Shown: piece by piece, positions 1 through 64,000 of the stretch
Position numbering within the stretch: position 1 is the stretch's first letter
How the letters are laid out: every line of letters begins with the position of its first letter
NCBI GenBank assembly: GCA_963666985.2
Contig: CAXXIA010000002.1
Location: forward strand, 960,001 to 1,024,000
DNA: 64,000 nt
DNA from: Spirochaetia bacterium
Lineage (GTDB): Bacteria; Spirochaetota; Spirochaetia; DSM-2461
Direction of reading: 5' to 3'
Made by a program: the position numbers and the translations under genes
Notes under the pieces: model-generated
Database searches by the model: none
The model's input: only the letters and a program-made list of their open reading frames with translations
What the model was told of the DNA's origin: nothing

Positions 1-1
1 C

Positions 2-964
2 CCGATATATTTTTTCAACCACGATGCCGGTGCGGCCGGCGGTGTTATTCGGGTTGAGGATGGAGGCGGCGGCGGTGTTTGCCGTGGAGGTATGATGTGC
101 GTTGGGGATGGAACCTGTGGAGGTATTTTCGGCGCGGAGTACATCGGCGGGGATGGATTCATCACCGCTTAACTTTCGGATTGCGATGTCCTCGGGGCGG
201 ATGATTGTAACCATGTCCTTGTCTTCTTCAATGATGTTGCCGGTTCCGACAAAGTGAGCCGTGAACAGGGAGTTGGGCTTCTCATAGATTTCTTCGGGCC
301 GGCCTCTCTGCACGATGCGTCCGGCGTCCATGATGATGACTTCATCGGACATGGCGAGAGCTTCGGATTGATCGTGGGTAACGTGAACAACTGTTAGGCC
401 GAGGCTGCGCTGTATCCGGCGGATTTCTTCCTGCATGTCTTCGCGGAGGCGGGCGTCCAGATTCGATAAGGGCTCGTCCAGAAGAAGAAGGTCGGGGTTC
501 ATAATCAGGGCCCGTCCCAGAGCCACCCGCTGACGCTCGCCGCCGCTGAGTTCCCCGGGATACCTCTCCCCTTTTTCTTCCAGACGAATCAGAGAAAGAA
601 TGCGGCGGCGCTCCCTGTAGAGAACATCGGGCCTTTCCCGCTTTACCCAGAGAGGATAGGAAATAATTTTATTAACAGTCATGTGCGGCCAAAGCGCATA
701 ATTCTGAAACACGAAGCCGATGCGGCGCTTTTCCGGGGGAATATCCGTTTTTTCCGAAGAGGAGAATAATATCCGATCTCCGAGTCCGATAATGCCGCTT
801 TCGGGGCGCCGAATCCCGGCGATGCCGGAAAGGAGAGTGCTTTTTCCGCAGCCGCTGGGACCGAGGATGGCCGTTAAGCGGCCGTCCGGAACTTCAAAAG
901 AAACATCATCGACGGCGACATGAGGCCGGTAGGCCATGGTCAGATTTTCAATCGTGAGTCTCAT
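2..964 (-). CDS. ABC transporter ATP-binding protein (PotA/FbpC-like), 3' end runs off window
   Basis: Not in ORF track because no stop occurs in the window. Manual translation from ATG 964 (alternative 970): MRLTIENLTMAYRPHVAVDDVSFEVPDGRLTAILGPSGCGKST (Walker A), LSGGERQRVALGRA signature, LLLLDEPLSNLD Walker B. Confidence 0.92.
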   Translation of the reverse strand, partial: MRLTIENLTMAYRPHVAVDDVSFEVPDGRLTAILGPSGCGKSTLLSGIAGIRRPESGIIGLGDRILFSSSEKTDIPPEKRRIGFVFQNYALWPHMTVNKIISYPLWVKRERPDVLYRERRRILSLIRLEEKGERYPGELSGGERQRVALGRALIMNPDLLLLDEPLSNLDARLREDMQEEIRRIQRSLGLTVVHVTHDQSEALAMSDEVIIMDAGRIVQRGRPEEIYEKPNSLFTAHFVGTGNIIEEDKDMVTIIRPEDIAIRKLSGDESIPADVLRAENTSTGSIPNAHHTSTANTAAASILNPNNTAGRTGIVVEKIYR

Positions 965-966
965 GA

Positions 967-2628
967 TCATCCCCTCCGGGCGGCCGAGGCGTTCCGGGTT
1001 AGTATTCGAGCGACTTTGTTCAGTCCCAGCGTAATAAGGACGATAACCACCGAGAGAGCGGAGGTCATTTCCAAACCGTATGATTGAGACTGCATTCCGA
1101 ACAAGAGAACGCCCAAGGTTTCCTGACCGGTCGAATAAAGCATCAGGGAGATGGGGATTTCCCTTAAGGCGATAAGGAAGCATAAAAGCCAGCCGGATTG
1201 AAGTCCCGGAAGAAGAACCCGGAACGTAACGTCCCGGAAGGCTTGGAATCCGTTTGCTCCGGAAAGACGGGCCATTTGAACCTGAGAAGGCGAGAGCCCC
1301 TTAACCAGACCGGAGACGTTTTTCATTACGATGGGCGTGAATAAAGCGATATAGGTAATGATGATTCCCCAGGATGTTCCGTAAAGCCGGAACGGCACCT
1401 TGTTCCACGCGAGGATGGCTCCCACGGCCAGTACGATATTGGGAAAGGCCATGGGCCAGCCGGCCGCCATTTCCAGCAAACGGGCGCTTTTTCGATTCGT
1501 CCCCTGAGAGAGAAGGACCACCCCGCCGCCGATCAGGCAGGCGGCGGTTGCTCCGACAACCCCGAAGCGAAAACTGTTCCAGAAGGCGCCGACGGACTTG
1601 GGGTTGCGGATAAGGAGCTCCCCATAGTTTCCGAATGTCAGGTATTCGGCCCGCAGGGGCAGCCCCCAACGCTTCAAAAAAGAAGAGACCAGAATAACGG
1701 CCGCGGGAAGAATCGAGGTTGCAGTGAGAAAAACCGCGACGGTCATTATAATGGGGATTTTAACCGATCCGAGGCGCACCCGGTTTCCGCCGGCCGAATG
1801 TGTTCCTTCCGTCTGGTAGGACTTTTTGCCGAGGATTCTCCCTTGAAAAAGAAAAATCGATGCCGAGAGAACGACAAGAAGCAGTGACAACGTCGCGGCC
1901 GTACGTGTATCCAGATTACTTAATGAGGAAAAAATCCGCGTTGTTAAAACCTGTTTTCGAACCGGAAGCGCCAATAGCGCCGGAATGGCGAAATTCGCCA
2001 TCGATCGGGAAAACACAAGAAGAGCGATGGAAAGAATACTCGGCAGGAGAGACGGGAACGTTATCGTCAGTGCCGCTTTCAAAGGCGATGCTCCGCTGAG
2101 AATCGCCGAATCTTCCATCATCGAATCATGTTTTTCCAAAGCGTTTTTCAGAGTCATGAACACAATAGGGTAAAGATGAATGCCGAGAACCAAAGCGGAC
2201 GCGAAAAGGGAATAATAGGGAACATTATAGACGGCCGTACCGAAGAGAGCGGTGAGAATCCTGTGAAGATAACCGTTGCGGCCGAGAAACTGCAGCCAGG
2301 CAAGAGCAAGAATATAAGGAGGAATGACGAACGTCAGAAAACTCAATTTTCCGACAATTCGTCCGCAGGGAAAATCGGTACGGACAACGAGCCATGCCAA
2401 AAATCCGCCTGAAATGAGCGCGAAAGCGGTCGCGCCGAGTGCCACGCGAAATGTATTGAAAACGGCGCGCCAAGTTCCGGAATCCTCAAACGGCTGAAGA
2501 AAACCGCTTATTCCGGCGGAACCCGGCGCGCCCGCAGCACCGAGGCTTTTCAGGAGAATGTTCAGAAAAGGATAGATAACGATAAAGGCGACGGCGGTAC
2601 CCAGGAGCCCCAAAACCCCCGGGTACAT
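967..2628 (-). CDS. Fe3+/thiamine-type ABC transporter permease (fused double domain, FbpB/ThiP-like)
   Basis: About 12 TM segments and two EAA-like loops (EDSAILSGAS, QMARLSGAN). Start trimmed to ATG 2628 (TTG 2640 possible) just past the upstream stop. Confidence 0.88.
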   Translation of the reverse strand: MYPGVLGLLGTAVAFIVIYPFLNILLKSLGAAGAPGSAGISGFLQPFEDSGTWRAVFNTFRVALGATAFALISGGFLAWLVVRTDFPCGRIVGKLSFLTFVIPPYILALAWLQFLGRNGYLHRILTALFGTAVYNVPYYSLFASALVLGIHLYPIVFMTLKNALEKHDSMMEDSAILSGASPLKAALTITFPSLLPSILSIALLVFSRSMANFAIPALLALPVRKQVLTTRIFSSLSNLDTRTAATLSLLLVVLSASIFLFQGRILGKKSYQTEGTHSAGGNRVRLGSVKIPIIMTVAVFLTATSILPAAVILVSSFLKRWGLPLRAEYLTFGNYGELLIRNPKSVGAFWNSFRFGVVGATAACLIGGGVVLLSQGTNRKSARLLEMAAGWPMAFPNIVLAVGAILAWNKVPFRLYGTSWGIIITYIALFTPIVMKNVSGLVKGLSPSQVQMARLSGANGFQAFRDVTFRVLLPGLQSGWLLCFLIALREIPISLMLYSTGQETLGVLLFGMQSQSYGLEMTSALSVVIVLITLGLNKVARILTRNASAARRG

Positions 2629-2632
2629 TGTT

Positions 2633-3679
2633 TTATTCAAAGAGTGCCGCAAAACCTTCGCGGACAGCTTCCTGCCGCTCCGCCAATTCATGCCAATTCA
2701 CGCGATGAATATTCAGATTTTCCGGGATTCCGGGTGTTGCGGACGCCTCTTTCAGAACACTCACAAAACCGAATTGAGACATCAGATTCTGGGCTTTCGG
2801 AGAAATAAGGAAATCGACGAAGGCTTCGGCGACGGCCTGATTCGTCTCGGGCCGACTCTCATTCCGGCTGATGGCAACCGGACGCTGAATCGCGATGGCT
2901 CCTTCGGCGGGCCATGAGATGGCCAAAGGCGTGGGATATCCGTCTTTTTTCGCTTTTTTCTGCAGACGCAGCACCGCATCATGCGGGGCAATACCCGCTT
3001 CAAATTCGCCTTCCTGAATTTTATTCGGAACATCACTGTTCTTTTTCGTTAAGAATAATCCGTTGTCCGCCAGGGCTTTCTGTCCGTCCCAGTTCATTCC
3101 GTTCACATCCCAAAGGCCGCAGACCAGAGCCAGAGCGGTGGAAGACTGCGCCGGATCGGCATGGATGATTCCGCCTGAATATTGTTCATCGGCGAGATCG
3201 GAAAAGGCGCGAGGTACATCGTTTCCGCTCAGAAGATCTTTGTTGTAAATAATCACGCCATAACGTTCACCGACAAGCGTGAAGTTATCATCGGTTTGAT
3301 ACATATCTTTCAGAGCGGCTTCTCCCGCACTCCGGTATTCATCGAGTGCTCCGCGCTCATCCAAAGCAATATAAACAAGAGGATCCGATCCCCAGAAAAC
3401 GTCGGCCTGAATGCCTCCGGATTCCATTTCGGTCCATACGCGCTGTCTTAAGGGACCGCATCCCATTTGTACGAAATCCAGAACATCTCCATGCTCCTCT
3501 TCAAAAACATCTTCCAATTTTTGAAGCATGGCTTCCGGACCCGACAAATAAACGGTAATCCGTCCTTCCTCTCCCGCATAAGCCGCGGGAGATTCATTTC
3601 CTCCCCGAGCGAAAAGTGAAAAGACGGAAAGAAAGGCTAAAACGATGAGAAATAGGACTATTTTTGTTTTTCGAAACAT
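2633..3679 (-). CDS. ABC transporter substrate-binding protein (Fe3+/thiamine/phosphonate class)
   Basis: Signal peptide ending LFARGGNE; ADVFWG and ADPAQSSTA motifs; GGAGA RBS before ATG 3679. Confidence 0.88.
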   Translation of the reverse strand: MFRKTKIVLFLIVLAFLSVFSLFARGGNESPAAYAGEEGRITVYLSGPEAMLQKLEDVFEEEHGDVLDFVQMGCGPLRQRVWTEMESGGIQADVFWGSDPLVYIALDERGALDEYRSAGEAALKDMYQTDDNFTLVGERYGVIIYNKDLLSGNDVPRAFSDLADEQYSGGIIHADPAQSSTALALVCGLWDVNGMNWDGQKALADNGLFLTKKNSDVPNKIQEGEFEAGIAPHDAVLRLQKKAKKDGYPTPLAISWPAEGAIAIQRPVAISRNESRPETNQAVAEAFVDFLISPKAQNLMSQFGFVSVLKEASATPGIPENLNIHRVNWHELAERQEAVREGFAALFE

Positions 3680-3868
3680 AATGTCTCCCATTAAGTTAAT
3701 TTAATATTTTTCTGCTAACTTTATTTTTTAAGACTAATTAATAATGTCAGAAGAAACGATTCTTCGCAATATCTCTTTTCCGCCGCTTTCCGCCGCAGAG
3801 TTAAAAAGAATAACGGTTTTCGGGTGATTCACCCTTGATCGGTAAGCCGAATAGGAATAAACAGAATT

Positions 3869-5152
3869 ATGATTATTACAGGTCAGTTCAATGATTCTCT
3901 TCCGCCGATAATGGACGGCGTCGCGGTTGCGGCACGAAACTATGCCTATTGGCTCAATAAAAATCATGCGCCGAGTTTCGCCATCGGACCGAAAGTTCCC
4001 AAATACACTGATGAAGACGACTTCATTCTCCGATACCGGTCGCTGAAGAATCCTCTAACCGAACCTTACCGACTGGGCGTGCCGCGGGTGGACAGGAGCT
4101 TCAATAAGGCCATCGAATCCATTCCGTTCGATTTGATTCACGCCCATTGCCCTTTTATCAGCGGGAACTACGCGTACACATTGGCCCGGAAAAGGAATAT
4201 TCCTTTGGTCGCCACATTTCATTCCAAATACCGCGATGATTTCGCCAGCAAGATGGCTCTGAACATCACGATCGATCAGGCGGTAAACCTGGTGGTGAGA
4301 TTCTACGAACAGGCCTATGTCGTCTGGGTTCCGAACGAGGCGATTATCGAAACACTCAGGGAATACGGGTATCGGGGCCCCATTGAGTATATGCCCAACG
4401 GATCGGACCTGGAGCCGCCCGAAGGAGCGCAAAAGGAAAAGCTTGAGGAGAAAGGCCGCGCGCTTCTGGGAACATCCGGCGACCTTCCGGTGCTGCTTTT
4501 TGTCGGCCAGCATCGCTGGATTAAAAACTTGAAGAACCTTATCGATTCCCTGGCGGTTGCCAGAGCTCAGGGTTCCAAGTTCGAAATGCGCTTTATCGGA
4601 AACGGCCCGGACGCCGAAGAGATGGAAGAGCGTGTTACGAAACTGGGTTTGGAATCCTGCGTCCGCTTTGTCGGCCCGATTTACGATAGAGAAGATCTCA
4701 AAGCCGTGTACGCGGCCGGGGATTTGCTGACATTTCCATCACTCTACGATAATGCCTCATTGGTAACCCGCGAGGCCGCCGGTTTCGGGATTCCCACTCT
4801 TTTCTCCGAGGGAGCGACGACTGCGGCCGGGATTGTCGACGGCGTCAGCGGTTTTTTGGCAAAAGATTCGCCCGAAGCATACGGCGCTCGGATCTCGGCG
4901 ATTCTTCAAAGTCCCGAGACTCTCCCAAAAGTCGGCGCGGGCGCACGGGAGGTTCTTTACAAACCCTGGGAGAAAGTGGCCGAGAGCGTGTATGTCCGGT
5001 ATCGGGAAATCGTGGAAAAATACAAATGGGAGCAAATCGATAAAGTCAGATCGCGAGAGACCAAGGCGAGACGGCCTTTATCTAAAAAACGTTTGAAGGA
5101 AAAGAACCGGTATGGCGCTTCGGAGATTCCGAAACGCTTTGATGCCGGCTGA
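3869..5152 (+). CDS. GT4 (GT-B) glycosyltransferase, glycolipid glucosyltransferase-like
   Basis: DSLPPIMDGV, DLIHAHCPF, PLVATFHSKY, FPSLYDNASLVTREAA motifs. Confidence 0.88.
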   Translation: MIITGQFNDSLPPIMDGVAVAARNYAYWLNKNHAPSFAIGPKVPKYTDEDDFILRYRSLKNPLTEPYRLGVPRVDRSFNKAIESIPFDLIHAHCPFISGNYAYTLARKRNIPLVATFHSKYRDDFASKMALNITIDQAVNLVVRFYEQAYVVWVPNEAIIETLREYGYRGPIEYMPNGSDLEPPEGAQKEKLEEKGRALLGTSGDLPVLLFVGQHRWIKNLKNLIDSLAVARAQGSKFEMRFIGNGPDAEEMEERVTKLGLESCVRFVGPIYDREDLKAVYAAGDLLTFPSLYDNASLVTREAAGFGIPTLFSEGATTAAGIVDGVSGFLAKDSPEAYGARISAILQSPETLPKVGAGAREVLYKPWEKVAESVYVRYREIVEKYKWEQIDKVRSRETKARRPLSKKRLKEKNRYGASEIPKRFDAG

Positions 5153-5219
5153 TGTCCACCATAGTGTTCTTTGCGGACATGTCCGCAAAGAAACGTTACG
5201 TTTTCACAAGCCTCCGAGC

Positions 5220-6902
5220 TTAGCCGTTCGAGTGTACCCGAGTTACCTTCACGAACACATTGGTGCCGGTTTCATCGGTTTGTACGGCGCTTTTCTGATC
5301 TTCCGGGGCGAGTTTAAGCGTTTCTTCTTCATCCCGATGGTAGATTTCCCAGCCTCCGCCGTAATCCATGAAGTAGCGCGCGAAGTTCCGGCTGTGCACG
5401 TTGGTGTAGATGAACTGACCGCCTACTTTGGTAAGATTTATCATGAAGTCGATGAACTTACGGCAGATGCGGTCCTTGAAGTAGTCGAACATTCCGGCGC
5501 AGTAGGTAAGATCGTAGCTTTGCGGAGCCAGTTCCGGAACCTTGCCGACGAGAATGTTGATGATATTGAAGTTTAAAAGCTCAATTTCGACATTCGGATT
5601 CTGCCAAGGCAGGACTCTTTCGTAGAAATCGGCAAGCGCGTGCGCGTCCTGATCAATCAAGGAAATATGCAGCGGCTTGTCAAACTCGTTTTCACGAAGC
5701 AGTCTGAGAATCTCTTCCGCCGGACCGGAGCCCAGACTCAACACCCGGATGCCGTTCTCGGACGTTTTGTAAGTCTCGACAATCTGATCGTAAAGATAAG
5801 CAATACGATTTACGTGTGCCGTAACGGCTTCAAGAGACATGATGAATCCGTTCATCAGCTTGCCGAAAAGGGAAGCTCCCGTGAAAGGATCGTTAAAGAA
5901 CTGCTTTACCGTCTCGAAATCACCAAGGTAGCCGTGCAGTTTGTCCATAATCGAACTGGACAAAGGAGAACGCCTGATGAACGGCTCAAGTCTGCCGCGA
6001 AGAAGTCGTTTATGAACGGCCACCTGATCCGGCTCGATGAGAGGCGCGAGAGTATTCAGTTTGGAAATGAAGATGCGCATCTGATCGGCGAAGGCGGGAA
6101 AAATCTCTTCAAGGTAGTGGTGCTGGTCTTCGGCACTCAGCAGCAGGCCTTTCGCTTCCTCGCGGCCGAGGACATCCTCAACCATCTCCAGATACATGTG
6201 CCAGTCGAAAATCAGAGCCTTGTACTCGGGCTTGATGCCGGAATACGCATCGAAGACTTTACGCTTTTCTTCGATAATCGCCCCGGTGTACATCGCTTTC
6301 TCGGTAACCGATATGGAACGCAGTTCCAGGAAATTGTCGATGAATTCCACGACGATTTCGGATGACTTTTCCTCGGAACGCAGAATACAGGCTTCTCCAT
6401 CGTAAAGCCGGCGGGGACCGGAACCGATGGCGAGGCGAATCGTATCGCCCACCACGGCGGAAATCGGTTCGGTCAGGTTGAGCCGGGCGGAACGAATATT
6501 GTAATCACCGACCTTCCCGTATCCGATTCGGCCGTCGATGGTCAGACTGACGTCCAGATCGAGCGACGGCTTATGGCGGGGAAGACGAACACGTCCGGTA
6601 ATGGTGTTGTCGAACCGTTTGGATTTAAACGAAACACCGATTCGGTCACGGCGTGCGTCAAAACCGCTTCTGTGCCGAACAACTCCGGCCGCGTGAATAA
6701 TTTCCTGGGCTTCGCCGTTCACAATCGAGATGTCGGGAAGGCCCACGTTCACGCTGAAACGATTGTCATCCTTGTCACAGGCAAAAGAAAATCCGTTCGC
6801 GGAAATCTCCACAACTTCGAATTGAGGCTCCATATCATCCAAAAGACAGTAGGTATCCTCGCGGGTGGTTCTCTGGTTTATTCGCTTGTTTCGTGTTAGC
6901 AT
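5220..6902 (-). CDS. phcB: PhcB-like class I SAM-dependent methyltransferase (3-hydroxy fatty acid methyl ester signal synthase family) with N-terminal PilZ-like domains
   Basis: Colinear PhcB-family motifs as I recall them: K-x2-GY-x-GD(F/Y)E, AH-x-NRI, VLSLGSGPAEE, YDLTYCAGMFDY, TNVHSRN, W-x-IY-x-RDE, TD-x-TG-x-NV. N-terminal RINQR...EISANG and RVRLPR PilZ-like motifs. AGGA RBS before ATG 6902. Confidence 0.75.
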   Translation of the reverse strand: MLTRNKRINQRTTREDTYCLLDDMEPQFEVVEISANGFSFACDKDDNRFSVNVGLPDISIVNGEAQEIIHAAGVVRHRSGFDARRDRIGVSFKSKRFDNTITGRVRLPRHKPSLDLDVSLTIDGRIGYGKVGDYNIRSARLNLTEPISAVVGDTIRLAIGSGPRRLYDGEACILRSEEKSSEIVVEFIDNFLELRSISVTEKAMYTGAIIEEKRKVFDAYSGIKPEYKALIFDWHMYLEMVEDVLGREEAKGLLLSAEDQHHYLEEIFPAFADQMRIFISKLNTLAPLIEPDQVAVHKRLLRGRLEPFIRRSPLSSSIMDKLHGYLGDFETVKQFFNDPFTGASLFGKLMNGFIMSLEAVTAHVNRIAYLYDQIVETYKTSENGIRVLSLGSGPAEEILRLLRENEFDKPLHISLIDQDAHALADFYERVLPWQNPNVEIELLNFNIINILVGKVPELAPQSYDLTYCAGMFDYFKDRICRKFIDFMINLTKVGGQFIYTNVHSRNFARYFMDYGGGWEIYHRDEEETLKLAPEDQKSAVQTDETGTNVFVKVTRVHSNG

Positions 6903-6946
6903 CGTTATTCCTGACCGAAAACTTTTTAATTCAGCATCCATCTGGG

Positions 6947-6974
6947 CAAATTTTGTCCGCATTCCTGCCGATAT
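6947..6974 (+). promoter_or_regulatory. Candidate sigma28 (FliA/SigD) promoter for the hybrid kinase
   Basis: CAAA-N16-GCCGATAT, 24 bp upstream of ATG 6999. Confidence 0.4.
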
Positions 6975-6998
6975 AGAAAATATTACACTGAGAAACCT

Positions 6999-9521
6999 AT
7001 GTTTGGACACACAAAAAAAATAGACTACGAACTCGAAGCGGCGTTTAAAGAAGAAACGCGGGAGAGAATCGCACGGGAAACACGTCGTGGCGTCTTGGCC
7101 ACTTTTTTCATGTACCCGGTCTTCATACCCCTGGACTACCTTGTCTATCCGGATTTGGCACCCACTTTTATGTGGATCAGACTTACGGTCGTCGCTTTAA
7201 GTATCGGCGTACATTTCTTAATGAGACTCCCCTTTCCAGAAAAACACGCACGGCTGTTTGGAATTTTCTCTTATCTCTACTGTACGCTCGCGATCGTGCT
7301 GATGGTTCACCTCGTTGACGGATATGCGAGTCCGTACTACGCCGGAATCAACCTCGTTCTTATTTGCCTACTTTTCATTCTCCCGATGAATGTTAAGGAG
7401 ACAGCTTTTGTCATGGCCGTTGTCTATGCCGCTTACATCGTACCGATCCTCCTTAAAGGAGGGATTGTTGATACCCCTGCTTTCGCGGGCAACAACTTCT
7501 TCCTGATTTCTACAATGCTGCTTGCCATCTTGAGTTCCTATATGGCGACATCAATGAGACGGAAAGAATTTACATCACGATATGAACTTGCGCGAGCAAA
7601 CGAGGAACTCAAAAAACTGGACGTGGTAAAAAGCCAATTCTTCGCAAGCATCAGCCATGAAATCAGAACACCGTTAACATCCATCATGGCGCCGACCGAC
7701 AGCTTGCGCAGAGGTGATGTGGGGCTTCTTTCCACGTCACAGCAATCGCTTATCGACCAAGTGCACAGAAATGCGCTCCGCCTGCTCGATTTGATTAACC
7801 AAATGCTTGATTTCGCCAAATTCGATGCCGGAAAGATGACAATCCGTCTTAAGCGGGTTGATGTGATCAGGCTCATCCGAAACCAAGTGACTCTCTTTCG
7901 CGAAGTCTGCATCCGAAAAGGCCTTACGCTTGAATATGAAGTTTCACAAGAAATACCGATTGTCTTCCTTGATCAGGAAAAGCTGGATCGAATCGTTTCC
8001 AACCTGATTCGCAACGCCATCAAATTCACGGAAGAAGGCGGTATTACAATAAAAATCAGCGCCGAAGAGACGCCCGCTCCCGGATGGATAACGATACAAG
8101 TCCTGGATACCGGAATAGGAATTGCGGCCGATAATCTGGAGAAAATCTTCAATCATTTCCAGCAGGTTGACGGTTCAACGACACGGCGTTACGAAGGAAC
8201 GGGTTTGGGGCTGGCCATTGTCAGGGAATCGGTTGAGCTTCAGCACGGGCGAACCAGTGTGAACAGCGAAGTCGACAAGGGGAGCAGATTCACGGTTCAG
8301 CTTCCCATGAACCTCGATGAACTGGAGCCGGAAGCGGAGATTGACAGACGGGCGGTTGACCGGCGCCGGGAGGAACAAAGCTTCGACGGTAAGGAGAGAA
8401 GAAAAGCTCCCCGCCGTGATGAAGACGGCAAGATTACCATAAGCGATCTTGCGATGCTCGAAACCGAACTGGTTCCGGACGAAGATGTCGTTATTGAAGA
8501 ATTCCCGCAAAGCAGACCGTCCACGGGTATCCGTGTTCTTTATGTTGAAGACAATTCGGATCTGCGGCTTTACATAAGCCGTATGCTCGGCAGTTTCGGT
8601 CACTCGGTTTCTTTGGCCGTCAACGGACTTGACGGCTGGCAGAAAACCCAGGAAATCCTTCCCGATATTATCGTATCCGACGTGATGATGCCCGGAATGA
8701 ACGGGCTGAATCTGGCGCAATTGGTCAAGGCGACGGGTACGACACAAAAAATCCCGATCATCCTGATTACGGCGAAATCGGAAATTGATTCCCGAATTGA
8801 AGGGCTCGAAATCGGCGCCGACGACTATTTGGGCAAACCGATCAATATTCGCGAGCTCGATGCGCGGATCAGAAACATCGTCTCCGAGAGAAGATTCCGC
8901 GACGCCTTGAGTAAAGCCGAAGAAACCGAAGAGAGAATCAACCAATTGGCAATCGGCTTTTCGCGTTCGCTCGAACTGAGAGACGGATACACCGGCGGTC
9001 ATTCCGAAGATGTCCTTAATTTCGGAACAATCATCATCAAGGAACTCGGTATTCCCATGGACCAAACACTTCGTTTGTCTCTACTTATGCACGATATCGG
9101 TAAAATCGGGATTCCCGACAGCATCTTAAGAAAGCCGGCTCCGCTTACATCGCAAGAATGGAAAATCATGCGCAAACACCCGGAAATGGGTGCCGAACTG
9201 CTCAGCCAATTCGACTCACTTTCCGATATGGGCCTGATCATTCTTTCTCATCATGAACGATACGACGGAACCGGATACCCCCAGGGACTCTCGGGAGAAG
9301 ATATTCCGCTGGCGGCACGCATTATTGCCATAGCCGACGCTTGGCACGCAATGAGGGAAGACCGGACCTACCGAAAAGCCATACCTTTGGAGGATGCGGT
9401 AAACGAGCTGATCAGCAATCGAGGACGTCAGTTCGATCCGGTTATCGTTGATAGATTTCTCTGCGGCCTGGTACGGGAAGGTATAGTCCCTGAAAAAATG
9501 ATCAGTAAAACGTTAATATAA
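6999..9521 (+). CDS. PhcS-like multi-TM hybrid histidine kinase fused to REC and HD-GYP phosphodiesterase domains
   Basis: About 6 TM helices with SPYYAGINLV; H-box SHEIRTPL; NAIKFT, DTGIGI, GTGLGL; REC (VED, SDVMMP, TAK, KP); HD-GYP (HDIGK, HHERYDGTGYP, ADAWHAM, RTYR). Confidence 0.92.
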   Translation: MFGHTKKIDYELEAAFKEETRERIARETRRGVLATFFMYPVFIPLDYLVYPDLAPTFMWIRLTVVALSIGVHFLMRLPFPEKHARLFGIFSYLYCTLAIVLMVHLVDGYASPYYAGINLVLICLLFILPMNVKETAFVMAVVYAAYIVPILLKGGIVDTPAFAGNNFFLISTMLLAILSSYMATSMRRKEFTSRYELARANEELKKLDVVKSQFFASISHEIRTPLTSIMAPTDSLRRGDVGLLSTSQQSLIDQVHRNALRLLDLINQMLDFAKFDAGKMTIRLKRVDVIRLIRNQVTLFREVCIRKGLTLEYEVSQEIPIVFLDQEKLDRIVSNLIRNAIKFTEEGGITIKISAEETPAPGWITIQVLDTGIGIAADNLEKIFNHFQQVDGSTTRRYEGTGLGLAIVRESVELQHGRTSVNSEVDKGSRFTVQLPMNLDELEPEAEIDRRAVDRRREEQSFDGKERRKAPRRDEDGKITISDLAMLETELVPDEDVVIEEFPQSRPSTGIRVLYVEDNSDLRLYISRMLGSFGHSVSLAVNGLDGWQKTQEILPDIIVSDVMMPGMNGLNLAQLVKATGTTQKIPIILITAKSEIDSRIEGLEIGADDYLGKPINIRELDARIRNIVSERRFRDALSKAEETEERINQLAIGFSRSLELRDGYTGGHSEDVLNFGTIIIKELGIPMDQTLRLSLLMHDIGKIGIPDSILRKPAPLTSQEWKIMRKHPEMGAELLSQFDSLSDMGLIILSHHERYDGTGYPQGLSGEDIPLAARIIAIADAWHAMREDRTYRKAIPLEDAVNELISNRGRQFDPVIVDRFLCGLVREGIVPEKMISKTLI

Positions 9522-9600
9522 GAAGGCGTTATATCGATTTCCAAATCATTGGGCGAATATCGGGGAAACAATAACCTTAAAAGCCCAAAGACGGCTCATC

Positions 9601-11085
9601 CTATTCCATAGAGCCTTTCCCGGTAACGGAAGGTAAATAGACGGTGAATACGGAGCCTCGGCCCGTTTCGCTTTCCACTTCAATCCGTCCGCCGCAGAGG
9701 TCGATAATCTTTTTGACGATTGAAAGGCCCAAACCCAGACCCTTTCCGGAGCTATGCCTCGCTCCCTTGAAATATTTATCATATATTTTTGATATTTCCC
9801 CGTAAGGAATCCCATCCCCCGTATCGGAAACGGCGACTAACACTGATTCCCCGAATTGAGCAAGTTTCACCGATATCAGGCCTTTTTCCGGTGTATATCT
9901 GGCGGCATTGGCCAAAAGATTAATCCAAACCTGCTGAATAATATCCCGATTTCCATAATACATAACCGACGAGAGTTCCGACACGATTCTCAGATTCTTT
10001 TTCCGAATCTCCGGTTCCAGCATGATAATGCACTCCCGAAGCTGCTCGTCCAGTGAAAACGACGACTTACCGCTTAGCCACTGCTGTGATTCCAGTTTCG
10101 CCAAAAGCAGCGTGTTTCCGGCAAGATCCGACAGCCGCTGGGACTCGGATGCGATGATTTCAAGATACCGAATCTGCTCCTCCCTGGAATATTCCTCTTC
10201 CAGCATCAGGTTGGCGAATCCATTGATGGACATAATGGGTGTTCTGAATTCATGAGAAAACTGCCTGACGAAATCATCCCTGAGAGTCTTGATACCCCGA
10301 AGTTCCCGGCACATCCTGTTGAAAGTTTCAAAAATTTCCCGAAAAGGACCGGCTTCATCTTCATTAAGGGCGATGTTGAAGTCACCGGCGGCTATGCGGG
10401 AAATACCTCCCACCAGCATTGTGAAATAACGATTGGATCGCTTCAGAAAAAAGTAAATGAAACATCCAAAAACCAGCGCCATTGGAAAAATCATGCCGAC
10501 CGCGCCGACCGGATCGTAAGACTGTAAGCCGACAACCTTATAGGCAAAGAATTCCACCAGGGCGAAAACGCAGACCGAAGCGATTACCAGCACAACGGAA
10601 AGGAGAATCAGTCTTCTCCTCAGCCGCTGAGTGGTGCTTGGAATCCTCTCCGATTTTCCGCCGAACAGGATGGAATCGCCGTTATCAACTTTGATGACTC
10701 CGGAACCGGGACGAACCGAACCAAGACGCCGGCACATTCTGTTGAAATCACTGTAAATATCCCGGAAAGGTCCCTTTCCTTTGGGATTCAGTTCAACATT
10801 ATAGTCCCCTTCGGAGACACGGCGGATTCCCTTAAGCAGTTCGGAGACGGTTCCGTCCACTTGCCGGAGTCCCTTCCGGGTAATCACACCCAAAAGGATG
10901 CCCATGGGACCGATCATGCCGATACAGTCGATGGGATCGTACAGAGTCCGGCTGTCGAGGATTTCATAGACGAAAAACTCAACAAGGGCAAAGGAACAAA
11001 CGGAACAGACGACAATCATTACGGAGACCAATACAAGGTGACGTCTGACGGGTTTTATCGCCGAAGGAACCGTCGGTTTCTTCAC
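9601..11085 (-). CDS. HAMP sensor histidine kinase (HssS-like) with duplicated TM-TM-HAMP input module
   Basis: SHEFRTP H-box, NAARYT, DTGDGI, GLGLGLSI; two clearly homologous TM-HAMP repeats. Confidence 0.9.
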   Translation of the reverse strand: MKKPTVPSAIKPVRRHLVLVSVMIVVCSVCSFALVEFFVYEILDSRTLYDPIDCIGMIGPMGILLGVITRKGLRQVDGTVSELLKGIRRVSEGDYNVELNPKGKGPFRDIYSDFNRMCRRLGSVRPGSGVIKVDNGDSILFGGKSERIPSTTQRLRRRLILLSVVLVIASVCVFALVEFFAYKVVGLQSYDPVGAVGMIFPMALVFGCFIYFFLKRSNRYFTMLVGGISRIAAGDFNIALNEDEAGPFREIFETFNRMCRELRGIKTLRDDFVRQFSHEFRTPIMSINGFANLMLEEEYSREEQIRYLEIIASESQRLSDLAGNTLLLAKLESQQWLSGKSSFSLDEQLRECIIMLEPEIRKKNLRIVSELSSVMYYGNRDIIQQVWINLLANAARYTPEKGLISVKLAQFGESVLVAVSDTGDGIPYGEISKIYDKYFKGARHSSGKGLGLGLSIVKKIIDLCGGRIEVESETGRGSVFTVYLPSVTGKGSME

Positions 11086-11756
11086 CGGGCGCGGACCTCC
11101 GCCTTGTACCCCACACCTCTGACGGCGACTATGGAAATCTCATCCATATCCCGGAGCCGTCCTCTCAGGCGGCTGATATGGGTTTTAACCGTTTCCTCTC
11201 CGCTTTCCGAGCCGTCGCCCCAAACAGTGCTGAAAAGCTGATTTTTAGTAAAGATTCGTCCCGGTTCCGAGAGCAGCTTGGCCAAAAGGTCCGATTCTTT
11301 CTTCGGCAGAATATGGACCTCCCCGTCTTTCCTCAGTTCACAAGAGGTAAGATCCAGAACCGCGTCTCCTATGCTGATTTCCTGCCGGTCCTGTATCCGC
11401 GCCCTCCTGAGAAGTGCTTTTACCCGCCAGAGGAGCTCCTCTTTATTGAACGGTTTGGTAAGAAAGTCATCGGTTCCGCTGGAAAAACCGCTGCGCTTGG
11501 TATCGAAAGACTGATCGGCGGTAAGCATCAGTACCGGGATTGTCAAACCTTCTTCCCGAAGGGTTTTTACAAGAAGCAATCCGTCGATTCCCGGCATCAT
11601 GATGTCGGTTATAAGGAGGTCCACGGGATTCGCATCAAGAAAATCCTGGGCTTCCGCGCCGTCCCTTGCGGCCAGAACGGCATAATCCTTCCCAAGCTGC
11701 CGTTCCAGAAGCAGCCGCAAATTGTCGTCGTCCTCAGCAATCAGAAGGGTGGCCAC
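11082..11756 (-). CDS. OmpR-family response regulator (HssR-like)
   Basis: AEDD, DIMMP, GTDDFLTKPF, winged-helix end VRGVGYK; 4-bp overlap with the kinase. Confidence 0.93.
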   Translation of the reverse strand: MATLLIAEDDDNLRLLLERQLGKDYAVLAARDGAEAQDFLDANPVDLLITDIMMPGIDGLLLVKTLREEGLTIPVLMLTADQSFDTKRSGFSSGTDDFLTKPFNKEELLWRVKALLRRARIQDRQEISIGDAVLDLTSCELRKDGEVHILPKKESDLLAKLLSEPGRIFTKNQLFSTVWGDGSESGEETVKTHISRLRGRLRDMDEISIVAVRGVGYKAEVRAR

Positions 11757-11801
11757 CGGTTCAGTCCTCCGTGTTCCGGATTTTCCAATTATACATCAAG
11801 T

Positions 11802-12665
11802 TCAAGAGGCCTTACGATTTCGGAGTATTTTCAGATTTTCGGGACGGAGAAAGGCACTTTTATGATTTTTAATCATAACCTTACCGATCATACCGACAGC
11901 CTGACGGGGAAAAAGGCGATAAAGGAAATCCATAGCCTTCGAATCGCTGCCGATCAGCACCTTCGCTTTCTCTTTCATCACGCTTTTAAGAATTACGGCC
12001 GCGGCTTTTTCCGGTGAAGTAAGGGACATTCCGGCGGACTTTTTCTCTTCTTCAAGAGACCGAGATTCTTCTAATCCGGAGTTCTTTTTAATGTCGGTTT
12101 CTATGGCTCCGGGGAAAACCGCCGAAACACCGATCCCGACTCCCGCAAGTTCCTGCCTAAGAGCCTCCGTGGCGATTTTTACCGCCGCCTTTGAAGCTCC
12201 GTAGGCTCCCTGTCCGGCTACGGGGAGAAATCCGCCCATGCTCGATACATTGGAAATCCAGCCGCCGCCGTTATCCGCCAAAGAGGGAATGAACGCCCGG
12301 GCCATATTCAGCATTCCAAAGAAATTAATTTCAAAAAGCCGCCTGATAATCTGATCGTCAAGCTCATATATCGGAATAAACGGCTGAATGATTCCGGCAT
12401 TGTTAATCAGAACATCGATTCCGCCGAATCTCCTGATGATTTCATCCGGCAGTTTTAGAACTTTCTCATTGTCCGTAATGTCCGCGACATGAATCGATAA
12501 CCTGGTACGTTCGTTTCCCGCGGCCCGTACCGTTTCTTCCAGGGAACGAGGATTCAAGTCCACAGCGGCTACCATCGCTCCCATTTCGAGAGCCTGTATT
12601 ACAAGCTGTCTTCCAACGCCGCCGCCGGCTCCCGTAATAACAATGACTTTGTTTTCCAGTTTCAT
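11802..12665 (-). CDS. SDR family oxidoreductase
   Basis: TGAGGGVG, NNAG, YGASK motifs. Confidence 0.93.
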   Translation of the reverse strand: MKLENKVIVITGAGGGVGRQLVIQALEMGAMVAAVDLNPRSLEETVRAAGNERTRLSIHVADITDNEKVLKLPDEIIRRFGGIDVLINNAGIIQPFIPIYELDDQIIRRLFEINFFGMLNMARAFIPSLADNGGGWISNVSSMGGFLPVAGQGAYGASKAAVKIATEALRQELAGVGIGVSAVFPGAIETDIKKNSGLEESRSLEEEKKSAGMSLTSPEKAAAVILKSVMKEKAKVLIGSDSKAMDFLYRLFPRQAVGMIGKVMIKNHKSAFLRPENLKILRNRKAS

Positions 12666-12728
12666 ATTGGCTCCTTCGTAACATTTCGTCTGTTTCTTAT
12701 CTGTTTCACTCAGAACATACGAAGGAGA

Positions 12729-12746
12729 GGTAACATGAAAGTAAAC
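12729..12746 (-). promoter_or_regulatory. Candidate OmpR-type direct-repeat binding site upstream of the SDR-RR-HK operon
   Basis: Minus strand GTTTAC-tttca-TGTTAC (11-bp period), followed by a -10-like TATGTT. Confidence 0.4.
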
Positions 12747-12841
12747 TCCGGGAAAAAGCTCTCAACGGCGGCTATTTGATCGGATGAATTTTTCTTTTCA
12801 TCCGGTTCAATTTAGGCTGAAAATCAGCTGTTATTAAGGTT

Positions 12842-12876
12842 CTTTAAGCCGGGGATGATACCTTACCGGCTTAAAG
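12842..12876. terminator. Stem-loop downstream of glmS and the repeat array
   Basis: CTTTAAGCCGG ... CCGGCTTAAAG, 11-bp perfect arms. Confidence 0.55.
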
Positions 12877-12917
12877 TTTGAGTTCACCAGAAGCACCGCC
12901 GACGCACGAAACTCGGC

Positions 12918-13326
12918 TTACTCCACCGTCGCTGGTGCGGCGGTGTTCACTCGCTTAGGCCATGCCAAAATCCCTACGGGATTTAGTCGCGGCCCTCGAT
13001 AGCTGTGCTTTGTCTTTCGTCGGTTCGGAAATGCGCAAGCACAGCTTGTGCACTCCTCTCGCCTTCCTCGGCCATCACTCCACCGTCGCTGGTGCGGCGG
13101 TGTTCGCTCGCTTAGGCCATGCCCAAATCTCTACGGGATTTAGTCGCGGCCCTCGATAGCTGTGCTTTGTCTTTCGTCGGTTCGGAAATGCGCAAGCACA
13201 GCTTGTGCACTCCACTCGCCTTCCTCGGCCATCACTCCACCGTCGCTGGATCAGGCGGTGTTCACTCGCTCGGCCATGCCCAAATCTCTACGGGATTTAG
13301 TCGCGGCCCTCGCTCACTCCACCGTC
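12918..13326. repeat. Tandem array of about 2.5 copies of a 157-bp hairpin-rich unit, each delimited by the last 13 nt of glmS
   Basis: Core T(C/T)ACTCCACCGTC at 12918, 13075, 13232 and 13314; near-identical units; internal inverted repeats AAATCCC-TAC-GGGATTT and AGCTGTGCTT...AAGCACAGCT. Confidence 0.95.
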
Positions 13327-15137
13327 ACCGATTTTGCCAAATTCCTCGGCTGATCCACGTCCCGTCCCAGTTCCAAGGCGCAGTAATAGGCAAAAAGCTG
13401 GAGGGGAACGACCATCAGGAACGGATAAAACTTCTCGGCGATTCGGGGAATAAAGATGGCATCGTCGGCTATGGAGGCGGCTTCATCGTCGCCTTCAACG
13501 CACAAAGCGATTACAGGGCCTTTCCTGGCCTTGATTTCCTTCATATTGGAGATGACCTTCTCCCGAAGATGATCATCGGGCACCAGGAACATACTCGGCG
13601 TCTGTTCGTTGATGAGCGCGATGGGGCCGTGTTTGATTTCCGCGGCGCTGTAGCCTTCCGAATGAATGTAGGCGATTTCCTTAAGTTTTAAGGCGCCTTC
13701 CATCGCAACCGGATAATTGATGCCTCGTCCGAGGAAGAGGAAATCCTCGGCTTTGTAATACTTCTCTGCCAGTTTGCGGATGCTGTTTTCCTTCTCCAGG
13801 ATTTTCGCGATGGCTTGCGGAACGGATTTCAGCCCTTCGATAAAATCCTGCCCCTCGGGCCAGGCCATATGACGCATTCGAGCCATCTTCAATATAAAAA
13901 GATAAAGAGCCGCAACTTGACTTGTAAAGGCTTTGGTCGAGGCCACGGCGATCTCAGGCCCCGAATGGATATAGACGCCGCCGTCGGTTTCACGGGCGAT
14001 GGTGGATCCGACAACGTTGCAGATACCCAAAACCCGGGCACCCTTGCGCTTCAGCTCGCGAATAGCCATCAGCGTATCCAGAGTCTCACCGGATTGAGAG
14101 ACGGCAAAATAAAGCGTTCCCTCTTCAACAAGGGGATTCCGGTAGCGCAGCTCCGAAGCGAGTTCGGTTACGGCGGGAATGCGGGCCAGTGATTCCAGAA
14201 GATAGGCGGCCACGCATCCGGCATAGAAACTGGTTCCGGCGGCGATAATCACGACACGCTTCACTCCGAGAAGCTCCCGCTCGCTCATGTTCAAACCGCC
14301 GAGAACGGCCGTGGCCTGAACTTCATCAAAACGGCCGCTCATGGCTCGGGGAATGGAATCCGTCTGCTCATGGATTTCCTTGAGCATGTAATGGGGGTAA
14401 TCCCCTTTTTCCATCTCCTCGAGTTCCCAGGAGATGTTGTCCACGGTTTTATCCACGGGACGATTGCGCATGTCGGTTACTTGATAATCATGATGATCCA
14501 GACGAACGACTTCGCCGTCTTCGAAGTACACAACCTGCTTTGTATGGGCAATCATGGCGCTCACGTCGCTGGCAATGAACATTTCCCCGTCGCCGATGCC
14601 CAAAACCATGGGTGATCCGTTCCGTGCTCCGATGATTTCATCCGGATGATCGGCATGCATGACAAGGATTCCGTAGGTGCCCTTCAAAAGTGAAATGGCC
14701 TTCTGGACGGCGGCCAGCAAATCGCCCGAATAAAATGATTCGACCAGATGCGCGATGACTTCCGAATCGGTATCGGTGGCGAATTCATGGCCGTCGCCGA
14801 CAAGACGTTCCTTCAAACCGGTGTAATTCTCGATGATGCCGTTATGACAGATGGCAATTTTACCGCTGCAGTCGGTATGAGGATGAGCATTGATGTCGTT
14901 CACGCCGCCGTGGGTTGCCCAGCGCGTATGGCCGATACCCCAGTTGCCGGGAACATCCTTGGGAACAACGGCTTCAAGAGCATTGATTTTGCCTTCCTTT
15001 TTATACAAGAGAAGACGGCGCTCGGACCCGATGCTGATGCCGGCGGAATCATAACCTCGATATTCAAGCCTCTTCAAACCGGCCAGTAATACATCCGCGG
15101 CGCGACGGGGTCCGCAATATCCGATAATTCCGCACAT
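13314..15137 (-). CDS. glmS: Glutamine--fructose-6-phosphate aminotransferase
   Basis: Starts MCGIIG (GAGGAGG RBS); LEYRGYDSAG, GHTRWATHG, SQSGET; ends PRNLAKSVTVE. Confidence 0.99.
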   Translation of the reverse strand: MCGIIGYCGPRRAADVLLAGLKRLEYRGYDSAGISIGSERRLLLYKKEGKINALEAVVPKDVPGNWGIGHTRWATHGGVNDINAHPHTDCSGKIAICHNGIIENYTGLKERLVGDGHEFATDTDSEVIAHLVESFYSGDLLAAVQKAISLLKGTYGILVMHADHPDEIIGARNGSPMVLGIGDGEMFIASDVSAMIAHTKQVVYFEDGEVVRLDHHDYQVTDMRNRPVDKTVDNISWELEEMEKGDYPHYMLKEIHEQTDSIPRAMSGRFDEVQATAVLGGLNMSERELLGVKRVVIIAAGTSFYAGCVAAYLLESLARIPAVTELASELRYRNPLVEEGTLYFAVSQSGETLDTLMAIRELKRKGARVLGICNVVGSTIARETDGGVYIHSGPEIAVASTKAFTSQVAALYLFILKMARMRHMAWPEGQDFIEGLKSVPQAIAKILEKENSIRKLAEKYYKAEDFLFLGRGINYPVAMEGALKLKEIAYIHSEGYSAAEIKHGPIALINEQTPSMFLVPDDHLREKVISNMKEIKARKGPVIALCVEGDDEAASIADDAIFIPRIAEKFYPFLMVVPLQLFAYYCALELGRDVDQPRNLAKSVTVE

Positions 15138-15187
15138 ATTTTCAATCCTCCTCAAGGAAAACAAAACCGCAATTGGTAATAGGGAGC

Positions 15188-16321
15188 ATGGATATAACGA
15201 ATTATATCGCACCCATACCATCCATCCTAAGGCGGCAATCAGGCAAGAGTAAGGCCATTGCGGCATTCTTTATTTATTTTCGGTTATCCCTTTCCGTCTT
15301 TCCCGTTTCGGCGGCCGCGACAGTACTGTTTTTCTCGGCAGGATGCGCCCCCGGATCAGGCTCCGGTTCCGGCGGACCGCCTTTCACTGCGGACCTTCTT
15401 CCGCCGATACTCCTCTCCGCCGAGGTAACGGATGAACGAAGTCTTCACTTTGGATTCGATGAAGAAATAACGATCCATGGCGCATCATCCGTTATCAGCG
15501 ACAGTCTGCCCGTGGAATCGGCCCTTGCCGAGGAAAATCATCTGGAAATCCGATTCGCCGAGGACCAGGGAATCGGCCGCTCGTATATTCTTCGGGCTGA
15601 AGTGGAGGATGCAAAAGGGAACAGTCTCTCGTTCCTTTATGAGTTCAGCGGATGGAATCCGCGGGTGCCGGATCTGCTGATTAACGAACTGAATCCAAGA
15701 GGATCGGCAAGCACGCCGGACTGCATCGAACTCTACGCATTAAGCGATGGGAACCTCGGGGGACTTGTTGTTCTGATAGGAACTCCGGGAAATCATTCCG
15801 GTTCGATAACCCTTCCGGCCGTTGAGATTGCCGAAGGGGATTTTATCTTGGTTCATCCGAAATCCGAGGGTCTCCCGGAAGAAGTGGACGAAACAGACCT
15901 ACCGGATGCTTCCGGCGGGAAACTCGCCTCCGATACGGCTTGGGATTTCTGGATGCCCGGATCTCCGGGATTGCCGGGCAACAATGGAGCGGTCACCCTT
16001 CTTGCACGAAATGGCGGCAGAATCATCGACGCGGTGCTTTGGTCCGACAGGGAAGACGATCCGGACGCGGAAAATCTCGGATGGACTTCCGCGGGTTTTG
16101 ATTTCGCATCGGATCTCGGATCTTCAGGCTGCTGGAAAGCCGAGAGCGGCGGAACACCCAAGCCGTCGGATGCGGTCAGCGTGTCGTCTTCCACGGCTAC
16201 GCGGTCCTTGTGCCGCGCCTCAAATCCGGAAGACACCGATTCACGGAACGACTGGCACACCGTGCCCACAAGCCGGCGGACATTCGGGGCTCCGAACGAC
16301 GATGCGGTTTATACTCCCTAG
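15188..16321 (+). CDS. Putative lipoprotein with lamin-tail-domain-like region
   Basis: Hydrophobic stretch ending FSAGC; LLINELNPRG...DCIELY resembles the LTD motif; start uncertain. Confidence 0.6.
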   Translation: MDITNYIAPIPSILRRQSGKSKAIAAFFIYFRLSLSVFPVSAAATVLFFSAGCAPGSGSGSGGPPFTADLLPPILLSAEVTDERSLHFGFDEEITIHGASSVISDSLPVESALAEENHLEIRFAEDQGIGRSYILRAEVEDAKGNSLSFLYEFSGWNPRVPDLLINELNPRGSASTPDCIELYALSDGNLGGLVVLIGTPGNHSGSITLPAVEIAEGDFILVHPKSEGLPEEVDETDLPDASGGKLASDTAWDFWMPGSPGLPGNNGAVTLLARNGGRIIDAVLWSDREDDPDAENLGWTSAGFDFASDLGSSGCWKAESGGTPKPSDAVSVSSSTATRSLCRASNPEDTDSRNDWHTVPTSRRTFGAPNDDAVYTP

Positions 16322-16635
16322 ATTTTTGCCAACATCTCCTCGATGTTCCGCTTGGGTATAACACCGATGTTCTTCGAAGCCACTTCTCCATTCTTAAAGA
16401 CCATCAAGGTGGGTATACTCTGAATGGTGTACTTCTGTGCCGTTTCGGGGCACTCATCGACATTCAGCTTCGCCACTTTGACTTTGTCCGCGTATTCCTG
16501 TGCAATCTGATCAACAACGGGTGAAAGCATCCTGCACGGCACACACCACTCAGCCCAGAAATCGACTAAAACGGGAAGATCGGATTGGAGTACTTCGCTC
16601 TCAAAATTTTCATCGGTTAGAACTATCTCAGACAT
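16318..16635 (-). CDS. trxA: Thioredoxin
   Basis: VDFWAEWCVPC, IQSIPTL, 105 aa. Confidence 0.97.
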   Translation of the reverse strand: MSEIVLTDENFESEVLQSDLPVLVDFWAEWCVPCRMLSPVVDQIAQEYADKVKVAKLNVDECPETAQKYTIQSIPTLMVFKNGEVASKNIGVIPKRNIEEMLAKI

Positions 16636-16682
16636 TGCTTTTTCAATTCCTTATCTAATGCATAAATTTTCTTCAATAAACC

Positions 16683-17480
16683 TTATCCGCGCCGTTTAAG
16701 ATCCTTGAGTCTAAAATCATTGATTATATCTCCGATGTAAACAATAGCCTTTTCAACATCTTCATTGAGGGGCGACTGCTGCGCGGCCTTCTCACAGACA
16801 TCTAGAAGTTCGTGCAGGAAGAAGGCGGCAATCTTAACCGATTCCTGGGCTTCCCGAATCTTTTCCTTCTTGGTAGCCGATGGAGCCGCAAGAGCCCGCC
16901 TGTAGCGCTCCAGCTCATCGGGGAGCCTTCCTTCACGCGAGGGAACGAATCTCCAGAAACGCTGCTCAATACTCATGCGGTCTATCTGTCCCGCTTGCGG
17001 AAAAGCCCGTCTGAGATATGTTTCCAACGCATTCCAATGATTGCTGTCCAGAAGAGTCATGGCTCCGTAAAGCTTGGCCACTTCAATGTCGGCATCCGGA
17101 TGGATATTGACCGCCGGATACCGATCTATCCGCTGGCGATATTCGTCCAGAACCTTATCGGCGAAACTCTCGCCGGCCAGACGTCTTCGCCTGGCCTCAT
17201 TACGAAGCGACTGGGCATATTGTTTTGCCTGTGTTTGAGCTTCCAGCTCCTGATAAGCGGCCATCTCTTCTTCCAAAAACCGCTTTGGATCCCGGCCGGT
17301 GTTCCGGGCATGAAACAACCTGTCGTCAAACGCCTCAATCAACGCAGGATTTAAAGCGTTATCGAAAATAAGGCACTCGTACTTCGCCTTCAAGTCGTCG
17401 ATAATCTCTGTTACTTCAGGCTTACTGAAACTTCGTCCTTTGCCAAGCACAACACTATTATGGGCGTCAAAGGATGCCAT
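16683..17480 (-). CDS. Hypothetical helical protein
   Basis: Long ORF with natural composition; start trimmed because the longer start lies inside the dispersed repeat. Confidence 0.65.
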   Translation of the reverse strand: MASFDAHNSVVLGKGRSFSKPEVTEIIDDLKAKYECLIFDNALNPALIEAFDDRLFHARNTGRDPKRFLEEEMAAYQELEAQTQAKQYAQSLRNEARRRRLAGESFADKVLDEYRQRIDRYPAVNIHPDADIEVAKLYGAMTLLDSNHWNALETYLRRAFPQAGQIDRMSIEQRFWRFVPSREGRLPDELERYRRALAAPSATKKEKIREAQESVKIAAFFLHELLDVCEKAAQQSPLNEDVEKAIVYIGDIINDFRLKDLKRRG

Positions 17481-17548
17481 GGCAAGAACGGCGGACCTGA
17501 CAAAATGATTTCTTCGAATGCGTCCGAAGAAACATTCCGAGAATTCGA

Positions 17549-17655
17549 TTGAGGTGATTTCAAAAATCAGCGATTTTTGAAACAAAGTCCTTCTAAAGCG
17601 AGTTCTGAGGGGTTTCGGCTATCGGATTTAAGGAATTTCATGAATAATGAAATTG
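17549..17655 (-). repeat. 107-bp dispersed repeat, copy 1 (MITE/REP-like)
   Basis: Reverse complement aligns without gaps to 62969-63075 (12 mismatches by hand count); contains hairpin TTTCAAAAATC-GCT-GATTTTTGAAA. Confidence 0.9.
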
Positions 17656-17705
17656 CCTTGATCGATTATTCTTTTTTATGAATTTCAAGAGAACGAATTC
17701 AAAAA

Positions 17706-17735
17706 CTCCCGGATCCCCAAAAGGGTATCCGAGAG
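17706..17735 (-). terminator. Probable intrinsic terminator of ssb
   Basis: Minus strand CTCTCGGATACCC-TTTT-GGGGATCCGGGAG followed by TTTTT. Confidence 0.55.
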
Positions 17736-17774
17736 ATGGTAACGAGTCCGATGAGAAGTTCGGGAACCGCCGAT

Positions 17775-18173
17775 TCAATATGCCGGCATAGCCTCCGGCT
17801 TTTCAATTTCAGCCCCGGAGTCCGCTTTTTCTTCACCGTCGGCCTTGGGCTTAGTGCGGAACTCAACATGCTCACCGACAATACGGATGCGGGATCGCGG
17901 GGAACCTTCACTGTTGGTCCATCGGTCCTGCTTCAATCGTCCCACAACGCGCACTCCGCGGCCCTTGCTGAGATATTCCCCGCAGGTTTCGGCAAGCCTG
18001 GACCACACTTCAACATCGAAGTAGCCGACTTCTTCTTGGCGTTCCCCCTCAATCTTGTAGAACCGATTTGAGGCCACCGTAAAATGGCACACCGGAATCC
18101 CTTTAGTTGTTTTGTCGAATTCAGGATTTTTGGTGAGATTACCCTCTAAAATAACGGAATTGAGATTGTTCAT
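17775..18173 (-). CDS. ssb: Single-stranded DNA-binding protein (short form)
   Basis: NSVILEGNLTKNPE, FTVASNR, KGRGVRVVGRLKQDRW OB-fold motifs. Confidence 0.95.
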   Translation of the reverse strand: MNNLNSVILEGNLTKNPEFDKTTKGIPVCHFTVASNRFYKIEGERQEEVGYFDVEVWSRLAETCGEYLSKGRGVRVVGRLKQDRWTNSEGSPRSRIRIVGEHVEFRTKPKADGEEKADSGAEIEKPEAMPAY

Positions 18174-18287
18174 CGCGCTTTCTCCTTATGGGAACAGGTC
18201 GTTTACCCCAGATAACGAGAATCGGAAAGCACTTCCTTGAAGTTTTTTTAAAAAACTGAATTTTAACAATTAATTTTCCGGAATTTC

Positions 18288-18329
18288 CTGACAGTTACTC
18301 CATCTGTGGTATAGTCCATTTGTAGACTA
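18288..18329 (+). promoter_or_regulatory. Promoter with overlapping PadR-type palindrome
   Basis: CTGACA-N16-TATAGT with TGn extension; TAGTC-N8-GACTA at 18312-18329. Confidence 0.5.
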
Positions 18330-18355
18330 ATAAACAAGAGGACAAAAAAATCGAC

Positions 18356-18772
18356 ATGAAAAAAATAATGTTCCTATTGATGACACTGCTTCCCCTTTGC
18401 CTCTACGCCGAAGGAAATCTCCGTGTTGTGGTTTCGGGAATTGATCCGGAAAAAGGCGAGATCCTGGCCATTTCCCTTTACGACAGCGAAAAAGGGTATA
18501 AATCCGAGGAAAGCATCATTCGGGAAAAGACCCGTCTTAATCCGGACCAGCGGACATATACCTTTACCCTGACGGACGTTCCCGAAGGATCTCTGATGAT
18601 TCTCGGTCTTCAGGATGCCAATGGTAATCTCGAAATGGATTCCGGTCTTTTCGGAATTCCAAAGGAAGGATTCTTCTGTTCACAGAACGCATCGGTTCCC
18701 AAATGGGATCGCTGTGTTTTTCCCTACGAAGGAGATGATGCCGTTGTCCGACTTGAAATGATTTACTGGTAA
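18356..18772 (+). CDS. Secreted DUF2141-family protein
   Basis: Signal peptide; QDANGNLEMDSGLFGIPKEGF motif. Confidence 0.8.
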   Translation: MKKIMFLLMTLLPLCLYAEGNLRVVVSGIDPEKGEILAISLYDSEKGYKSEESIIREKTRLNPDQRTYTFTLTDVPEGSLMILGLQDANGNLEMDSGLFGIPKEGFFCSQNASVPKWDRCVFPYEGDDAVVRLEMIYW

Positions 18773-18778
18773 TTCTTT

Positions 18779-19369
18779 ATGTCATTACGATATGGATTGT
18801 TAGGACTTCTGAATTATACGGAAACCACGGGATACGAACTGAAAAAAGCTTTCGACGAATCGCTCAATTTCTTCTGGCAGGCTCAAAAAAGCCAAATCTA
18901 CAGAGAGTTGGCCGCCATGGAAAAGCAGGGGCTTCTCACGGTCTCTTTGGTGATTCAGGAAGATAAACCGAACAAAAAGATTTACAGCATCACCGATGCA
19001 GGAAGAAAAGAATTCCTTCAATGGCTCGAAAAAGATTTGGACGAGCATGACTTTACCGTGAGAGACGGTTTTGTGATGAAAGTGTTTTTCTGGGGAGAGC
19101 TATCTCCCCTCCATGCCGTCGAAAAACTCAAAACCTTTATCGAAACCCATCGTCGAAAACTGGAAAGCTATCGGGCCATTTCCGGATCGATTGAACGCTA
19201 CACCGAATTGGTCGAACGCGAAAAAACCCTGTATTGGTATATCTCGGCCCGCCGCGGCTTTGCCTACAGCGAATCCTGCATTACGTGGGCCGAAGAAGCC
19301 GTCGCACTACTGGAAAACACATTTGCTCTTCAAAAAGGAGAAAAAGATGAAGAACGTCCTCGTTCTTAA
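18779..19369 (+). CDS. PadR-family transcriptional regulator (AphA-like C-terminus)
   Basis: TGYELKKAF, SQIYREL, PNKKIYSITDAG. Confidence 0.93.
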   Translation: MSLRYGLLGLLNYTETTGYELKKAFDESLNFFWQAQKSQIYRELAAMEKQGLLTVSLVIQEDKPNKKIYSITDAGRKEFLQWLEKDLDEHDFTVRDGFVMKVFFWGELSPLHAVEKLKTFIETHRRKLESYRAISGSIERYTELVEREKTLYWYISARRGFAYSESCITWAEEAVALLENTFALQKGEKDEERPRS

Positions 19370-20984
19370 CGGATCCCCCAGAGGGGAAAAAAGCAACACG
19401 ATGAACATTACAAGAGCCTTTTGCGAAGGCTTGAATGAGCAGAATCTCTATCGCATCGATACCGTTACAGTCAGCAGAATGGACATTCGGCACTGCACCG
19501 GCTGCTTCGGATGCTGGACCAAAACACCCGGACGCTGTGTTCTGAACGACGATATGACGTCATTGCTGGAGAAATACATCCTCGCCGATTTGGTCATCTG
19601 GTCGTTTCCTCTTTATTACTTCGGGATGCCGTCCAAAATCAAAGCCGTTATGGATCGTCTTCTTCCACTCCTTAAACCGGAGATTCTTCCTTACGGGAAG
19701 GAGTCGGCGACGCATCCGATGCGCTACGATCTTTCTCACCAGAAGACGGGACTCATTTCCACATGCGGTTTTTTCTCACGAAAACAAAATTACGACAGTC
19801 TAAAACTCCAGTTCGATATTTTTGAGGAGAGAAAGTATGAAGAGAAAGCCCCCCTGCGTATCTTATGTCCCGAAGGTGAACTCTTTTCCATTCCTCAAAT
19901 GGCCGGCCGAACAGGCGCCTATCTGGAACATGTAAAAACGGCGGGCCGGGAATATGCCGAAAACGAAGAGATTTCCGAAGAAACATACGAGGTCCTGGAA
20001 GAACTCCTGGTTCCGCCGAATGCTTTCATCGAAATGGCCAACGTCAATTGGGATATCCATGAAGAAACCTCCGAATCCCCGAAAAACAACGACCGCGCCG
20101 AACGGTTCCTGCGGCAGATGGCCGCGGCATACAGGCCCGAAGTCTATGAAAAAGATCTGATAATCGAGATGGTTTTCACCGATTTGGATAAACGATATCA
20201 GCTTCTGATTCAGAAAGACGGCTGCAAGCTGATGGAAGCCGCCGAAGGCGCCGCTTTCGATACACGAATCGAAACTCCTTTTGCCGTTTGGCTGGACATC
20301 TCCGAAGGAAAGAGAAACGGAGCACAGGCCATGATGGACGGCCTCTATCGCGTTACCGGAGACTTTGATGTCATGACTCGGATGGATGCGTTCTTCGGCA
20401 CCGAGAAGGTTCCCGTTAAAACCTCCGACGGTAAAAAGAAGCGGCGAACGAACATGAATCTGCTTCTTTTTCCATGGATCGCGTTATGGATTTTTCTTCC
20501 CATAACGCCTCTTGCCCGGTGGGGAGGCGCCGCGGCCGTCGCCTTATCCGCGCTTGTTACGGCTCTCGGAGCCTTTTTCGCCTTGACTCCATACGACCGT
20601 GCCACGGTGCTGCTGACCACGGGACTCGGACTTGCGGCTCTTTTCGGAGGAAACCCGGCATATCTGGTCTGTCTCTCTTATTTGGGATTCGGTCTTCTCT
20701 GGATGGGATCCAACTTAACGAAGATTCCTCTAACGGCTCATTACTCTTCGGCGAAATACGGAGAAGAAGCCGCATTGAATAACCCGCTCTTTATGAAAAC
20801 CAACAAAATCATCACGGCCTGCTGGGGTGTCTCCTATGCCGCGCTTTCAATAATCAGCTGGTTTCTCATGCACGGTCCGCTGAGATTCTATACCGGAATA
20901 ATCAGCCAAATCGTCCCCATACTGCTGGGAGTGTTTACATGGTGGTTCCAGAGATGGTACCCGGCGAAAGTCGCGAGAGGCTGA
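19347..20984 (+). CDS. Iron-sulfur flavodoxin / NADPH-dependent FMN reductase fused to SCP2 and a C-terminal membrane domain
   Basis: GSPRG..SNT, CTGCFGCW..TPGRC, FPLYYFG; SCP2-like AMMDGLYRVTGDF; about 6 TM at C-terminus; AGGAG RBS before ATG 19347. Confidence 0.85.
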   Translation: MKNVLVLNGSPRGEKSNTMNITRAFCEGLNEQNLYRIDTVTVSRMDIRHCTGCFGCWTKTPGRCVLNDDMTSLLEKYILADLVIWSFPLYYFGMPSKIKAVMDRLLPLLKPEILPYGKESATHPMRYDLSHQKTGLISTCGFFSRKQNYDSLKLQFDIFEERKYEEKAPLRILCPEGELFSIPQMAGRTGAYLEHVKTAGREYAENEEISEETYEVLEELLVPPNAFIEMANVNWDIHEETSESPKNNDRAERFLRQMAAAYRPEVYEKDLIIEMVFTDLDKRYQLLIQKDGCKLMEAAEGAAFDTRIETPFAVWLDISEGKRNGAQAMMDGLYRVTGDFDVMTRMDAFFGTEKVPVKTSDGKKKRRTNMNLLLFPWIALWIFLPITPLARWGGAAAVALSALVTALGAFFALTPYDRATVLLTTGLGLAALFGGNPAYLVCLSYLGFGLLWMGSNLTKIPLTAHYSSAKYGEEAALNNPLFMKTNKIITACWGVSYAALSIISWFLMHGPLRFYTGIISQIVPILLGVFTWWFQRWYPAKVARG

Positions 20985-21081
20985 TGCAAACGAAAGGGCT
21001 GTGTGTCTTTTTCGACATTCGGCCCTTTATTGCGGCGGCCTTTGCTCTCGGCTTCGGCCGCCGGTGCCGACGGAGGGGATC

Positions 21082-22149
21082 TTAAGGATTCGCCAGATCC
21101 TCTTCCGCGGCGGATTTCACAAGTTGGCTCAGACCCTTCCTGCAGACCAGAACACGGTCGTTGGCAACAACGACAATCAGATCATCCACACCGCACAAAG
21201 CCACGGGACGGTCCGAATAGACAAAGTTCCCGGCGGATTCATAACTGTAAACCGGTGCCTTCGCGGGCGTTCCGAGTTCAGCGATAACATCCCAGCTGCC
21301 GACATCGTTCCAGGTAAAATCGGCTTCCACCATGCGAATTGTATCCGTTCGTTCCATAACGGCGTAATCAATGGAAATCGCGGGACACTTTTCGTAGCGG
21401 CGGCAAAGCTCCGCCGAAGGTGAATAGACAGTAATTCCGGATTCCGTCCGCCGAATAAACCACTCCTCACCGCCTTCCGAGAAGGCATCGGCAACCTCCG
21501 GAGCATGGACGGCGAGTTCCCGGAACAAGACGTTTGATCTGTAGGTAAAAAGACCGGCATTCCAAAAATATCGGCCCGACTCCACATACCGTGCGGCGGT
21601 TTCGGCATCCGGCTTTTCCCGGAACGAGAGAACCTCCCGCCCGCCGCCCGCGGGATCTCCGGCTTCGATATATCCGTAACCCGTCGCCGGTTCTTTCGGC
21701 ACAATGCCGTAAGGAACAATGTAGCCTTCCGAGGCTTCCCGCGATGCCTTCTCCACGCAAGCGCCAAACGTTTCGAGAGGAGAGATGAGATGATCGGCCG
21801 CCATGACAAGACACACCTCGCCGTCCAGACCGTCCAGGGCCGTTCTCACGGCCGCCAGAGCCAAAGCCGGAGCGGTATTCCTGGCAACGGGTTCGGCAAG
21901 GATAACGATACGGGCACGAAGAGTGTCGTCCAATGAACGACATTCTTCCAACGCCGCATCAACATGATCGACGTGTGTCACGATATAAACCTTACCGAGA
22001 ATCCCCAAATGGAACGCCCGGTCAATGGTTGTTCGCAGAAGGCTTTCATGGCCTTCAACGTTCATAAACTGCTTGGGACGACGGCCGAAGGACGCCGGCC
22101 AGAGTCGTTTCCCGGCGCCGCCGGCCATAATAATAGCATTATCTACCAT
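21082..22149 (-). CDS. manC: Mannose-1-phosphate guanylyltransferase
   Basis: MAGGAGKRLWP, PKQF, EPVARNTAPA, TGYGYI, FREKP, SIDYAVME, WNDVGSW. Confidence 0.93.
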   Translation of the reverse strand: MVDNAIIMAGGAGKRLWPASFGRRPKQFMNVEGHESLLRTTIDRAFHLGILGKVYIVTHVDHVDAALEECRSLDDTLRARIVILAEPVARNTAPALALAAVRTALDGLDGEVCLVMAADHLISPLETFGACVEKASREASEGYIVPYGIVPKEPATGYGYIEAGDPAGGGREVLSFREKPDAETAARYVESGRYFWNAGLFTYRSNVLFRELAVHAPEVADAFSEGGEEWFIRRTESGITVYSPSAELCRRYEKCPAISIDYAVMERTDTIRMVEADFTWNDVGSWDVIAELGTPAKAPVYSYESAGNFVYSDRPVALCGVDDLIVVVANDRVLVCRKGLSQLVKSAAEEDLANP

Positions 22150-22265
22150 GGAAATACCGCTCCTCTCGGGTCTCGACGATTTAGGAACATCGCCCTATGA
22201 TGAAGTCTACGCCGATTCACCCTTCGGGGGAAACCGGGACACTTTAAGTCAACGAGGTTTTCATT

Positions 22266-23348
22266 ATGGCCTTTTCACTCTCAATTTACCCCTGGATTCA
22301 TATAGCAAGCCGCGATGAGGGGGGCTGGAAAGAAGAATACATCGAGCAGGATCACCGGACTCCCGAACAAGAAGCCGCCCTGGATGAAGCGGCACGGTCC
22401 GCCCTAACCAATAGCCGCAACAGCATACCCGGCCTTCCTCTGGTTAATTACACGACACAATACGGACTGGCCTGTTTCGAAGGACTGAAAGCATTCCCTC
22501 AGGTCGACGGGTCGCTGAAGCTGTTCCGCCCCGAGAAGAACTGCGCTCGAATGGCTTCTTCGATGAAAGGCCTTCGCATGCCTCCCGTTGATAAGGATCT
22601 CCTCCTTGCCGGTATTCTTGAGATTACCCGGAAAAACGCCGAGGCGGGTTTCATTCCGAAATACAATCCGATTTGGGAAAAAGACATCTGGCAGAGCGGG
22701 GGGGCCGTTTATATCAGACCTTTCACCTATTCCGAACCGGGAATCGGCATTAATCTTTCGGTTTTTCCGAAAGTCATCACCGTCTGTACAACGGTCTCCG
22801 CGTACTTTACTCCCGGAAAGAATGAAGCGGTTACCTCGAAACGAATCCGCGCCACTCCCAACGGTACGGGATGGATAAAAACCGCGGCGAATTATGTCAT
22901 TTCAACTTTGGCGAAAACGGAAGCCGTCGACGAAGGATACATGGAAGCCATCTTCCTCGACGCGGTTACCCGAAAGAACATTGAGGAAGGTTCCTCCTGC
23001 AATTTCTTCGCGCTCTTCCCGAACGGCAGGCTGGTAACGCCGGCTCTGGGCGATACCATCCTTCCCGGAATTACCCGGGAATCCATTATCGTTCTGGCGA
23101 AAGAGAAGGGGCTGGATGTTCGGGAAGAGGCGCTTCCCGTTGAGGAGGTGCTGAATAATGCCGTCGAATGCTTCGTCACCGGAACCGCGGCGGGTATTAC
23201 GCCCTTGGGATCGCTGACTCATGACGGACGGAAAAAAGAATTCTCCAGCCTGAAGCCGGATTCCGTTTCGCATGCACTGCTTAAGCGGCTGAAAGGGATT
23301 CAGTACGGCGCCGATAGCGACGATTACGGCTGGATGATGTCCGTCTGA
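22266..23348 (+). CDS. ilvE: Branched-chain amino acid aminotransferase
   Basis: YGLACFEGLKAF, YIRP, KTAANY, ILPGITR, GTAAGITP. Confidence 0.93.
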   Translation: MAFSLSIYPWIHIASRDEGGWKEEYIEQDHRTPEQEAALDEAARSALTNSRNSIPGLPLVNYTTQYGLACFEGLKAFPQVDGSLKLFRPEKNCARMASSMKGLRMPPVDKDLLLAGILEITRKNAEAGFIPKYNPIWEKDIWQSGGAVYIRPFTYSEPGIGINLSVFPKVITVCTTVSAYFTPGKNEAVTSKRIRATPNGTGWIKTAANYVISTLAKTEAVDEGYMEAIFLDAVTRKNIEEGSSCNFFALFPNGRLVTPALGDTILPGITRESIIVLAKEKGLDVREEALPVEEVLNNAVECFVTGTAAGITPLGSLTHDGRKKEFSSLKPDSVSHALLKRLKGIQYGADSDDYGWMMSV

Positions 23349-23470
23349 TCGGCATGAACCGGCATCGGCAGGATGCATCAATCAGAAGATAAGCCCTCAG
23401 CGCTTCCGATCGATCGGCAGCCGGCGAATCGGCAAAAACATTGGTTCCCGGCTCCCGGCTCCTTCCTCCG

Positions 23471-26400
23471 TCAGCGTCTCAGCAAATCCGAAGGAATGTC
23501 CGTGTAAGAAAGGAACTCATCTTCACCGGCTTCCGCGGTTTCCAGTCCCAGAAGTCTTAAGCGGTTCCTATAGGGATAGGTGCTTTTCTCTTCGAGAAGA
23601 TTCCGTTCATCCGTTTCCGAAGAAGACATGATGCGCCGTTCATCCAAGTCGCGAAGCGGTGTTAAGCCGCGGGCCGCCAAAGAAGGCATGTCCGTGTAAA
23701 CCTCATCCGAATATTCGGATGACATCGTAAAGGCGCTTAAAGCCGCGGCGTAATCGTCTTCTCCGCCGCCCCTGGCAGCCGAACGGGCTCTGCCGACACC
23801 GAGATTGTTCCACGCGACAACATAGCGAATCAACAGTTCCCCGTGTACTTGCTTTTCGGCCGGATTCAAAAATCCGCCGGTTCTTCGCACTTCTTCGTCC
23901 AGAAGTTCAATGACTCGGGCGTATTGGCTGCGCGAGGCCTCGTAATCACCGCTCCGAAGCAGGGCGGCCGCCAAGGCCAGCCGCGCCTCATAGTCTCCGG
24001 GACGATTTCTCACGACCCGATGAAAATCCACGAGCGCGCCTTCCCGACCCAGCGCATACTTGGCGTATGCTCTGCGATACAAGGTTCCCGCGGGAAGATT
24101 CGTCCCGCCGGTTTTTCCGCCGAAGACTGTTTCGGCTTCATCGTAATACCGAACGGCCTGTGCCAGCTCCTCGTATCGTTCGCTCCCCGGAGAAAGAAGT
24201 TCCGACCTTGGTGAAAGCGAGTACGTTAAATCACCGGCTCCCGTAATCCCTTCGTAAAGAATATCGCCCAATTCAAGATAGAGCTTGCCGTATACGGGAG
24301 AAGCTCCCAATTGGTTCCTGGAGAGAGCGTCTTCATAAAGCCTTAAGGCCTTGGAATAGCTGCTTGTGGCAATATTCCGATATTCCGCCGCTTTGGGAGG
24401 ATTATCATTTTCCCGCAGCGCGCGGGCCGAATAAATACGTCCCATGGATCCCAGAGTGAGAATCCGCATTTCCAAATCATCACGGCTGAGAGATTCGCGC
24501 CCATCCAAACGAATCAATGTTCGTTTATCGGCTTCGAGTTCTTTCCCTTCATCCCCGAGAGCTTTCCAGTACCGGGCATCGATGTAATGAGGCTCGGGCG
24601 ACTGCGGATTCGCCGCAAGAGCCAAGTTGATAAATCGCCTTGATTCTTCGGTATTCCCGCGGAGAAGATGATAATCTCCAAGATCGGCGAAAACCTCGGC
24701 GGCCAATTCAGGCTCGTCGGTTTGACCGGGTACTTCCGATTTAAAAATAGGCAGAAGTGTTTCAATTTCTTCTTCATTGTTCAGTCGAAGGTTGTAGCGC
24801 ATCATACTCAAGATTGCACGTTCATCATTCCTGGATGTTTCCAGGACTTTGGCATACCGGAACCGAGCTTCCTCATACTTCGAGGGATCATCCTCGGCCC
24901 AGTCCAGATAAACATCGCCGGCGGCAAGTGTGTAATCGCGGTCGGGATTTCGCCCTCCTGTCCGAGGCGCGCCTTCCAGAACATCCAAGGCATCGGGATA
25001 TCGGCCCAGAATACCCGAGAGGAATTCGGCGTATTCAAGCCGCGCATCCTTTTCACCCGGCCTGACCGCGAGATACCCATCATAAAAATCGCATGCCGAA
25101 TTCCAATGTTTTCGCCGCCGAAAAGCCCGGGCGTAATCAAGCCAGCGCCCATCGTTTTTCCAGCCTTTCACAACAACGGGGGCATCCGCGATTCTATCGC
25201 CTTCTTCATCGGCGGCGGCAAACAAAGGCCATCCGTCCCAGGCATCATGGAAGAGCGAAACGGCCGAATCCACATTATCGACGCTGACGGCTTCAAGTCC
25301 CTTCTCGTAAAGGCTCTCGGCCTTAAGAGGACGATAAACCCACATGAATAGGGCCGCTGTGACTCCCCAAGCGGCGGCGATAATCGCCAGGATGGTCCGA
25401 ACAACAGGCCATCCTTCTTTCACCAGCTGATAGACCAAGGCGGCCCGGCGTTCTTCCAAGGCCCTGCCGGAACGCTTCTGGTAAGAGCGCGGAAGCTTGA
25501 TGCTTCTCTTGGTAATCGATTTGAATTGATCCGCCAGCGCTTTCGGGGAGTCACCGTCGATAAGTGCGTCGATAAGCGGCTGGAGATCCTGGGGATTTCT
25601 CCGTTCGTCCGCCAGGAGTTCTTCCAAAGCCATCTGAAGATTTCGCGGGAGAGACGCCAGAGTTTCCAGCATTTCTTCGAAATCTTCCTCGGAAATTGAG
25701 AAAGGCTTCGCTTCGTCTTCAGCCGCTTCGTCTAAGGACTGCTCGAGTTTTTCAAGGTCGACGCCGAGATTATCGGCGTACCCGTCTTCACCTTCTTTAA
25801 AATTGTACTGTTCCCCAAAATCTTCCATGGAGAACTGCTGATTGTCGTCGTCGATATCGGTGATGTCGGCCAAGGCATCGGCGCCGAGTTCTTCGTCAAA
25901 ATTGAGTTCATCGTCGAAGGACAATTCGTCCTGCGATCCCTCGTCCAGGGAATCCAGATCTCCGAGATCGTCAAGCGCACTCTCGACATCGGGAATTTCC
26001 TCGGAGATTTCTTCCGCGTCTTCCAGGTCATCCAACTCCCCAAGTTCTTCGGAATCGAATGAGTCTTCATCCGGGGACAATCCATTCTCGTCGAGATTTT
26101 CCGGAGTCTCAAAATCGTCATCTCCGATTTCATCGGGGACTTCCAATTCTCCGGATTCTTCAAGTTCCTCAATCTCAAAGGCTTCTTCGGATTCGTCTTC
26201 TCCCGATTCGAAGCTTTCGGTCTCCGAATCATCATCCGATTCGCCGAAATCCAAATCGTCCAAGGAAAAGTCATCGAGATCGCCGGTGCCTAAGTCTCCG
26301 AGGCCTTCATCGTCCTCGGGCAATTCCAAGCTCTCCATGGAGGAGTCTTCTTCCGGTTCCGCGGAATCTTCAAATGCGGTTTCCGCTTCGCCGAAATCCA

Positions 26401-27469
26401 AATCATCAAAGGAAAAGTCTTCAGGCGGCGCTTCGTCTTCAGGCGCATTATTTCCCGGTTCTTCGTCTCCGAGTTCGTCGATGCCGGGACTTTCCTCTTC
26501 GGGGAATCCCTCATCGGCCATCTCGTCAAAATTCAAATCTTCAAGGGAAAAATCATCTTCCGTATCTTCGGCGCCGTCCGGCTCTTCATTCGGTTCACTT
26601 GAAGAGAGGGGCTCCGTTTCCTCGCCGCCAGCCGCCTCAACATCACTAAAATCCAAATCGCCGAGTAAATCGTCGATATTTTCAACCTCGTCCGCAGGAG
26701 AGCCGCCAAACGAATTATCGCCTTCGGCGGCATTCCCCGCCGATGAATCATCAAGCAAATCATCAATTTCGGCGGCATCTTCAGCCGAAGAATCGCCGAG
26801 GAGGCCGTCGAAACCATCGGCGGCAAGAGGTTCAAAATCGTCTATGGAAAAATCGTCGATATCCTCTTCCGGACCGCCGAAATCCGCCGGACCGGAATCA
26901 TCGGTTCCAATTTCTTCCGTTTCATCCGATTCGACTCCGGAATCGTCCCCGGGGAAGTCCTCCATCGCCTCATCAATATCGATATCGCCGAATAAATCTT
27001 CGATATCTTCAATCTCTTCCGCAGGAGATCCGCGAAACGAGTTATCGGCATCGGCGGCATCGTCCGCCGACGAGTTATCAAGCAAATCATCAATTTCGGC
27101 GAGATCCTCCGCCGGCGAATCGCCGAGAAGATCATCGAAACCTTCGGCGTTAAGAGGTTCAAAATCGTCTATGGAAAAATCGTCGATATCCTCTTCCGGA
27201 CCGCCGGAATCAGCCGCGGAATCGAAAGATTCGGGAGTTTCGAGTCCTTCCAGATCTTCCGAATAAGCGCCCAGCAAGGCTTCCATCTCATCAACGCCGT
27301 CGCCGGTTGAAATCTCCTCGTCGAGCATCCTCTCCAATTCAGGATCGGAAGGGATTTCGGGCGGCCTTATATCGGACGGTTTTTCACCGCGTTCGGCGAG
27401 AATACGCGGCTCGTCTCCCAGTTCGTTGATATTCTTTTTTAAAGCGTCCAGTGCTTCGAGAGTCGGCAT
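23471..27469 (-). CDS. flcA: Periplasmic flagellar collar protein FlcA-like (acidic N-terminus, one TM, TPR C-terminus)
   Basis: MP-x-L...LGDEP start, about 600-aa D/E-rich region, TM ending WVYRPLKAESLYEKG, TPR repeats; architecture matches spirochaete FlcA from recall. Confidence 0.65.
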   Translation of the reverse strand: MPTLEALDALKKNINELGDEPRILAERGEKPSDIRPPEIPSDPELERMLDEEISTGDGVDEMEALLGAYSEDLEGLETPESFDSAADSGGPEEDIDDFSIDDFEPLNAEGFDDLLGDSPAEDLAEIDDLLDNSSADDAADADNSFRGSPAEEIEDIEDLFGDIDIDEAMEDFPGDDSGVESDETEEIGTDDSGPADFGGPEEDIDDFSIDDFEPLAADGFDGLLGDSSAEDAAEIDDLLDDSSAGNAAEGDNSFGGSPADEVENIDDLLGDLDFSDVEAAGGEETEPLSSSEPNEEPDGAEDTEDDFSLEDLNFDEMADEGFPEEESPGIDELGDEEPGNNAPEDEAPPEDFSFDDLDFGEAETAFEDSAEPEEDSSMESLELPEDDEGLGDLGTGDLDDFSLDDLDFGESDDDSETESFESGEDESEEAFEIEELEESGELEVPDEIGDDDFETPENLDENGLSPDEDSFDSEELGELDDLEDAEEISEEIPDVESALDDLGDLDSLDEGSQDELSFDDELNFDEELGADALADITDIDDDNQQFSMEDFGEQYNFKEGEDGYADNLGVDLEKLEQSLDEAAEDEAKPFSISEEDFEEMLETLASLPRNLQMALEELLADERRNPQDLQPLIDALIDGDSPKALADQFKSITKRSIKLPRSYQKRSGRALEERRAALVYQLVKEGWPVVRTILAIIAAAWGVTAALFMWVYRPLKAESLYEKGLEAVSVDNVDSAVSLFHDAWDGWPLFAAADEEGDRIADAPVVVKGWKNDGRWLDYARAFRRRKHWNSACDFYDGYLAVRPGEKDARLEYAEFLSGILGRYPDALDVLEGAPRTGGRNPDRDYTLAAGDVYLDWAEDDPSKYEEARFRYAKVLETSRNDERAILSMMRYNLRLNNEEEIETLLPIFKSEVPGQTDEPELAAEVFADLGDYHLLRGNTEESRRFINLALAANPQSPEPHYIDARYWKALGDEGKELEADKRTLIRLDGRESLSRDDLEMRILTLGSMGRIYSARALRENDNPPKAAEYRNIATSSYSKALRLYEDALSRNQLGASPVYGKLYLELGDILYEGITGAGDLTYSLSPRSELLSPGSERYEELAQAVRYYDEAETVFGGKTGGTNLPAGTLYRRAYAKYALGREGALVDFHRVVRNRPGDYEARLALAAALLRSGDYEASRSQYARVIELLDEEVRRTGGFLNPAEKQVHGELLIRYVVAWNNLGVGRARSAARGGGEDDYAAALSAFTMSSEYSDEVYTDMPSLAARGLTPLRDLDERRIMSSSETDERNLLEEKSTYPYRNRLRLLGLETAEAGEDEFLSYTDIPSDLLRR
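26650..27207 (-). repeat. Intragenic duplication (327-bp period) in the acidic region of the FlcA-like gene
   Basis: GGPEEDIDDFSIDDFEPL...EIDDLLD occurs twice; identical DNA blocks at 26831 and 27158. Confidence 0.9.
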
Positions 27470-27670
27470 CCTTACGTCCTACGGAGATTATCGGGTATAA
27501 GATATTCTCATATCCGAGAGAGCCCCCTATCTCTTAATATCGGCGGAAATCACCTCTATTGAAGGACAGTTGTTCCATAAGTCGGATAATATCCGGATTT
27601 CATGCGACTCATTCTAACCGAGAATGGGAAATATTTGGTGAATGCGTTCTGAGGAACACACAACAGAAAA

Positions 27671-27719
27671 AGAAACGGGCCGAATCGGCCCGTTTCTCAT
27701 CCCCGGCCGAAGGCCGGGG
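27671..27719 (-). terminator. Double-hairpin terminator of the sugar ABC operon
   Basis: AGAAACGGGCCGA-A-TCGGCCCGTTTCT and CCCCGGCC-GAA-GGCCGGGG, with a T-run on the minus strand. Confidence 0.8.
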
Positions 27720-27738
27720 TCACTTTTAAAATCCAAGA

Positions 27739-28731
27739 TTAATACGGCAGCTTGGATTCCCATTCCGCGGCGTTATCGGCCGTAATGGTTGTTCCCGTGG
27801 AGAGCTGCGTATATTCGATCGATTCACCCGCCATCCAGGAATCAATCACCTCGGCAAGCTTGGTAATGATATCGGTTCCGGTCTGGGTAACCGTCAGCTG
27901 CATCCGGCCCTCTTTAATGCGCTTCATGCTGTCGATGAAGGCCTCGAGAGAAACAACGGTAATCTCGCCGGGTGCATAACCGGCCTCTTCAATGGCCTGA
28001 ATACCGCCGAGAGCGAATTCATCGGAAAGAGCGAAGACAAAATCGATGTTTTTATTGGCAACCAGAAGGGCGCTCATTTCCTCATAGGCGGTATCGCGGG
28101 AAGCGCCGCAATACTTGACGGCAAGCTGATTATAGCCGGCATCCGCAAAGAACTCGTTCACGGCGGCTTCGCGGACGATATAGTCGTATTGGGCTTCCCA
28201 ACCCGAAAGGATAACGTAGTTCGCACCGGCATCGAAATGATCGAGTATGTACTTCGCGCCGGGACCTACCAAACCGTTTTTCTGATCGGGACCCACATAG
28301 CAGTAAACCAGGGACTGTCCTTCCTCTTTAACGTCGGACGTGATTGTAATAACATCCATGCCCGCTTCGGAAAAATCCTGAACATAGGTAACGGCGGCGC
28401 CCGAGTCGACGGGGAACAGAACAATCAGATCGACGATATCGTCTGAGATAACGGACGCGACCTGCTCGGTCTGAGTGTTCACATCTCCATTGCCGTCGTA
28501 AACTTCCAAATCCCAGCCTTTGTTATCCGCCAAAACCTGAAACTGATTCAGGATGTCTATCGGATAGGGAGCCAATGTGGTGGTAACGGCGATATAGGCG
28601 ACGGTAAACACACCATCTCCGTTTCTATCACCGGCAACATCGGATTTTTTCTCGGAATCGCTTTTTCCTTTGCAGGAAACAAAAGCGAAAACCATAACGA
28701 GAGCCAGAAGAAGCACCAAAAACCTTTTCAT
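27739..28731 (-). CDS. Sugar ABC transporter substrate-binding lipoprotein (RbsB-like)
   Basis: Lipobox FVSC; periplasmic binding type I motifs; GGAGG RBS before ATG 28731. Confidence 0.88.
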   Translation of the reverse strand: MKRFLVLLLALVMVFAFVSCKGKSDSEKKSDVAGDRNGDGVFTVAYIAVTTTLAPYPIDILNQFQVLADNKGWDLEVYDGNGDVNTQTEQVASVISDDIVDLIVLFPVDSGAAVTYVQDFSEAGMDVITITSDVKEEGQSLVYCYVGPDQKNGLVGPGAKYILDHFDAGANYVILSGWEAQYDYIVREAAVNEFFADAGYNQLAVKYCGASRDTAYEEMSALLVANKNIDFVFALSDEFALGGIQAIEEAGYAPGEITVVSLEAFIDSMKRIKEGRMQLTVTQTGTDIITKLAEVIDSWMAGESIEYTQLSTGTTITADNAAEWESKLPY

Positions 28732-28755
28732 TTTAAGATCCTCCATAAAATGATT

Positions 28756-29748
28756 TTAACCTTTTTGATTTTTTATATGACTTGACGATTTATCGAGAAT
28801 AAGAACGAGAATCACCACAATCCCGGTAATAAGCGCCTGCATGGCCGTCCGCATACCCAGCTTTGTCATGACATTATTGATGATCTGAATAATGGCCACT
28901 CCCATAATGCACATGGCCATATTCCCCTTCCCCCCCTGCATTTTGACGCCGCCGACCACGACCGAACAGATGGCGATTATGTCCAGGTTGTCGCCCATAT
29001 TGTAGGTGGACGTGTTCATCCGCATCACGACAAGCATTGAACACACCGAAGCGCAGAAGCCGCCTATGGTGAAAGCGATTCGCGTCAGACGGTCGTTATT
29101 GATTCCGGAAAAGAGACCCGCCTCGGGATTGCCTCCGACGACGTACATATTGACGCCGCTGCGTTTATACCGAAGAAACAGGGCAAAAGCGACAAGAAAA
29201 ACAAGACAGACAATATGAGAGGGTGTTAAAAAACCGAACAGCTTCAAATTGTAGAACTTTGAAAACGTCTTTCCGAAAAGAGAAATCTCCACGGGGATGC
29301 CGCCCGAGTCATGATTCAAGATAAGAACAAGACCTTTCAGTCCGGTCATGACGGCCAGGGTTCCGATGAGGGAAGGAATTTTCAATCTGGTGATAATGGT
29401 TCCGTTGAGATATCCGAGAGCACTGCCTATGGCCAGCGTGATTAAAAATGCGGGGAAGAATCCTATGGAGTTGCACATAATGACGAATAAGGTTCCGTCG
29501 AGAGCAACTTGATACGCCAAAGACAAATCGATTCCGCCCACAAGGAAAATAAACGTTAAGCCGATGGCCAGGATTCCGTATGTCCCGATGGATTGCGTCA
29601 GATTAATGATATTGCCCACTCTGGTGAATTTGGGCGAAGCGCTGATACAGGCGGCGGCGATAACCAGTATCAGAATAAAGGCGCTGTTGTTGTCGCGAAA
29701 GAATCGCGTAACTGGATTGGTTTTCAGTTTATCCGGTGCAAATTTCAC
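28756..29748 (-). CDS. Sugar ABC transporter permease (RbsC-like)
   Basis: GGIDLS, VGGNPEAG, VVGGVKMQGGKG; GTG start overlaps upstream TGA. Confidence 0.9.
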   Translation of the reverse strand: MKFAPDKLKTNPVTRFFRDNNSAFILILVIAAACISASPKFTRVGNIINLTQSIGTYGILAIGLTFIFLVGGIDLSLAYQVALDGTLFVIMCNSIGFFPAFLITLAIGSALGYLNGTIITRLKIPSLIGTLAVMTGLKGLVLILNHDSGGIPVEISLFGKTFSKFYNLKLFGFLTPSHIVCLVFLVAFALFLRYKRSGVNMYVVGGNPEAGLFSGINNDRLTRIAFTIGGFCASVCSMLVVMRMNTSTYNMGDNLDIIAICSVVVGGVKMQGGKGNMAMCIMGVAIIQIINNVMTKLGMRTAMQALITGIVVILVLILDKSSSHIKNQKG

Positions 29749-30710
29749 GACTTGAATCCTCCCGAGCTTTTCACGTCCATCCACATGGCGGCCAACAGTA
29801 TGAAGCCCTGAGTAATGTACGTTGCATTCGACCCAAGCCCGATTAATGTAAACCCGTTGGAGAGGATTCCAACGAACAGCACGCCCAAAATCGTCCCGAG
29901 AACATTGCCCTTTCCGCCGGTAACGCTCGTTCCTCCGAGAACAACGGCGGTCAGAACGTCAAATTCCAGACCGACGCCGGAATACGGCTGAACCGACATA
30001 ACCTTCGCGTAAAGCACCGTTCCGGCCATGCCCGTGGCCAAACCCGTCAGCATATAAACGGCCAAAACGATCAGCCAGCAGCGGATGCCGGAAAAATGAG
30101 CGCTGACCGAATTGGCGCCGACGGCGTACACCTTGGTGCCGAAAGAAGTCTTTTTCAGCAGAAACCAAAACACAACCGCGAAAAGCAGAAACACCAGTAT
30201 GGGTGTCGGAATATTCAGGATTTGTCCCTGTCCGACAAATTCAAGAACCGAACTCGGATCCAGTTTTGTTACGAACCGTCCGTCCGAATACAATGTCGTA
30301 ACGCCTTTAAAGATATACATCGTTCCGAGAGTGGCGATAAAAGCATTGAGCCGCAGAACACCGACAAGAAATCCGTTCAGAGCACCGCAGGCCGTACCGG
30401 CAAGAACCGCGAAAAGGAGGGCTTCGCCGAAGTTCCCCGAATGCTGACCGGTAATGACGGCGCAGAAACCGATCATCCAGCCCAGAGACAAATCGATGTT
30501 TCCGGAAACCATGACAAGCGTTACGGCGCAGGACATAATCCCGACGACGGAAACCGAACGCAGAAGGTTTGTAATATTTTTCGCCGTAAAAAACTTGGCC
30601 CCGCTGAACGAGACGACAATCACGACAAAAACAATCACCATTGCGATGACGCCGAGGTTTTCTTTGCCCGCAAACCATTGACCGCGGCGGGAGGAATTAC
30701 GTTCTTTCAT
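29745..30710 (-). CDS. Sugar ABC transporter permease (RbsC-like)
   Basis: GNIDLS, AVVLGGTSVTGGKG. Confidence 0.92.
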   Translation of the reverse strand: MKERNSSRRGQWFAGKENLGVIAMVIVFVVIVVSFSGAKFFTAKNITNLLRSVSVVGIMSCAVTLVMVSGNIDLSLGWMIGFCAVITGQHSGNFGEALLFAVLAGTACGALNGFLVGVLRLNAFIATLGTMYIFKGVTTLYSDGRFVTKLDPSSVLEFVGQGQILNIPTPILVFLLFAVVFWFLLKKTSFGTKVYAVGANSVSAHFSGIRCWLIVLAVYMLTGLATGMAGTVLYAKVMSVQPYSGVGLEFDVLTAVVLGGTSVTGGKGNVLGTILGVLFVGILSNGFTLIGLGSNATYITQGFILLAAMWMDVKSSGGFKS

Positions 30711-32209
30711 GCTTTTCCGGTCCCCAAGGCGGCCGTGAGAATATCCTCTCGAGAAGGTTCCCCGCTCATATCGAACTGTGCCGTCATTTTTCCTTCGTGG
30801 ATTGTAATCACGCTGTCGCTCAGACCCATAACCTCCTCAATTTCAGAGGAAACGACGATTATCGCCACTCCCTTTTCCGCAAGATCACCCAGAAGTGAGT
30901 AGATTTCAGCCTTGGAACCGATATCGATACCGCGCGTGGGCTCATCCACGATTAAAAGCTTCGGATTCATCATCAGCCATTTGGCGACAACCACCTTCTG
31001 CTGATTTCCTCCGGACAGATTCCCGGTAAGCTGATGAAACGAGGGTGTTTTAATACTGATGTCGTCAATATACCGGTCGGTGATTTTTCGCTGCTTACTT
31101 CTGTTGATAACACCCAATGAAGTGAACTGCCGAAGATGAACAATCGTCATATTGATCAGAATCGAAAGCTGGAGCATAAGGCCTTCTTTCTTCCGATCCT
31201 CCGTGCAGAAGCCTATCCCCGAGCCGATGGCGGCGTTTGATGATCCAGGACGCAGTTTCCTGCCGTTCATGAGGATCTCTCCGGCCTCATATTTATCCAC
31301 CCCGAAAATCGCCCTCATGATTTCGGAGCGCCCCGCTCCGATAAGACCGAAGAAACCGACGATTTCACCGGAACGCACGTTGAAAGAGATATCCTCAAAA
31401 ATCCCCTTGCTCGTAAGATTCCTGACTTCCAGAACGTTGCCGCCGATGGGAACGGTTTTCTTGTTGTACATGTTCTCAAGACTGCGTCCGATCATGTTGG
31501 CAACCAGCCGTTCTTCGGTGATTTCGTTCTTATTCACGGTAATGATGTTCTCGCCGTCCCGGATTACGGTAATCCGATCGGAGAGAAGCATCACCTCATC
31601 CAGCTTGTGGGATATATAGACGATGGCGATGTTTTTCTTCTTCAGAAACGAAATGATTCTAAAGAGCGTTTCGGTTTCCGATTCGGATAGGGAGGATGTC
31701 GGCTCATCCATAATGATGCAGCGGGCTTTCCGAGTAAGCGCGCGACCGATTTCAACCATCTGCTGCTGTCCGATGGACAGACTGCCCGCGGGAGTTTTCG
31801 GCGAGACATCAAGCCCCAGTTCGCGCAGGACTTCCTTTGAGTCGGCATAAAGTTTTTTGTAGTCAACGACGGAACCCTTCATGGGGAGGTTGCCGATAAA
31901 AAGATTCTTGGCGACATCCTGCTCGGGTACGATGGAAAGTTCCTGATAGACACAGGAAACCCCTCTGACGATTCCTTCGTGTGTCGATTTGAAATTGACA
32001 TTCTCGCCGTCGATGAAATACTCTCCGCCGTCGCGCGCATGGGCCCCGGTCATAACCTTGATAAGGGTAGATTTTCCGGCGCCGTTTTCACCGCACAGCG
32101 CATGGATTTCACCCGACAGCAAGGTAAACGAAACATTGCTTAACGCCTTGACTCCCGGAAACAGCTTTGTAATATTCCGCAATTCAATGAACGGATGCAA
32201 AAACACCAC
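30707..32209 (-). CDS. Sugar ABC transporter ATP-binding protein (RbsA/MglA-like)
   Basis: GENGAGKST, MDEPT, LSGGNQQKV, DEPTRGID. Confidence 0.95.
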   Translation of the reverse strand: MVFLHPFIELRNITKLFPGVKALSNVSFTLLSGEIHALCGENGAGKSTLIKVMTGAHARDGGEYFIDGENVNFKSTHEGIVRGVSCVYQELSIVPEQDVAKNLFIGNLPMKGSVVDYKKLYADSKEVLRELGLDVSPKTPAGSLSIGQQQMVEIGRALTRKARCIIMDEPTSSLSESETETLFRIISFLKKKNIAIVYISHKLDEVMLLSDRITVIRDGENIITVNKNEITEERLVANMIGRSLENMYNKKTVPIGGNVLEVRNLTSKGIFEDISFNVRSGEIVGFFGLIGAGRSEIMRAIFGVDKYEAGEILMNGRKLRPGSSNAAIGSGIGFCTEDRKKEGLMLQLSILINMTIVHLRQFTSLGVINRSKQRKITDRYIDDISIKTPSFHQLTGNLSGGNQQKVVVAKWLMMNPKLLIVDEPTRGIDIGSKAEIYSLLGDLAEKGVAIIVVSSEIEEVMGLSDSVITIHEGKMTAQFDMSGEPSREDILTAALGTGKA

Positions 32210-32641
32210 CTCCGATCTGTTATTCAGTCAGTCGCATTTCCGCATGTCATAATGCAAAACCACTCGACTCAAATCTCCATTGAATGAAAATCGCCTTATG
32301 GTAGGTTGAGGAATTTTCTTCTGTCAAACTTAAAAGGCGCGTTTGTACAAAAACGCACTTGCATGCTACAAAATCGATATCAAATTCACATTATCAGGAT
32401 CGATTATCGGATTCTCCACCGCACCGATCGGCTCCATGGCCGATGAGAAGAAACCATGCCGATCCGATCGTTTAATTCCGTTACCAATCGCCGATAATCC
32501 CGGCGGGATTCCCGATAATTCGGCTTTGTTTTTCACGAATACGGCTTTCTGCCCTGATGTGGCTTGTCGTCAAACTTACCATACCGGAGAGATGGCCGTA
32601 TCCTTTTTTCTATTCACGGAGATTTTTGAAAGAGCCTCATT

Positions 32642-32980
32642 CTAATTGTTAATTGCCGTCGTATGGGTAATTCGCCCTTGAATAACGGCAATGCCGGAAC
32701 GGGATCCGTCCAGCATTTCGGAACCGGTTTGGCCCCATCGGATGTCGTATGTGCCGGCGCCGACACCGAAAACTTCGGTTTCTCCATCCGCCAGCTCTCC
32801 ATTAAGCAAATCCTCGGCGCCGTCCCATCCGCTGCCGGACGGAACTATATTCACCCATCCCAGTGTATGACCGCTGGCGTTCTCCAAAGCAATTCCGGTA
32901 TCGATATCGGAACCGCACCCGATCAATCCGATAAAAACCGCAGCCGAGAAAACGATTAAAAGCTTGCTTTTTTTCATCAT
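32642..32980 (-). CDS. Small lipoprotein of unknown function
   Basis: Lipobox LIGC; beta-rich W..DLL...GTYDIR domain. Confidence 0.75.
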   Translation of the reverse strand: MMKKSKLLIVFSAAVFIGLIGCGSDIDTGIALENASGHTLGWVNIVPSGSGWDGAEDLLNGELADGETEVFGVGAGTYDIRWGQTGSEMLDGSRSGIAVIQGRITHTTAINN

Positions 32981-33012
32981 ACCCTAAAAATAACGTACAG
33001 CTGTTACCTTAT

Positions 33013-33036
33013 CGTCCCAAAATGCACAATGGGACG
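33013..33036. promoter_or_regulatory. Inverted repeat, candidate operator of the adjacent AraC regulator
   Basis: CGTCCCA-N10-TGGGACG, about 33 bp upstream of the lipoprotein start. Confidence 0.45.
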
Positions 33037-33253
33037 CCCTCCATAGCGGAAAGAAGCCTCAATACGATAACTCTCGGTTTCCAATCATCATCGCCGGTGG
33101 AGGCCGAAATCTTCATGTTTTCTTGCGGCCCGGGAAACGGTTTTTCAACCGGCCGAATCTTCATCAGGTGCGGCCGAACGGGGACTTCCAAGAGCGTTTC
33201 TACGTTTTTCCGTAATCTATCGATCGGTATTCACTCATGATATACTCAACCTC

Positions 33254-34399
33254 ATGCGGGTTCTTTCCCTCATCACCGCGCTCGGCGCTCTTCAAGGCGC
33301 TCTGCTTCTCCTCTTCATTGGGTTTAGGGAACGTCACCCCAAGACAACACCGCTCGCCCTTCTGCTGCTCGTTTTCTCGGCAAGGCTGGCCACCATTCCT
33401 ACCTGGAATGCGACAACGCTGATCGATAAACCCTGGATTTATCCCCTCACGGCACCGCTTCCATTCCTCTTCGGATTTCTCTTATGGTGGTATGCTGAAG
33501 AAATCAGCCGCGACGAATCCGCACGCCCGCGAAGGCTGCCGCTTCATTTTATTCCCTGGTTCGCCGAGACTGCGGCGGTGACTTACACCGTTCTCAAATC
33601 CAATCCCGAAGAATACCGACTGCTCATCAATTCAATATTCGCCGGCGATCCGCCGCTCTGGCTTCCGGTAAGGAACGCTCTCAAAGTGACGGTGAATCTG
33701 GTCTATATAATCCTGACGGCGCGAATCGCTTTCGGGAAAAAAGCGTCTCGATATTCACCCGAGCGGCGTATTCGGCTCCGATCCATCGTGATTATTCCGA
33801 CTCTTGTCCTCTTATTCTTTGCCTACGTGGCCGTTGTGCCCGGCGCGACGGAAAATCTTTCCGACGGCTCCCCGGAACCCTTTCTCTTTCTGGCCGGCGC
33901 CATGGCGCTCTTAATCTACACCATATCGTTCCTCCAGCTCGCTGCCCCGGATATCCCCGGGCATCGAGTCGATAAGCCGACACAAGCGAAAGACGCTTTG
34001 TGTCCGCCGGAAGAGTGCCTTCGCCTGATGAGGCGTCTCGACGAGCATTTTGATTCCGGAGCCTTCCGCGACCCGGATCTCACGCTCAAGGATCTGGCCT
34101 CCCGCCTGAACGTCAACGCGAATCGGCTTTCTTACGCCGTCAACCGGACGGCGGGAATTTCTTTCCGATGCCTTCTAAACCGGCGAAGGCTGGCGGACTT
34201 TCTCAAACAGGCCGAAGAAGCGAAAAAGCGGCGCTGTTCCTTCCTGGATATGGCCTTCAACGCGGGATTCCCCTCTAAGAGTACTTTCAATCGAGTTTTC
34301 CGCGAGGAATACGGCATGACTCCCAGCGCGTATCTGGCAGAACAAAATCCGAAAAAGGACTCCCCGACCGAAATTCAAGAGGATTCAAGGCCTGTGTAA
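33254..34399 (+). CDS. Membrane-anchored AraC-family regulator
   Basis: About 7 N-terminal TM segments; FRDPDLTLKDLA and AFNAGFPSKSTFNRVFREEYGMTPS. Confidence 0.92.
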   Translation: MRVLSLITALGALQGALLLLFIGFRERHPKTTPLALLLLVFSARLATIPTWNATTLIDKPWIYPLTAPLPFLFGFLLWWYAEEISRDESARPRRLPLHFIPWFAETAAVTYTVLKSNPEEYRLLINSIFAGDPPLWLPVRNALKVTVNLVYIILTARIAFGKKASRYSPERRIRLRSIVIIPTLVLLFFAYVAVVPGATENLSDGSPEPFLFLAGAMALLIYTISFLQLAAPDIPGHRVDKPTQAKDALCPPEECLRLMRRLDEHFDSGAFRDPDLTLKDLASRLNVNANRLSYAVNRTAGISFRCLLNRRRLADFLKQAEEAKKRRCSFLDMAFNAGFPSKSTFNRVFREEYGMTPSAYLAEQNPKKDSPTEIQEDSRPV

Positions 34400-34459
34400 A
34401 ATCAATTTCACTTCCGCTTCGTTTCGACCGAAAATTTGAATCGTAAGGGGATGAACTTC

Positions 34460-35167
34460 ATGAGGAGAAATCTGTACCGAATCACCAATATTGTTCTGTT
34501 CGGCGCTCTATCGGCGGCATCGACCTTATGCGCCACGTTTGATACGGACCTCCATCACCGGATTCTCAATACTTTCGAACCCTCCGAACCGTATCTCACT
34601 CGGGATACGATTATGCTCAGCTACACCGGTACCGGCGGAACCCAAGTCGTTTCCCTGGCGATGGAACATGAAAATTACAGAGCTTTCCACACATACAAAA
34701 AAAACGAACACGGCGTTTTCATACTGACCATTCCCATACCGAAAGACAGAGATGAACTGAGATACCGACTCGTCGTGGACGGACTCTGGACGGTCGATCC
34801 GAACGCCCCTTCGGAAATCGACGGCAGAGGTGTGGCGGTATCATGCATTATGCTTCCCTCTCGCTCCACAACACCCGCTCCCGGCGTAACGCATCTTGAC
34901 GACGGCAGAACCATGTTTACCTACTACGGCACTCCGGGATCCCGCGTTTCACTCATCGGAGACTTCAACCGATGGGATCCGTTTTTAACTCCCATGGAAG
35001 AATCACCGGTTCATCCGGGAGTATACAGCGCGACCCTCCGGCTGCCGCGAGCGGCACGCCACTACAGGTATGTTATCGACGGCTCGGAAACGGCCGATCC
35101 GAAAAATCCCCTGGAAGCCGCGAACGGATGGGGAGAAGTCTCCTCCATCGTGCCTCAAAGGCTTTAG
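34460..35167 (+). CDS. Glycogen-binding (tandem CBM48/AMPK-beta-like) protein
   Basis: YRLVVDGLWTVDP, VSLIGDFNRWDP and YRYVIDG...DPKNP; start uncertain. Confidence 0.8.
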   Translation: MRRNLYRITNIVLFGALSAASTLCATFDTDLHHRILNTFEPSEPYLTRDTIMLSYTGTGGTQVVSLAMEHENYRAFHTYKKNEHGVFILTIPIPKDRDELRYRLVVDGLWTVDPNAPSEIDGRGVAVSCIMLPSRSTTPAPGVTHLDDGRTMFTYYGTPGSRVSLIGDFNRWDPFLTPMEESPVHPGVYSATLRLPRAARHYRYVIDGSETADPKNPLEAANGWGEVSSIVPQRL

Positions 35168-35292
35168 CGGACTGTTGAAAATCCGCCGGCGGCTCCGGAA
35201 AAACGGAGAGATTCACCAAGACTCTTCGGCGAAGAACAATGATGTGACAACCGTCACTTCCAACGACCCGAGAATTGCACCACAATAGTCGT

Positions 35293-36180
35293 GTGACAGT
35301 AGCCGACTTCAAACAGCAGATCATCAGCATGGGCGACAACCTGAAAGGGAACTACGCCTTCACACCGGACAACGTTTTCCAGGAAGGCTGTCCGACGAAT
35401 AAAGAAATCATCGGACGAATCGTTGAAGCCCTGATGCTCCCCGGCAGCAGAATCGACAATATCGAATCACTCATCGAATTCCGCAGGCGCAGTCTGGAAG
35501 GCCAATCCTGTCTGCTCCTGGTCGAGCATTACAGCAATTTTGATTTTCCGGCTTTTTACAGACTTATGGAGAACACCCCCCGGCTCGGCCCCGAGGCCGC
35601 GGCGGCCCTTCTTCCCATTCGCGGCATGAAACTCAGCGAGGCCACGCCCGTTACGGCGGCATTCGTCCGCTCCTACGATACCATCGTTATTTATCCGAGC
35701 CGCTCACTGGATGCCATTAAAAATCCGGAAGAACTCGAGAAAACACGCCGCATCAGCGTTCCCATCAATCATGCGGCGATGAAAGAGATGATCACGAGGA
35801 AGCACAGCGGACGCATCATTACGGTTTTTCCCGCGGGAACCCGCTACCGCCCGTGGGATCCCGATTCACGAAAAGGAGTGAGGGAAATCCATTCCTACGT
35901 TAAAACCTTCGACAACGTGATGTTCATGGCGATCAACGGCAACATCCTTCCTCCGCATGAATCCGACGACATGGCGAAAGATTCGCCCACTAAAGATCTT
36001 CTCATCTTCACCTGTTCGCGAATCGTCGGCGGGAAACAATTCCGCAAGGAATCCGAATTATCGTCTCCGGAAGGCATAGACCCGAAACAGCACGTCGTGA
36101 ACCGAGTGATGGAAGAATTAAGGAAACTCCACGATAGTGTGGAAGTCGAACGCCTGAAGGAACTTAAGGCGCTCGATTAA
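35293..36180 (+). CDS. Glycerolipid acyltransferase (PlsC-like)
   Basis: HYSNFD (HX4D) and FPAGTR motifs; start uncertain. Confidence 0.85.
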   Translation: MTVADFKQQIISMGDNLKGNYAFTPDNVFQEGCPTNKEIIGRIVEALMLPGSRIDNIESLIEFRRRSLEGQSCLLLVEHYSNFDFPAFYRLMENTPRLGPEAAAALLPIRGMKLSEATPVTAAFVRSYDTIVIYPSRSLDAIKNPEELEKTRRISVPINHAAMKEMITRKHSGRIITVFPAGTRYRPWDPDSRKGVREIHSYVKTFDNVMFMAINGNILPPHESDDMAKDSPTKDLLIFTCSRIVGGKQFRKESELSSPEGIDPKQHVVNRVMEELRKLHDSVEVERLKELKALD

Positions 36181-37127
36181 TCGCTCCCGGCTTCTTTCCG
36201 CCAAAAAACCGCGACCCGTTCGAATCCCTTCCTCTCCAAGAAACCGGCAAGGAGTTCATCACCGCCGGTCCTGAAGCTTAGCGAACGGGCTCCCCTTTGG
36301 AGTACCTCTTCGAACGCACTCTCGGTAAGCTTGCGGCCGATGCCCAGTCCCCTGTATCCCGGCCTGACGCAAACTTGTAAAAGACGGCCGTCCGCATCGG
36401 CTCCGTTTTCCGAGACTGTAAACCAGGAGAAACCGACGATGTCTCCGGAGGGAGACTCGGCCACACAAAGATCTTCCGGCAAAGGCGCCTCGGCCGAACC
36501 TTCCGCGGAGGCGGACGCCGACGATTCCTCAGCCGTACCCGCCCGGCCGCGAAATGAAAACCGTATCCGCTCCTCGGGCGTCAGACCGGGAACGGACTCT
36601 CTCTCGGCGTCTGTTATCCAGGCACAAACAGCATCAAGATCATCCGTTCGTCCCGGCCGGAAAACAAAATCGGTCAAAGTCAACTCTTCCCAATCCTCGG
36701 GTTCCGCTTCCAAAGACTCCAGCGCAAGAGCTTCCGACCACCTGGAGAGCCAGGCAAGAGCAATACGGCGCATTTCCCGCTTTTTGAACCGAAACCAAAG
36801 AGACTCAATTTCGGGCCTCTCCTTTAAAGCATCCTTAAAACGGCGAAAAACTCCCGAACCGGAATGAAGAATGTGCTGAAGGCGGGAACGATAAACCTCA
36901 TCCGAGAGAGTCCCGACGAATCCGTCCATCAGCCGAAATCCTTCCGTCGGCCCCCAGGGGGGCATTGGAATAAAACCGGCCGGCGCCAAACCGCTTCCTT
37001 CGATGGTTTTTACAGCACCGTCGGCGGGATTAAGAAAGAGCCGTTCCTTCTGATTTTCCATTCCGTAGACCACGCGATCCAGGATTTCTTCGGTTATCTC
37101 AAGCCTTTTTTCGCTCATCCTCATCAT
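36177..37127 (-). CDS. UPF0158 domain fused to GNAT acetyltransferase
   Basis: GFRLMDGFV...GSGVFRRFKDAL (UPF0158); VRPGYRGLGIG acetyl-CoA motif; start uncertain. Confidence 0.8.
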   Translation of the reverse strand: MMRMSEKRLEITEEILDRVVYGMENQKERLFLNPADGAVKTIEGSGLAPAGFIPMPPWGPTEGFRLMDGFVGTLSDEVYRSRLQHILHSGSGVFRRFKDALKERPEIESLWFRFKKREMRRIALAWLSRWSEALALESLEAEPEDWEELTLTDFVFRPGRTDDLDAVCAWITDAERESVPGLTPEERIRFSFRGRAGTAEESSASASAEGSAEAPLPEDLCVAESPSGDIVGFSWFTVSENGADADGRLLQVCVRPGYRGLGIGRKLTESAFEEVLQRGARSLSFRTGGDELLAGFLERKGFERVAVFWRKEAGSD

Positions 37128-37281
37128 ACTATCTCGGATTCGGTCTCCGCGACAGATGAAATGGGAAACAGAACGTTCGGCATCAAGAATTACCGCATGA
37201 GCGGAATCGGAAACCCCACCTTGACCCGCCACCCCTTAAAGGCCGATATTTAACATCGAATCACCCACATTAGGAGAATAA

Positions 37282-38592
<1,311 letters not shown>

Positions 38593-38720
38593 TCCTCTTC
38601 GGCAATCACGAGGAAGCCGGGCGCGGATACGCGGGGATAGAGATCTTCGGCACGTCAATTCGTGATAAGGATTTATCGGCGCCGCACTTCTTGCGTGAAA
38701 GTTCGCGTTAAGGAATTATC

Positions 38721-38758
38721 GGGGCTGTCTCATAAGTTTTGAGACAGCCCCTTTTTTT
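38721..38758 (+). terminator. Intrinsic terminator after eno
   Basis: GGGGCTGTCTCA-N7-TGAGACAGCCCC followed by T7. Confidence 0.8.
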
Positions 38759-39035
38759 CGCCGGATTTTTTTAGCGTCCCCGCCCGCCCCCGCAAAGGAG
38801 ACAAGCGGCGGGAAATGTCGGTTCCGGCACGGTCCGGCAATACGAGGTTCGTGCCGGCGAAGATCATCGATGAACAACAGAATTTCCCAACATCTGTTTC
38901 TTTTCCGTACGGAATCCCCGCCGACATTCAGCCAAAGTTCTCCGTCATCCGAATATAAAAAACCATTTCAAATGAATATACTTTCTTTTAGATTGTATGG
39001 ATCATGAAATCCATGATTGGGTGAGGGAGATTCCT

Positions 39036-39500
39036 ATGAAAAAAGGCTTGTTCCTGTTCTTTGCATGTTGCCTGCCGTATTTTTTGCCCGCGGAAAGCAT
39101 CAACGATTCCGACGCGATCAACAGCGGAGGGAACGTCTATATCGCCGACGCCAATGCTTATGAAAACGGGCAAGGATTCAACATCGTCATCGCGTTAACC
39201 AACACGTCGGAAGATGAGTTTAATTACCTCCTCGAAGGCACCGACAACAAGGATTCCTACACCCTTGTTGAAAGCCGTTTCGAAGGCGATCATGGTTTGC
39301 TGATATTCCATCTTCAAGATCTGTCCCGACTCCGGGATTTGAATCATGACATAGGAAATCTTGAAGTCCTCTACGATGGAGAGGCTGAAAATGAACGGGC
39401 TTTTCAGCTTCGGCGCTATGTTTACCAATTCGACTTCGCCAAGGAAACCGGTTCCGGCGAACAGACGCCCGAAAACATCGAAGGCGAGGTGATTCAATGA
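39036..39500 (+). CDS. Hypothetical secreted acidic protein
   Basis: GAGGGAG RBS, MKK signal peptide; ATGA-coupled to the next gene. Confidence 0.7.
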   Translation: MKKGLFLFFACCLPYFLPAESINDSDAINSGGNVYIADANAYENGQGFNIVIALTNTSEDEFNYLLEGTDNKDSYTLVESRFEGDHGLLIFHLQDLSRLRDLNHDIGNLEVLYDGEAENERAFQLRRYVYQFDFAKETGSGEQTPENIEGEVIQ

Positions 39501-40405
39501 TCCGAAAAAATATTCCTTTCATGCTCCTTCCACTTTTCGCATCCGCTGTTTTCTTCTCCTGCAGTTCGCTGCCTCCTCAAGGTATTCCGGCGGAAGAATT
39601 CGGGATGTATCAAATCGCGGGGAACGATGATTCCCGGCCCGAAAAGAGAACGCTCGCGGATGCCGAAATCTCGGAATCGAACGGCGATGATATCCGATGG
39701 ACAAGCGTGAGCAACGCCACGTTCGTGTATCACGGCATTTCGATGGATGACTTCACGTCTCTCTGCGCGGCGGTGGACCTAGCCTGTTCGGAGAATAAAG
39801 ACGATATCTTCGCTCAGTTTTTTTCTCGGGAGCCGTCATCCGAGACGAAATTCGGAGCGATACCGGCGAACGAGGACTTCAAGACCTATTACGACGAAGA
39901 GAAGGCATTGGGCTGCCAGCAGCTTCTTTCGAGGGCGGGAGCCGAGGCTTTCGGAGATGCGGATCTTCGTTCGAACCTGGACGAAATGAATCTGTCGGTT
40001 GAATCCTTGCCGCAATTGTTCTTCGCCGCGAATGCGTCCCGCGAAGAGAACGAACCTTTTTCATTGAGCGGCTACTATATCAAGCTCGAATACCGGGGGC
40101 ATAACCGGGATCTCATTCGTTCGTCGTACGGCAGCATTCGTATCGCGATCAAGCTGGATGCGCGTACGCCCGTCGACGTCGGCGGATTTAAAGCGACGAC
40201 AAGCGGGACCGGCAGCTTCTATTTTTCCGGTGAACCCAGCCTTTCCCGAATTATCGACGGCATCGTCTTGATCGTTGATGAGAACGGGAATAAGGTTGAG
40301 GTCCGGGAAAAACCGGAGACCGGAAAGTGGTGCGTCCACGTTGCGGGGCGAAAGGACAATGCGCCGTATGAGTTCGATTTCGAGATCGACGCCTTGAACA
40401 AGTAA
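39497..40405 (+). CDS. Hypothetical lipoprotein
   Basis: Lipobox FFSC; 302 aa; no family recognised. Confidence 0.7.
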   Translation: MIRKNIPFMLLPLFASAVFFSCSSLPPQGIPAEEFGMYQIAGNDDSRPEKRTLADAEISESNGDDIRWTSVSNATFVYHGISMDDFTSLCAAVDLACSENKDDIFAQFFSREPSSETKFGAIPANEDFKTYYDEEKALGCQQLLSRAGAEAFGDADLRSNLDEMNLSVESLPQLFFAANASREENEPFSLSGYYIKLEYRGHNRDLIRSSYGSIRIAIKLDARTPVDVGGFKATTSGTGSFYFSGEPSLSRIIDGIVLIVDENGNKVEVREKPETGKWCVHVAGRKDNAPYEFDFEIDALNK

Positions 40406-40775
40406 TGCCCGAAGCTCCGGGGCACGAGGTTCCGGTCGGGCCTAAGGGGCGGCCGGGATCGGCGGGCATCACCTCCGTCTCGACGGCGGGACGGCCTCGG
40501 GCGGGGTGCGGGAGTTCTCCTTACCGAAAGGAGACGAATTCAAATCGTATGGAAGGTTTCCGGAAACGGCTTCCCGGAACCGTTTCCAACATGGTATTGT
40601 ACACGCATAATATCTGGAAATTTGAAATACAAAAAGTCTATATTACAACTCTGAAAAAACGATAGGGGCTTCGAGTTCGATGAGTAGGATTTTCCTTGGG
40701 ATTCGTTCCGCCGTAAGCATGGCCGGGCGGGAGTTGAGTAATTCTGTGTTTCTCTTAATGAGAAAGGAGGGCCAT

Positions 40776-41951
40776 ATGAGGGTATGGATTTTAAGTTTTT
40801 CTTTGTTCGCCGCCGTTACCGTTTCGTCGTTCGGACAGTCGGCCGCATCCAGCTGCCGGTTGTATTTGACGCTTTCGGATCTGAATCAGAAATACGATGT
40901 GATGCAGGAAATCCTCTCGTTCGACGATCAAACCCTTGAATCGTTCATGGCGGATTCCTTGGACGAACTGGTAACCGGGGCCTTGAGTCACTACAGGTCC
41001 GACCCGGCGGCTTACGATACTTGGGAAAAATTGACATTGAGCATCATCAGGGAACTGGGGGATCTTGAAGGACGCAGCGCCGCCGCGACGGTTTGGGATG
41101 TGGCCAGAACGGTCGATTCTTCCCTCCTGAAGGCCGATTCATACATCGCTTTGGGCAACATGGGCGCCACCGAATACGCTTCGGGCATCGCCCTGGTACT
41201 TCGCAATCTGAATTTCAACACCCGAAGCGATGCGGTCGGAGCCGAGGCGGAAGCTTACGCCGCCGTTTACGCTCTGGGAAAAATGAAAGAAGCCGTGGGT
41301 ATCGAACCCCTGGTGTACGCCTCTTTCGGGTGGTACCGCGACAAAGTGAAGTCTTTGGCCAGAGCTTCCGTCCTTTCGTTCTCCGACGGACTGGAAGAGC
41401 AGATGAGCCGGATAATATCCGATGCGACGGATTCCGGCGACAAGCGGAGAATCCTGACTCTTATGATGGATACCGAAGCTTCCGCCGAGAGCAAAGGTTC
41501 CGTTGCGGTAACGGCGCTTTCCGAAGGCTTGGCATACGCCGAATCGGATAAGTCCTTGAATCGGGAATTGGCCAACCTTCGTCAGGACGCCATCCGCGAT
41601 TTGATCGCATTAAAGGTAAGCGCCCCGAATTCTCCGGACCTGCTCGATAAAGCCATCGACAGAGGCGATCAGGACGAAAAACTGATCGCCATACAAGCTC
41701 TGGGCGCCGACGGAGGAGACGCAGCCGCGGGGGTGCTCGTTCGAAGACTCAATGAAATCAACGCTCGGCAGGATGCCGGCGTGGCTGTCGATCAGGATGA
41801 ACTCGCCGTTCTTCATGCATTGATAGACGCATTGGGCGCATCCGGCAACAAAATGGGACTCGAACCCCTCAACAGCATGATGTATTACGGCTATACGAAC
41901 GCCGTGATCCGCCATTCCCGGCGTGCCATGGCTCAAATCCAGGGGCAATAA
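40776..41951 (+). CDS. Exported HEAT-repeat protein
   Basis: AGGAGG RBS, signal peptide, repeated A..ALG helical motifs. Confidence 0.8.
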   Translation: MRVWILSFSLFAAVTVSSFGQSAASSCRLYLTLSDLNQKYDVMQEILSFDDQTLESFMADSLDELVTGALSHYRSDPAAYDTWEKLTLSIIRELGDLEGRSAAATVWDVARTVDSSLLKADSYIALGNMGATEYASGIALVLRNLNFNTRSDAVGAEAEAYAAVYALGKMKEAVGIEPLVYASFGWYRDKVKSLARASVLSFSDGLEEQMSRIISDATDSGDKRRILTLMMDTEASAESKGSVAVTALSEGLAYAESDKSLNRELANLRQDAIRDLIALKVSAPNSPDLLDKAIDRGDQDEKLIAIQALGADGGDAAAGVLVRRLNEINARQDAGVAVDQDELAVLHALIDALGASGNKMGLEPLNSMMYYGYTNAVIRHSRRAMAQIQGQ

Positions 41952-42157
41952 CAAGGAAGCACCTATTTTGCCAAGGTGATAAGGGGACCGTTCTTCATGG
42001 TCTTAAGACGGCAAGAATGAAGCCTGTTGGAACGGATTCCCTACCACCCCTCCGGGGACCGGGCCCGTTTGATCGGCCGAGCACGGCGCAGGTTCGGTAA
42101 TGGCCGGAGACCATTAGGCCATTACCGGCAGTCACCGTTTTTTATGCTCGCCCGCAA

Positions 42158-42763
42158 TCAGAACCCGAATTCGGAATGAACTTTACCCATCACTTGCTTC
42201 ACCGCTTCATCAATGCCGAGAGATGAAACGTCCAGAGTCATGGTGTAATGGTTCTCTCTGCCCCAGCCGCGGTCAAAACTTCTGTAATAATTTCTGCGTC
42301 TTCTGTCGGTTTTCTTCAATAGCTTCTTAACCGCCTGTTCGGACACGCCAAGCTCACGGGCAAGACCGGTCCGTCTGTGTGTTTCGGAAGCGTGCAGGAA
42401 AACATGCAGCCGATCCGCTCCGTCTCCTTCAAAAGCGATACGGGCGTTCTTATCGACAAAGATGCAGGAGCTCTCTTCTCCGAGCTGTTTTTCGGCCGCG
42501 ATGACGGCCGCGGCGAGCTTCTTATCGGAAGGCAGCTTGATGCCCGCTTCATCTTCCGCCAGAAGATCGTATGCGGCATAAACAAAGTGCTCGTCATATT
42601 TTTTAAAAAGCCTGAGCGGAATCTTGCTGATTTCCGCCGCACGCTCATAGATGTTGCTGCCGTGACAGGGGATTTTCAGCGTTTTCGCCAGAATATCCGC
42701 GATTTCCTTACCGCCGCTGCAGGTTTCCTGCGATATCGTAATAATAAGATTTTCTTTTTTCAT
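42158..42763 (-). CDS. Cytidylate kinase-like family protein
   Basis: IITISQETCSGGKEIA (degenerate P-loop), DRRRRNYY...W...Y..TLD. Confidence 0.85.
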   Translation of the reverse strand: MKKENLIITISQETCSGGKEIADILAKTLKIPCHGSNIYERAAEISKIPLRLFKKYDEHFVYAAYDLLAEDEAGIKLPSDKKLAAAVIAAEKQLGEESSCIFVDKNARIAFEGDGADRLHVFLHASETHRRTGLARELGVSEQAVKKLLKKTDRRRRNYYRSFDRGWGRENHYTMTLDVSSLGIDEAVKQVMGKVHSEFGF

Positions 42764-44139
42764 GATGCTCTTCTCCCTTTCTGTCCGCCTTCTTTCACTG
42801 CGTCTTGTTCCGAGTTTTCTGATTTACCGCTTCTTTTTCCGATACAATGCGCAACTTTACCCATTCCGCCCTCAAGCAGAAGATACGAGACCACCCCCAC
42901 AACCAAAGCCCAGTTGAGACCGGCCAGATATACGGTAGCGCCGGTCATTCCGGCCGTTCCCGCCGCGATCCTGTCCGATTTAACCTGTTCCACCGCGATA
43001 TAGGAGCAGGCAAAACCCTGCACGACCAATGTAATCGCAAGCGCGACGGGAAGGATCGGGGAGAGCAGGCTGGCGGCGGGCATCAGCAGAACACAGACGG
43101 CCGTCGAAAGCTTGAACGCACCGACTCCGCCGTAAAAGCTCTTCATCGTCTCCCTGCCCTCTTTGTAGCGCTCACCGACCGATACCGTCACCGCGGCCCA
43201 TAAAGGCCCCGCCAGCGCGGTAAAGGGCGAAAACAGCGACAGGATAAGATTCCGTACGCCTGTGATGATATTGGTCCTGTTCGCGTTGAATTCAAGCGGC
43301 TCATCGGGGCGTGCCTGTCTGCAATCGTCCAAAACGCTCTCGGCCGTTATAATCTCCCCGAAGGCAATGATATAAACGGCAAGGGCCGTCGGGACGGCTT
43401 TCAGAATCAGGCTCATTGACGGAAACCCGATGGAAAACACACTGGCAGTTTTGAACAGTTCCCCGAAACTGAAAGGAATAAATCCCCATTTCAGCGTCGG
43501 AAGCGGCAGCTCACCCGATACGAAACCCGCGGCCATGGCCACGATCAAACTGGGCAGCATTCCATATTTACCGATTTCGTTGAACAGCCGCCGTTTGTCC
43601 TTAATGTTCTTGAAGCCGACCGAAAACAGAACGAAAAGCGCCACAACGGTACCCGAGGCTACCGATATCGGATATTGAGACAAGTATCCGCCGCCGCCGA
43701 AAACTCTTCCCAGCGCCGCGATTCCCGCGCCCAGCAGGATTCCCGCTTTCAGCGAAGGCGGTACGCAGGCAATCAGTTTGTGCGCGAGTCCCGTAATGCC
43801 CAGCACGAGAAAAATAACCGACACGCTCAGCTGAAGAGCAATGAGCGCATGGATAGATTCCAAACCGACCGTGAAGCCGCCCAGATAAACCAGCACCAAA
43901 GACAATGCCGAAGCGATCCATCCGGGAACTACGGGATCGCCGAAGAAGACGTGCAGAAGTCCCAGCGCCTCGGCTATCGCCACCGACGTCAGAGCCGCTT
44001 CGTATGAAAGCCCCAGCGTTTCCTGAAGTACCGGCACCGCCGAAAGTCCGACGGCGATCATCAAGACACCCTGTAAAATCTCGGGCAGCTCCGGTTTGTA
44101 GTGGACAAACGGCAGCATGATCTTTAATTTCGTTTTCAA
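42760..44139 (-). CDS. Multi-pass membrane transporter (nucleobase permease-like)
   Basis: About 13 TM segments; GDPVVPGWI, YIIAFGE, LAGPLWAA; TTG start after GGAGGG. Confidence 0.7.
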   Translation of the reverse strand: MKTKLKIMLPFVHYKPELPEILQGVLMIAVGLSAVPVLQETLGLSYEAALTSVAIAEALGLLHVFFGDPVVPGWIASALSLVLVYLGGFTVGLESIHALIALQLSVSVIFLVLGITGLAHKLIACVPPSLKAGILLGAGIAALGRVFGGGGYLSQYPISVASGTVVALFVLFSVGFKNIKDKRRLFNEIGKYGMLPSLIVAMAAGFVSGELPLPTLKWGFIPFSFGELFKTASVFSIGFPSMSLILKAVPTALAVYIIAFGEIITAESVLDDCRQARPDEPLEFNANRTNIITGVRNLILSLFSPFTALAGPLWAAVTVSVGERYKEGRETMKSFYGGVGAFKLSTAVCVLLMPAASLLSPILPVALAITLVVQGFACSYIAVEQVKSDRIAAGTAGMTGATVYLAGLNWALVVGVVSYLLLEGGMGKVAHCIGKRSGKSENSEQDAVKEGGQKGRRAS

Positions 44140-44161
44140 CTTTTTCCCTCCGTTGGAAAAC

Positions 44162-44257
44162 AAAAAAAGCCGGCAATATGAGATTCCGCACAGCGGAGCA
44201 TCTCAAATCGGCCGGCTTCCATCCGGATCCGGGCAACTCTTTTTTAGCGCCCATCCG
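44162..44257 (-). promoter_or_regulatory. Intra-operon hairpin plus intrinsic terminator (attenuator 2)
   Basis: Hairpin 44224-44257, then long stem 44167-44218 ending in T7, directly upstream of the permease RBS. Confidence 0.7.
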
Positions 44258-44298
44258 AATAAAACAGCATTTTGTTCTATACTGAATTTTTTACTTTT

Positions 44299-44640
44299 TC
44301 AGGTTCGGTCGTTGTTGAGCAAATCCTCATATTTGGAATAGATCATTTTCAGCGATGTGATGATCGCTTTTTTGGCCTGTCCGAAATATGTGCGATTAAA
44401 ACGGTCGATCAGCGTATCCATGCCGTCGTTCAGATTGTAGCCGACCAACAGGTTGGATACGAAATCCTTCGCGACGTTCGTTACCGCCGAATACTCCGCC
44501 TTAACGATGGTTCCCATCTGCATGTCCACAAGAACAACGACGACCGCCGTATGATATATTTCTTCGGATGTAATGTTGGCCGGCAGTTTGGCATAGCCGG
44601 ATATCAACACAACCCCTTCTTTATGCGGCGTAATTTTCAC
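44299..44640 (-). CDS. DUF3870-family protein
   Basis: ISGYAKLP.NIT...Y, Y.G.AKKAII motifs from recall; start uncertain. Confidence 0.75.
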   Translation of the reverse strand: MKITPHKEGVVLISGYAKLPANITSEEIYHTAVVVVLVDMQMGTIVKAEYSAVTNVAKDFVSNLLVGYNLNDGMDTLIDRFNRTYFGQAKKAIITSLKMIYSKYEDLLNNDRT

Positions 44641-44668
44641 ATCTCCTTTCAAGAAGCCCCTCATAAAT

Positions 44669-44772
44669 AAAAAAAGGCAACAACCGTGTATCCACACTTA
44701 TAGTGTAGTTCGATACTCAGTTACTTGCCGAACCGGCGGAGATTGCGAATCGCTTTTGGCGTCCGCTCTCCG
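44669..44772 (-). promoter_or_regulatory. Leader hairpin plus intrinsic terminator (attenuator 1)
   Basis: Hairpin 44737-44772, then long stem 44676-44729 ending in T7, between promoter and first gene. Confidence 0.7.
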
Positions 44773-44802
44773 TAAGAAGCAATTTATTTACTCAAGACCG
44801 TA

Positions 44803-44856
44803 CTGATATGCATTGCATATCAGCTGCAATATAGTGACTCCAAATATAAAAAGCAA
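44803..44856 (-). promoter_or_regulatory. sigma70 promoter with perfect palindromic operator
   Basis: TTGCTT-N17-TATATT; CTGATATGCA-N-TGCATATCAG at 44803-44823, over the expected +1. Confidence 0.75.
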
Positions 44857-45018
44857 GCCTCCGCAGCCGTTCTCATATTGGGCGTCTCCCCGGCCATAGG
44901 TCGGGTACTTGTCGGAAACCTACGGTTTCCTGTGACGGGATTGTTCCTCGCTTTGCAGCGGTACGACCCAATATCTCGCACATGCATCCGGGCCGGGGCC
45001 GGGCTATTCGGGGGTACC

Positions 45019-45047
45019 GTCTCAACGGGTCACAGACCCGTTGAGAC
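45019..45047. other. Perfect 13-bp intergenic stem-loop
   Basis: GTCTCAACGGGTC-ACA-GACCCGTTGAGAC; no T-run. Confidence 0.5.
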
Positions 45048-45173
45048 CGCTTCGCGCCCCTACTATCCCTGACGCTTTTCTTCAATCGGAATTGCTGAAG
45101 CCGCCGTTCAATATCCAATTGTTCCGGCGTTCGAGTGCCGGGAGCCCCGGCCGGAACGGGATCTCCCTAGGTC

Positions 45174-46085
45174 TCAGATTAAAATTTTTCCCAAGTCGGT
45201 CACATCGTATCCGCCCAATCCGGCCACTTCGTCACGGAATCTTTTTGATTTCAGAATTTCCATAACACTGCGGTAATACGGCAGGTTTGAGTCTTTTTTC
45301 AGCATGACCAAATCATAGTTCTCCTGCTGAATGGGAATAAAATCAATTCCCGGAACCTGTAAGGCTGTTTTCTCATTTCCCAAAGCAACATAGTTCCGAT
45401 GTCGTGATACGGCGCTGGCGGCCTCCAGATGAGTCGTAACCTCTTCATCGTATCCCTTAACGGAACTGCAATCGATACCGTCAAGGCGTAAATGCTCATC
45501 CAAGAGAACACGCACACCGCTTCCCTTTTCACGGTTAATGAAAATCACATCCGAGCGTGCCAAATCCTTCCAGCTCTTTATTTTCAGAGGATTCCCTTCC
45601 TTCACATAGAATCCCTGCATCCGCTTTACCAGATGAATTACCGTAACCATCATTCCGGGAACCATTTTTCTGATATAAGGGATGTTGTAGGTTCCCGTAT
45701 CCCCGTCCCAGAGATGACAGGTGGCCGCCTGTACCGATCCGTTATAAAGAGCATACAGCCCGTTATAGCTCCCCTGATGTGAGCGAAAGGATCGAAATCC
45801 ATAAGGCGGAGATTCCATTTCCCGGGCCAGAATATCAAGGATAACATCCTGTCCGGAGATAACAAAACCGTCTTCGGAAGACAGACCATGATGAACACTC
45901 GTCTGGACTTTCCCCGAAAAGGAAGTCCCCTTTAAAGCATCAAGGGCACTCGCTTCTATACGGATTTTACGGCCCACTTTATAAGACGGCAGTTCTCCGC
46001 GTTTAATCATTTCATAAACGGTGTTTTTGGCGACTTTAAGTCTGTCCGCCACCTCCTGGGGGGTAAGGGAAGTATTATCACCCAT
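45174..46085 (-). CDS. Excisionase-like HTH + PBP-domain regulator (putative molybdate/tungstate-responsive)
   Basis: LTPQEVADRLKVAKNTVYEMIKRGEL (HTH_17); GSYNGLYAL, FINREKGSGVRVLLD, LGGYD (PBP_like). Confidence 0.9.
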   Translation of the reverse strand: MGDNTSLTPQEVADRLKVAKNTVYEMIKRGELPSYKVGRKIRIEASALDALKGTSFSGKVQTSVHHGLSSEDGFVISGQDVILDILAREMESPPYGFRSFRSHQGSYNGLYALYNGSVQAATCHLWDGDTGTYNIPYIRKMVPGMMVTVIHLVKRMQGFYVKEGNPLKIKSWKDLARSDVIFINREKGSGVRVLLDEHLRLDGIDCSSVKGYDEEVTTHLEAASAVSRHRNYVALGNEKTALQVPGIDFIPIQQENYDLVMLKKDSNLPYYRSVMEILKSKRFRDEVAGLGGYDVTDLGKILI

Positions 46086-46149
46086 TCATTTAACTCCGAT
46101 CATGTTCATACACAATAATTTATATCCTATGGGCCCTTTATGATACACC

Positions 46150-46410
46150 CGTTACTGTTACGTTAGGTTACGTTTCGTTCTTTCTTTTTGTTGAAATTCG
46201 TCTTCCTTTCACTCCCAATCAGTCACTTCATCGGGACGGTTTTCGTAAAATCGACAGAACAATATTCTTCCGAAATCCATTTTTTTCGCCATCATCTCTC
46301 TTTAATGCAAGGAATTAAGTTAATTAAAATTAAAAGAGCCGCTTCATCTCGCCGGTACTTTCAACATAATTAAAAGTAATATAACGTTATTAAACGTTAC
46401 AAAACGTATT
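46150..46410. promoter_or_regulatory. Periodic GTTAC / AACGTT repeats at both divergent promoters
   Basis: 46150-46180 CGTTACTGTTACGTTAGGTTACGTTTCGTTC; 46381-46410 ATAACGTTAT TAAACGTTAC AAAACGTATT. Confidence 0.6.
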
Positions 46411-46452
46411 TGAACACAATCAAATGTGATCTAAGGAAACAGTCTGAATACA

Positions 46453-47505
46453 ATGCTCACCCCCCGCGGAAAAAGACAGAACGAAGAAAAAAATTCACGG
46501 CGAACCATGAATTGGTTTTTAGTAGGACTGATTCTCCCCCTGGGGACAGTTCTTCTTTCGCTCCTGATAGGGCGATATTTCATCAGTATCGGACAGCTGG
46601 CTTCTCTAATTGCCTTAAAACTGCATCACCAGCCGCTGGGCGATTATGCCGTTATCGACACCATAATATTCAACGTTCGTTTGCCGCGGATTCTCAGCGC
46701 TCTTATTATCGGAGGGGCTCTGTCTCTCTCCGGAACCGTTTATCAAAGTACGTTCAGAAATCCCATGGTATCTCCGGGGATTCTCGGAGTGGCCAACGGA
46801 GCCGGATTCGGAGCGGCTGTGGGAATCTTGTTCTCCATGAGCTATTTCGGAATCCAGTCCATGGCCTTTCTCTTCGGACTGATCGCCGTCGGACTGACCT
46901 ATCTTATCAGTGCCTTTAAAAAAGAAGACGGCAATTCCATCCTAACCCTGGTACTGGCCGGAATGGTTATCAGCACCATATTCTCATCCTTTATTTCTCT
47001 GACGAAATATATTGCCGATCCGGATGATAAACTGCCGGCCATTACATTCTGGCTTATGGGCAGTCTGGCCTCAATTACCATGAAGGAGGTACTGATTACC
47101 CTTATCCCGGTAGTCGCCGGATCCATACCTCTGTTTCTTATGCGATGGAAACTGAACATCCTCGCCTTTGGAGATGAAGAAGCCAAATCCATGGGCGTGA
47201 ATACGTCGCTGGTCAGATTGCTGATTATTATCTGTTCCACGGTCATTACGGCGGCCGCCATCGCCATCAGCGGGATTGTCGGCTGGGTCGGGCTCATCAT
47301 CCCTCATATCTGCCGAATGATATCCGGGCCCAATCACAACACACTTGTCCCTTTATCGGTTGCCGTCGGAGCCGTTTATCTTCTTATCGTCGATGATGTG
47401 GCCAGAACTCTGGCAAGCATTGAGATTCCCTTAGGAATCATTACGTCCCTTATCGGAGCTCCATTCTTCATCTACCTGATGTATCAAAAAAGGAAGTCCT
47501 GGTAA
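46453..47505 (+). CDS. FecCD/BtuC-family ABC permease
   Basis: RLPRI, FRNPMVSPGILG, FWLMGS, GWVGLIIPH, EIPLGIITSLIGAPFF. Confidence 0.95.
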   Translation: MLTPRGKRQNEEKNSRRTMNWFLVGLILPLGTVLLSLLIGRYFISIGQLASLIALKLHHQPLGDYAVIDTIIFNVRLPRILSALIIGGALSLSGTVYQSTFRNPMVSPGILGVANGAGFGAAVGILFSMSYFGIQSMAFLFGLIAVGLTYLISAFKKEDGNSILTLVLAGMVISTIFSSFISLTKYIADPDDKLPAITFWLMGSLASITMKEVLITLIPVVAGSIPLFLMRWKLNILAFGDEEAKSMGVNTSLVRLLIIICSTVITAAAIAISGIVGWVGLIIPHICRMISGPNHNTLVPLSVAVGAVYLLIVDDVARTLASIEIPLGIITSLIGAPFFIYLMYQKRKSW

Positions 47506-48357
47506 ATGAAGCTTATCGTTAAGAATCTCGACTGCGGATACGGACAGAAAAAGATCATTAAGGATATTTCACTAACCGTAAAAGAGGGAGAAACGGTCTG
47601 TCTGCTCGGTCCGAACGGCGTGGGCAAAACAACTTTCTTCAAAACGATTCTGGGATTTCTAAAACCTCTCGCGGGAACCGTTGAACTCGACGGTATCGAT
47701 ATCCATAAGCTTTCAAGGAAAGAATTTGCCCAACTTATAGCCTACGTTCCCCAAGCTCACAGTGTTCCGTTTCCGTTTAAAACAAAAGATGTCGTTCTGA
47801 TGGGACGAAACGCGCATACGGGAATCATGTCGGTTCCCTCTCAAAAAGACCGCCGGTATGCCTTGGAGAGTATGGAAACCCTGGGAATCGGCCATTTGAA
47901 AGAAAAGGTTTACACGGAACTGAGCGGCGGAGAACAGCAGATGGTCCTGATAGCCAGAGCCCTTACCCAGCAAACCCGGCTGCTGATTATGGATGAACCG
48001 ACATCGAATCTGGATTTCGGCAATCAGGTAAAAATCCTGAATCAGATCAACCGGCTGCAGAACAAAGGAATCGCCGTGGTTTTAACCACCCATTCACCGG
48101 ATCAGGTTTTTCTATGCGGAACCAAGGTCATCATTTTCCACAACGGCAGGCTCACCGAAACAGGGTATCCCCGTCACATCGTTACGGAAAACATTCTGGA
48201 AAAGGTTTACGGAGTTAGTGTCAAAGTCAGAGACATTCCCGTATCCGATTCCGGCTGCGTCACCGTGTGCATTCCCTGCCTGGAGGGGAAAGAAGAAGAG
48301 GAGTCCGTCGAATACAGTCAATTTCTTCCTGAACTCAAGGAAGTAGAAATATCTTAA
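47506..48357 (+). CDS. FecE/BtuD-family ABC ATP-binding protein
   Basis: GPNGVGKTT, LSGGEQQ, MDEPTSNLD. Confidence 0.95.
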   Translation: MKLIVKNLDCGYGQKKIIKDISLTVKEGETVCLLGPNGVGKTTFFKTILGFLKPLAGTVELDGIDIHKLSRKEFAQLIAYVPQAHSVPFPFKTKDVVLMGRNAHTGIMSVPSQKDRRYALESMETLGIGHLKEKVYTELSGGEQQMVLIARALTQQTRLLIMDEPTSNLDFGNQVKILNQINRLQNKGIAVVLTTHSPDQVFLCGTKVIIFHNGRLTETGYPRHIVTENILEKVYGVSVKVRDIPVSDSGCVTVCIPCLEGKEEEESVEYSQFLPELKEVEIS

Positions 48358-48367
48358 GGAGAATAAA

Positions 48368-49477
48368 ATGAAAAAGATTACGATTTGTCTTTTGCTTTTT
48401 GCAATTCCCTTTGCCGCCTGGTGCGGCGGTGAAGCGGAAATCGCACCTCAGACATCGGCCCCGGATAGTCCGGCAAGAATCATTACGGATATGGCCGACC
48501 GGGAAGTGGAGATTCCCGGCCGGATCAACACCGTATATTCCCGCTGTCCCATGGGAACCATTCTGATGTACACCATCGATCCGGAAATGATCGCCGGACT
48601 CAGCTGGAAACCGACGGAATTCGAGAAAGAGTATCTGACGGAAGCCTATGCCCGTCTTCCTCTCCTCTCCGGCTGGTTTGCCACCAATGAAGGCAACGTT
48701 GAAGAAATCATAAAAACCGCTCCGGATATCATGTTCTCCAGCGTCAGAAATCCCAAGGGTGCCGTAGGCTCCCTGGAACAGGCCGACAAGCTTCAAAAAC
48801 TCTTAAATATACCCGTTCTTATGCTGGATTCCGGCATTACTCAATTACCGGCCATCTATCGTTTTGTCGGTGAGACCCTTGGAAAAGAGGAGAGGGCGGA
48901 AGAGCTGGCCTCTTATACGGAAGCCATGATTAAAGAGATTCAAGCAAAAGCGGCTCTGATTCCCGAAGACCAAAAGGTTGGTGTGTACTATGCCGAAGGA
49001 ACCGAAGGCCTGGAAACAGATCCGGCGGGATCGCTTCATTCCGAGCTGATCGAATTCGTCGGTGGAATCAATATCGCCCAGGTTCCGAATATCACCGGCG
49101 TGGGAGGAATGGGCCGCTCCCAGGTATCCCCGGAACAGCTCGCCGCCTGGGATCCGGATGTTATCATCGCCTGCCACGATCAGGGATTTGCCGGAAATGC
49201 CGGTACCTATCAGGCCGTTCTTACCGATCCCCGGTTTGCCACTCTTCGGGCCGTTAAAGAGCGGAAAGTCTACGAAATCCCCTATAAACCCTTTAACGTT
49301 ACCGATCGCCCGCCCTCTGTAAACCGCATCATCGGCGTTAAGTGGCTGGCCAATCTTCTGTATCCGGAAATTTACAATTACGACATGAAAAAGGAGTTTC
49401 GAGATTTCTACAAACTCTTCTACAACATCGATCTCAGCGATGATCAGCTGGATGAAATCCTAACGAACGCCGGATAA
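48368..49477 (+). CDS. Class III (helical-backbone) ABC substrate-binding protein
   Basis: Signal peptide, ITDMADREV, VSPEQLAAWDPDVII, DRPPSVNRIIGVKWLA.LLYP. Confidence 0.92.
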   Translation: MKKITICLLLFAIPFAAWCGGEAEIAPQTSAPDSPARIITDMADREVEIPGRINTVYSRCPMGTILMYTIDPEMIAGLSWKPTEFEKEYLTEAYARLPLLSGWFATNEGNVEEIIKTAPDIMFSSVRNPKGAVGSLEQADKLQKLLNIPVLMLDSGITQLPAIYRFVGETLGKEERAEELASYTEAMIKEIQAKAALIPEDQKVGVYYAEGTEGLETDPAGSLHSELIEFVGGINIAQVPNITGVGGMGRSQVSPEQLAAWDPDVIIACHDQGFAGNAGTYQAVLTDPRFATLRAVKERKVYEIPYKPFNVTDRPPSVNRIIGVKWLANLLYPEIYNYDMKKEFRDFYKLFYNIDLSDDQLDEILTNAG

Positions 49478-49628
49478 TCCTTTTCAATCGGAACCGACTC
49501 ATACGGAAAAAAAAGACTACCGGAGAACCGACATCTCCGGTACCGCATAAAGCGTATGGGCCGGTGGTTCCACAGGAAAGAGATTCAACACTTACCCATT
49601 CAATCAAAACTGATATCCGGAGGTTTTC

Positions 49629-50240
49629 ATGGAAATAAATCCAGAAAAGTTCGATTCCATTGCCCATAATATTTTCGCTCCCGTGTATCCGGTTATTGCC
49701 CGCCAGGTTCTGGAAGAATTCAACCGAAGAGAAGGGATATGCCTTGATCTTGGCTCGGGAACCGGCATGCTGGGCATGGCCGTAGCCGAAGAGGCTAAAG
49801 ACATGAAGGTTGTTCTCTTCGATGAATCGGAGGAGATGCTGCGGCTTGCCGGGAAATACAACAACTTACCGGAGCGGGTATCGACGAAGCAGGGAGTCGC
49901 CGAAGAACTGCCGTTTGCCGACGATTCGGTTGATCTGATTGTCAGCCGAGGTTCGGTTTTTTTCTGGAACGACCAGAAACAAGGATTTAAAGAAGCCTAT
50001 CGGGTCCTGAAATCGGGAGGATGTGCCTGTATCGGCGGGGGATTCGGAACACCCGAGCTCTTGAAAGAAGTGATGGAAAAAATGAGTATCCGCGACCCGG
50101 AATGGGCGGATCAAAGAAAGTGCCGCTCCGGGAAACGTAATGTTGAACATTTTGAAAATATCATGGCATCGACAGGTATTCCCGAATACCGGGTAGAAAG
50201 TACGGAGGCGGGATTATGGATCAAATTTCAAAAACAGTAA
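49629..50240 (+). CDS. Class I SAM-dependent methyltransferase
   Basis: LDLGSGTG, LPFADDSVDLIVSRGSVFFW. Confidence 0.92.
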   Translation: MEINPEKFDSIAHNIFAPVYPVIARQVLEEFNRREGICLDLGSGTGMLGMAVAEEAKDMKVVLFDESEEMLRLAGKYNNLPERVSTKQGVAEELPFADDSVDLIVSRGSVFFWNDQKQGFKEAYRVLKSGGCACIGGGFGTPELLKEVMEKMSIRDPEWADQRKCRSGKRNVEHFENIMASTGIPEYRVESTEAGLWIKFQKQ

Positions 50241-52035
50241 AATGCACGGTCTGCGCCAAGGATGTTTGCTTGGCGACAAGCAAAAAGGAACCTGCGGGAA
50301 ATATATCCTCAAAAAAGGACAGATCCGAGAAACCTCACCTCACCGATACTTAACGGTCTGTCCCATCTCCATAGAAACCATGCCGATTCTGCACTTCTAC
50401 CCGCAGGCGAAACTTTTGCAAATCACCACAACCGGCTGCAATTTCAACTGCGGCGGCTGTGTTTCCACCTCCTTTGTTCGGGAACTGGACGAAGAGTCCC
50501 CGGCCCTGCGGAACCACACCCCCCAAGAGATCATTGAGAAAGCGATCCGGGAAGAATGCCTGGGGATTACCTTTATGATGAACGACCCCCTGGCCTCCTA
50601 TTTCACCTTTCTGGAGGTGGCCAAAGAGGCAAAAACATCGGGGCTTCTGGTCGGGTGTTCCACCAACGGATATTTTACCGGCGAATCGGCGGAAAGAATC
50701 GCCCCGTATCTGGATTTCGCCAATATCGGAATGAAGGGATTTGATGATGCCGATTACCGGCCATGCGGAGCCGCTTCCGTAACACCCGTTTTGGATACCA
50801 TTCGGCTCTTTCACCAAAAGGGTGTTCATCTTGAACTGTCCTGCATGTATAAGAATGGAAGCGAAGAAGATCTTCTCGGACTGGCAAAATGGACCGCCGG
50901 AATTGATAAAACAATTCCTCTCCAGATTATGCGCTACATGCCCCTTGAAAAAGCCGATAAAAAAGAAGAACCCGGCATTGCCTCCGCGGAACAATTCTGC
51001 CATGAACTTGAAAGCATTCTCGACTATGTCTACCTCTTCAACAGCCCCGGAACGGATCAATTAAACACGTACTGCCCGGAATGCCGAAGCCTTCTCATTC
51101 AGCGCAATTTTTACGGCCCCATGGGCGCGAAAGTAAAACAGCAATTTATTAAAAGAAATCTTTTCTGCCCTCACTGCGGTGAGAAATCACAGATAACTCA
51201 TGCCGCAGAAAGAAAAGATTTCCGGGAAGAAGGCTTTCTGGGAGGCTATCCTTTTACAAGAGCACTGGAAATTGTCGAATCCATTCTCATAGCCATAGGG
51301 ATTACGGAAAAATCACTGGTAGTCCGGATATGGGAATACTTGCTGAGAAATAACGGCCTTGCCTCTTTACATCAGGAGACAAACAGTATTCCTGATTTTA
51401 TCGGTGCCGTCCGCAAATTCGGAGATTTGGGCGGTAAAGATGAAAATGCGGAAAAGCTGGCCCGTTACCTCGAAGATAAAGTACAAGAAATTGCATCTAA
51501 AACAACCGAAATTTCAGAAAAACCCCGCGTGTTATATACTATGGGGAAACCCTGTTTTGCGCTTAATGCGGGACGTTTTGAAAATGCTCTGGTCAGAGCG
51601 GCCGGAGGTATTTCGGTTAACGACAAACTGGACATCAACGGCAGACCGGGAGAAAACATAAGCCCTGAATTCATAAGCTCTTTAAATCCGGATATTATTT
51701 TCGTCTCGGCTTTCTTTTCCAATTCCGCAGAAGAGCTCTATCAGGAGTGCCTGAAAGCGGGAATCAACTGCCGGGCCGTAACAGAAAAAGCAATCTATGA
51801 GCATCCTTATCCCAACATTGATTTCGGCAGTCCCCGATGGATACTGGGACTGATGAATATTGCCGATATTCTTTATCCCGACCTCTTTTCCTATAACATA
51901 TACGAAGAAGCCGTTTCGTTTTACAAAACGTTTTACCATTGTGATTTTCATCCGGAAGAACTGAACCTGTCTTTCGCGAAACCGAATAGAGTCTGGGAAT
52001 GGGATACGAAGTCAATCCATGCGGCAGAGGCGTAG
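50216..52035 (+). CDS. Radical SAM protein (AmmeMemoRadiSAM/PFL-AE-like) fused to a C-terminal binding-protein-like domain; apparent 1-nt frameshift near 50257
   Basis: GCNFNCGGC CxxxCxxC motif; C-terminal PDIIFV...PRWILGL..IA..LYP. RBS-supported start 50216 is in a different frame from the main ORF 50242-52035. Confidence 0.82.
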
Positions 52036-52325
52036 ATCGGAGAATCGATCCGACAAGGCACTTGCAAGAACCATTACCGGAACCCGGCACGGCAGGCACG
52101 GTTTTCGCAACAAAACCGGCCGGGATTCCGGCGATATCACCGTGAATCAAATCTTCACGAAGAGCCGTGTTGTCGATATCTTATATTCCACTCCGTCGGT
52201 ATGAATCATTTTCAGACGGGGTATTTTTTCTCTCAAACAGCGGCCGGAGGAACTTATTCCACCGGCAAAAGGAATTTCGGCATTGTTGCCCGCCCTAAGG
52301 AATTCCGTACCTTAACTTTAAGAGT

Positions 52326-52793
52326 TCAATTCAGCTGCTCAGATAAATATTGATAAAGCTGTGTTCCGTTGTCTCCAAGGATTTCTCTGCCGAGAATATA
52401 TCCTTGTCCGTTCTTGGTATAAATAATAATCATACCGGCGAATCGGTTTAAGAATTTCAGGGAACCATAGCTGATTTCCGATTTCCTTGCTTCCGAAGAT
52501 ATCGTAATCCCGTCGCTGTCAAAGCTTATTACCATATCCTCGGGCATTCTGCCGACGATTCTTCTGCCGCGAAGATAAATAAGTAAGGGCTGAAGAAGCG
52601 GAAACAGCAGAATCCCGAATAAAATCAAACCGCGGAGAAAAGGATTCGCTGCGGACCAGAATCTGACCGCGAGCAGAACCATGGAAACGGTGAATACCAA
52701 ATTAACAACACCCAGCATAGTCCTATAAATATTGACCATGCTAAGAATTAAAAGATTGTAAGGACTGACTTTATACAGAAAACTGTATTTCAT
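52326..52793 (-). CDS. YcxB-like membrane protein
   Basis: Two TM helices, then FDSDGITI...EISY...IIIY beta domain. Confidence 0.7.
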   Translation of the reverse strand: MKYSFLYKVSPYNLLILSMVNIYRTMLGVVNLVFTVSMVLLAVRFWSAANPFLRGLILFGILLFPLLQPLLIYLRGRRIVGRMPEDMVISFDSDGITISSEARKSEISYGSLKFLNRFAGMIIIYTKNGQGYILGREILGDNGTQLYQYLSEQLN

Positions 52794-52805
52794 CCCTCTC
52801 CGCCC

Positions 52806-54098
52806 TTACTTGAATAGCCCGGGCAGGAACAAACTGATTGAAGGTATGAAGGTTACCAGCATCAGCGTAACGATCATCAGGATATAAAACGGGAAAGTGG
52901 CCTTCACAACCCTTTCGATGGAAACTTTGCCTACGGCCGAACCGATAAACAGTACGGATCCAACAGGAGGAGTCAACAAACCGATACCGCAATTCAGGAT
53001 AATCATAACGCCGAATTGTATGGGGGATATTCCTATGCTCGTCGCGATCGGCAGAAGTATGGGGGTTGCGATCAGAATAATCGGCGCCATATCCATAATC
53101 ATGCCCAAAATCAGCAGAATAACATTCAACAGGAGGGCAAGAAGAATGGGGCTGCTTGTCAAACCCAGAATGGCTTTCGCCGCCAGAGTCGGAACATTGA
53201 GCCGTGTCAGCAGAAACCCGAAGATGCTGGAAGTGGCAATAAGAATGAGTACGATCGACAGCGTATTCACGGCGCTGTCCAGCACTTTCCATACACCTTT
53301 CCAATCCAGACCTTTATAGATAAAAACACTGACGATCAAACTATAAATAACCGCAATGGCCGCCGATTCGGTGGCGGTGAAAACTCCGCCCACCACACCG
53401 ACGACGACTATGAGTATCGCCGCCAAGGCCCAAAAGGAACGAAAGAGCTGTTTTATCAAATTCAACAGATTAAATTTGTTTCCCTTGGGGTAATTTCTCC
53501 GAACCGAGAAAAAATAAGATCCGATCATCAACGTTCCCGCCAAAATTGCCGCGGGAAGGTAGCCCGCAAGGAAAAGACTTCCAACGGACAGTCCGCCCGC
53601 CGCGGTCGCATAGATAACCATGTTATGGCTGGGAGGAACCAGAAGACCCTCACACGAACTGGTAATGGTTACGGCCGTTGAGAAATCATCGTCATATCCC
53701 TGATCCACCATCATGGGAATCATGATGCTGCCCAAAGAAGCGGTGTCCGCCGCTGCGGAACCGGAAATACCGCCGAAAAAGTATGAGGCAACGATGTTGA
53801 CCATTGCCATACCGCCGCGCATCCAGCCTACGCAGGCATCGGCCAGAGCAATGAGTTTTTCGGAGATTCCTCCGCTGCCCATTAAATAGCCCATGGTAAT
53901 AAAGAACGGCACCGCCATCAGACTGAAGGAACTGATTCCTTTAACCATCTGCTGGGCCACCGTGCTCAGAGGCAGTCCCTGATATAACAGACAAAGGATG
54001 GAGGAAAGCGCCACCGCATAGGCGATGGGGAAACGGATCAGAATAAGAATCAGAAAGCTGCCCAAGAGGACAAGTATAGCCATGCTGTTCACAATCAT
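52806..54098 (-). CDS. dctM: TRAP transporter large permease
   Basis: FFGGISGSAAAD, LVPPSHNM, FTATES, GLLTPPVG. Confidence 0.95.
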   Translation of the reverse strand: MIVNSMAILVLLGSFLILILIRFPIAYAVALSSILCLLYQGLPLSTVAQQMVKGISSFSLMAVPFFITMGYLMGSGGISEKLIALADACVGWMRGGMAMVNIVASYFFGGISGSAAADTASLGSIMIPMMVDQGYDDDFSTAVTITSSCEGLLVPPSHNMVIYATAAGGLSVGSLFLAGYLPAAILAGTLMIGSYFFSVRRNYPKGNKFNLLNLIKQLFRSFWALAAILIVVVGVVGGVFTATESAAIAVIYSLIVSVFIYKGLDWKGVWKVLDSAVNTLSIVLILIATSSIFGFLLTRLNVPTLAAKAILGLTSSPILLALLLNVILLILGMIMDMAPIILIATPILLPIATSIGISPIQFGVMIILNCGIGLLTPPVGSVLFIGSAVGKVSIERVVKATFPFYILMIVTLMLVTFIPSISLFLPGLFK

Positions 54099-54622
54099 GT
54101 TTCGGAGACCTCCCCAAGCACCATCTTTTTTATCTGATTATAAATTGTCTCTATTTCGAATATGACCATGGCGACACCCGCAAGAGGAACGGGGAAGTAC
54201 ATCCAAAACCGGGAGAGGGTTGGAATACTGACATAGTAGCCTCTGGATCCGATTTTCACCGCATATTTCCAGCCGACAAAAATCATGACGAAACCCAGTC
54301 CCATTACGGCGAGGTCCGCAAGCATATCCAATACAACGATAACCTTTTTCGGCAAATACCGATCGAAGGCCGTCATCCTGATATGGGAATTCTTTCGTAT
54401 GGCAAGAGCCGCCGATAATACCGCCATATAAGCCATGCAGGAAAGAACGACTTCTTCACTCCAGGCGGGATCGGGTATAAAAGAAATATAGCGGCCTGTA
54501 ACGGCCATTGCCGTGATGGCAATATCGATTACCAGCAGCATTTTGCAGATAAAGAGAACCCCTTTATCGATTGTGTCGTAAAAAGGTTTGATTTTATCCG
54601 CTATTTGAAAAAACCTTTTCAT
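54095..54622 (-). CDS. dctQ: TRAP transporter small permease
   Basis: 4 TM, WSEEV, HIRM. Confidence 0.92.
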   Translation of the reverse strand: MKRFFQIADKIKPFYDTIDKGVLFICKMLLVIDIAITAMAVTGRYISFIPDPAWSEEVVLSCMAYMAVLSAALAIRKNSHIRMTAFDRYLPKKVIVVLDMLADLAVMGLGFVMIFVGWKYAVKIGSRGYYVSIPTLSRFWMYFPVPLAGVAMVIFEIETIYNQIKKMVLGEVSET

Positions 54623-54785
54623 TATTACTCCTCATTTATACGAAGGCGGCACAGAGCTTGAATCGCGTCTGTGCCACCTTTGACTTCGGAACCGGTATAA
54701 ACCCTATGTCCAGTACCATTCCTCTGTGCTGTTTCCAATACCGGTTTCCGGCGGTGCCGAAGCATCCGCCGGGAAATGAGGTATT

Positions 54786-55808
54786 CTATTGCATATCAAG
54801 AATCTTCTGATACAAAGCGGCATTGGAAGCGCTTGATTCTTTGATAACCGCGGCACAAGCCTTCTGCCAGGGAGTTACGTCCTTAACCTTAACAACGGTT
54901 GCACCGGCGGCGGCCAATTTTTCCAGAACTTCATTCTCAGCACCTTCGGAGAGCTGTCTGTTGAAAGCGGATGCGATCTTTCCCGCTTCAACGAGAGCTT
55001 CCTGCTGCGACGGGGAAAGTTTGTCCCATGCTTCGTCGGTGATGATAACCTGGATGGCACCGAGAGTATGACCGTCGAGAATCATGTAAGGGGCAACTTC
55101 ATAAAAAGACATACCGTAGTAGTTGGCGATGGGCTGTTCGGCCGCGTCAACAACACCGGCTTGGAGTGCCGAGTAGAGTTCGCTGTAGCTGACAACGGTG
55201 GGATCGGCGCCGATTCCTTGTACCATACCCCGGGCGACGGGATCGTTTGATACACGGATTTTCAGGCCCTTAAGATCGGCCATCGTATTCAAAGGAGTCG
55301 TACCGAAAAAATGCCTGAAACCTTCTTCGCCATAGAACAGACCGCGGATTCCGGTGCCGTTTTCATGGGGTTCAAGAAGGAATTCGGGAGCAAGGTCGCT
55401 GGTTGCGAAATTCCAGAAATGCTCTCTTCCGGCAAAGGTGTAAGGAATAGAGAGAAGCTTTGACTTCTGTCCGCCGTAAGAGGTCAGAGCAAAGGCGGAG
55501 ATTCGGGACATATCGATGGTACCGCCGCCGCCGAGCATGGCATCCAGAACATCGGGCTCCGCACCCAGAACACCGCTGTGCTGAATATCAATGGTAACGG
55601 TTCCGCCGGAAAGTTTTTCAACCTCTTCCTTGAACTTCAAGCCGGTTTTACCCACGATGGTTTCAAGTGAATTAACTTCCGCGTAAACCAAAGTAACCGG
55701 TTTGTCACCGCCGCCGCTCGCCGCTGAAGACTCGCTCCCGCCATTTGCAAATACGGCGGAAGACACCAGAGCCAGCAATGCGATCATCATTAACGCTTTT
55801 GCTTTCAT
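54786..55808 (-). CDS. dctP: TRAP transporter substrate-binding protein
   Basis: GFRHF, DLKGLKIRV, ELYSALQAGVVDAAE; AGGAG RBS before ATG 55808. Confidence 0.95.
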   Translation of the reverse strand: MKAKALMMIALLALVSSAVFANGGSESSAASGGGDKPVTLVYAEVNSLETIVGKTGLKFKEEVEKLSGGTVTIDIQHSGVLGAEPDVLDAMLGGGGTIDMSRISAFALTSYGGQKSKLLSIPYTFAGREHFWNFATSDLAPEFLLEPHENGTGIRGLFYGEEGFRHFFGTTPLNTMADLKGLKIRVSNDPVARGMVQGIGADPTVVSYSELYSALQAGVVDAAEQPIANYYGMSFYEVAPYMILDGHTLGAIQVIITDEAWDKLSPSQQEALVEAGKIASAFNRQLSEGAENEVLEKLAAAGATVVKVKDVTPWQKACAAVIKESSASNAALYQKILDMQ

Positions 55809-55895
55809 AAGAAGCTCCTTTTCCAAGTGTTCATTTACGCTTGATGTAAATGATTAATAAATGGTTGTGTGATTTTCCTTGAGCGCGCCTTATGA

Positions 55896-55973
55896 AAAAT
55901 CCTGAAAATCTTTCCGATTGTACTCAGTTGCTATTGAATTATATAAAATCCTATTAAAATGTATAAAAATCTT
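55896..55973. promoter_or_regulatory. Repeated AAAATC(C/T)T motifs upstream of dctP, candidate AraC sites
   Basis: Copies at 55896, 55905, 55945 and 55966 (last pair 21 bp apart). Confidence 0.4.
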
Positions 55974-57894
55974 ATGAATTCGGTTTGTTCCGTATTTGAT
56001 TCTTATACTGGGTCGGTGTTAATCCGGTTTCCCTTTTGAATAGGGTACTGAACGAATTCGGAGTTTGAAAACCGACGTCCATGGCTATTTCCGTTACCGG
56101 TTTATCCGTGGAATGAAGCAGTTTTTTGGCTTCGTTCATCCGTACATGGGTAAGATATTCCGAATAGGAATATCCGCTGCTCTTTTTGAATATGGATTTG
56201 AAATAGGATTCACTGATACAGACGGAATCAGCCACATCCTTAACGGAGATAGCCCTGTCGAAATGTTCATCGATATACTTCTTGGCCGATCTGACTATTT
56301 TCTCATATCGGTTTAAATGAGATCGGGTTACCACCTCAATGATTTCCTCGGTCCGTGATTTCAGCCAAGCCGTCAATTGGGTCCGGCTACGGATAATCTC
56401 GGTCTCAGTGAAGTATTGCTCACTTAATCCCAGAAGATCGTCCACGTCGCCTCCGCCTGAAATCGCGGATTCTATCATGGCGCCGAGGAGTTCATAGATA
56501 AGGACTTTCGGCAGTTTGTCGTTTGTACTGCCGTAATGAAAAAGGCGCTGAGAGAGAAGAGGAAGCTGTTCAAGAGCCATTGCGATATCACCGATTCTGA
56601 TGGCCGCAAGAAATACATTTTTTTCATTCAGCGGATACTGCCGACGCACTTCCCCATCCTGAATATCCGAAATGTGAACAACTTGGCTTCCTTCATTCTT
56701 ATTGGCATATTCCAGGGCATTCAATGCCTCATGATAGGATTTCTTCAAATCATCAAGCCCCGAATAACTGCGGCCGATACCGAAATTGAACTGATTCAAC
56801 TCGTCCACCTTTTTTTTCAGGTGCTCACAAATACCGATGGTGCTCATCCGTCCGAAGTCTCCGTCCGACGAATTCGCAAGGCATATGCCCAGCATATCCG
56901 TACCGATGGGAATCAGAATGGATCGGTTCACCCCCAATGTCTGATCCAGGACTCCCGTAACCGCCCTATTCAAGCTATCGTTTTTACTTTGAAATCCGCT
57001 CCTTTTATATTTACCGGTACCCGGCTCTTTCAGCACGATGAACGTATTGATATTTTGAGGAATATTGAGAAGTGCAAACATATCGGAGACCTGCTGATGT
57101 GTGTGGACATCAATGGAAATATCCTGAATAAGGTCTTCCCTGATAAACGCAATAACCTGCTGCATTCTGTACTTGTTTTCTTTGATATCCAGTACAACGC
57201 CGTAACCGAGAAATGATACGCTGAAGAAAGAGCCCAAGTAGTAAATCCACCATTCATGCAGCAATGATCCGAAGAAAAATGTCAGGGCGAAAATCAATTT
57301 TCCCACATTATAAAGAAGCACTCGTTTAAAATTAATATCGCCTTTCCCGGTGCTTTTTCTCACTCTTTGGATCTTATTCACCGAATCCGCGAAAAGGAGA
57401 ATGGCGAGTATCATATAAACCCCGTTGGTAATCTCCCGCCCAAAGTAAGGCGGTGATTTTACCGGAGTTACGGAATCATACGCATTAAGGCTGCCGAGGG
57501 AAAAAATTATCTCGGATCCGGTTGTCGTCAACGTGTTGAATATGCAATATACCGCGCCAAGGATGCTTCCCGCAGCAATCAGAATCCACCCGCGCGGCCT
57601 CTGATTTTTCTCCGGACCGGAAAAATCGGCAAGTATAACCATGGGAATGGTAAGGGCACTGAACACGAAAGAACGAATATTATTGATAATCAAGGGTATG
57701 GGATGAGAACCCGACAGTATCTGAACCGGTCTTCCCAAGAGAAAAAACGCAAAAGAAAACAAAAAAACAATAAAGTACCTTGTGGACTTGGATTTTGAAT
57801 CCTCAATGAAGACAAAATACAAAAAAAGTATAAAAGAGAAGATGGCGGAGAGAACGGGAATCAGAATATTCCCGAATAGAGCTATGAACAGCAT
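55972..57894 (-). CDS. AraC-family regulator with N-terminal 7-TM domain
   Basis: Seven hydrophobic segments; central GIGRSY...SYHEA..AL region; C-terminal AraC double HTH (IAMDVGFQTPNSFSTLFKRETGLTP). Confidence 0.9.
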   Translation of the reverse strand: MLFIALFGNILIPVLSAIFSFILFLYFVFIEDSKSKSTRYFIVFLFSFAFFLLGRPVQILSGSHPIPLIINNIRSFVFSALTIPMVILADFSGPEKNQRPRGWILIAAGSILGAVYCIFNTLTTTGSEIIFSLGSLNAYDSVTPVKSPPYFGREITNGVYMILAILLFADSVNKIQRVRKSTGKGDINFKRVLLYNVGKLIFALTFFFGSLLHEWWIYYLGSFFSVSFLGYGVVLDIKENKYRMQQVIAFIREDLIQDISIDVHTHQQVSDMFALLNIPQNINTFIVLKEPGTGKYKRSGFQSKNDSLNRAVTGVLDQTLGVNRSILIPIGTDMLGICLANSSDGDFGRMSTIGICEHLKKKVDELNQFNFGIGRSYSGLDDLKKSYHEALNALEYANKNEGSQVVHISDIQDGEVRRQYPLNEKNVFLAAIRIGDIAMALEQLPLLSQRLFHYGSTNDKLPKVLIYELLGAMIESAISGGGDVDDLLGLSEQYFTETEIIRSRTQLTAWLKSRTEEIIEVVTRSHLNRYEKIVRSAKKYIDEHFDRAISVKDVADSVCISESYFKSIFKKSSGYSYSEYLTHVRMNEAKKLLHSTDKPVTEIAMDVGFQTPNSFSTLFKRETGLTPTQYKNQIRNKPNS

Positions 57895-57963
57895 ATTGCT
57901 ATTAATATAGCATGGAATGCGAAGCTTAGAAAAAAGGTGTTATATGAAGTAATCTCAAGAATA

Positions 57964-60582
57964 TCAACATTCTTCAATCCCGTTCGTAGCCGAGGGTTCG
58001 AGAATTTCTCCGGACTTCAATTTACCCCGCCCGATCAATATCGCCAGATCGACTAAATTTCGAGGCAGGCCGAATCCGCCTTGGACGGCCAGATAGCGAG
58101 ATTTCCATTCGGGATCGAATTTCTCCTTGTAATTCCGCAATCCCTGGAAATTGTAAAAATTCTCTCCGTGGTGAAACAGCGCGGCGCCGAAACGGTTCCA
58201 TAGGGGAGCCAGCGTAACATCCGGAATCCCGGAGAACGGTGCCATGCCCAGATTGAAGCGCTCGAATCCCGACTCTTTCGCCCACATCATGATCTTCAGA
58301 AACAGAAAATCCATAACGCTCGGCGGGGCGCTGTCGCTATAGCGCATCAAGTCGATGGATATTTCTTTAAAAACCTCGGATTCCCACAGGTTGCTGAACG
58401 CCATTATCCGCCCCGAGGAATCCCTGATTACGGCGGTTCGGAAATGAGAAAGGTAGATCTCGTCGAAATATCCCAGCGAAAAGCCTTTCTCCCGGACATT
58501 TTTATTCTTAAGCCACTCGTCGGATACTCTCCGAAGATTCCCAAGAGCTTCTACGGTTTTTTCAGCATTCAAAACTTCAAATGCGAAGCCCTCTCTGGTC
58601 AAACGATTAATCGTATTCCTGAAAGAAGATCGTTCCCCTCCGGCCAGAGAAAAAGGAATGAGGTTCAATACGGCCGCTTCACCGATTTTATAGATCGTAT
58701 AGCCGAATTCAATGTAGAGCGGAAGGTTGCGTTCGGAAATCTGATAGAATAAAGCATGAGCATCGTCCGCATGCGCGGCGGTTCTGAATTTCACGATTAA
58801 TTCCCGAACGGCGGCATCCGATCCGACGGGATCGCCCATCGAAACCCAAGTTTTCCCGCTGACGCCGTACATGATGAACCCTTCGGGAGTCGTTCCTTCC
58901 CGACGTTCATCCGTATTCGCGAACAAAAACCGTTTATCCGGCAAAAGCGACAGAGAAGATTCACACCCGCCCCATTGCGTCCGCAGCTGCCGTACAACCA
59001 CGCGTTCCGCTTCGGTGGCTACGGCCGGCCCGCCTCCCCCTTTCCTCAGAGATACAAGAAGTGAAATAACAAAGAGGAAAACAGCGGAACCGAGGGTCGC
59101 TCTGAGGAACCGGGAAGCATCGGAAGAAAAACCGAATTGCCAGAACAATTCATGCGTATATTCCACGTGCTTATAAGAAAACATCCCGATCCAGAATCCG
59201 GAAATCAGCATAATGGCCACGAGAAGGAACCAAGCGGGAGAAAGAACATCGGAGGTGATTCGGGATTTCCGATAGAAATACTTTCGGCACGGAATCAGCA
59301 ACAGAAAAAATACCGCCAAAACCGCGGCTTCTTCATAATCCAAACCTTTCAGCAGCGAAAATAAAATTCCGGAAACGTAGACGGCTAATGTCGCATAGTA
59401 CGACAATCGCGTTCTGTTCAATATACCGAGAGCCAGAACCATAAGGAGAACCCCGCTTAGGCTTCCGAGGAAATGAGAGGCTTCCATAACCGGAAACGGA
59501 ATCATGAGTTTTATCCACTTCATCCGTTCCGGAAGCGCCGGTATCGTCCCGGAAATCGTCAGGATACTCCCCCCGATAAACGTCAGTATCGCCATAACGG
59601 TCGGCAGGAAACTCGACATCAGATTCCCGACGGCTCCGAGAGTCCGTCTCGTTTTATCCCCGGCCAAGAAAAGCTCATGAAGCAGGAACAGAATTGCACC
59701 AACCGCCAAAGGAACCAGATAATAAACAAATCTGAACAGCAGCAGTGATGAAAAAAGCAGACTGCTGTCGGTCCGTCCCGCCAGAAGGGCCAGAATCAGA
59801 GATTCAAAAATACCGATACCGCCGGGAATATTACTGAACACCGCCAGGGTTTGAGCGAGAATAAAGGCACTGAAAAACTCAAGGAATCCGATATGAAGCG
59901 ATGAGGGAAGAAGCATGTAGAGAGACAAACCGGCCATAAGCCAGTCGGTCATGCTGAAAAGAATCTGAAAGGGCAGCATTTTCGGCGAGGGTATGGGAAA
60001 AAGATGGCCTTTAATCCGTATAGGTTCCCGCCGTACGAGAATAACGCAGACATAGGCAATCAAAATCATGCCGAAAAGGATTCCCAGCGGCAGGGTTGAA
60101 TGAAAAGGGAAACTCGACGTCTCGGGAACGGTATGAGGCGGCAAAACCAGAATCCCGGATGATACCGAGAAAAGGCCAACCCAGAATGTCAGAAATCCGT
60201 ATCCGATGACTCTGACGATTTCGACGGTGGACAACCCCTGAGCCGAATAGAACCGGTATCGAACGGCGCTTCCGGACAAACCGGAAAAACCGATGTTGTT
60301 TCCGAAAACATAACTGACAAACGAGGTCAACGCCACGGAGCGATACCGAATATGCTTCCCCGAATACCGAACGCCGAGCCAGTCGAAACCGGTCAGCGCC
60401 GTATAGGAAAACATGGCGGCCGCCAAGGATAAAAGGAAACGACATCCCGGGATGCTGCGGATTCCCGTCAGGATGTCCTTCAGACCGTAGGGCCGTAATT
60501 CGTTGTAAATGGAACGGGCGGCCAGAAAAAACAGAACCGGTATGATGATCAGAATCAATACGGAACGCCATTTTATTTTCAT
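57964..60582 (-). CDS. mprF: Bifunctional aminoacyl-phosphatidylglycerol synthase/flippase
   Basis: About 14 TM, PGGIGIFE, MGDPVG, EKGFSLG, DLMRY, NLGMAP, FYNFQGLRNYKEKFDPEW. Confidence 0.96.
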   Translation of the reverse strand: MKIKWRSVLILIIIPVLFFLAARSIYNELRPYGLKDILTGIRSIPGCRFLLSLAAAMFSYTALTGFDWLGVRYSGKHIRYRSVALTSFVSYVFGNNIGFSGLSGSAVRYRFYSAQGLSTVEIVRVIGYGFLTFWVGLFSVSSGILVLPPHTVPETSSFPFHSTLPLGILFGMILIAYVCVILVRREPIRIKGHLFPIPSPKMLPFQILFSMTDWLMAGLSLYMLLPSSLHIGFLEFFSAFILAQTLAVFSNIPGGIGIFESLILALLAGRTDSSLLFSSLLLFRFVYYLVPLAVGAILFLLHELFLAGDKTRRTLGAVGNLMSSFLPTVMAILTFIGGSILTISGTIPALPERMKWIKLMIPFPVMEASHFLGSLSGVLLMVLALGILNRTRLSYYATLAVYVSGILFSLLKGLDYEEAAVLAVFFLLLIPCRKYFYRKSRITSDVLSPAWFLLVAIMLISGFWIGMFSYKHVEYTHELFWQFGFSSDASRFLRATLGSAVFLFVISLLVSLRKGGGGPAVATEAERVVVRQLRTQWGGCESSLSLLPDKRFLFANTDERREGTTPEGFIMYGVSGKTWVSMGDPVGSDAAVRELIVKFRTAAHADDAHALFYQISERNLPLYIEFGYTIYKIGEAAVLNLIPFSLAGGERSSFRNTINRLTREGFAFEVLNAEKTVEALGNLRRVSDEWLKNKNVREKGFSLGYFDEIYLSHFRTAVIRDSSGRIMAFSNLWESEVFKEISIDLMRYSDSAPPSVMDFLFLKIMMWAKESGFERFNLGMAPFSGIPDVTLAPLWNRFGAALFHHGENFYNFQGLRNYKEKFDPEWKSRYLAVQGGFGLPRNLVDLAILIGRGKLKSGEILEPSATNGIEEC

Positions 60583-60883
60583 TCCGCGATACCCCGTTCC
60601 TCATCATTCATTCCGGAAAAACCGGACAGATCCATTCTCAAAGGGACTCCTCCGATAGGACGCAATACGATTTCAGATACGGTAATCGTATTGTACCGCT
60701 TCGGAAGCGTCTACAAACGAATCCGAGAACATGGAGTAATGATATTTTCATGCCTGAAAAAAACGAACTCGCCGAAATAGTCCGGCTTTATACCGAAGAA
60801 ACCGTAAGAAGGCTTTCCCGGGGATAAAGGAATAAGGGGATTGATAAACACAGAGGCTTTTCTCCGCACATGTGCCTCCCCGG

Positions 60884-61813
60884 TTAATTCGCATCCTTCA
60901 TCATGTTCATAAATTCATAAACCGCGGCCGTTCCCTGAGCTCCGCTTCGCGGCCCCATCTCGGTAATGGAGCGGGCCGCGGCCGCATTGGCAAAAGCCGC
61001 GCATTCCTTTAATGGCCAATCATGCAGCAATCCGTAAACAAACGAGGCATTGAACGTATCACCGGCTCCCGTCGTATCCACAGGCCGAACGGGAAAGGCC
61101 GGAGATTGAATCCTCTCACCGTTTTTCGTGATAATTCCGCAGCCGCGGCTTCCCAGCGTTAAAACGATAAGACATCCGCAATCGGTTAAAACGTCCACGG
61201 AATCCGTACCAAAAGAATTCTTAATATTCTCAACACCGCTTTCATTCAGAAAAAGGACATCCCCCATCTTGAGCAATTCAAAATCCTCTTTATTCGCGGA
61301 GATTGTGCTTCGTTCAACATCATAAATAATGCGCACATTGTTCTTTTTCAAATTCGTTAATAAATCAAAGTGTTCCGAATACCGCTTCAGGTCGGTAACG
61401 GTCGTATAAACGGCCTTCGCGTTCAACAAAGCTTCGGACTGCCGTGCCGAAAGAGGCAAATCTTTCCTGTCGTTTTCAACAACCAGAATCGCTCTTTCAC
61501 CCTGGTGAAGAAGAATGATGCACTTGGCGTCGTTAATCTTTTTATCGATGCCGATCAATTCGGAACCGACACCGGCCTGATTCATGGAAGCAATAATATC
61601 TCTCGAAGTATCGCTGTCGTTTAAATAATCAACAAGCGCCGTCTTCACCCCGTACGATGCGATAATCGCCGCGGCATTCGCAATCATACCGCCCATCATC
61701 TTTCCAAGCGGAGAACACAGAACCTTCCCGCCCATTTCAGGGAAATTCTCAAGCCGATAATATTCATCAATGCACGGCGGTCCGATCATGACGACATCGT
61801 AGGCGTGCATCAA
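60884..61813 (-). CDS. PfkB-family carbohydrate kinase
   Basis: GGMIANAA, TLGSRG, DTTGAGDTF. Confidence 0.92.
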   Translation of the reverse strand: MMHAYDVVMIGPPCIDEYYRLENFPEMGGKVLCSPLGKMMGGMIANAAAIIASYGVKTALVDYLNDSDTSRDIIASMNQAGVGSELIGIDKKINDAKCIILLHQGERAILVVENDRKDLPLSARQSEALLNAKAVYTTVTDLKRYSEHFDLLTNLKKNNVRIIYDVERSTISANKEDFELLKMGDVLFLNESGVENIKNSFGTDSVDVLTDCGCLIVLTLGSRGCGIITKNGERIQSPAFPVRPVDTTGAGDTFNASFVYGLLHDWPLKECAAFANAAAARSITEMGPRSGAQGTAAVYEFMNMMKDAN

Positions 61814-62823
61814 ATCAGTTCCATAATTTTCTCGGAAAGCCCCCGGAGATCAATATCGTTTTCCCTCTCAAGAATTTCCAGATAATCCGGCGGAAACGCA
61901 TCGCTTCCGGCGTACGCGCCCAAAATCCCCCCCACCATGGTTGCGACGGTATCCGTATCGTCTCCGATATTCACACCGCCCAAAATTCCCTCAACGGGAT
62001 TGCCCCGGGAGGCAACGATGATTCCGAATACGGTAGGAATCGACTCGACGGCATACAGTCCCGCCCCGACGACATCCCCAAGCTCTTCAATCGCGGAGGG
62101 AACATCGTTATAGCCCAAAGCAATATCGCCGGCCAAACGGATTCTTTTTTCAATCGACGGGCCCGCGAGAACCTGATAAGAGCGCCCCAGCCGATCCCCT
62201 TCACGGGCCCCATACAAACCCGCGTCAAAAATCTTCAAAACATCGGAATCTTCATGCATGGCCATCGCGGTCGCGGCGGCCACGGCACCGGCTCCCGAAA
62301 GGGAAATATTATTGTCGTGCGTTATGCAGCACAAAGTAACCGCATCCCTGATGGCTTTATCGACATCTCCGCCGCTGAAAAGGGCCATCGGGGAAGCCTT
62401 CATTCCCGCGCCGTTGGTGGCCCTTCCGTTGTTATGAATAAACTGATCCTCAACAACCTCTTTCCCTTCAGGCTCACCTTTCAGCCGCAAAATCCCGGCT
62501 CGGGTTGTCGGCCCGCAGAACCTGTTGTAATCGTCGTTGTCGAACCATTTCAGTAAAGCCCTCTTCGCGATTTCCCCGCTCACCCGGCCATTGTTCAAAA
62601 CAATCTCTTCGCAGGCGTAGTAAGCAAGGCTGAAATCATCGGTTATCTGACCGGCTCTGTTGCCCCCGGCGAACGTATCCCGAGGCGGTTCTCTGAATTC
62701 TCCGACATACCCCCCGAAGTCCCTCCGAATTTCGTCCCTGGTTCGAATCTCGGTAGCCGCCCCCATCGCGTCTCCCGCGGCGGCACCGATCAGACATCCT
62801 AAAACACTGTTTTTCATTCTCAT
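61810..62823 (-). CDS. ADP-ribosylglycohydrolase family protein
   Basis: GAAAGDAMG, ITDD, TNGAGMK, GDDTDTVATMVG; start trimmed. Confidence 0.93.
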   Translation of the reverse strand: MRMKNSVLGCLIGAAAGDAMGAATEIRTRDEIRRDFGGYVGEFREPPRDTFAGGNRAGQITDDFSLAYYACEEIVLNNGRVSGEIAKRALLKWFDNDDYNRFCGPTTRAGILRLKGEPEGKEVVEDQFIHNNGRATNGAGMKASPMALFSGGDVDKAIRDAVTLCCITHDNNISLSGAGAVAAATAMAMHEDSDVLKIFDAGLYGAREGDRLGRSYQVLAGPSIEKRIRLAGDIALGYNDVPSAIEELGDVVGAGLYAVESIPTVFGIIVASRGNPVEGILGGVNIGDDTDTVATMVGGILGAYAGSDAFPPDYLEILERENDIDLRGLSEKIMELI

Positions 62824-62968
62824 CTTCCTGTTTTTCTTTTTGAGGGATGATCCCCGCACCGGTCGCCGGATTTATGGATTGACCTTTTCGGCGCCGGGAT
62901 TCCACTCTCGGTTGAGAACTCCGCCCTTATTCATCCGGGAAGAAAAAGATTCTTTTTCTCAACTGGGA

Positions 62969-63075
62969 CAATTCCATAATTCATGAAATCGCCTCAACCC
63001 GATAGCCGAAACCCCTCGGAACTCGCTTGAAAAGGGCTTTGTTTCAAAAATCGCCGATTTTTGAAATCACCTCAA
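62969..63075 (+). repeat. 107-bp dispersed repeat, copy 2
   Basis: Matches the reverse complement of 17549-17655. Confidence 0.9.
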
Positions 63076-63153
63076 CTGTGAACAAAACGTATTCTACACT
63101 TTTCTGTTGCCTCGGGAAGTCAATCAAGACTACAACTGATAAAGAAGAACTCT

Positions 63154-63999
63154 ATGAAAAGAAAGCAAAAGACTCCGCATATCCGATGGAACCGAATTGG
63201 AACAAATCCGAGACTGCAGCTCAAATTCGGAATCAACAGACAAACCTTTCAGCTGAAGCAGATTCCGTCCGAGAAACAAGAATCAATAACATACGCGAAT
63301 GAATACGTTCGTCTTGAAGGGCGCTGGAAAGACATTCCCGGTTTTGGAAACCGTCTTTCCTTTTCCCTCAAGAATATAACCGATGAATCCATCAGAATTA
63401 CACGCCTTATATTCCCCGCCGAAAACGGAATCGACAGCTATGTTTCCTCATTCGATACCCGCAGTCTTTCGTTTTTACGCAACGGATATCAAAGCTGGTC
63501 AACGGCCCGAAGCTATCTGCCGAACGATAAACCCTTGCGCCCCTGGCTGCAGCTTGTCAGTCTGGCGAGCAGCAATACGGCCAATCTTCCCTCCAACATA
63601 CCGGGAGTCTTCAGTTCCGAAATGTATACGGTGGTGAGCGACCGGTCCGACGGCCGCAGCTTCCTCGTCGGCCAAGGACCTCCGTTTAATCAATTTTTCT
63701 ATATCAGACTCAATCTCTACGACAATCCGAATCGGCGCAGCCATTTTGAACTTACCTTCGATTTCGGCAGAAAACTGATATCCCCGGGTGAATCGATCGA
63801 GCTGGATTCAATCTACGTGGCTCTGGGCGGGGCGCAGGAACTGCAGCATGCCTACTTCAGGGAAGTCGGCAAAAAAGCGGGCGTTCGCCTCCGCAGCGAA
63901 AACGTCCGAGGATGGTGCAGCTGGTACTTCGCTTACAATAAAATTTCACCCTCACTCATCAGGGAAAACATCAAAGCTCTTGTCGAAGCTCGTGAAAAA
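63154..63999 (+). CDS. Alpha-galactosidase (GH36-like), 3' end runs off window
   Basis: Manual translation open from ATG 63154 to the window end; LRNGYQSWS and GWCSWY motifs. Confidence 0.82.
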   Translation, partial: MKRKQKTPHIRWNRIGTNPRLQLKFGINRQTFQLKQIPSEKQESITYANEYVRLEGRWKDIPGFGNRLSFSLKNITDESIRITRLIFPAENGIDSYVSSFDTRSLSFLRNGYQSWSTARSYLPNDKPLRPWLQLVSLASSNTANLPSNIPGVFSSEMYTVVSDRSDGRSFLVGQGPPFNQFFYIRLNLYDNPNRRSHFELTFDFGRKLISPGESIELDSIYVALGGAQELQHAYFREVGKKAGVRLRSENVRGWCSWYFAYNKISPSLIRENIKALVEAREK

Positions 64000-64000
64000 T

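Follow-up and report, generated by a model that had tools for sequence, protein, structure and literature searches.

A divergent PhcB-like methyltransferase and MASE8 hybrid kinase pair in a spirochaete: a candidate Phc-like circuit coupled to c-di-GMP

Within the 64,000-nucleotide stretch of spirochaete DNA analysed here (the window), two divergent genes encode a PhcB-like SAM methyltransferase and a hybrid sensor kinase (Table 1), and the ORF coordinates agree with the 96 bp spacing given in the first-pass annotation. The methyltransferase ORF as listed spans 5220-7010 on the minus strand with a GTG start. Since the ATG at 6902 aligns with the starts of the orthologues (MLTRNKRINQR versus MITQNLRINQR), it was adopted as the start, giving a protein of 560 aa. 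The intergenic region is 94-130 bp long in the orthologous loci, and inspection by eye of these regions and that of the window found no obvious shared motif. In the neighbourhoods of the window and orthologous loci, no acyl-supplying gene, exporter or counterpart of PhcR, PhcQ or PhcA was linked to the pair, and a REC-kinase-like or second response-regulator gene belonging to it was absent from all five loci. The earlier statement that no DNA-binding regulator is part of the pair holds across the loci, where neither a regulator nor any other conserved gene accompanies it.

Table 1. Features of the divergent gene pair (positions in the window)
Feature	Residues	Position	Strand	Basis
PhcB-like SAM methyltransferase, tandem-PilZ long form	560 aa	5220..6902	-	Homology, AlphaFold model
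PilZ domain 1, RINQR (R7, R11) and EISANG (S34, G37)	~1-100	6603..6902	-	Motif conservation, Pfam in homologues
PilZ domain 2, non-canonical motifs RLPR, DYNIRSAR	~104-190	6333..6593	-	Fold search, Pfam in homologues
Helical region with GYLGDFE and AHVNRI	~194-380	5763..6323	-	AlphaFold model, alignment
Class I SAM methyltransferase fold with LSLGSGPAEE and YCAGMFDY	~385-554	5241..5750	-	Model, structure matches
Divergent intergenic region, 96 bp		6903..6998	.	ORF boundaries
Hybrid sensor kinase MASE8-HisKA-HATPase_c-REC-HD-GYP	840 aa	6999..9521	+	Pfam
MASE8 membrane sensor, PhcS type, about six hydrophobic segments	1-200	6999..7598	+	Pfam, N-terminal alignment
Histidine kinase core: HisKA with SHEIRTPL, HATPase_c	211-278, 325-437	7629..8309	+	Pfam
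Conserved Arg-rich linker	about 445-480	8331..8438	+	Alignment
Receiver domain; acidic pocket ED, acceptor Asp in SDVMMPG, T and K present	513-625	8535..8873	+	Pfam, residues read from sequence
HD-GYP domain, HDIGK and HHERYDGTGYP	657-815	8967..9443	+	Pfam HD_5/HD

In the AlphaFold model of the methyltransferase (pLDDT 85.7), two beta-barrels (residues 18-98 and 117-187) are followed by a helical part (194-380) and then by the methyltransferase fold of Rossmann type (385-554). The PilZ-like N-terminus noted in the first-pass annotation is borne out by Pfam matches in homologues and by a PilZ fold match. In domain 1, R7, R11, S34 and G37 are invariant across 16 homologues, down to 34% identity, and Pfam PilZ is above cut-off in four of the homologues (P0024, P0031, P0032 and P0043); the domain is a barrel with pLDDT 79-91 in the full model and of low confidence in the N-terminal model. 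When the N-terminal model was used in a fold search, the top 13 structure matches of domain 2 (model residues 106-195) were all PilZ, with Z-scores of 8.1-11.1, and domain 2 was also detected by Pfam PilZ in P0029, P0035 and P0039 as well as in the orthologue with 67% identity. There was no significant Pfam PilZ match on the window methyltransferase itself, nor was a profile comparison of its N-terminal region with one PilZ protein of the same genome significant. The consensus binding motifs of PilZ domains are RxxxR and (D/N)xSxxG, the latter with Asp or Asn at the first position; domain 1 has RINQR for the former, but its EISANG begins with Glu, and domain 2 is without an SxxG motif. Judged from the homologues and the models, the N-terminal domains are real PilZ domains in fold and family, and they may bind c-di-GMP.

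The remainder of the enzyme gave weak Pfam matches to methyltransferase families, including Methyltransf_31, and the PDB gave no match at the sequence level. In structure searches, small-molecule methyltransferase structures matched the methyltransferase fold at Z 15-21, and the closest structures were small-molecule or natural-product methyltransferases with a helical lid: 3ocj (Z 20.7), TmtA (18.1) and SgvM (17.6). The helical region can be aligned with its counterpart in short PhcB-like proteins. As a PhcB-type reference, the enzyme of Paraburkholderia graminis plasmid pPHS1_P was compared (26% identity, 438 aa, E 7e-41), whose gene lies directly upstream of a PhcS-type kinase gene. All seven motifs listed for the methyltransferase in the first-pass annotation were found, and a Paraburkholderia PhcB-type protein has counterparts of them in matching order. 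Of 50 homologues, 7 are named by JGI [quoted passage not shown], one of them at 67% identity. PhcB of R. solanacearum was not among the best 80 of 485 methyltransferase relatives in a search of genome contigs, and a search around genome G438 did not find it either.

For the kinase, the Pfam domains were matched and the signature motifs (H-box, REC and HD-GYP) are intact, in keeping with the earlier description of a multi-TM kinase with REC and HD-GYP domains. About six hydrophobic segments lie within residues 31-186. MASE8 (residues 46-197) scored 24.8 bits in the protein scan, below the cut-off of 26.2, and 29.4 bits, above it, in the genome search, in which the window kinase was the only MASE8 protein of the genome. 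PF20968 is precomputed for the window kinase, and is also present in all 120 PhcS-type proteins listed. HisKA and HATPase_c follow directly after the sensor, and the alignments span the whole PhcS length: the kinase matched the R. insidiosa PhcS-type protein P0256 from residue 15 on (23% identity, 453 aa, E 9e-22), a C. taiwanensis "sensor histidine kinase, repressor of PhcA" (E 2e-17) and a P. graminis kinase (E 3e-24) whose 88-89% relatives are named PhcS. The N-terminal 200 aa alone matched nine named PhcS-type proteins at 22-28% identity over 147-193 aa with 36-52 bits, where none of 100 shuffles exceeded 22.7 bits, and the sensor motif SPYYAG(I/L)NLV of the first-pass annotation could be placed, as SPYYAGINLV aligns with SLYYAGLNLA of Ralstonia insidiosa and SPYYVGLNLA of Cupriavidus. 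The matches to Burkholderiaceae PhcB- and PhcS-type proteins were significant for both proteins, which from their sequences are true but distant relatives. Since identity to the Phc proteins is only 23-28%, the product of the window methyltransferase may differ from the Phc products.

At the output end, Response_reg (E 7.7e-24) and HD_5 (E 3.5e-37) were matched by Pfam, and the NCBIfam model for NosR-family REC c-di-GMP phosphodiesterases matched with E 1.3e-47, below its model cut-off. The Arg-rich linker is common to 12 family members and to a version of the kinase with a 7TMR-DISM sensor (see below). In RpfG-type REC-HD-GYP proteins, c-di-GMP hydrolysis depends on phosphorylation (bioRxiv 10.1101/2021.11.05.467447). 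The window kinase has the RpfG-type arrangement, in which a receiver with its acceptor Asp precedes an HD-GYP domain with HD and HHExxDGxGYP motifs, and it may act likewise. The c-di-GMP network of the genome is large, with 35 GGDEF, 17 HD_5 and 5 PilZ matches.

The conservation survey proposed earlier found the exact divergent pair in 4/4 orthologous loci, which represent three GTDB families within the class, with no flanking genes common to the loci and with enzyme and kinase diverging in the same rank order. More widely, a MASE8-type sensor gene lies near the PhcB-like methyltransferase gene in 160 of 190 loci from many phyla (159 within 300 bp), a count that overstates independence since many of the loci are closely related, as in some 45 Rhizomicrobium-like genomes. 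The MASE8-like ORF is directly downstream on the same strand in 120 of these loci, convergent and adjacent in 38, divergent in one and at 634 bp in one. An HD-GYP ORF was found in only two of the 190 loci, both with tandem-PilZ forms of the enzyme, and beside none of the 188 short forms; it is also present in two of three further orthologous loci, the third of which ends at a contig end. Of 401 genomes sampled across the Spirochaetes phylum, 53 have PhcB-like genes, which there usually lie beside a MASE8-PP2C protein. The first-pass annotation knew of no such system in Spirochaetes, and our literature search likewise found no published account of spirochaete PhcB-like genes or of a PilZ-methyltransferase/HD-GYP pair; these genome counts nevertheless mean that the rarity was overstated.

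There is in our view about an even chance that the pair forms a self-contained two-gene circuit of a Phc-like synthase and its sensor, coupled to c-di-GMP. In such a circuit, the methyltransferase would transfer a methyl group from SAM to a small acid that is probably lipid-like, and the analogy with PhcB suggests a diffusible methyl ester as the product. The product, or a membrane change resulting from it, would then be sensed by the MASE8 domain of the adjacent kinase with its six helices, as in PhcS, upon which the kinase would autophosphorylate and pass the phosphate to its own receiver. As in RpfG, the receiver would switch the HD-GYP phosphodiesterase fused to it, so that perception alters c-di-GMP. 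The enzyme would in turn detect c-di-GMP through its tandem PilZ domains, which would gate the synthesis of the signal and close the loop. Homology, domain composition, intact motifs and retention of the pair are observed, and from them we infer the product, the ligand, the sign of each step and the binding of c-di-GMP. The circuit is partly supported by the Phc homology, the enzyme-MASE8 linkage, the conservation of the pair, the co-occurrence of PilZ and HD-GYP, the motifs, the c-di-GMP network and the RpfG precedent. From its domains, the pair is predicted to combine an enzyme rebuilt to read c-di-GMP with a sensor rebuilt to destroy it.

The simple quorum-sensing reading is weakened by the fact that most related MASE8-HD-GYP kinases stand alone. 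Among 29 related MASE8-HK-REC-HD-GYP kinases of the same class, 24 have no methyltransferase within flanks of up to 1.5 kb, and 8 of 10 genomes with such solo kinases (91-98% complete) have no PhcB-like methyltransferase anywhere, which suggests that the MASE8 sensor of these kinases often works without a home-made signal. It is further weakened by the metagenome locus L112, where the gene for a tandem-PilZ enzyme (38% identity) comes after that of a kinase which shares the core (36% identity overall, E 2e-157) but has a 7TMR-DISM sensor in place of MASE8, so that the conserved unit there is the enzyme with the kinase core, not the enzyme with MASE8. All this, together with the restriction of HD-GYP to the tandem-PilZ form, would suit a methyltransferase that is the output of the kinase: MASE8 would sense some other cue, from the membrane or its lipids or as a signal of other organisms, c-di-GMP would be lowered locally, and the PilZ-gated enzyme would alter a lipid or metabolite with no need for self-sensing. 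We regard this as a serious but rather unlikely explanation, since across the family the enzyme is tied to MASE8 whatever the output (kinase, kinase-REC-kinase-like, PP2C or cyclase), which is better explained by a product/receptor relation, and since the product of Ralstonia PhcB, a methyl ester, acts as the ligand in the PhcS pathway (PMC7694676).

The persistent adjacency of enzyme and sensor could also reflect protein methylation, for example of the kinase itself, in a CheR-like adaptation device that makes no small molecule, and two relatives do have weak Pfam matches to the CheR SAM-binding domain (E 0.0011 and 0.0016). These matches are far below cut-off, the closest structures are the lidded small-molecule methyltransferases, and PhcB as the characterised family member makes a methyl ester (PMC7694676), so that we consider such a device improbable. 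That the two genes are chance neighbours, or share no more than a promoter region, might be argued from their divergent arrangement, which is not that of one operon, and from the lack of any other gene in the window linked to them. Given the family-wide adjacency and the retention of the pair among unrelated flanks, with both proteins diverging in the same rank order, this explanation is close to refuted and we hold it to be very improbable.

Returning to the self-contained circuit, we tentatively raise the possibility of a portable two-gene autoinducer circuit that joins quorum-type signalling and c-di-GMP in one loop, with PilZ gating the synthase and HD-GYP placed on the receptor. Such a cassette might move among lineages of spirochaetes, and other phyla might swap the sensor and keep the enzyme and kinase core, as if for different chemical dialects. 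The many receptor-only relatives may listen to their neighbours.

Among known systems, the closest solved structure to the enzyme, 3ocj of Bordetella parapertussis (unannotated), shares the helical lid and methyltransferase fold (model residues 223-557, rmsd 3.0, 249 residues aligned, partly covering the helical region), but has 16% identity, no PilZ domains and no assigned function. The short PhcB-like and MASE8 pairs of other spirochaetes and other phyla place the same enzyme family beside the same sensor domain. Their outputs are PP2C (SpoIIE) phosphatases in 6/6 spirochaete-phylum partners scanned, kinase-REC-kinase-like proteins (PhcS-PhcR-like; 56/162), plain kinases (56/162) or, in L067, a cyclase; unlike the window pair, none has HD-GYP and their enzymes carry no more than a single N-terminal barrel. 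In the phcBSRQ system, known from Ralstonia and Cupriavidus, the signal is methyl 3-hydroxymyristate or methyl 3-hydroxypalmitate, which is made by PhcB and sensed by the PhcS kinase. The window enzyme has the helical and methyltransferase body and the motif order of a Burkholderiaceae PhcB-type protein, the window kinase matches PhcS-type proteins end to end over MASE8 and kinase core, and enzyme and sensor genes are adjacent in both. However, besides the low identity and the spirochaete host, the window genes are divergent whereas the Phc genes form an operon, and PhcS is a stand-alone kinase of ~440 aa signalling to separate regulators, whereas the 840 aa window kinase carries REC and HD-GYP fused to it without separate PhcR and PhcQ genes. 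The window enzyme also carries a tandem of PilZ domains at its N-terminus, of which the first has RxxxR and ExSxxG, where the Paraburkholderia PhcB-type protein has one short N-terminal region without these motifs. The Rpf/DSF system of Xanthomonas (RpfF, RpfC, RpfG) resembles the predicted logic of the window pair in leading from a lipid-type signal through a hybrid kinase and receiver to an HD-GYP phosphodiesterase, and JGI names kinase homologues [quoted passage not shown]. It differs in that RpfF is a crotonase and the candidate synthase of the window a methyltransferase, and in that the window sensor is MASE8 instead of the RpfC membrane domain, with kinase and REC-HD-GYP in one polypeptide. 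Feedback in the Rpf system acts through the binding of RpfF by RpfC, whereas in the window pair we propose that it would act through PilZ and c-di-GMP.

The model best supported by this analysis, which we hold with moderate confidence, is that the PhcB-like methyltransferase and the hybrid kinase act as synthase and receptor of a Phc-like pair, with coupling to c-di-GMP running both ways. The output of the circuit would be hydrolysis of c-di-GMP by the HD-GYP domain of the kinase, and the presumed feedback would be exerted by c-di-GMP through PilZ on the synthase. REC-HD-GYP proteins of the RpfG type are described in a preprint as phosphorylation-dependent c-di-GMP hydrolases (bioRxiv 10.1101/2021.11.05.467447). 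The genome of the window supplies the c-di-GMP machinery that such a loop requires, with 35 GGDEF, 17 HD_5 and five Pfam-detectable PilZ matches, and it has one MASE8 only.

The ORF coordinates bear out the first-pass annotation of two divergent genes 96 bp apart. The methyltransferase ORF as listed begins at GTG 7010, whereas the orthologues start in line with the ATG adopted in the table. Since the HAMP kinase and OmpR-type regulator are absent beside the orthologous pairs, they are probably unrelated to the gene pair, and none of the other neighbours listed is kept beside the pair in other genomes. The intergenic regions of the pair have no obvious motif in common among the orthologous loci.

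Features of the gene pair, its surroundings and the metagenome locus L112 (window coordinates unless stated)
Feature	Position	Strand	Remarks
Methyltransferase	5220-6902	(-)	560 aa; start ATG at 6902
Hybrid kinase	6999-9521	(+)	840 aa
Arg-rich linker of kinase	8331-8438		kinase residues ~445-480, between HATPase_c and REC
Ordinary HAMP histidine kinase and OmpR-type regulator pair	9601-11756	(-)	shortly past the 3' end of the hybrid kinase
ABC importer (ATPase, permease, binding protein), GT4 glycosyltransferase, short-chain dehydrogenase, GlmS	2-5152 and 11802-15266		neighbours
Rejected ORF	5112-5576	(+)	154 aa; overlaps methyltransferase gene end, matches no family, taken as spurious
Beta-barrel 1	residues 18-98		AlphaFold model of methyltransferase
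Beta-barrel 2	residues 117-187		same model
Helical region	residues 194-380		same model
Rossmann methyltransferase	residues 385-554		same model
Sensor-swapped locus	L112:344-5443		kinase, then tandem-PilZ methyltransferase 6 bp behind

The kinase has Pfam matches to HisKA, HATPase_c, Response_reg and HD_5/HD, together with MASE8 over residues 46-197. The MASE8 match scored 24.8 bits in a single-protein Pfam search, slightly below the cut-off, and 29.4 bits in the genome-wide search, and it is also precomputed for the protein. Approximately six hydrophobic segments are seen by hydropathy in residues 31-186. Direct reading of the sequence shows the H-box SHEIRTPL, the acidic pocket of the receiver with its acceptor Asp and, as signatures of HD-GYP, HDIGK and HHERYDGTGYP. 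The Arg-rich linker follows the pattern [DE]RR..DRR.....F.G.[DE]RR...RR.[DE]D, with an RxxxR within it, and is conserved in 12 family members and in a version of the kinase with a 7TMR-DISM sensor.

For the enzyme, Pfam gave weak methyltransferase matches, the NCBIfam models gave no family and a PDB sequence search with either the single sequence or a profile gave no match. An AlphaFold model built with 16 homologues (pLDDT 85.7) divides into two beta-barrels, a helical region and a Rossmann methyltransferase. Among solved structures, the unannotated PDB 3ocj of Bordetella parapertussis comes clearly nearest in fold to the helical and methyltransferase body (Z 20.7, rmsd 3.0, 249 residues; next match Z 18.1), and it may be related to the PhcB family, a kinship so far unrecognised. 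When residues 1-195 were modelled separately from three sequences, the model reached a pLDDT of 54 overall and was poor for barrel 1, and the fold search was therefore made with barrel 2 only; its top 13 matches were all PilZ (Z 8.1-11.1), including BcsA, PA0012, MrkH, YcgR, Alg44 and PlzA. Pfam PilZ was above cut-off on barrel 1 in the relatives P0024, P0031, P0032 and P0043, and on barrel 2 in P0029, P0035, P0039 and the 67%-identical orthologue. Furthermore, R7 and R11 (RINQR) and S34 and G37 (EISANG) are invariant in the 16 homologues, the lowest identity being 34%. An hhalign comparison of the enzyme family with one PilZ protein of the same genome had the right register, but its E values of 0.14 and 0.22 fall short of significance. 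Because of the fold matches, the Pfam matches in relatives and the invariant residues, we conclude that the N-terminal PilZ motifs noted in the first pass belong to tandem PilZ domains. Judged from its residues, PilZ 1 has a near-canonical predicted binding signature, and PilZ 2 appears non-canonical.

The enzyme gene is single-copy in its own genome. Within the order, 2 of 38 genomes have it, and within the class 5 of the 401 that were sampled. When conservation of the gene pair was surveyed, the kinase was divergent and adjacent at each of the four orthologous loci, which come from three GTDB families and show 56-67% identity; HD-GYP was seen in three, and a contig end interrupts the fourth. 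The flanking genes are wholly different among the five loci, and since occurrence is also patchy the pair behaves as a two-gene cassette; that the two genes are neighbours by chance is very unlikely indeed. For 11 pairs of enzyme and kinase homologues the longest contig was equally long for both members, with lengths such as 20823, 37499, 6019, 6911, 14179, 32739 and 5935, which is circumstantial only. It is also quite improbable that the enzyme methylates a protein, the matches in the fold search being small-molecule methyltransferases with helical lids. The main rival, in which the enzyme is a c-di-GMP-gated output and the kinase senses something else, we regard as possible and on balance doubtful. 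HD-GYP ORFs were found in two of 190 PhcB-like loci, L192 and the metagenome locus L112, both with tandem-PilZ forms; the metagenome matches listed include one long-form enzyme locus. The L112 enzyme is 38% identical to that of the window, and the kinase has 7TMR-DISMED2 and 7TMR-DISM_7TM where the window kinase has MASE8. The HK-REC-HD-GYP core is the same, Arg-rich linker included (36% identity overall, E 2e-157), so that the sensor appears to have been exchanged and the enzyme and kinase core retained.

A related MASE8 domain is present in 33 of the same 401 class genomes. Among 30 MASE8 loci fetched, the enzyme accompanies the kinase at the window and the four orthologues, and one further locus is a short-form pair, the short form being a PhcB-like enzyme without tandem PilZ. 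The remaining 24 (L217-L240), of the same kinase architecture, have no PhcB-like gene in their flanks (at most 1.5 kb, some shorter), and the gene was absent genome-wide from 8 of 10 such genomes searched; in the other two, every match whose neighbour is known was a short form, located next to another MASE8 protein of that genome. These 24 MASE8-HK-REC-HD-GYP kinases look like solo receptors. Since the enzyme is missing from 24 loci and 8 of 10 genomes, most relatives of the window receptor would work without a home-made signal, and these counts weigh against a simple quorum-sensing reading.

The proposed synthase and receptor pair has a wider setting. A pattern-limited scan of the species-genome collection gave 485 enzyme relatives. 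Six-frame ORFs of the 190 loci, many of them kin, were searched with the first 200 residues of the kinase (80 loci from species genomes, 29 from the spirochaete-phylum sample, 80 from metagenomes and one orthologue, leaving out duplicates L081 and L111, own-genome locus L193 and plasmid locus L194). A MASE8-type sensor gene was nearby in 160 of them: directly downstream on the same strand in 120, adjacent and convergent in 38, adjacent and divergent in one, and 634 bp away in one. No MASE8-like ORF was found in 29, five of these having <600 bp of room, and one locus gave no match to an enzyme ORF. The 162 partner ORFs comprised MASE8-kinase-REC-kinase-like (56), MASE8-kinase (56), MASE8-kinase-REC (11), MASE8 with another tail (25), incomplete (13) and HD-GYP (1) forms. 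By Pfam, the other tail was SpoIIE/PP2C in all six spirochaete-phylum loci scanned and a nucleotide cyclase in L067, from another phylum. Short PhcB-like methyltransferases (~465 aa) occur in 53 of 401 sampled spirochaete-phylum genomes (L082-L110). The wide distribution of the enzyme together with MASE8 points to a large class of signalling systems that has gone unstudied.

Literature searches, with subscription journals outside their scope, gave no description of a PhcB-PilZ fusion (judged by titles), nothing on PhcB in spirochaetes, only unrelated work for PhcB with Leptospira, nothing joining PilZ, a SAM-dependent methyltransferase and c-di-GMP, and, for PhcS with HD-GYP, reviews and no description of such a pair. 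For MASE8 there was one relevant preprint, in which the domain is named and no more. On the model that we favour, the spirochaete would hold the Phc synthase and receptor parts in minimal form, with an output and a presumed feedback that are easy to assay. With two proteins one could ask whether PhcB-like enzymes beyond Burkholderiales produce methyl esters that diffuse, which ligands are bound by MASE8 domains and in what way signalling between cells is tied to c-di-GMP.

Seven of 50 enzyme homologues, one of them 67% identical, are labelled by JGI 'extracellular factor (EF) 3-hydroxypalmitic acid methyl ester biosynthesis protein', which is the KEGG name of phcB. The best 80 of the 485 species-genome relatives include none from Ralstonia, and for PhcB the comparison was made with a Paraburkholderia enzyme. 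A tblastn search of plasmids gave four records, the useful one being pPHS1_P of Paraburkholderia graminis, where the gene for a methyltransferase of 468 aa precedes those for a kinase of 445 aa and two response regulators. NCBI and JGI give the name PhcS to relatives that share 88-89% identity with this kinase. Its identity to Cupriavidus proteins, among them a 'sensor histidine kinase, repressor of PhcA', is 62-67%, and to a Ralstonia insidiosa protein of 442 aa it is 63%. PF20968 (MASE8) is present on every one of the 120 PhcS-type proteins listed. PhcS had no match among 301 genomes of one further order, that of genome G438, which is therefore not Burkholderiales. The window kinase aligns from residue 11-15 over the whole length of PhcS-type proteins (E 3e-24 for P. 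graminis, 9e-22 for R. insidiosa and 2e-17 for Cupriavidus), and its membrane domain alone is 22-28% identical to theirs at 36-52 bits, 100 shuffles giving at most 22.7 bits. In C. metallidurans phcBSRQ lies on chromosome 1 (PMC2864759) and so falls outside the plasmid collection. Experimental knowledge of Phc signalling comes from Ralstonia and Cupriavidus only. Its coupling to downstream regulation in these bacteria is still unclear (PMC7694676). The window enzyme is 26% identical to the Paraburkholderia enzyme over 438 aa (E 7e-41), and the seven methyltransferase motifs that had been matched to the PhcB family stand there in identical order. At its N terminus the Paraburkholderia enzyme carries a single short region that lacks both RxxxR and SxxG, whereas the window enzyme has tandem PilZ.
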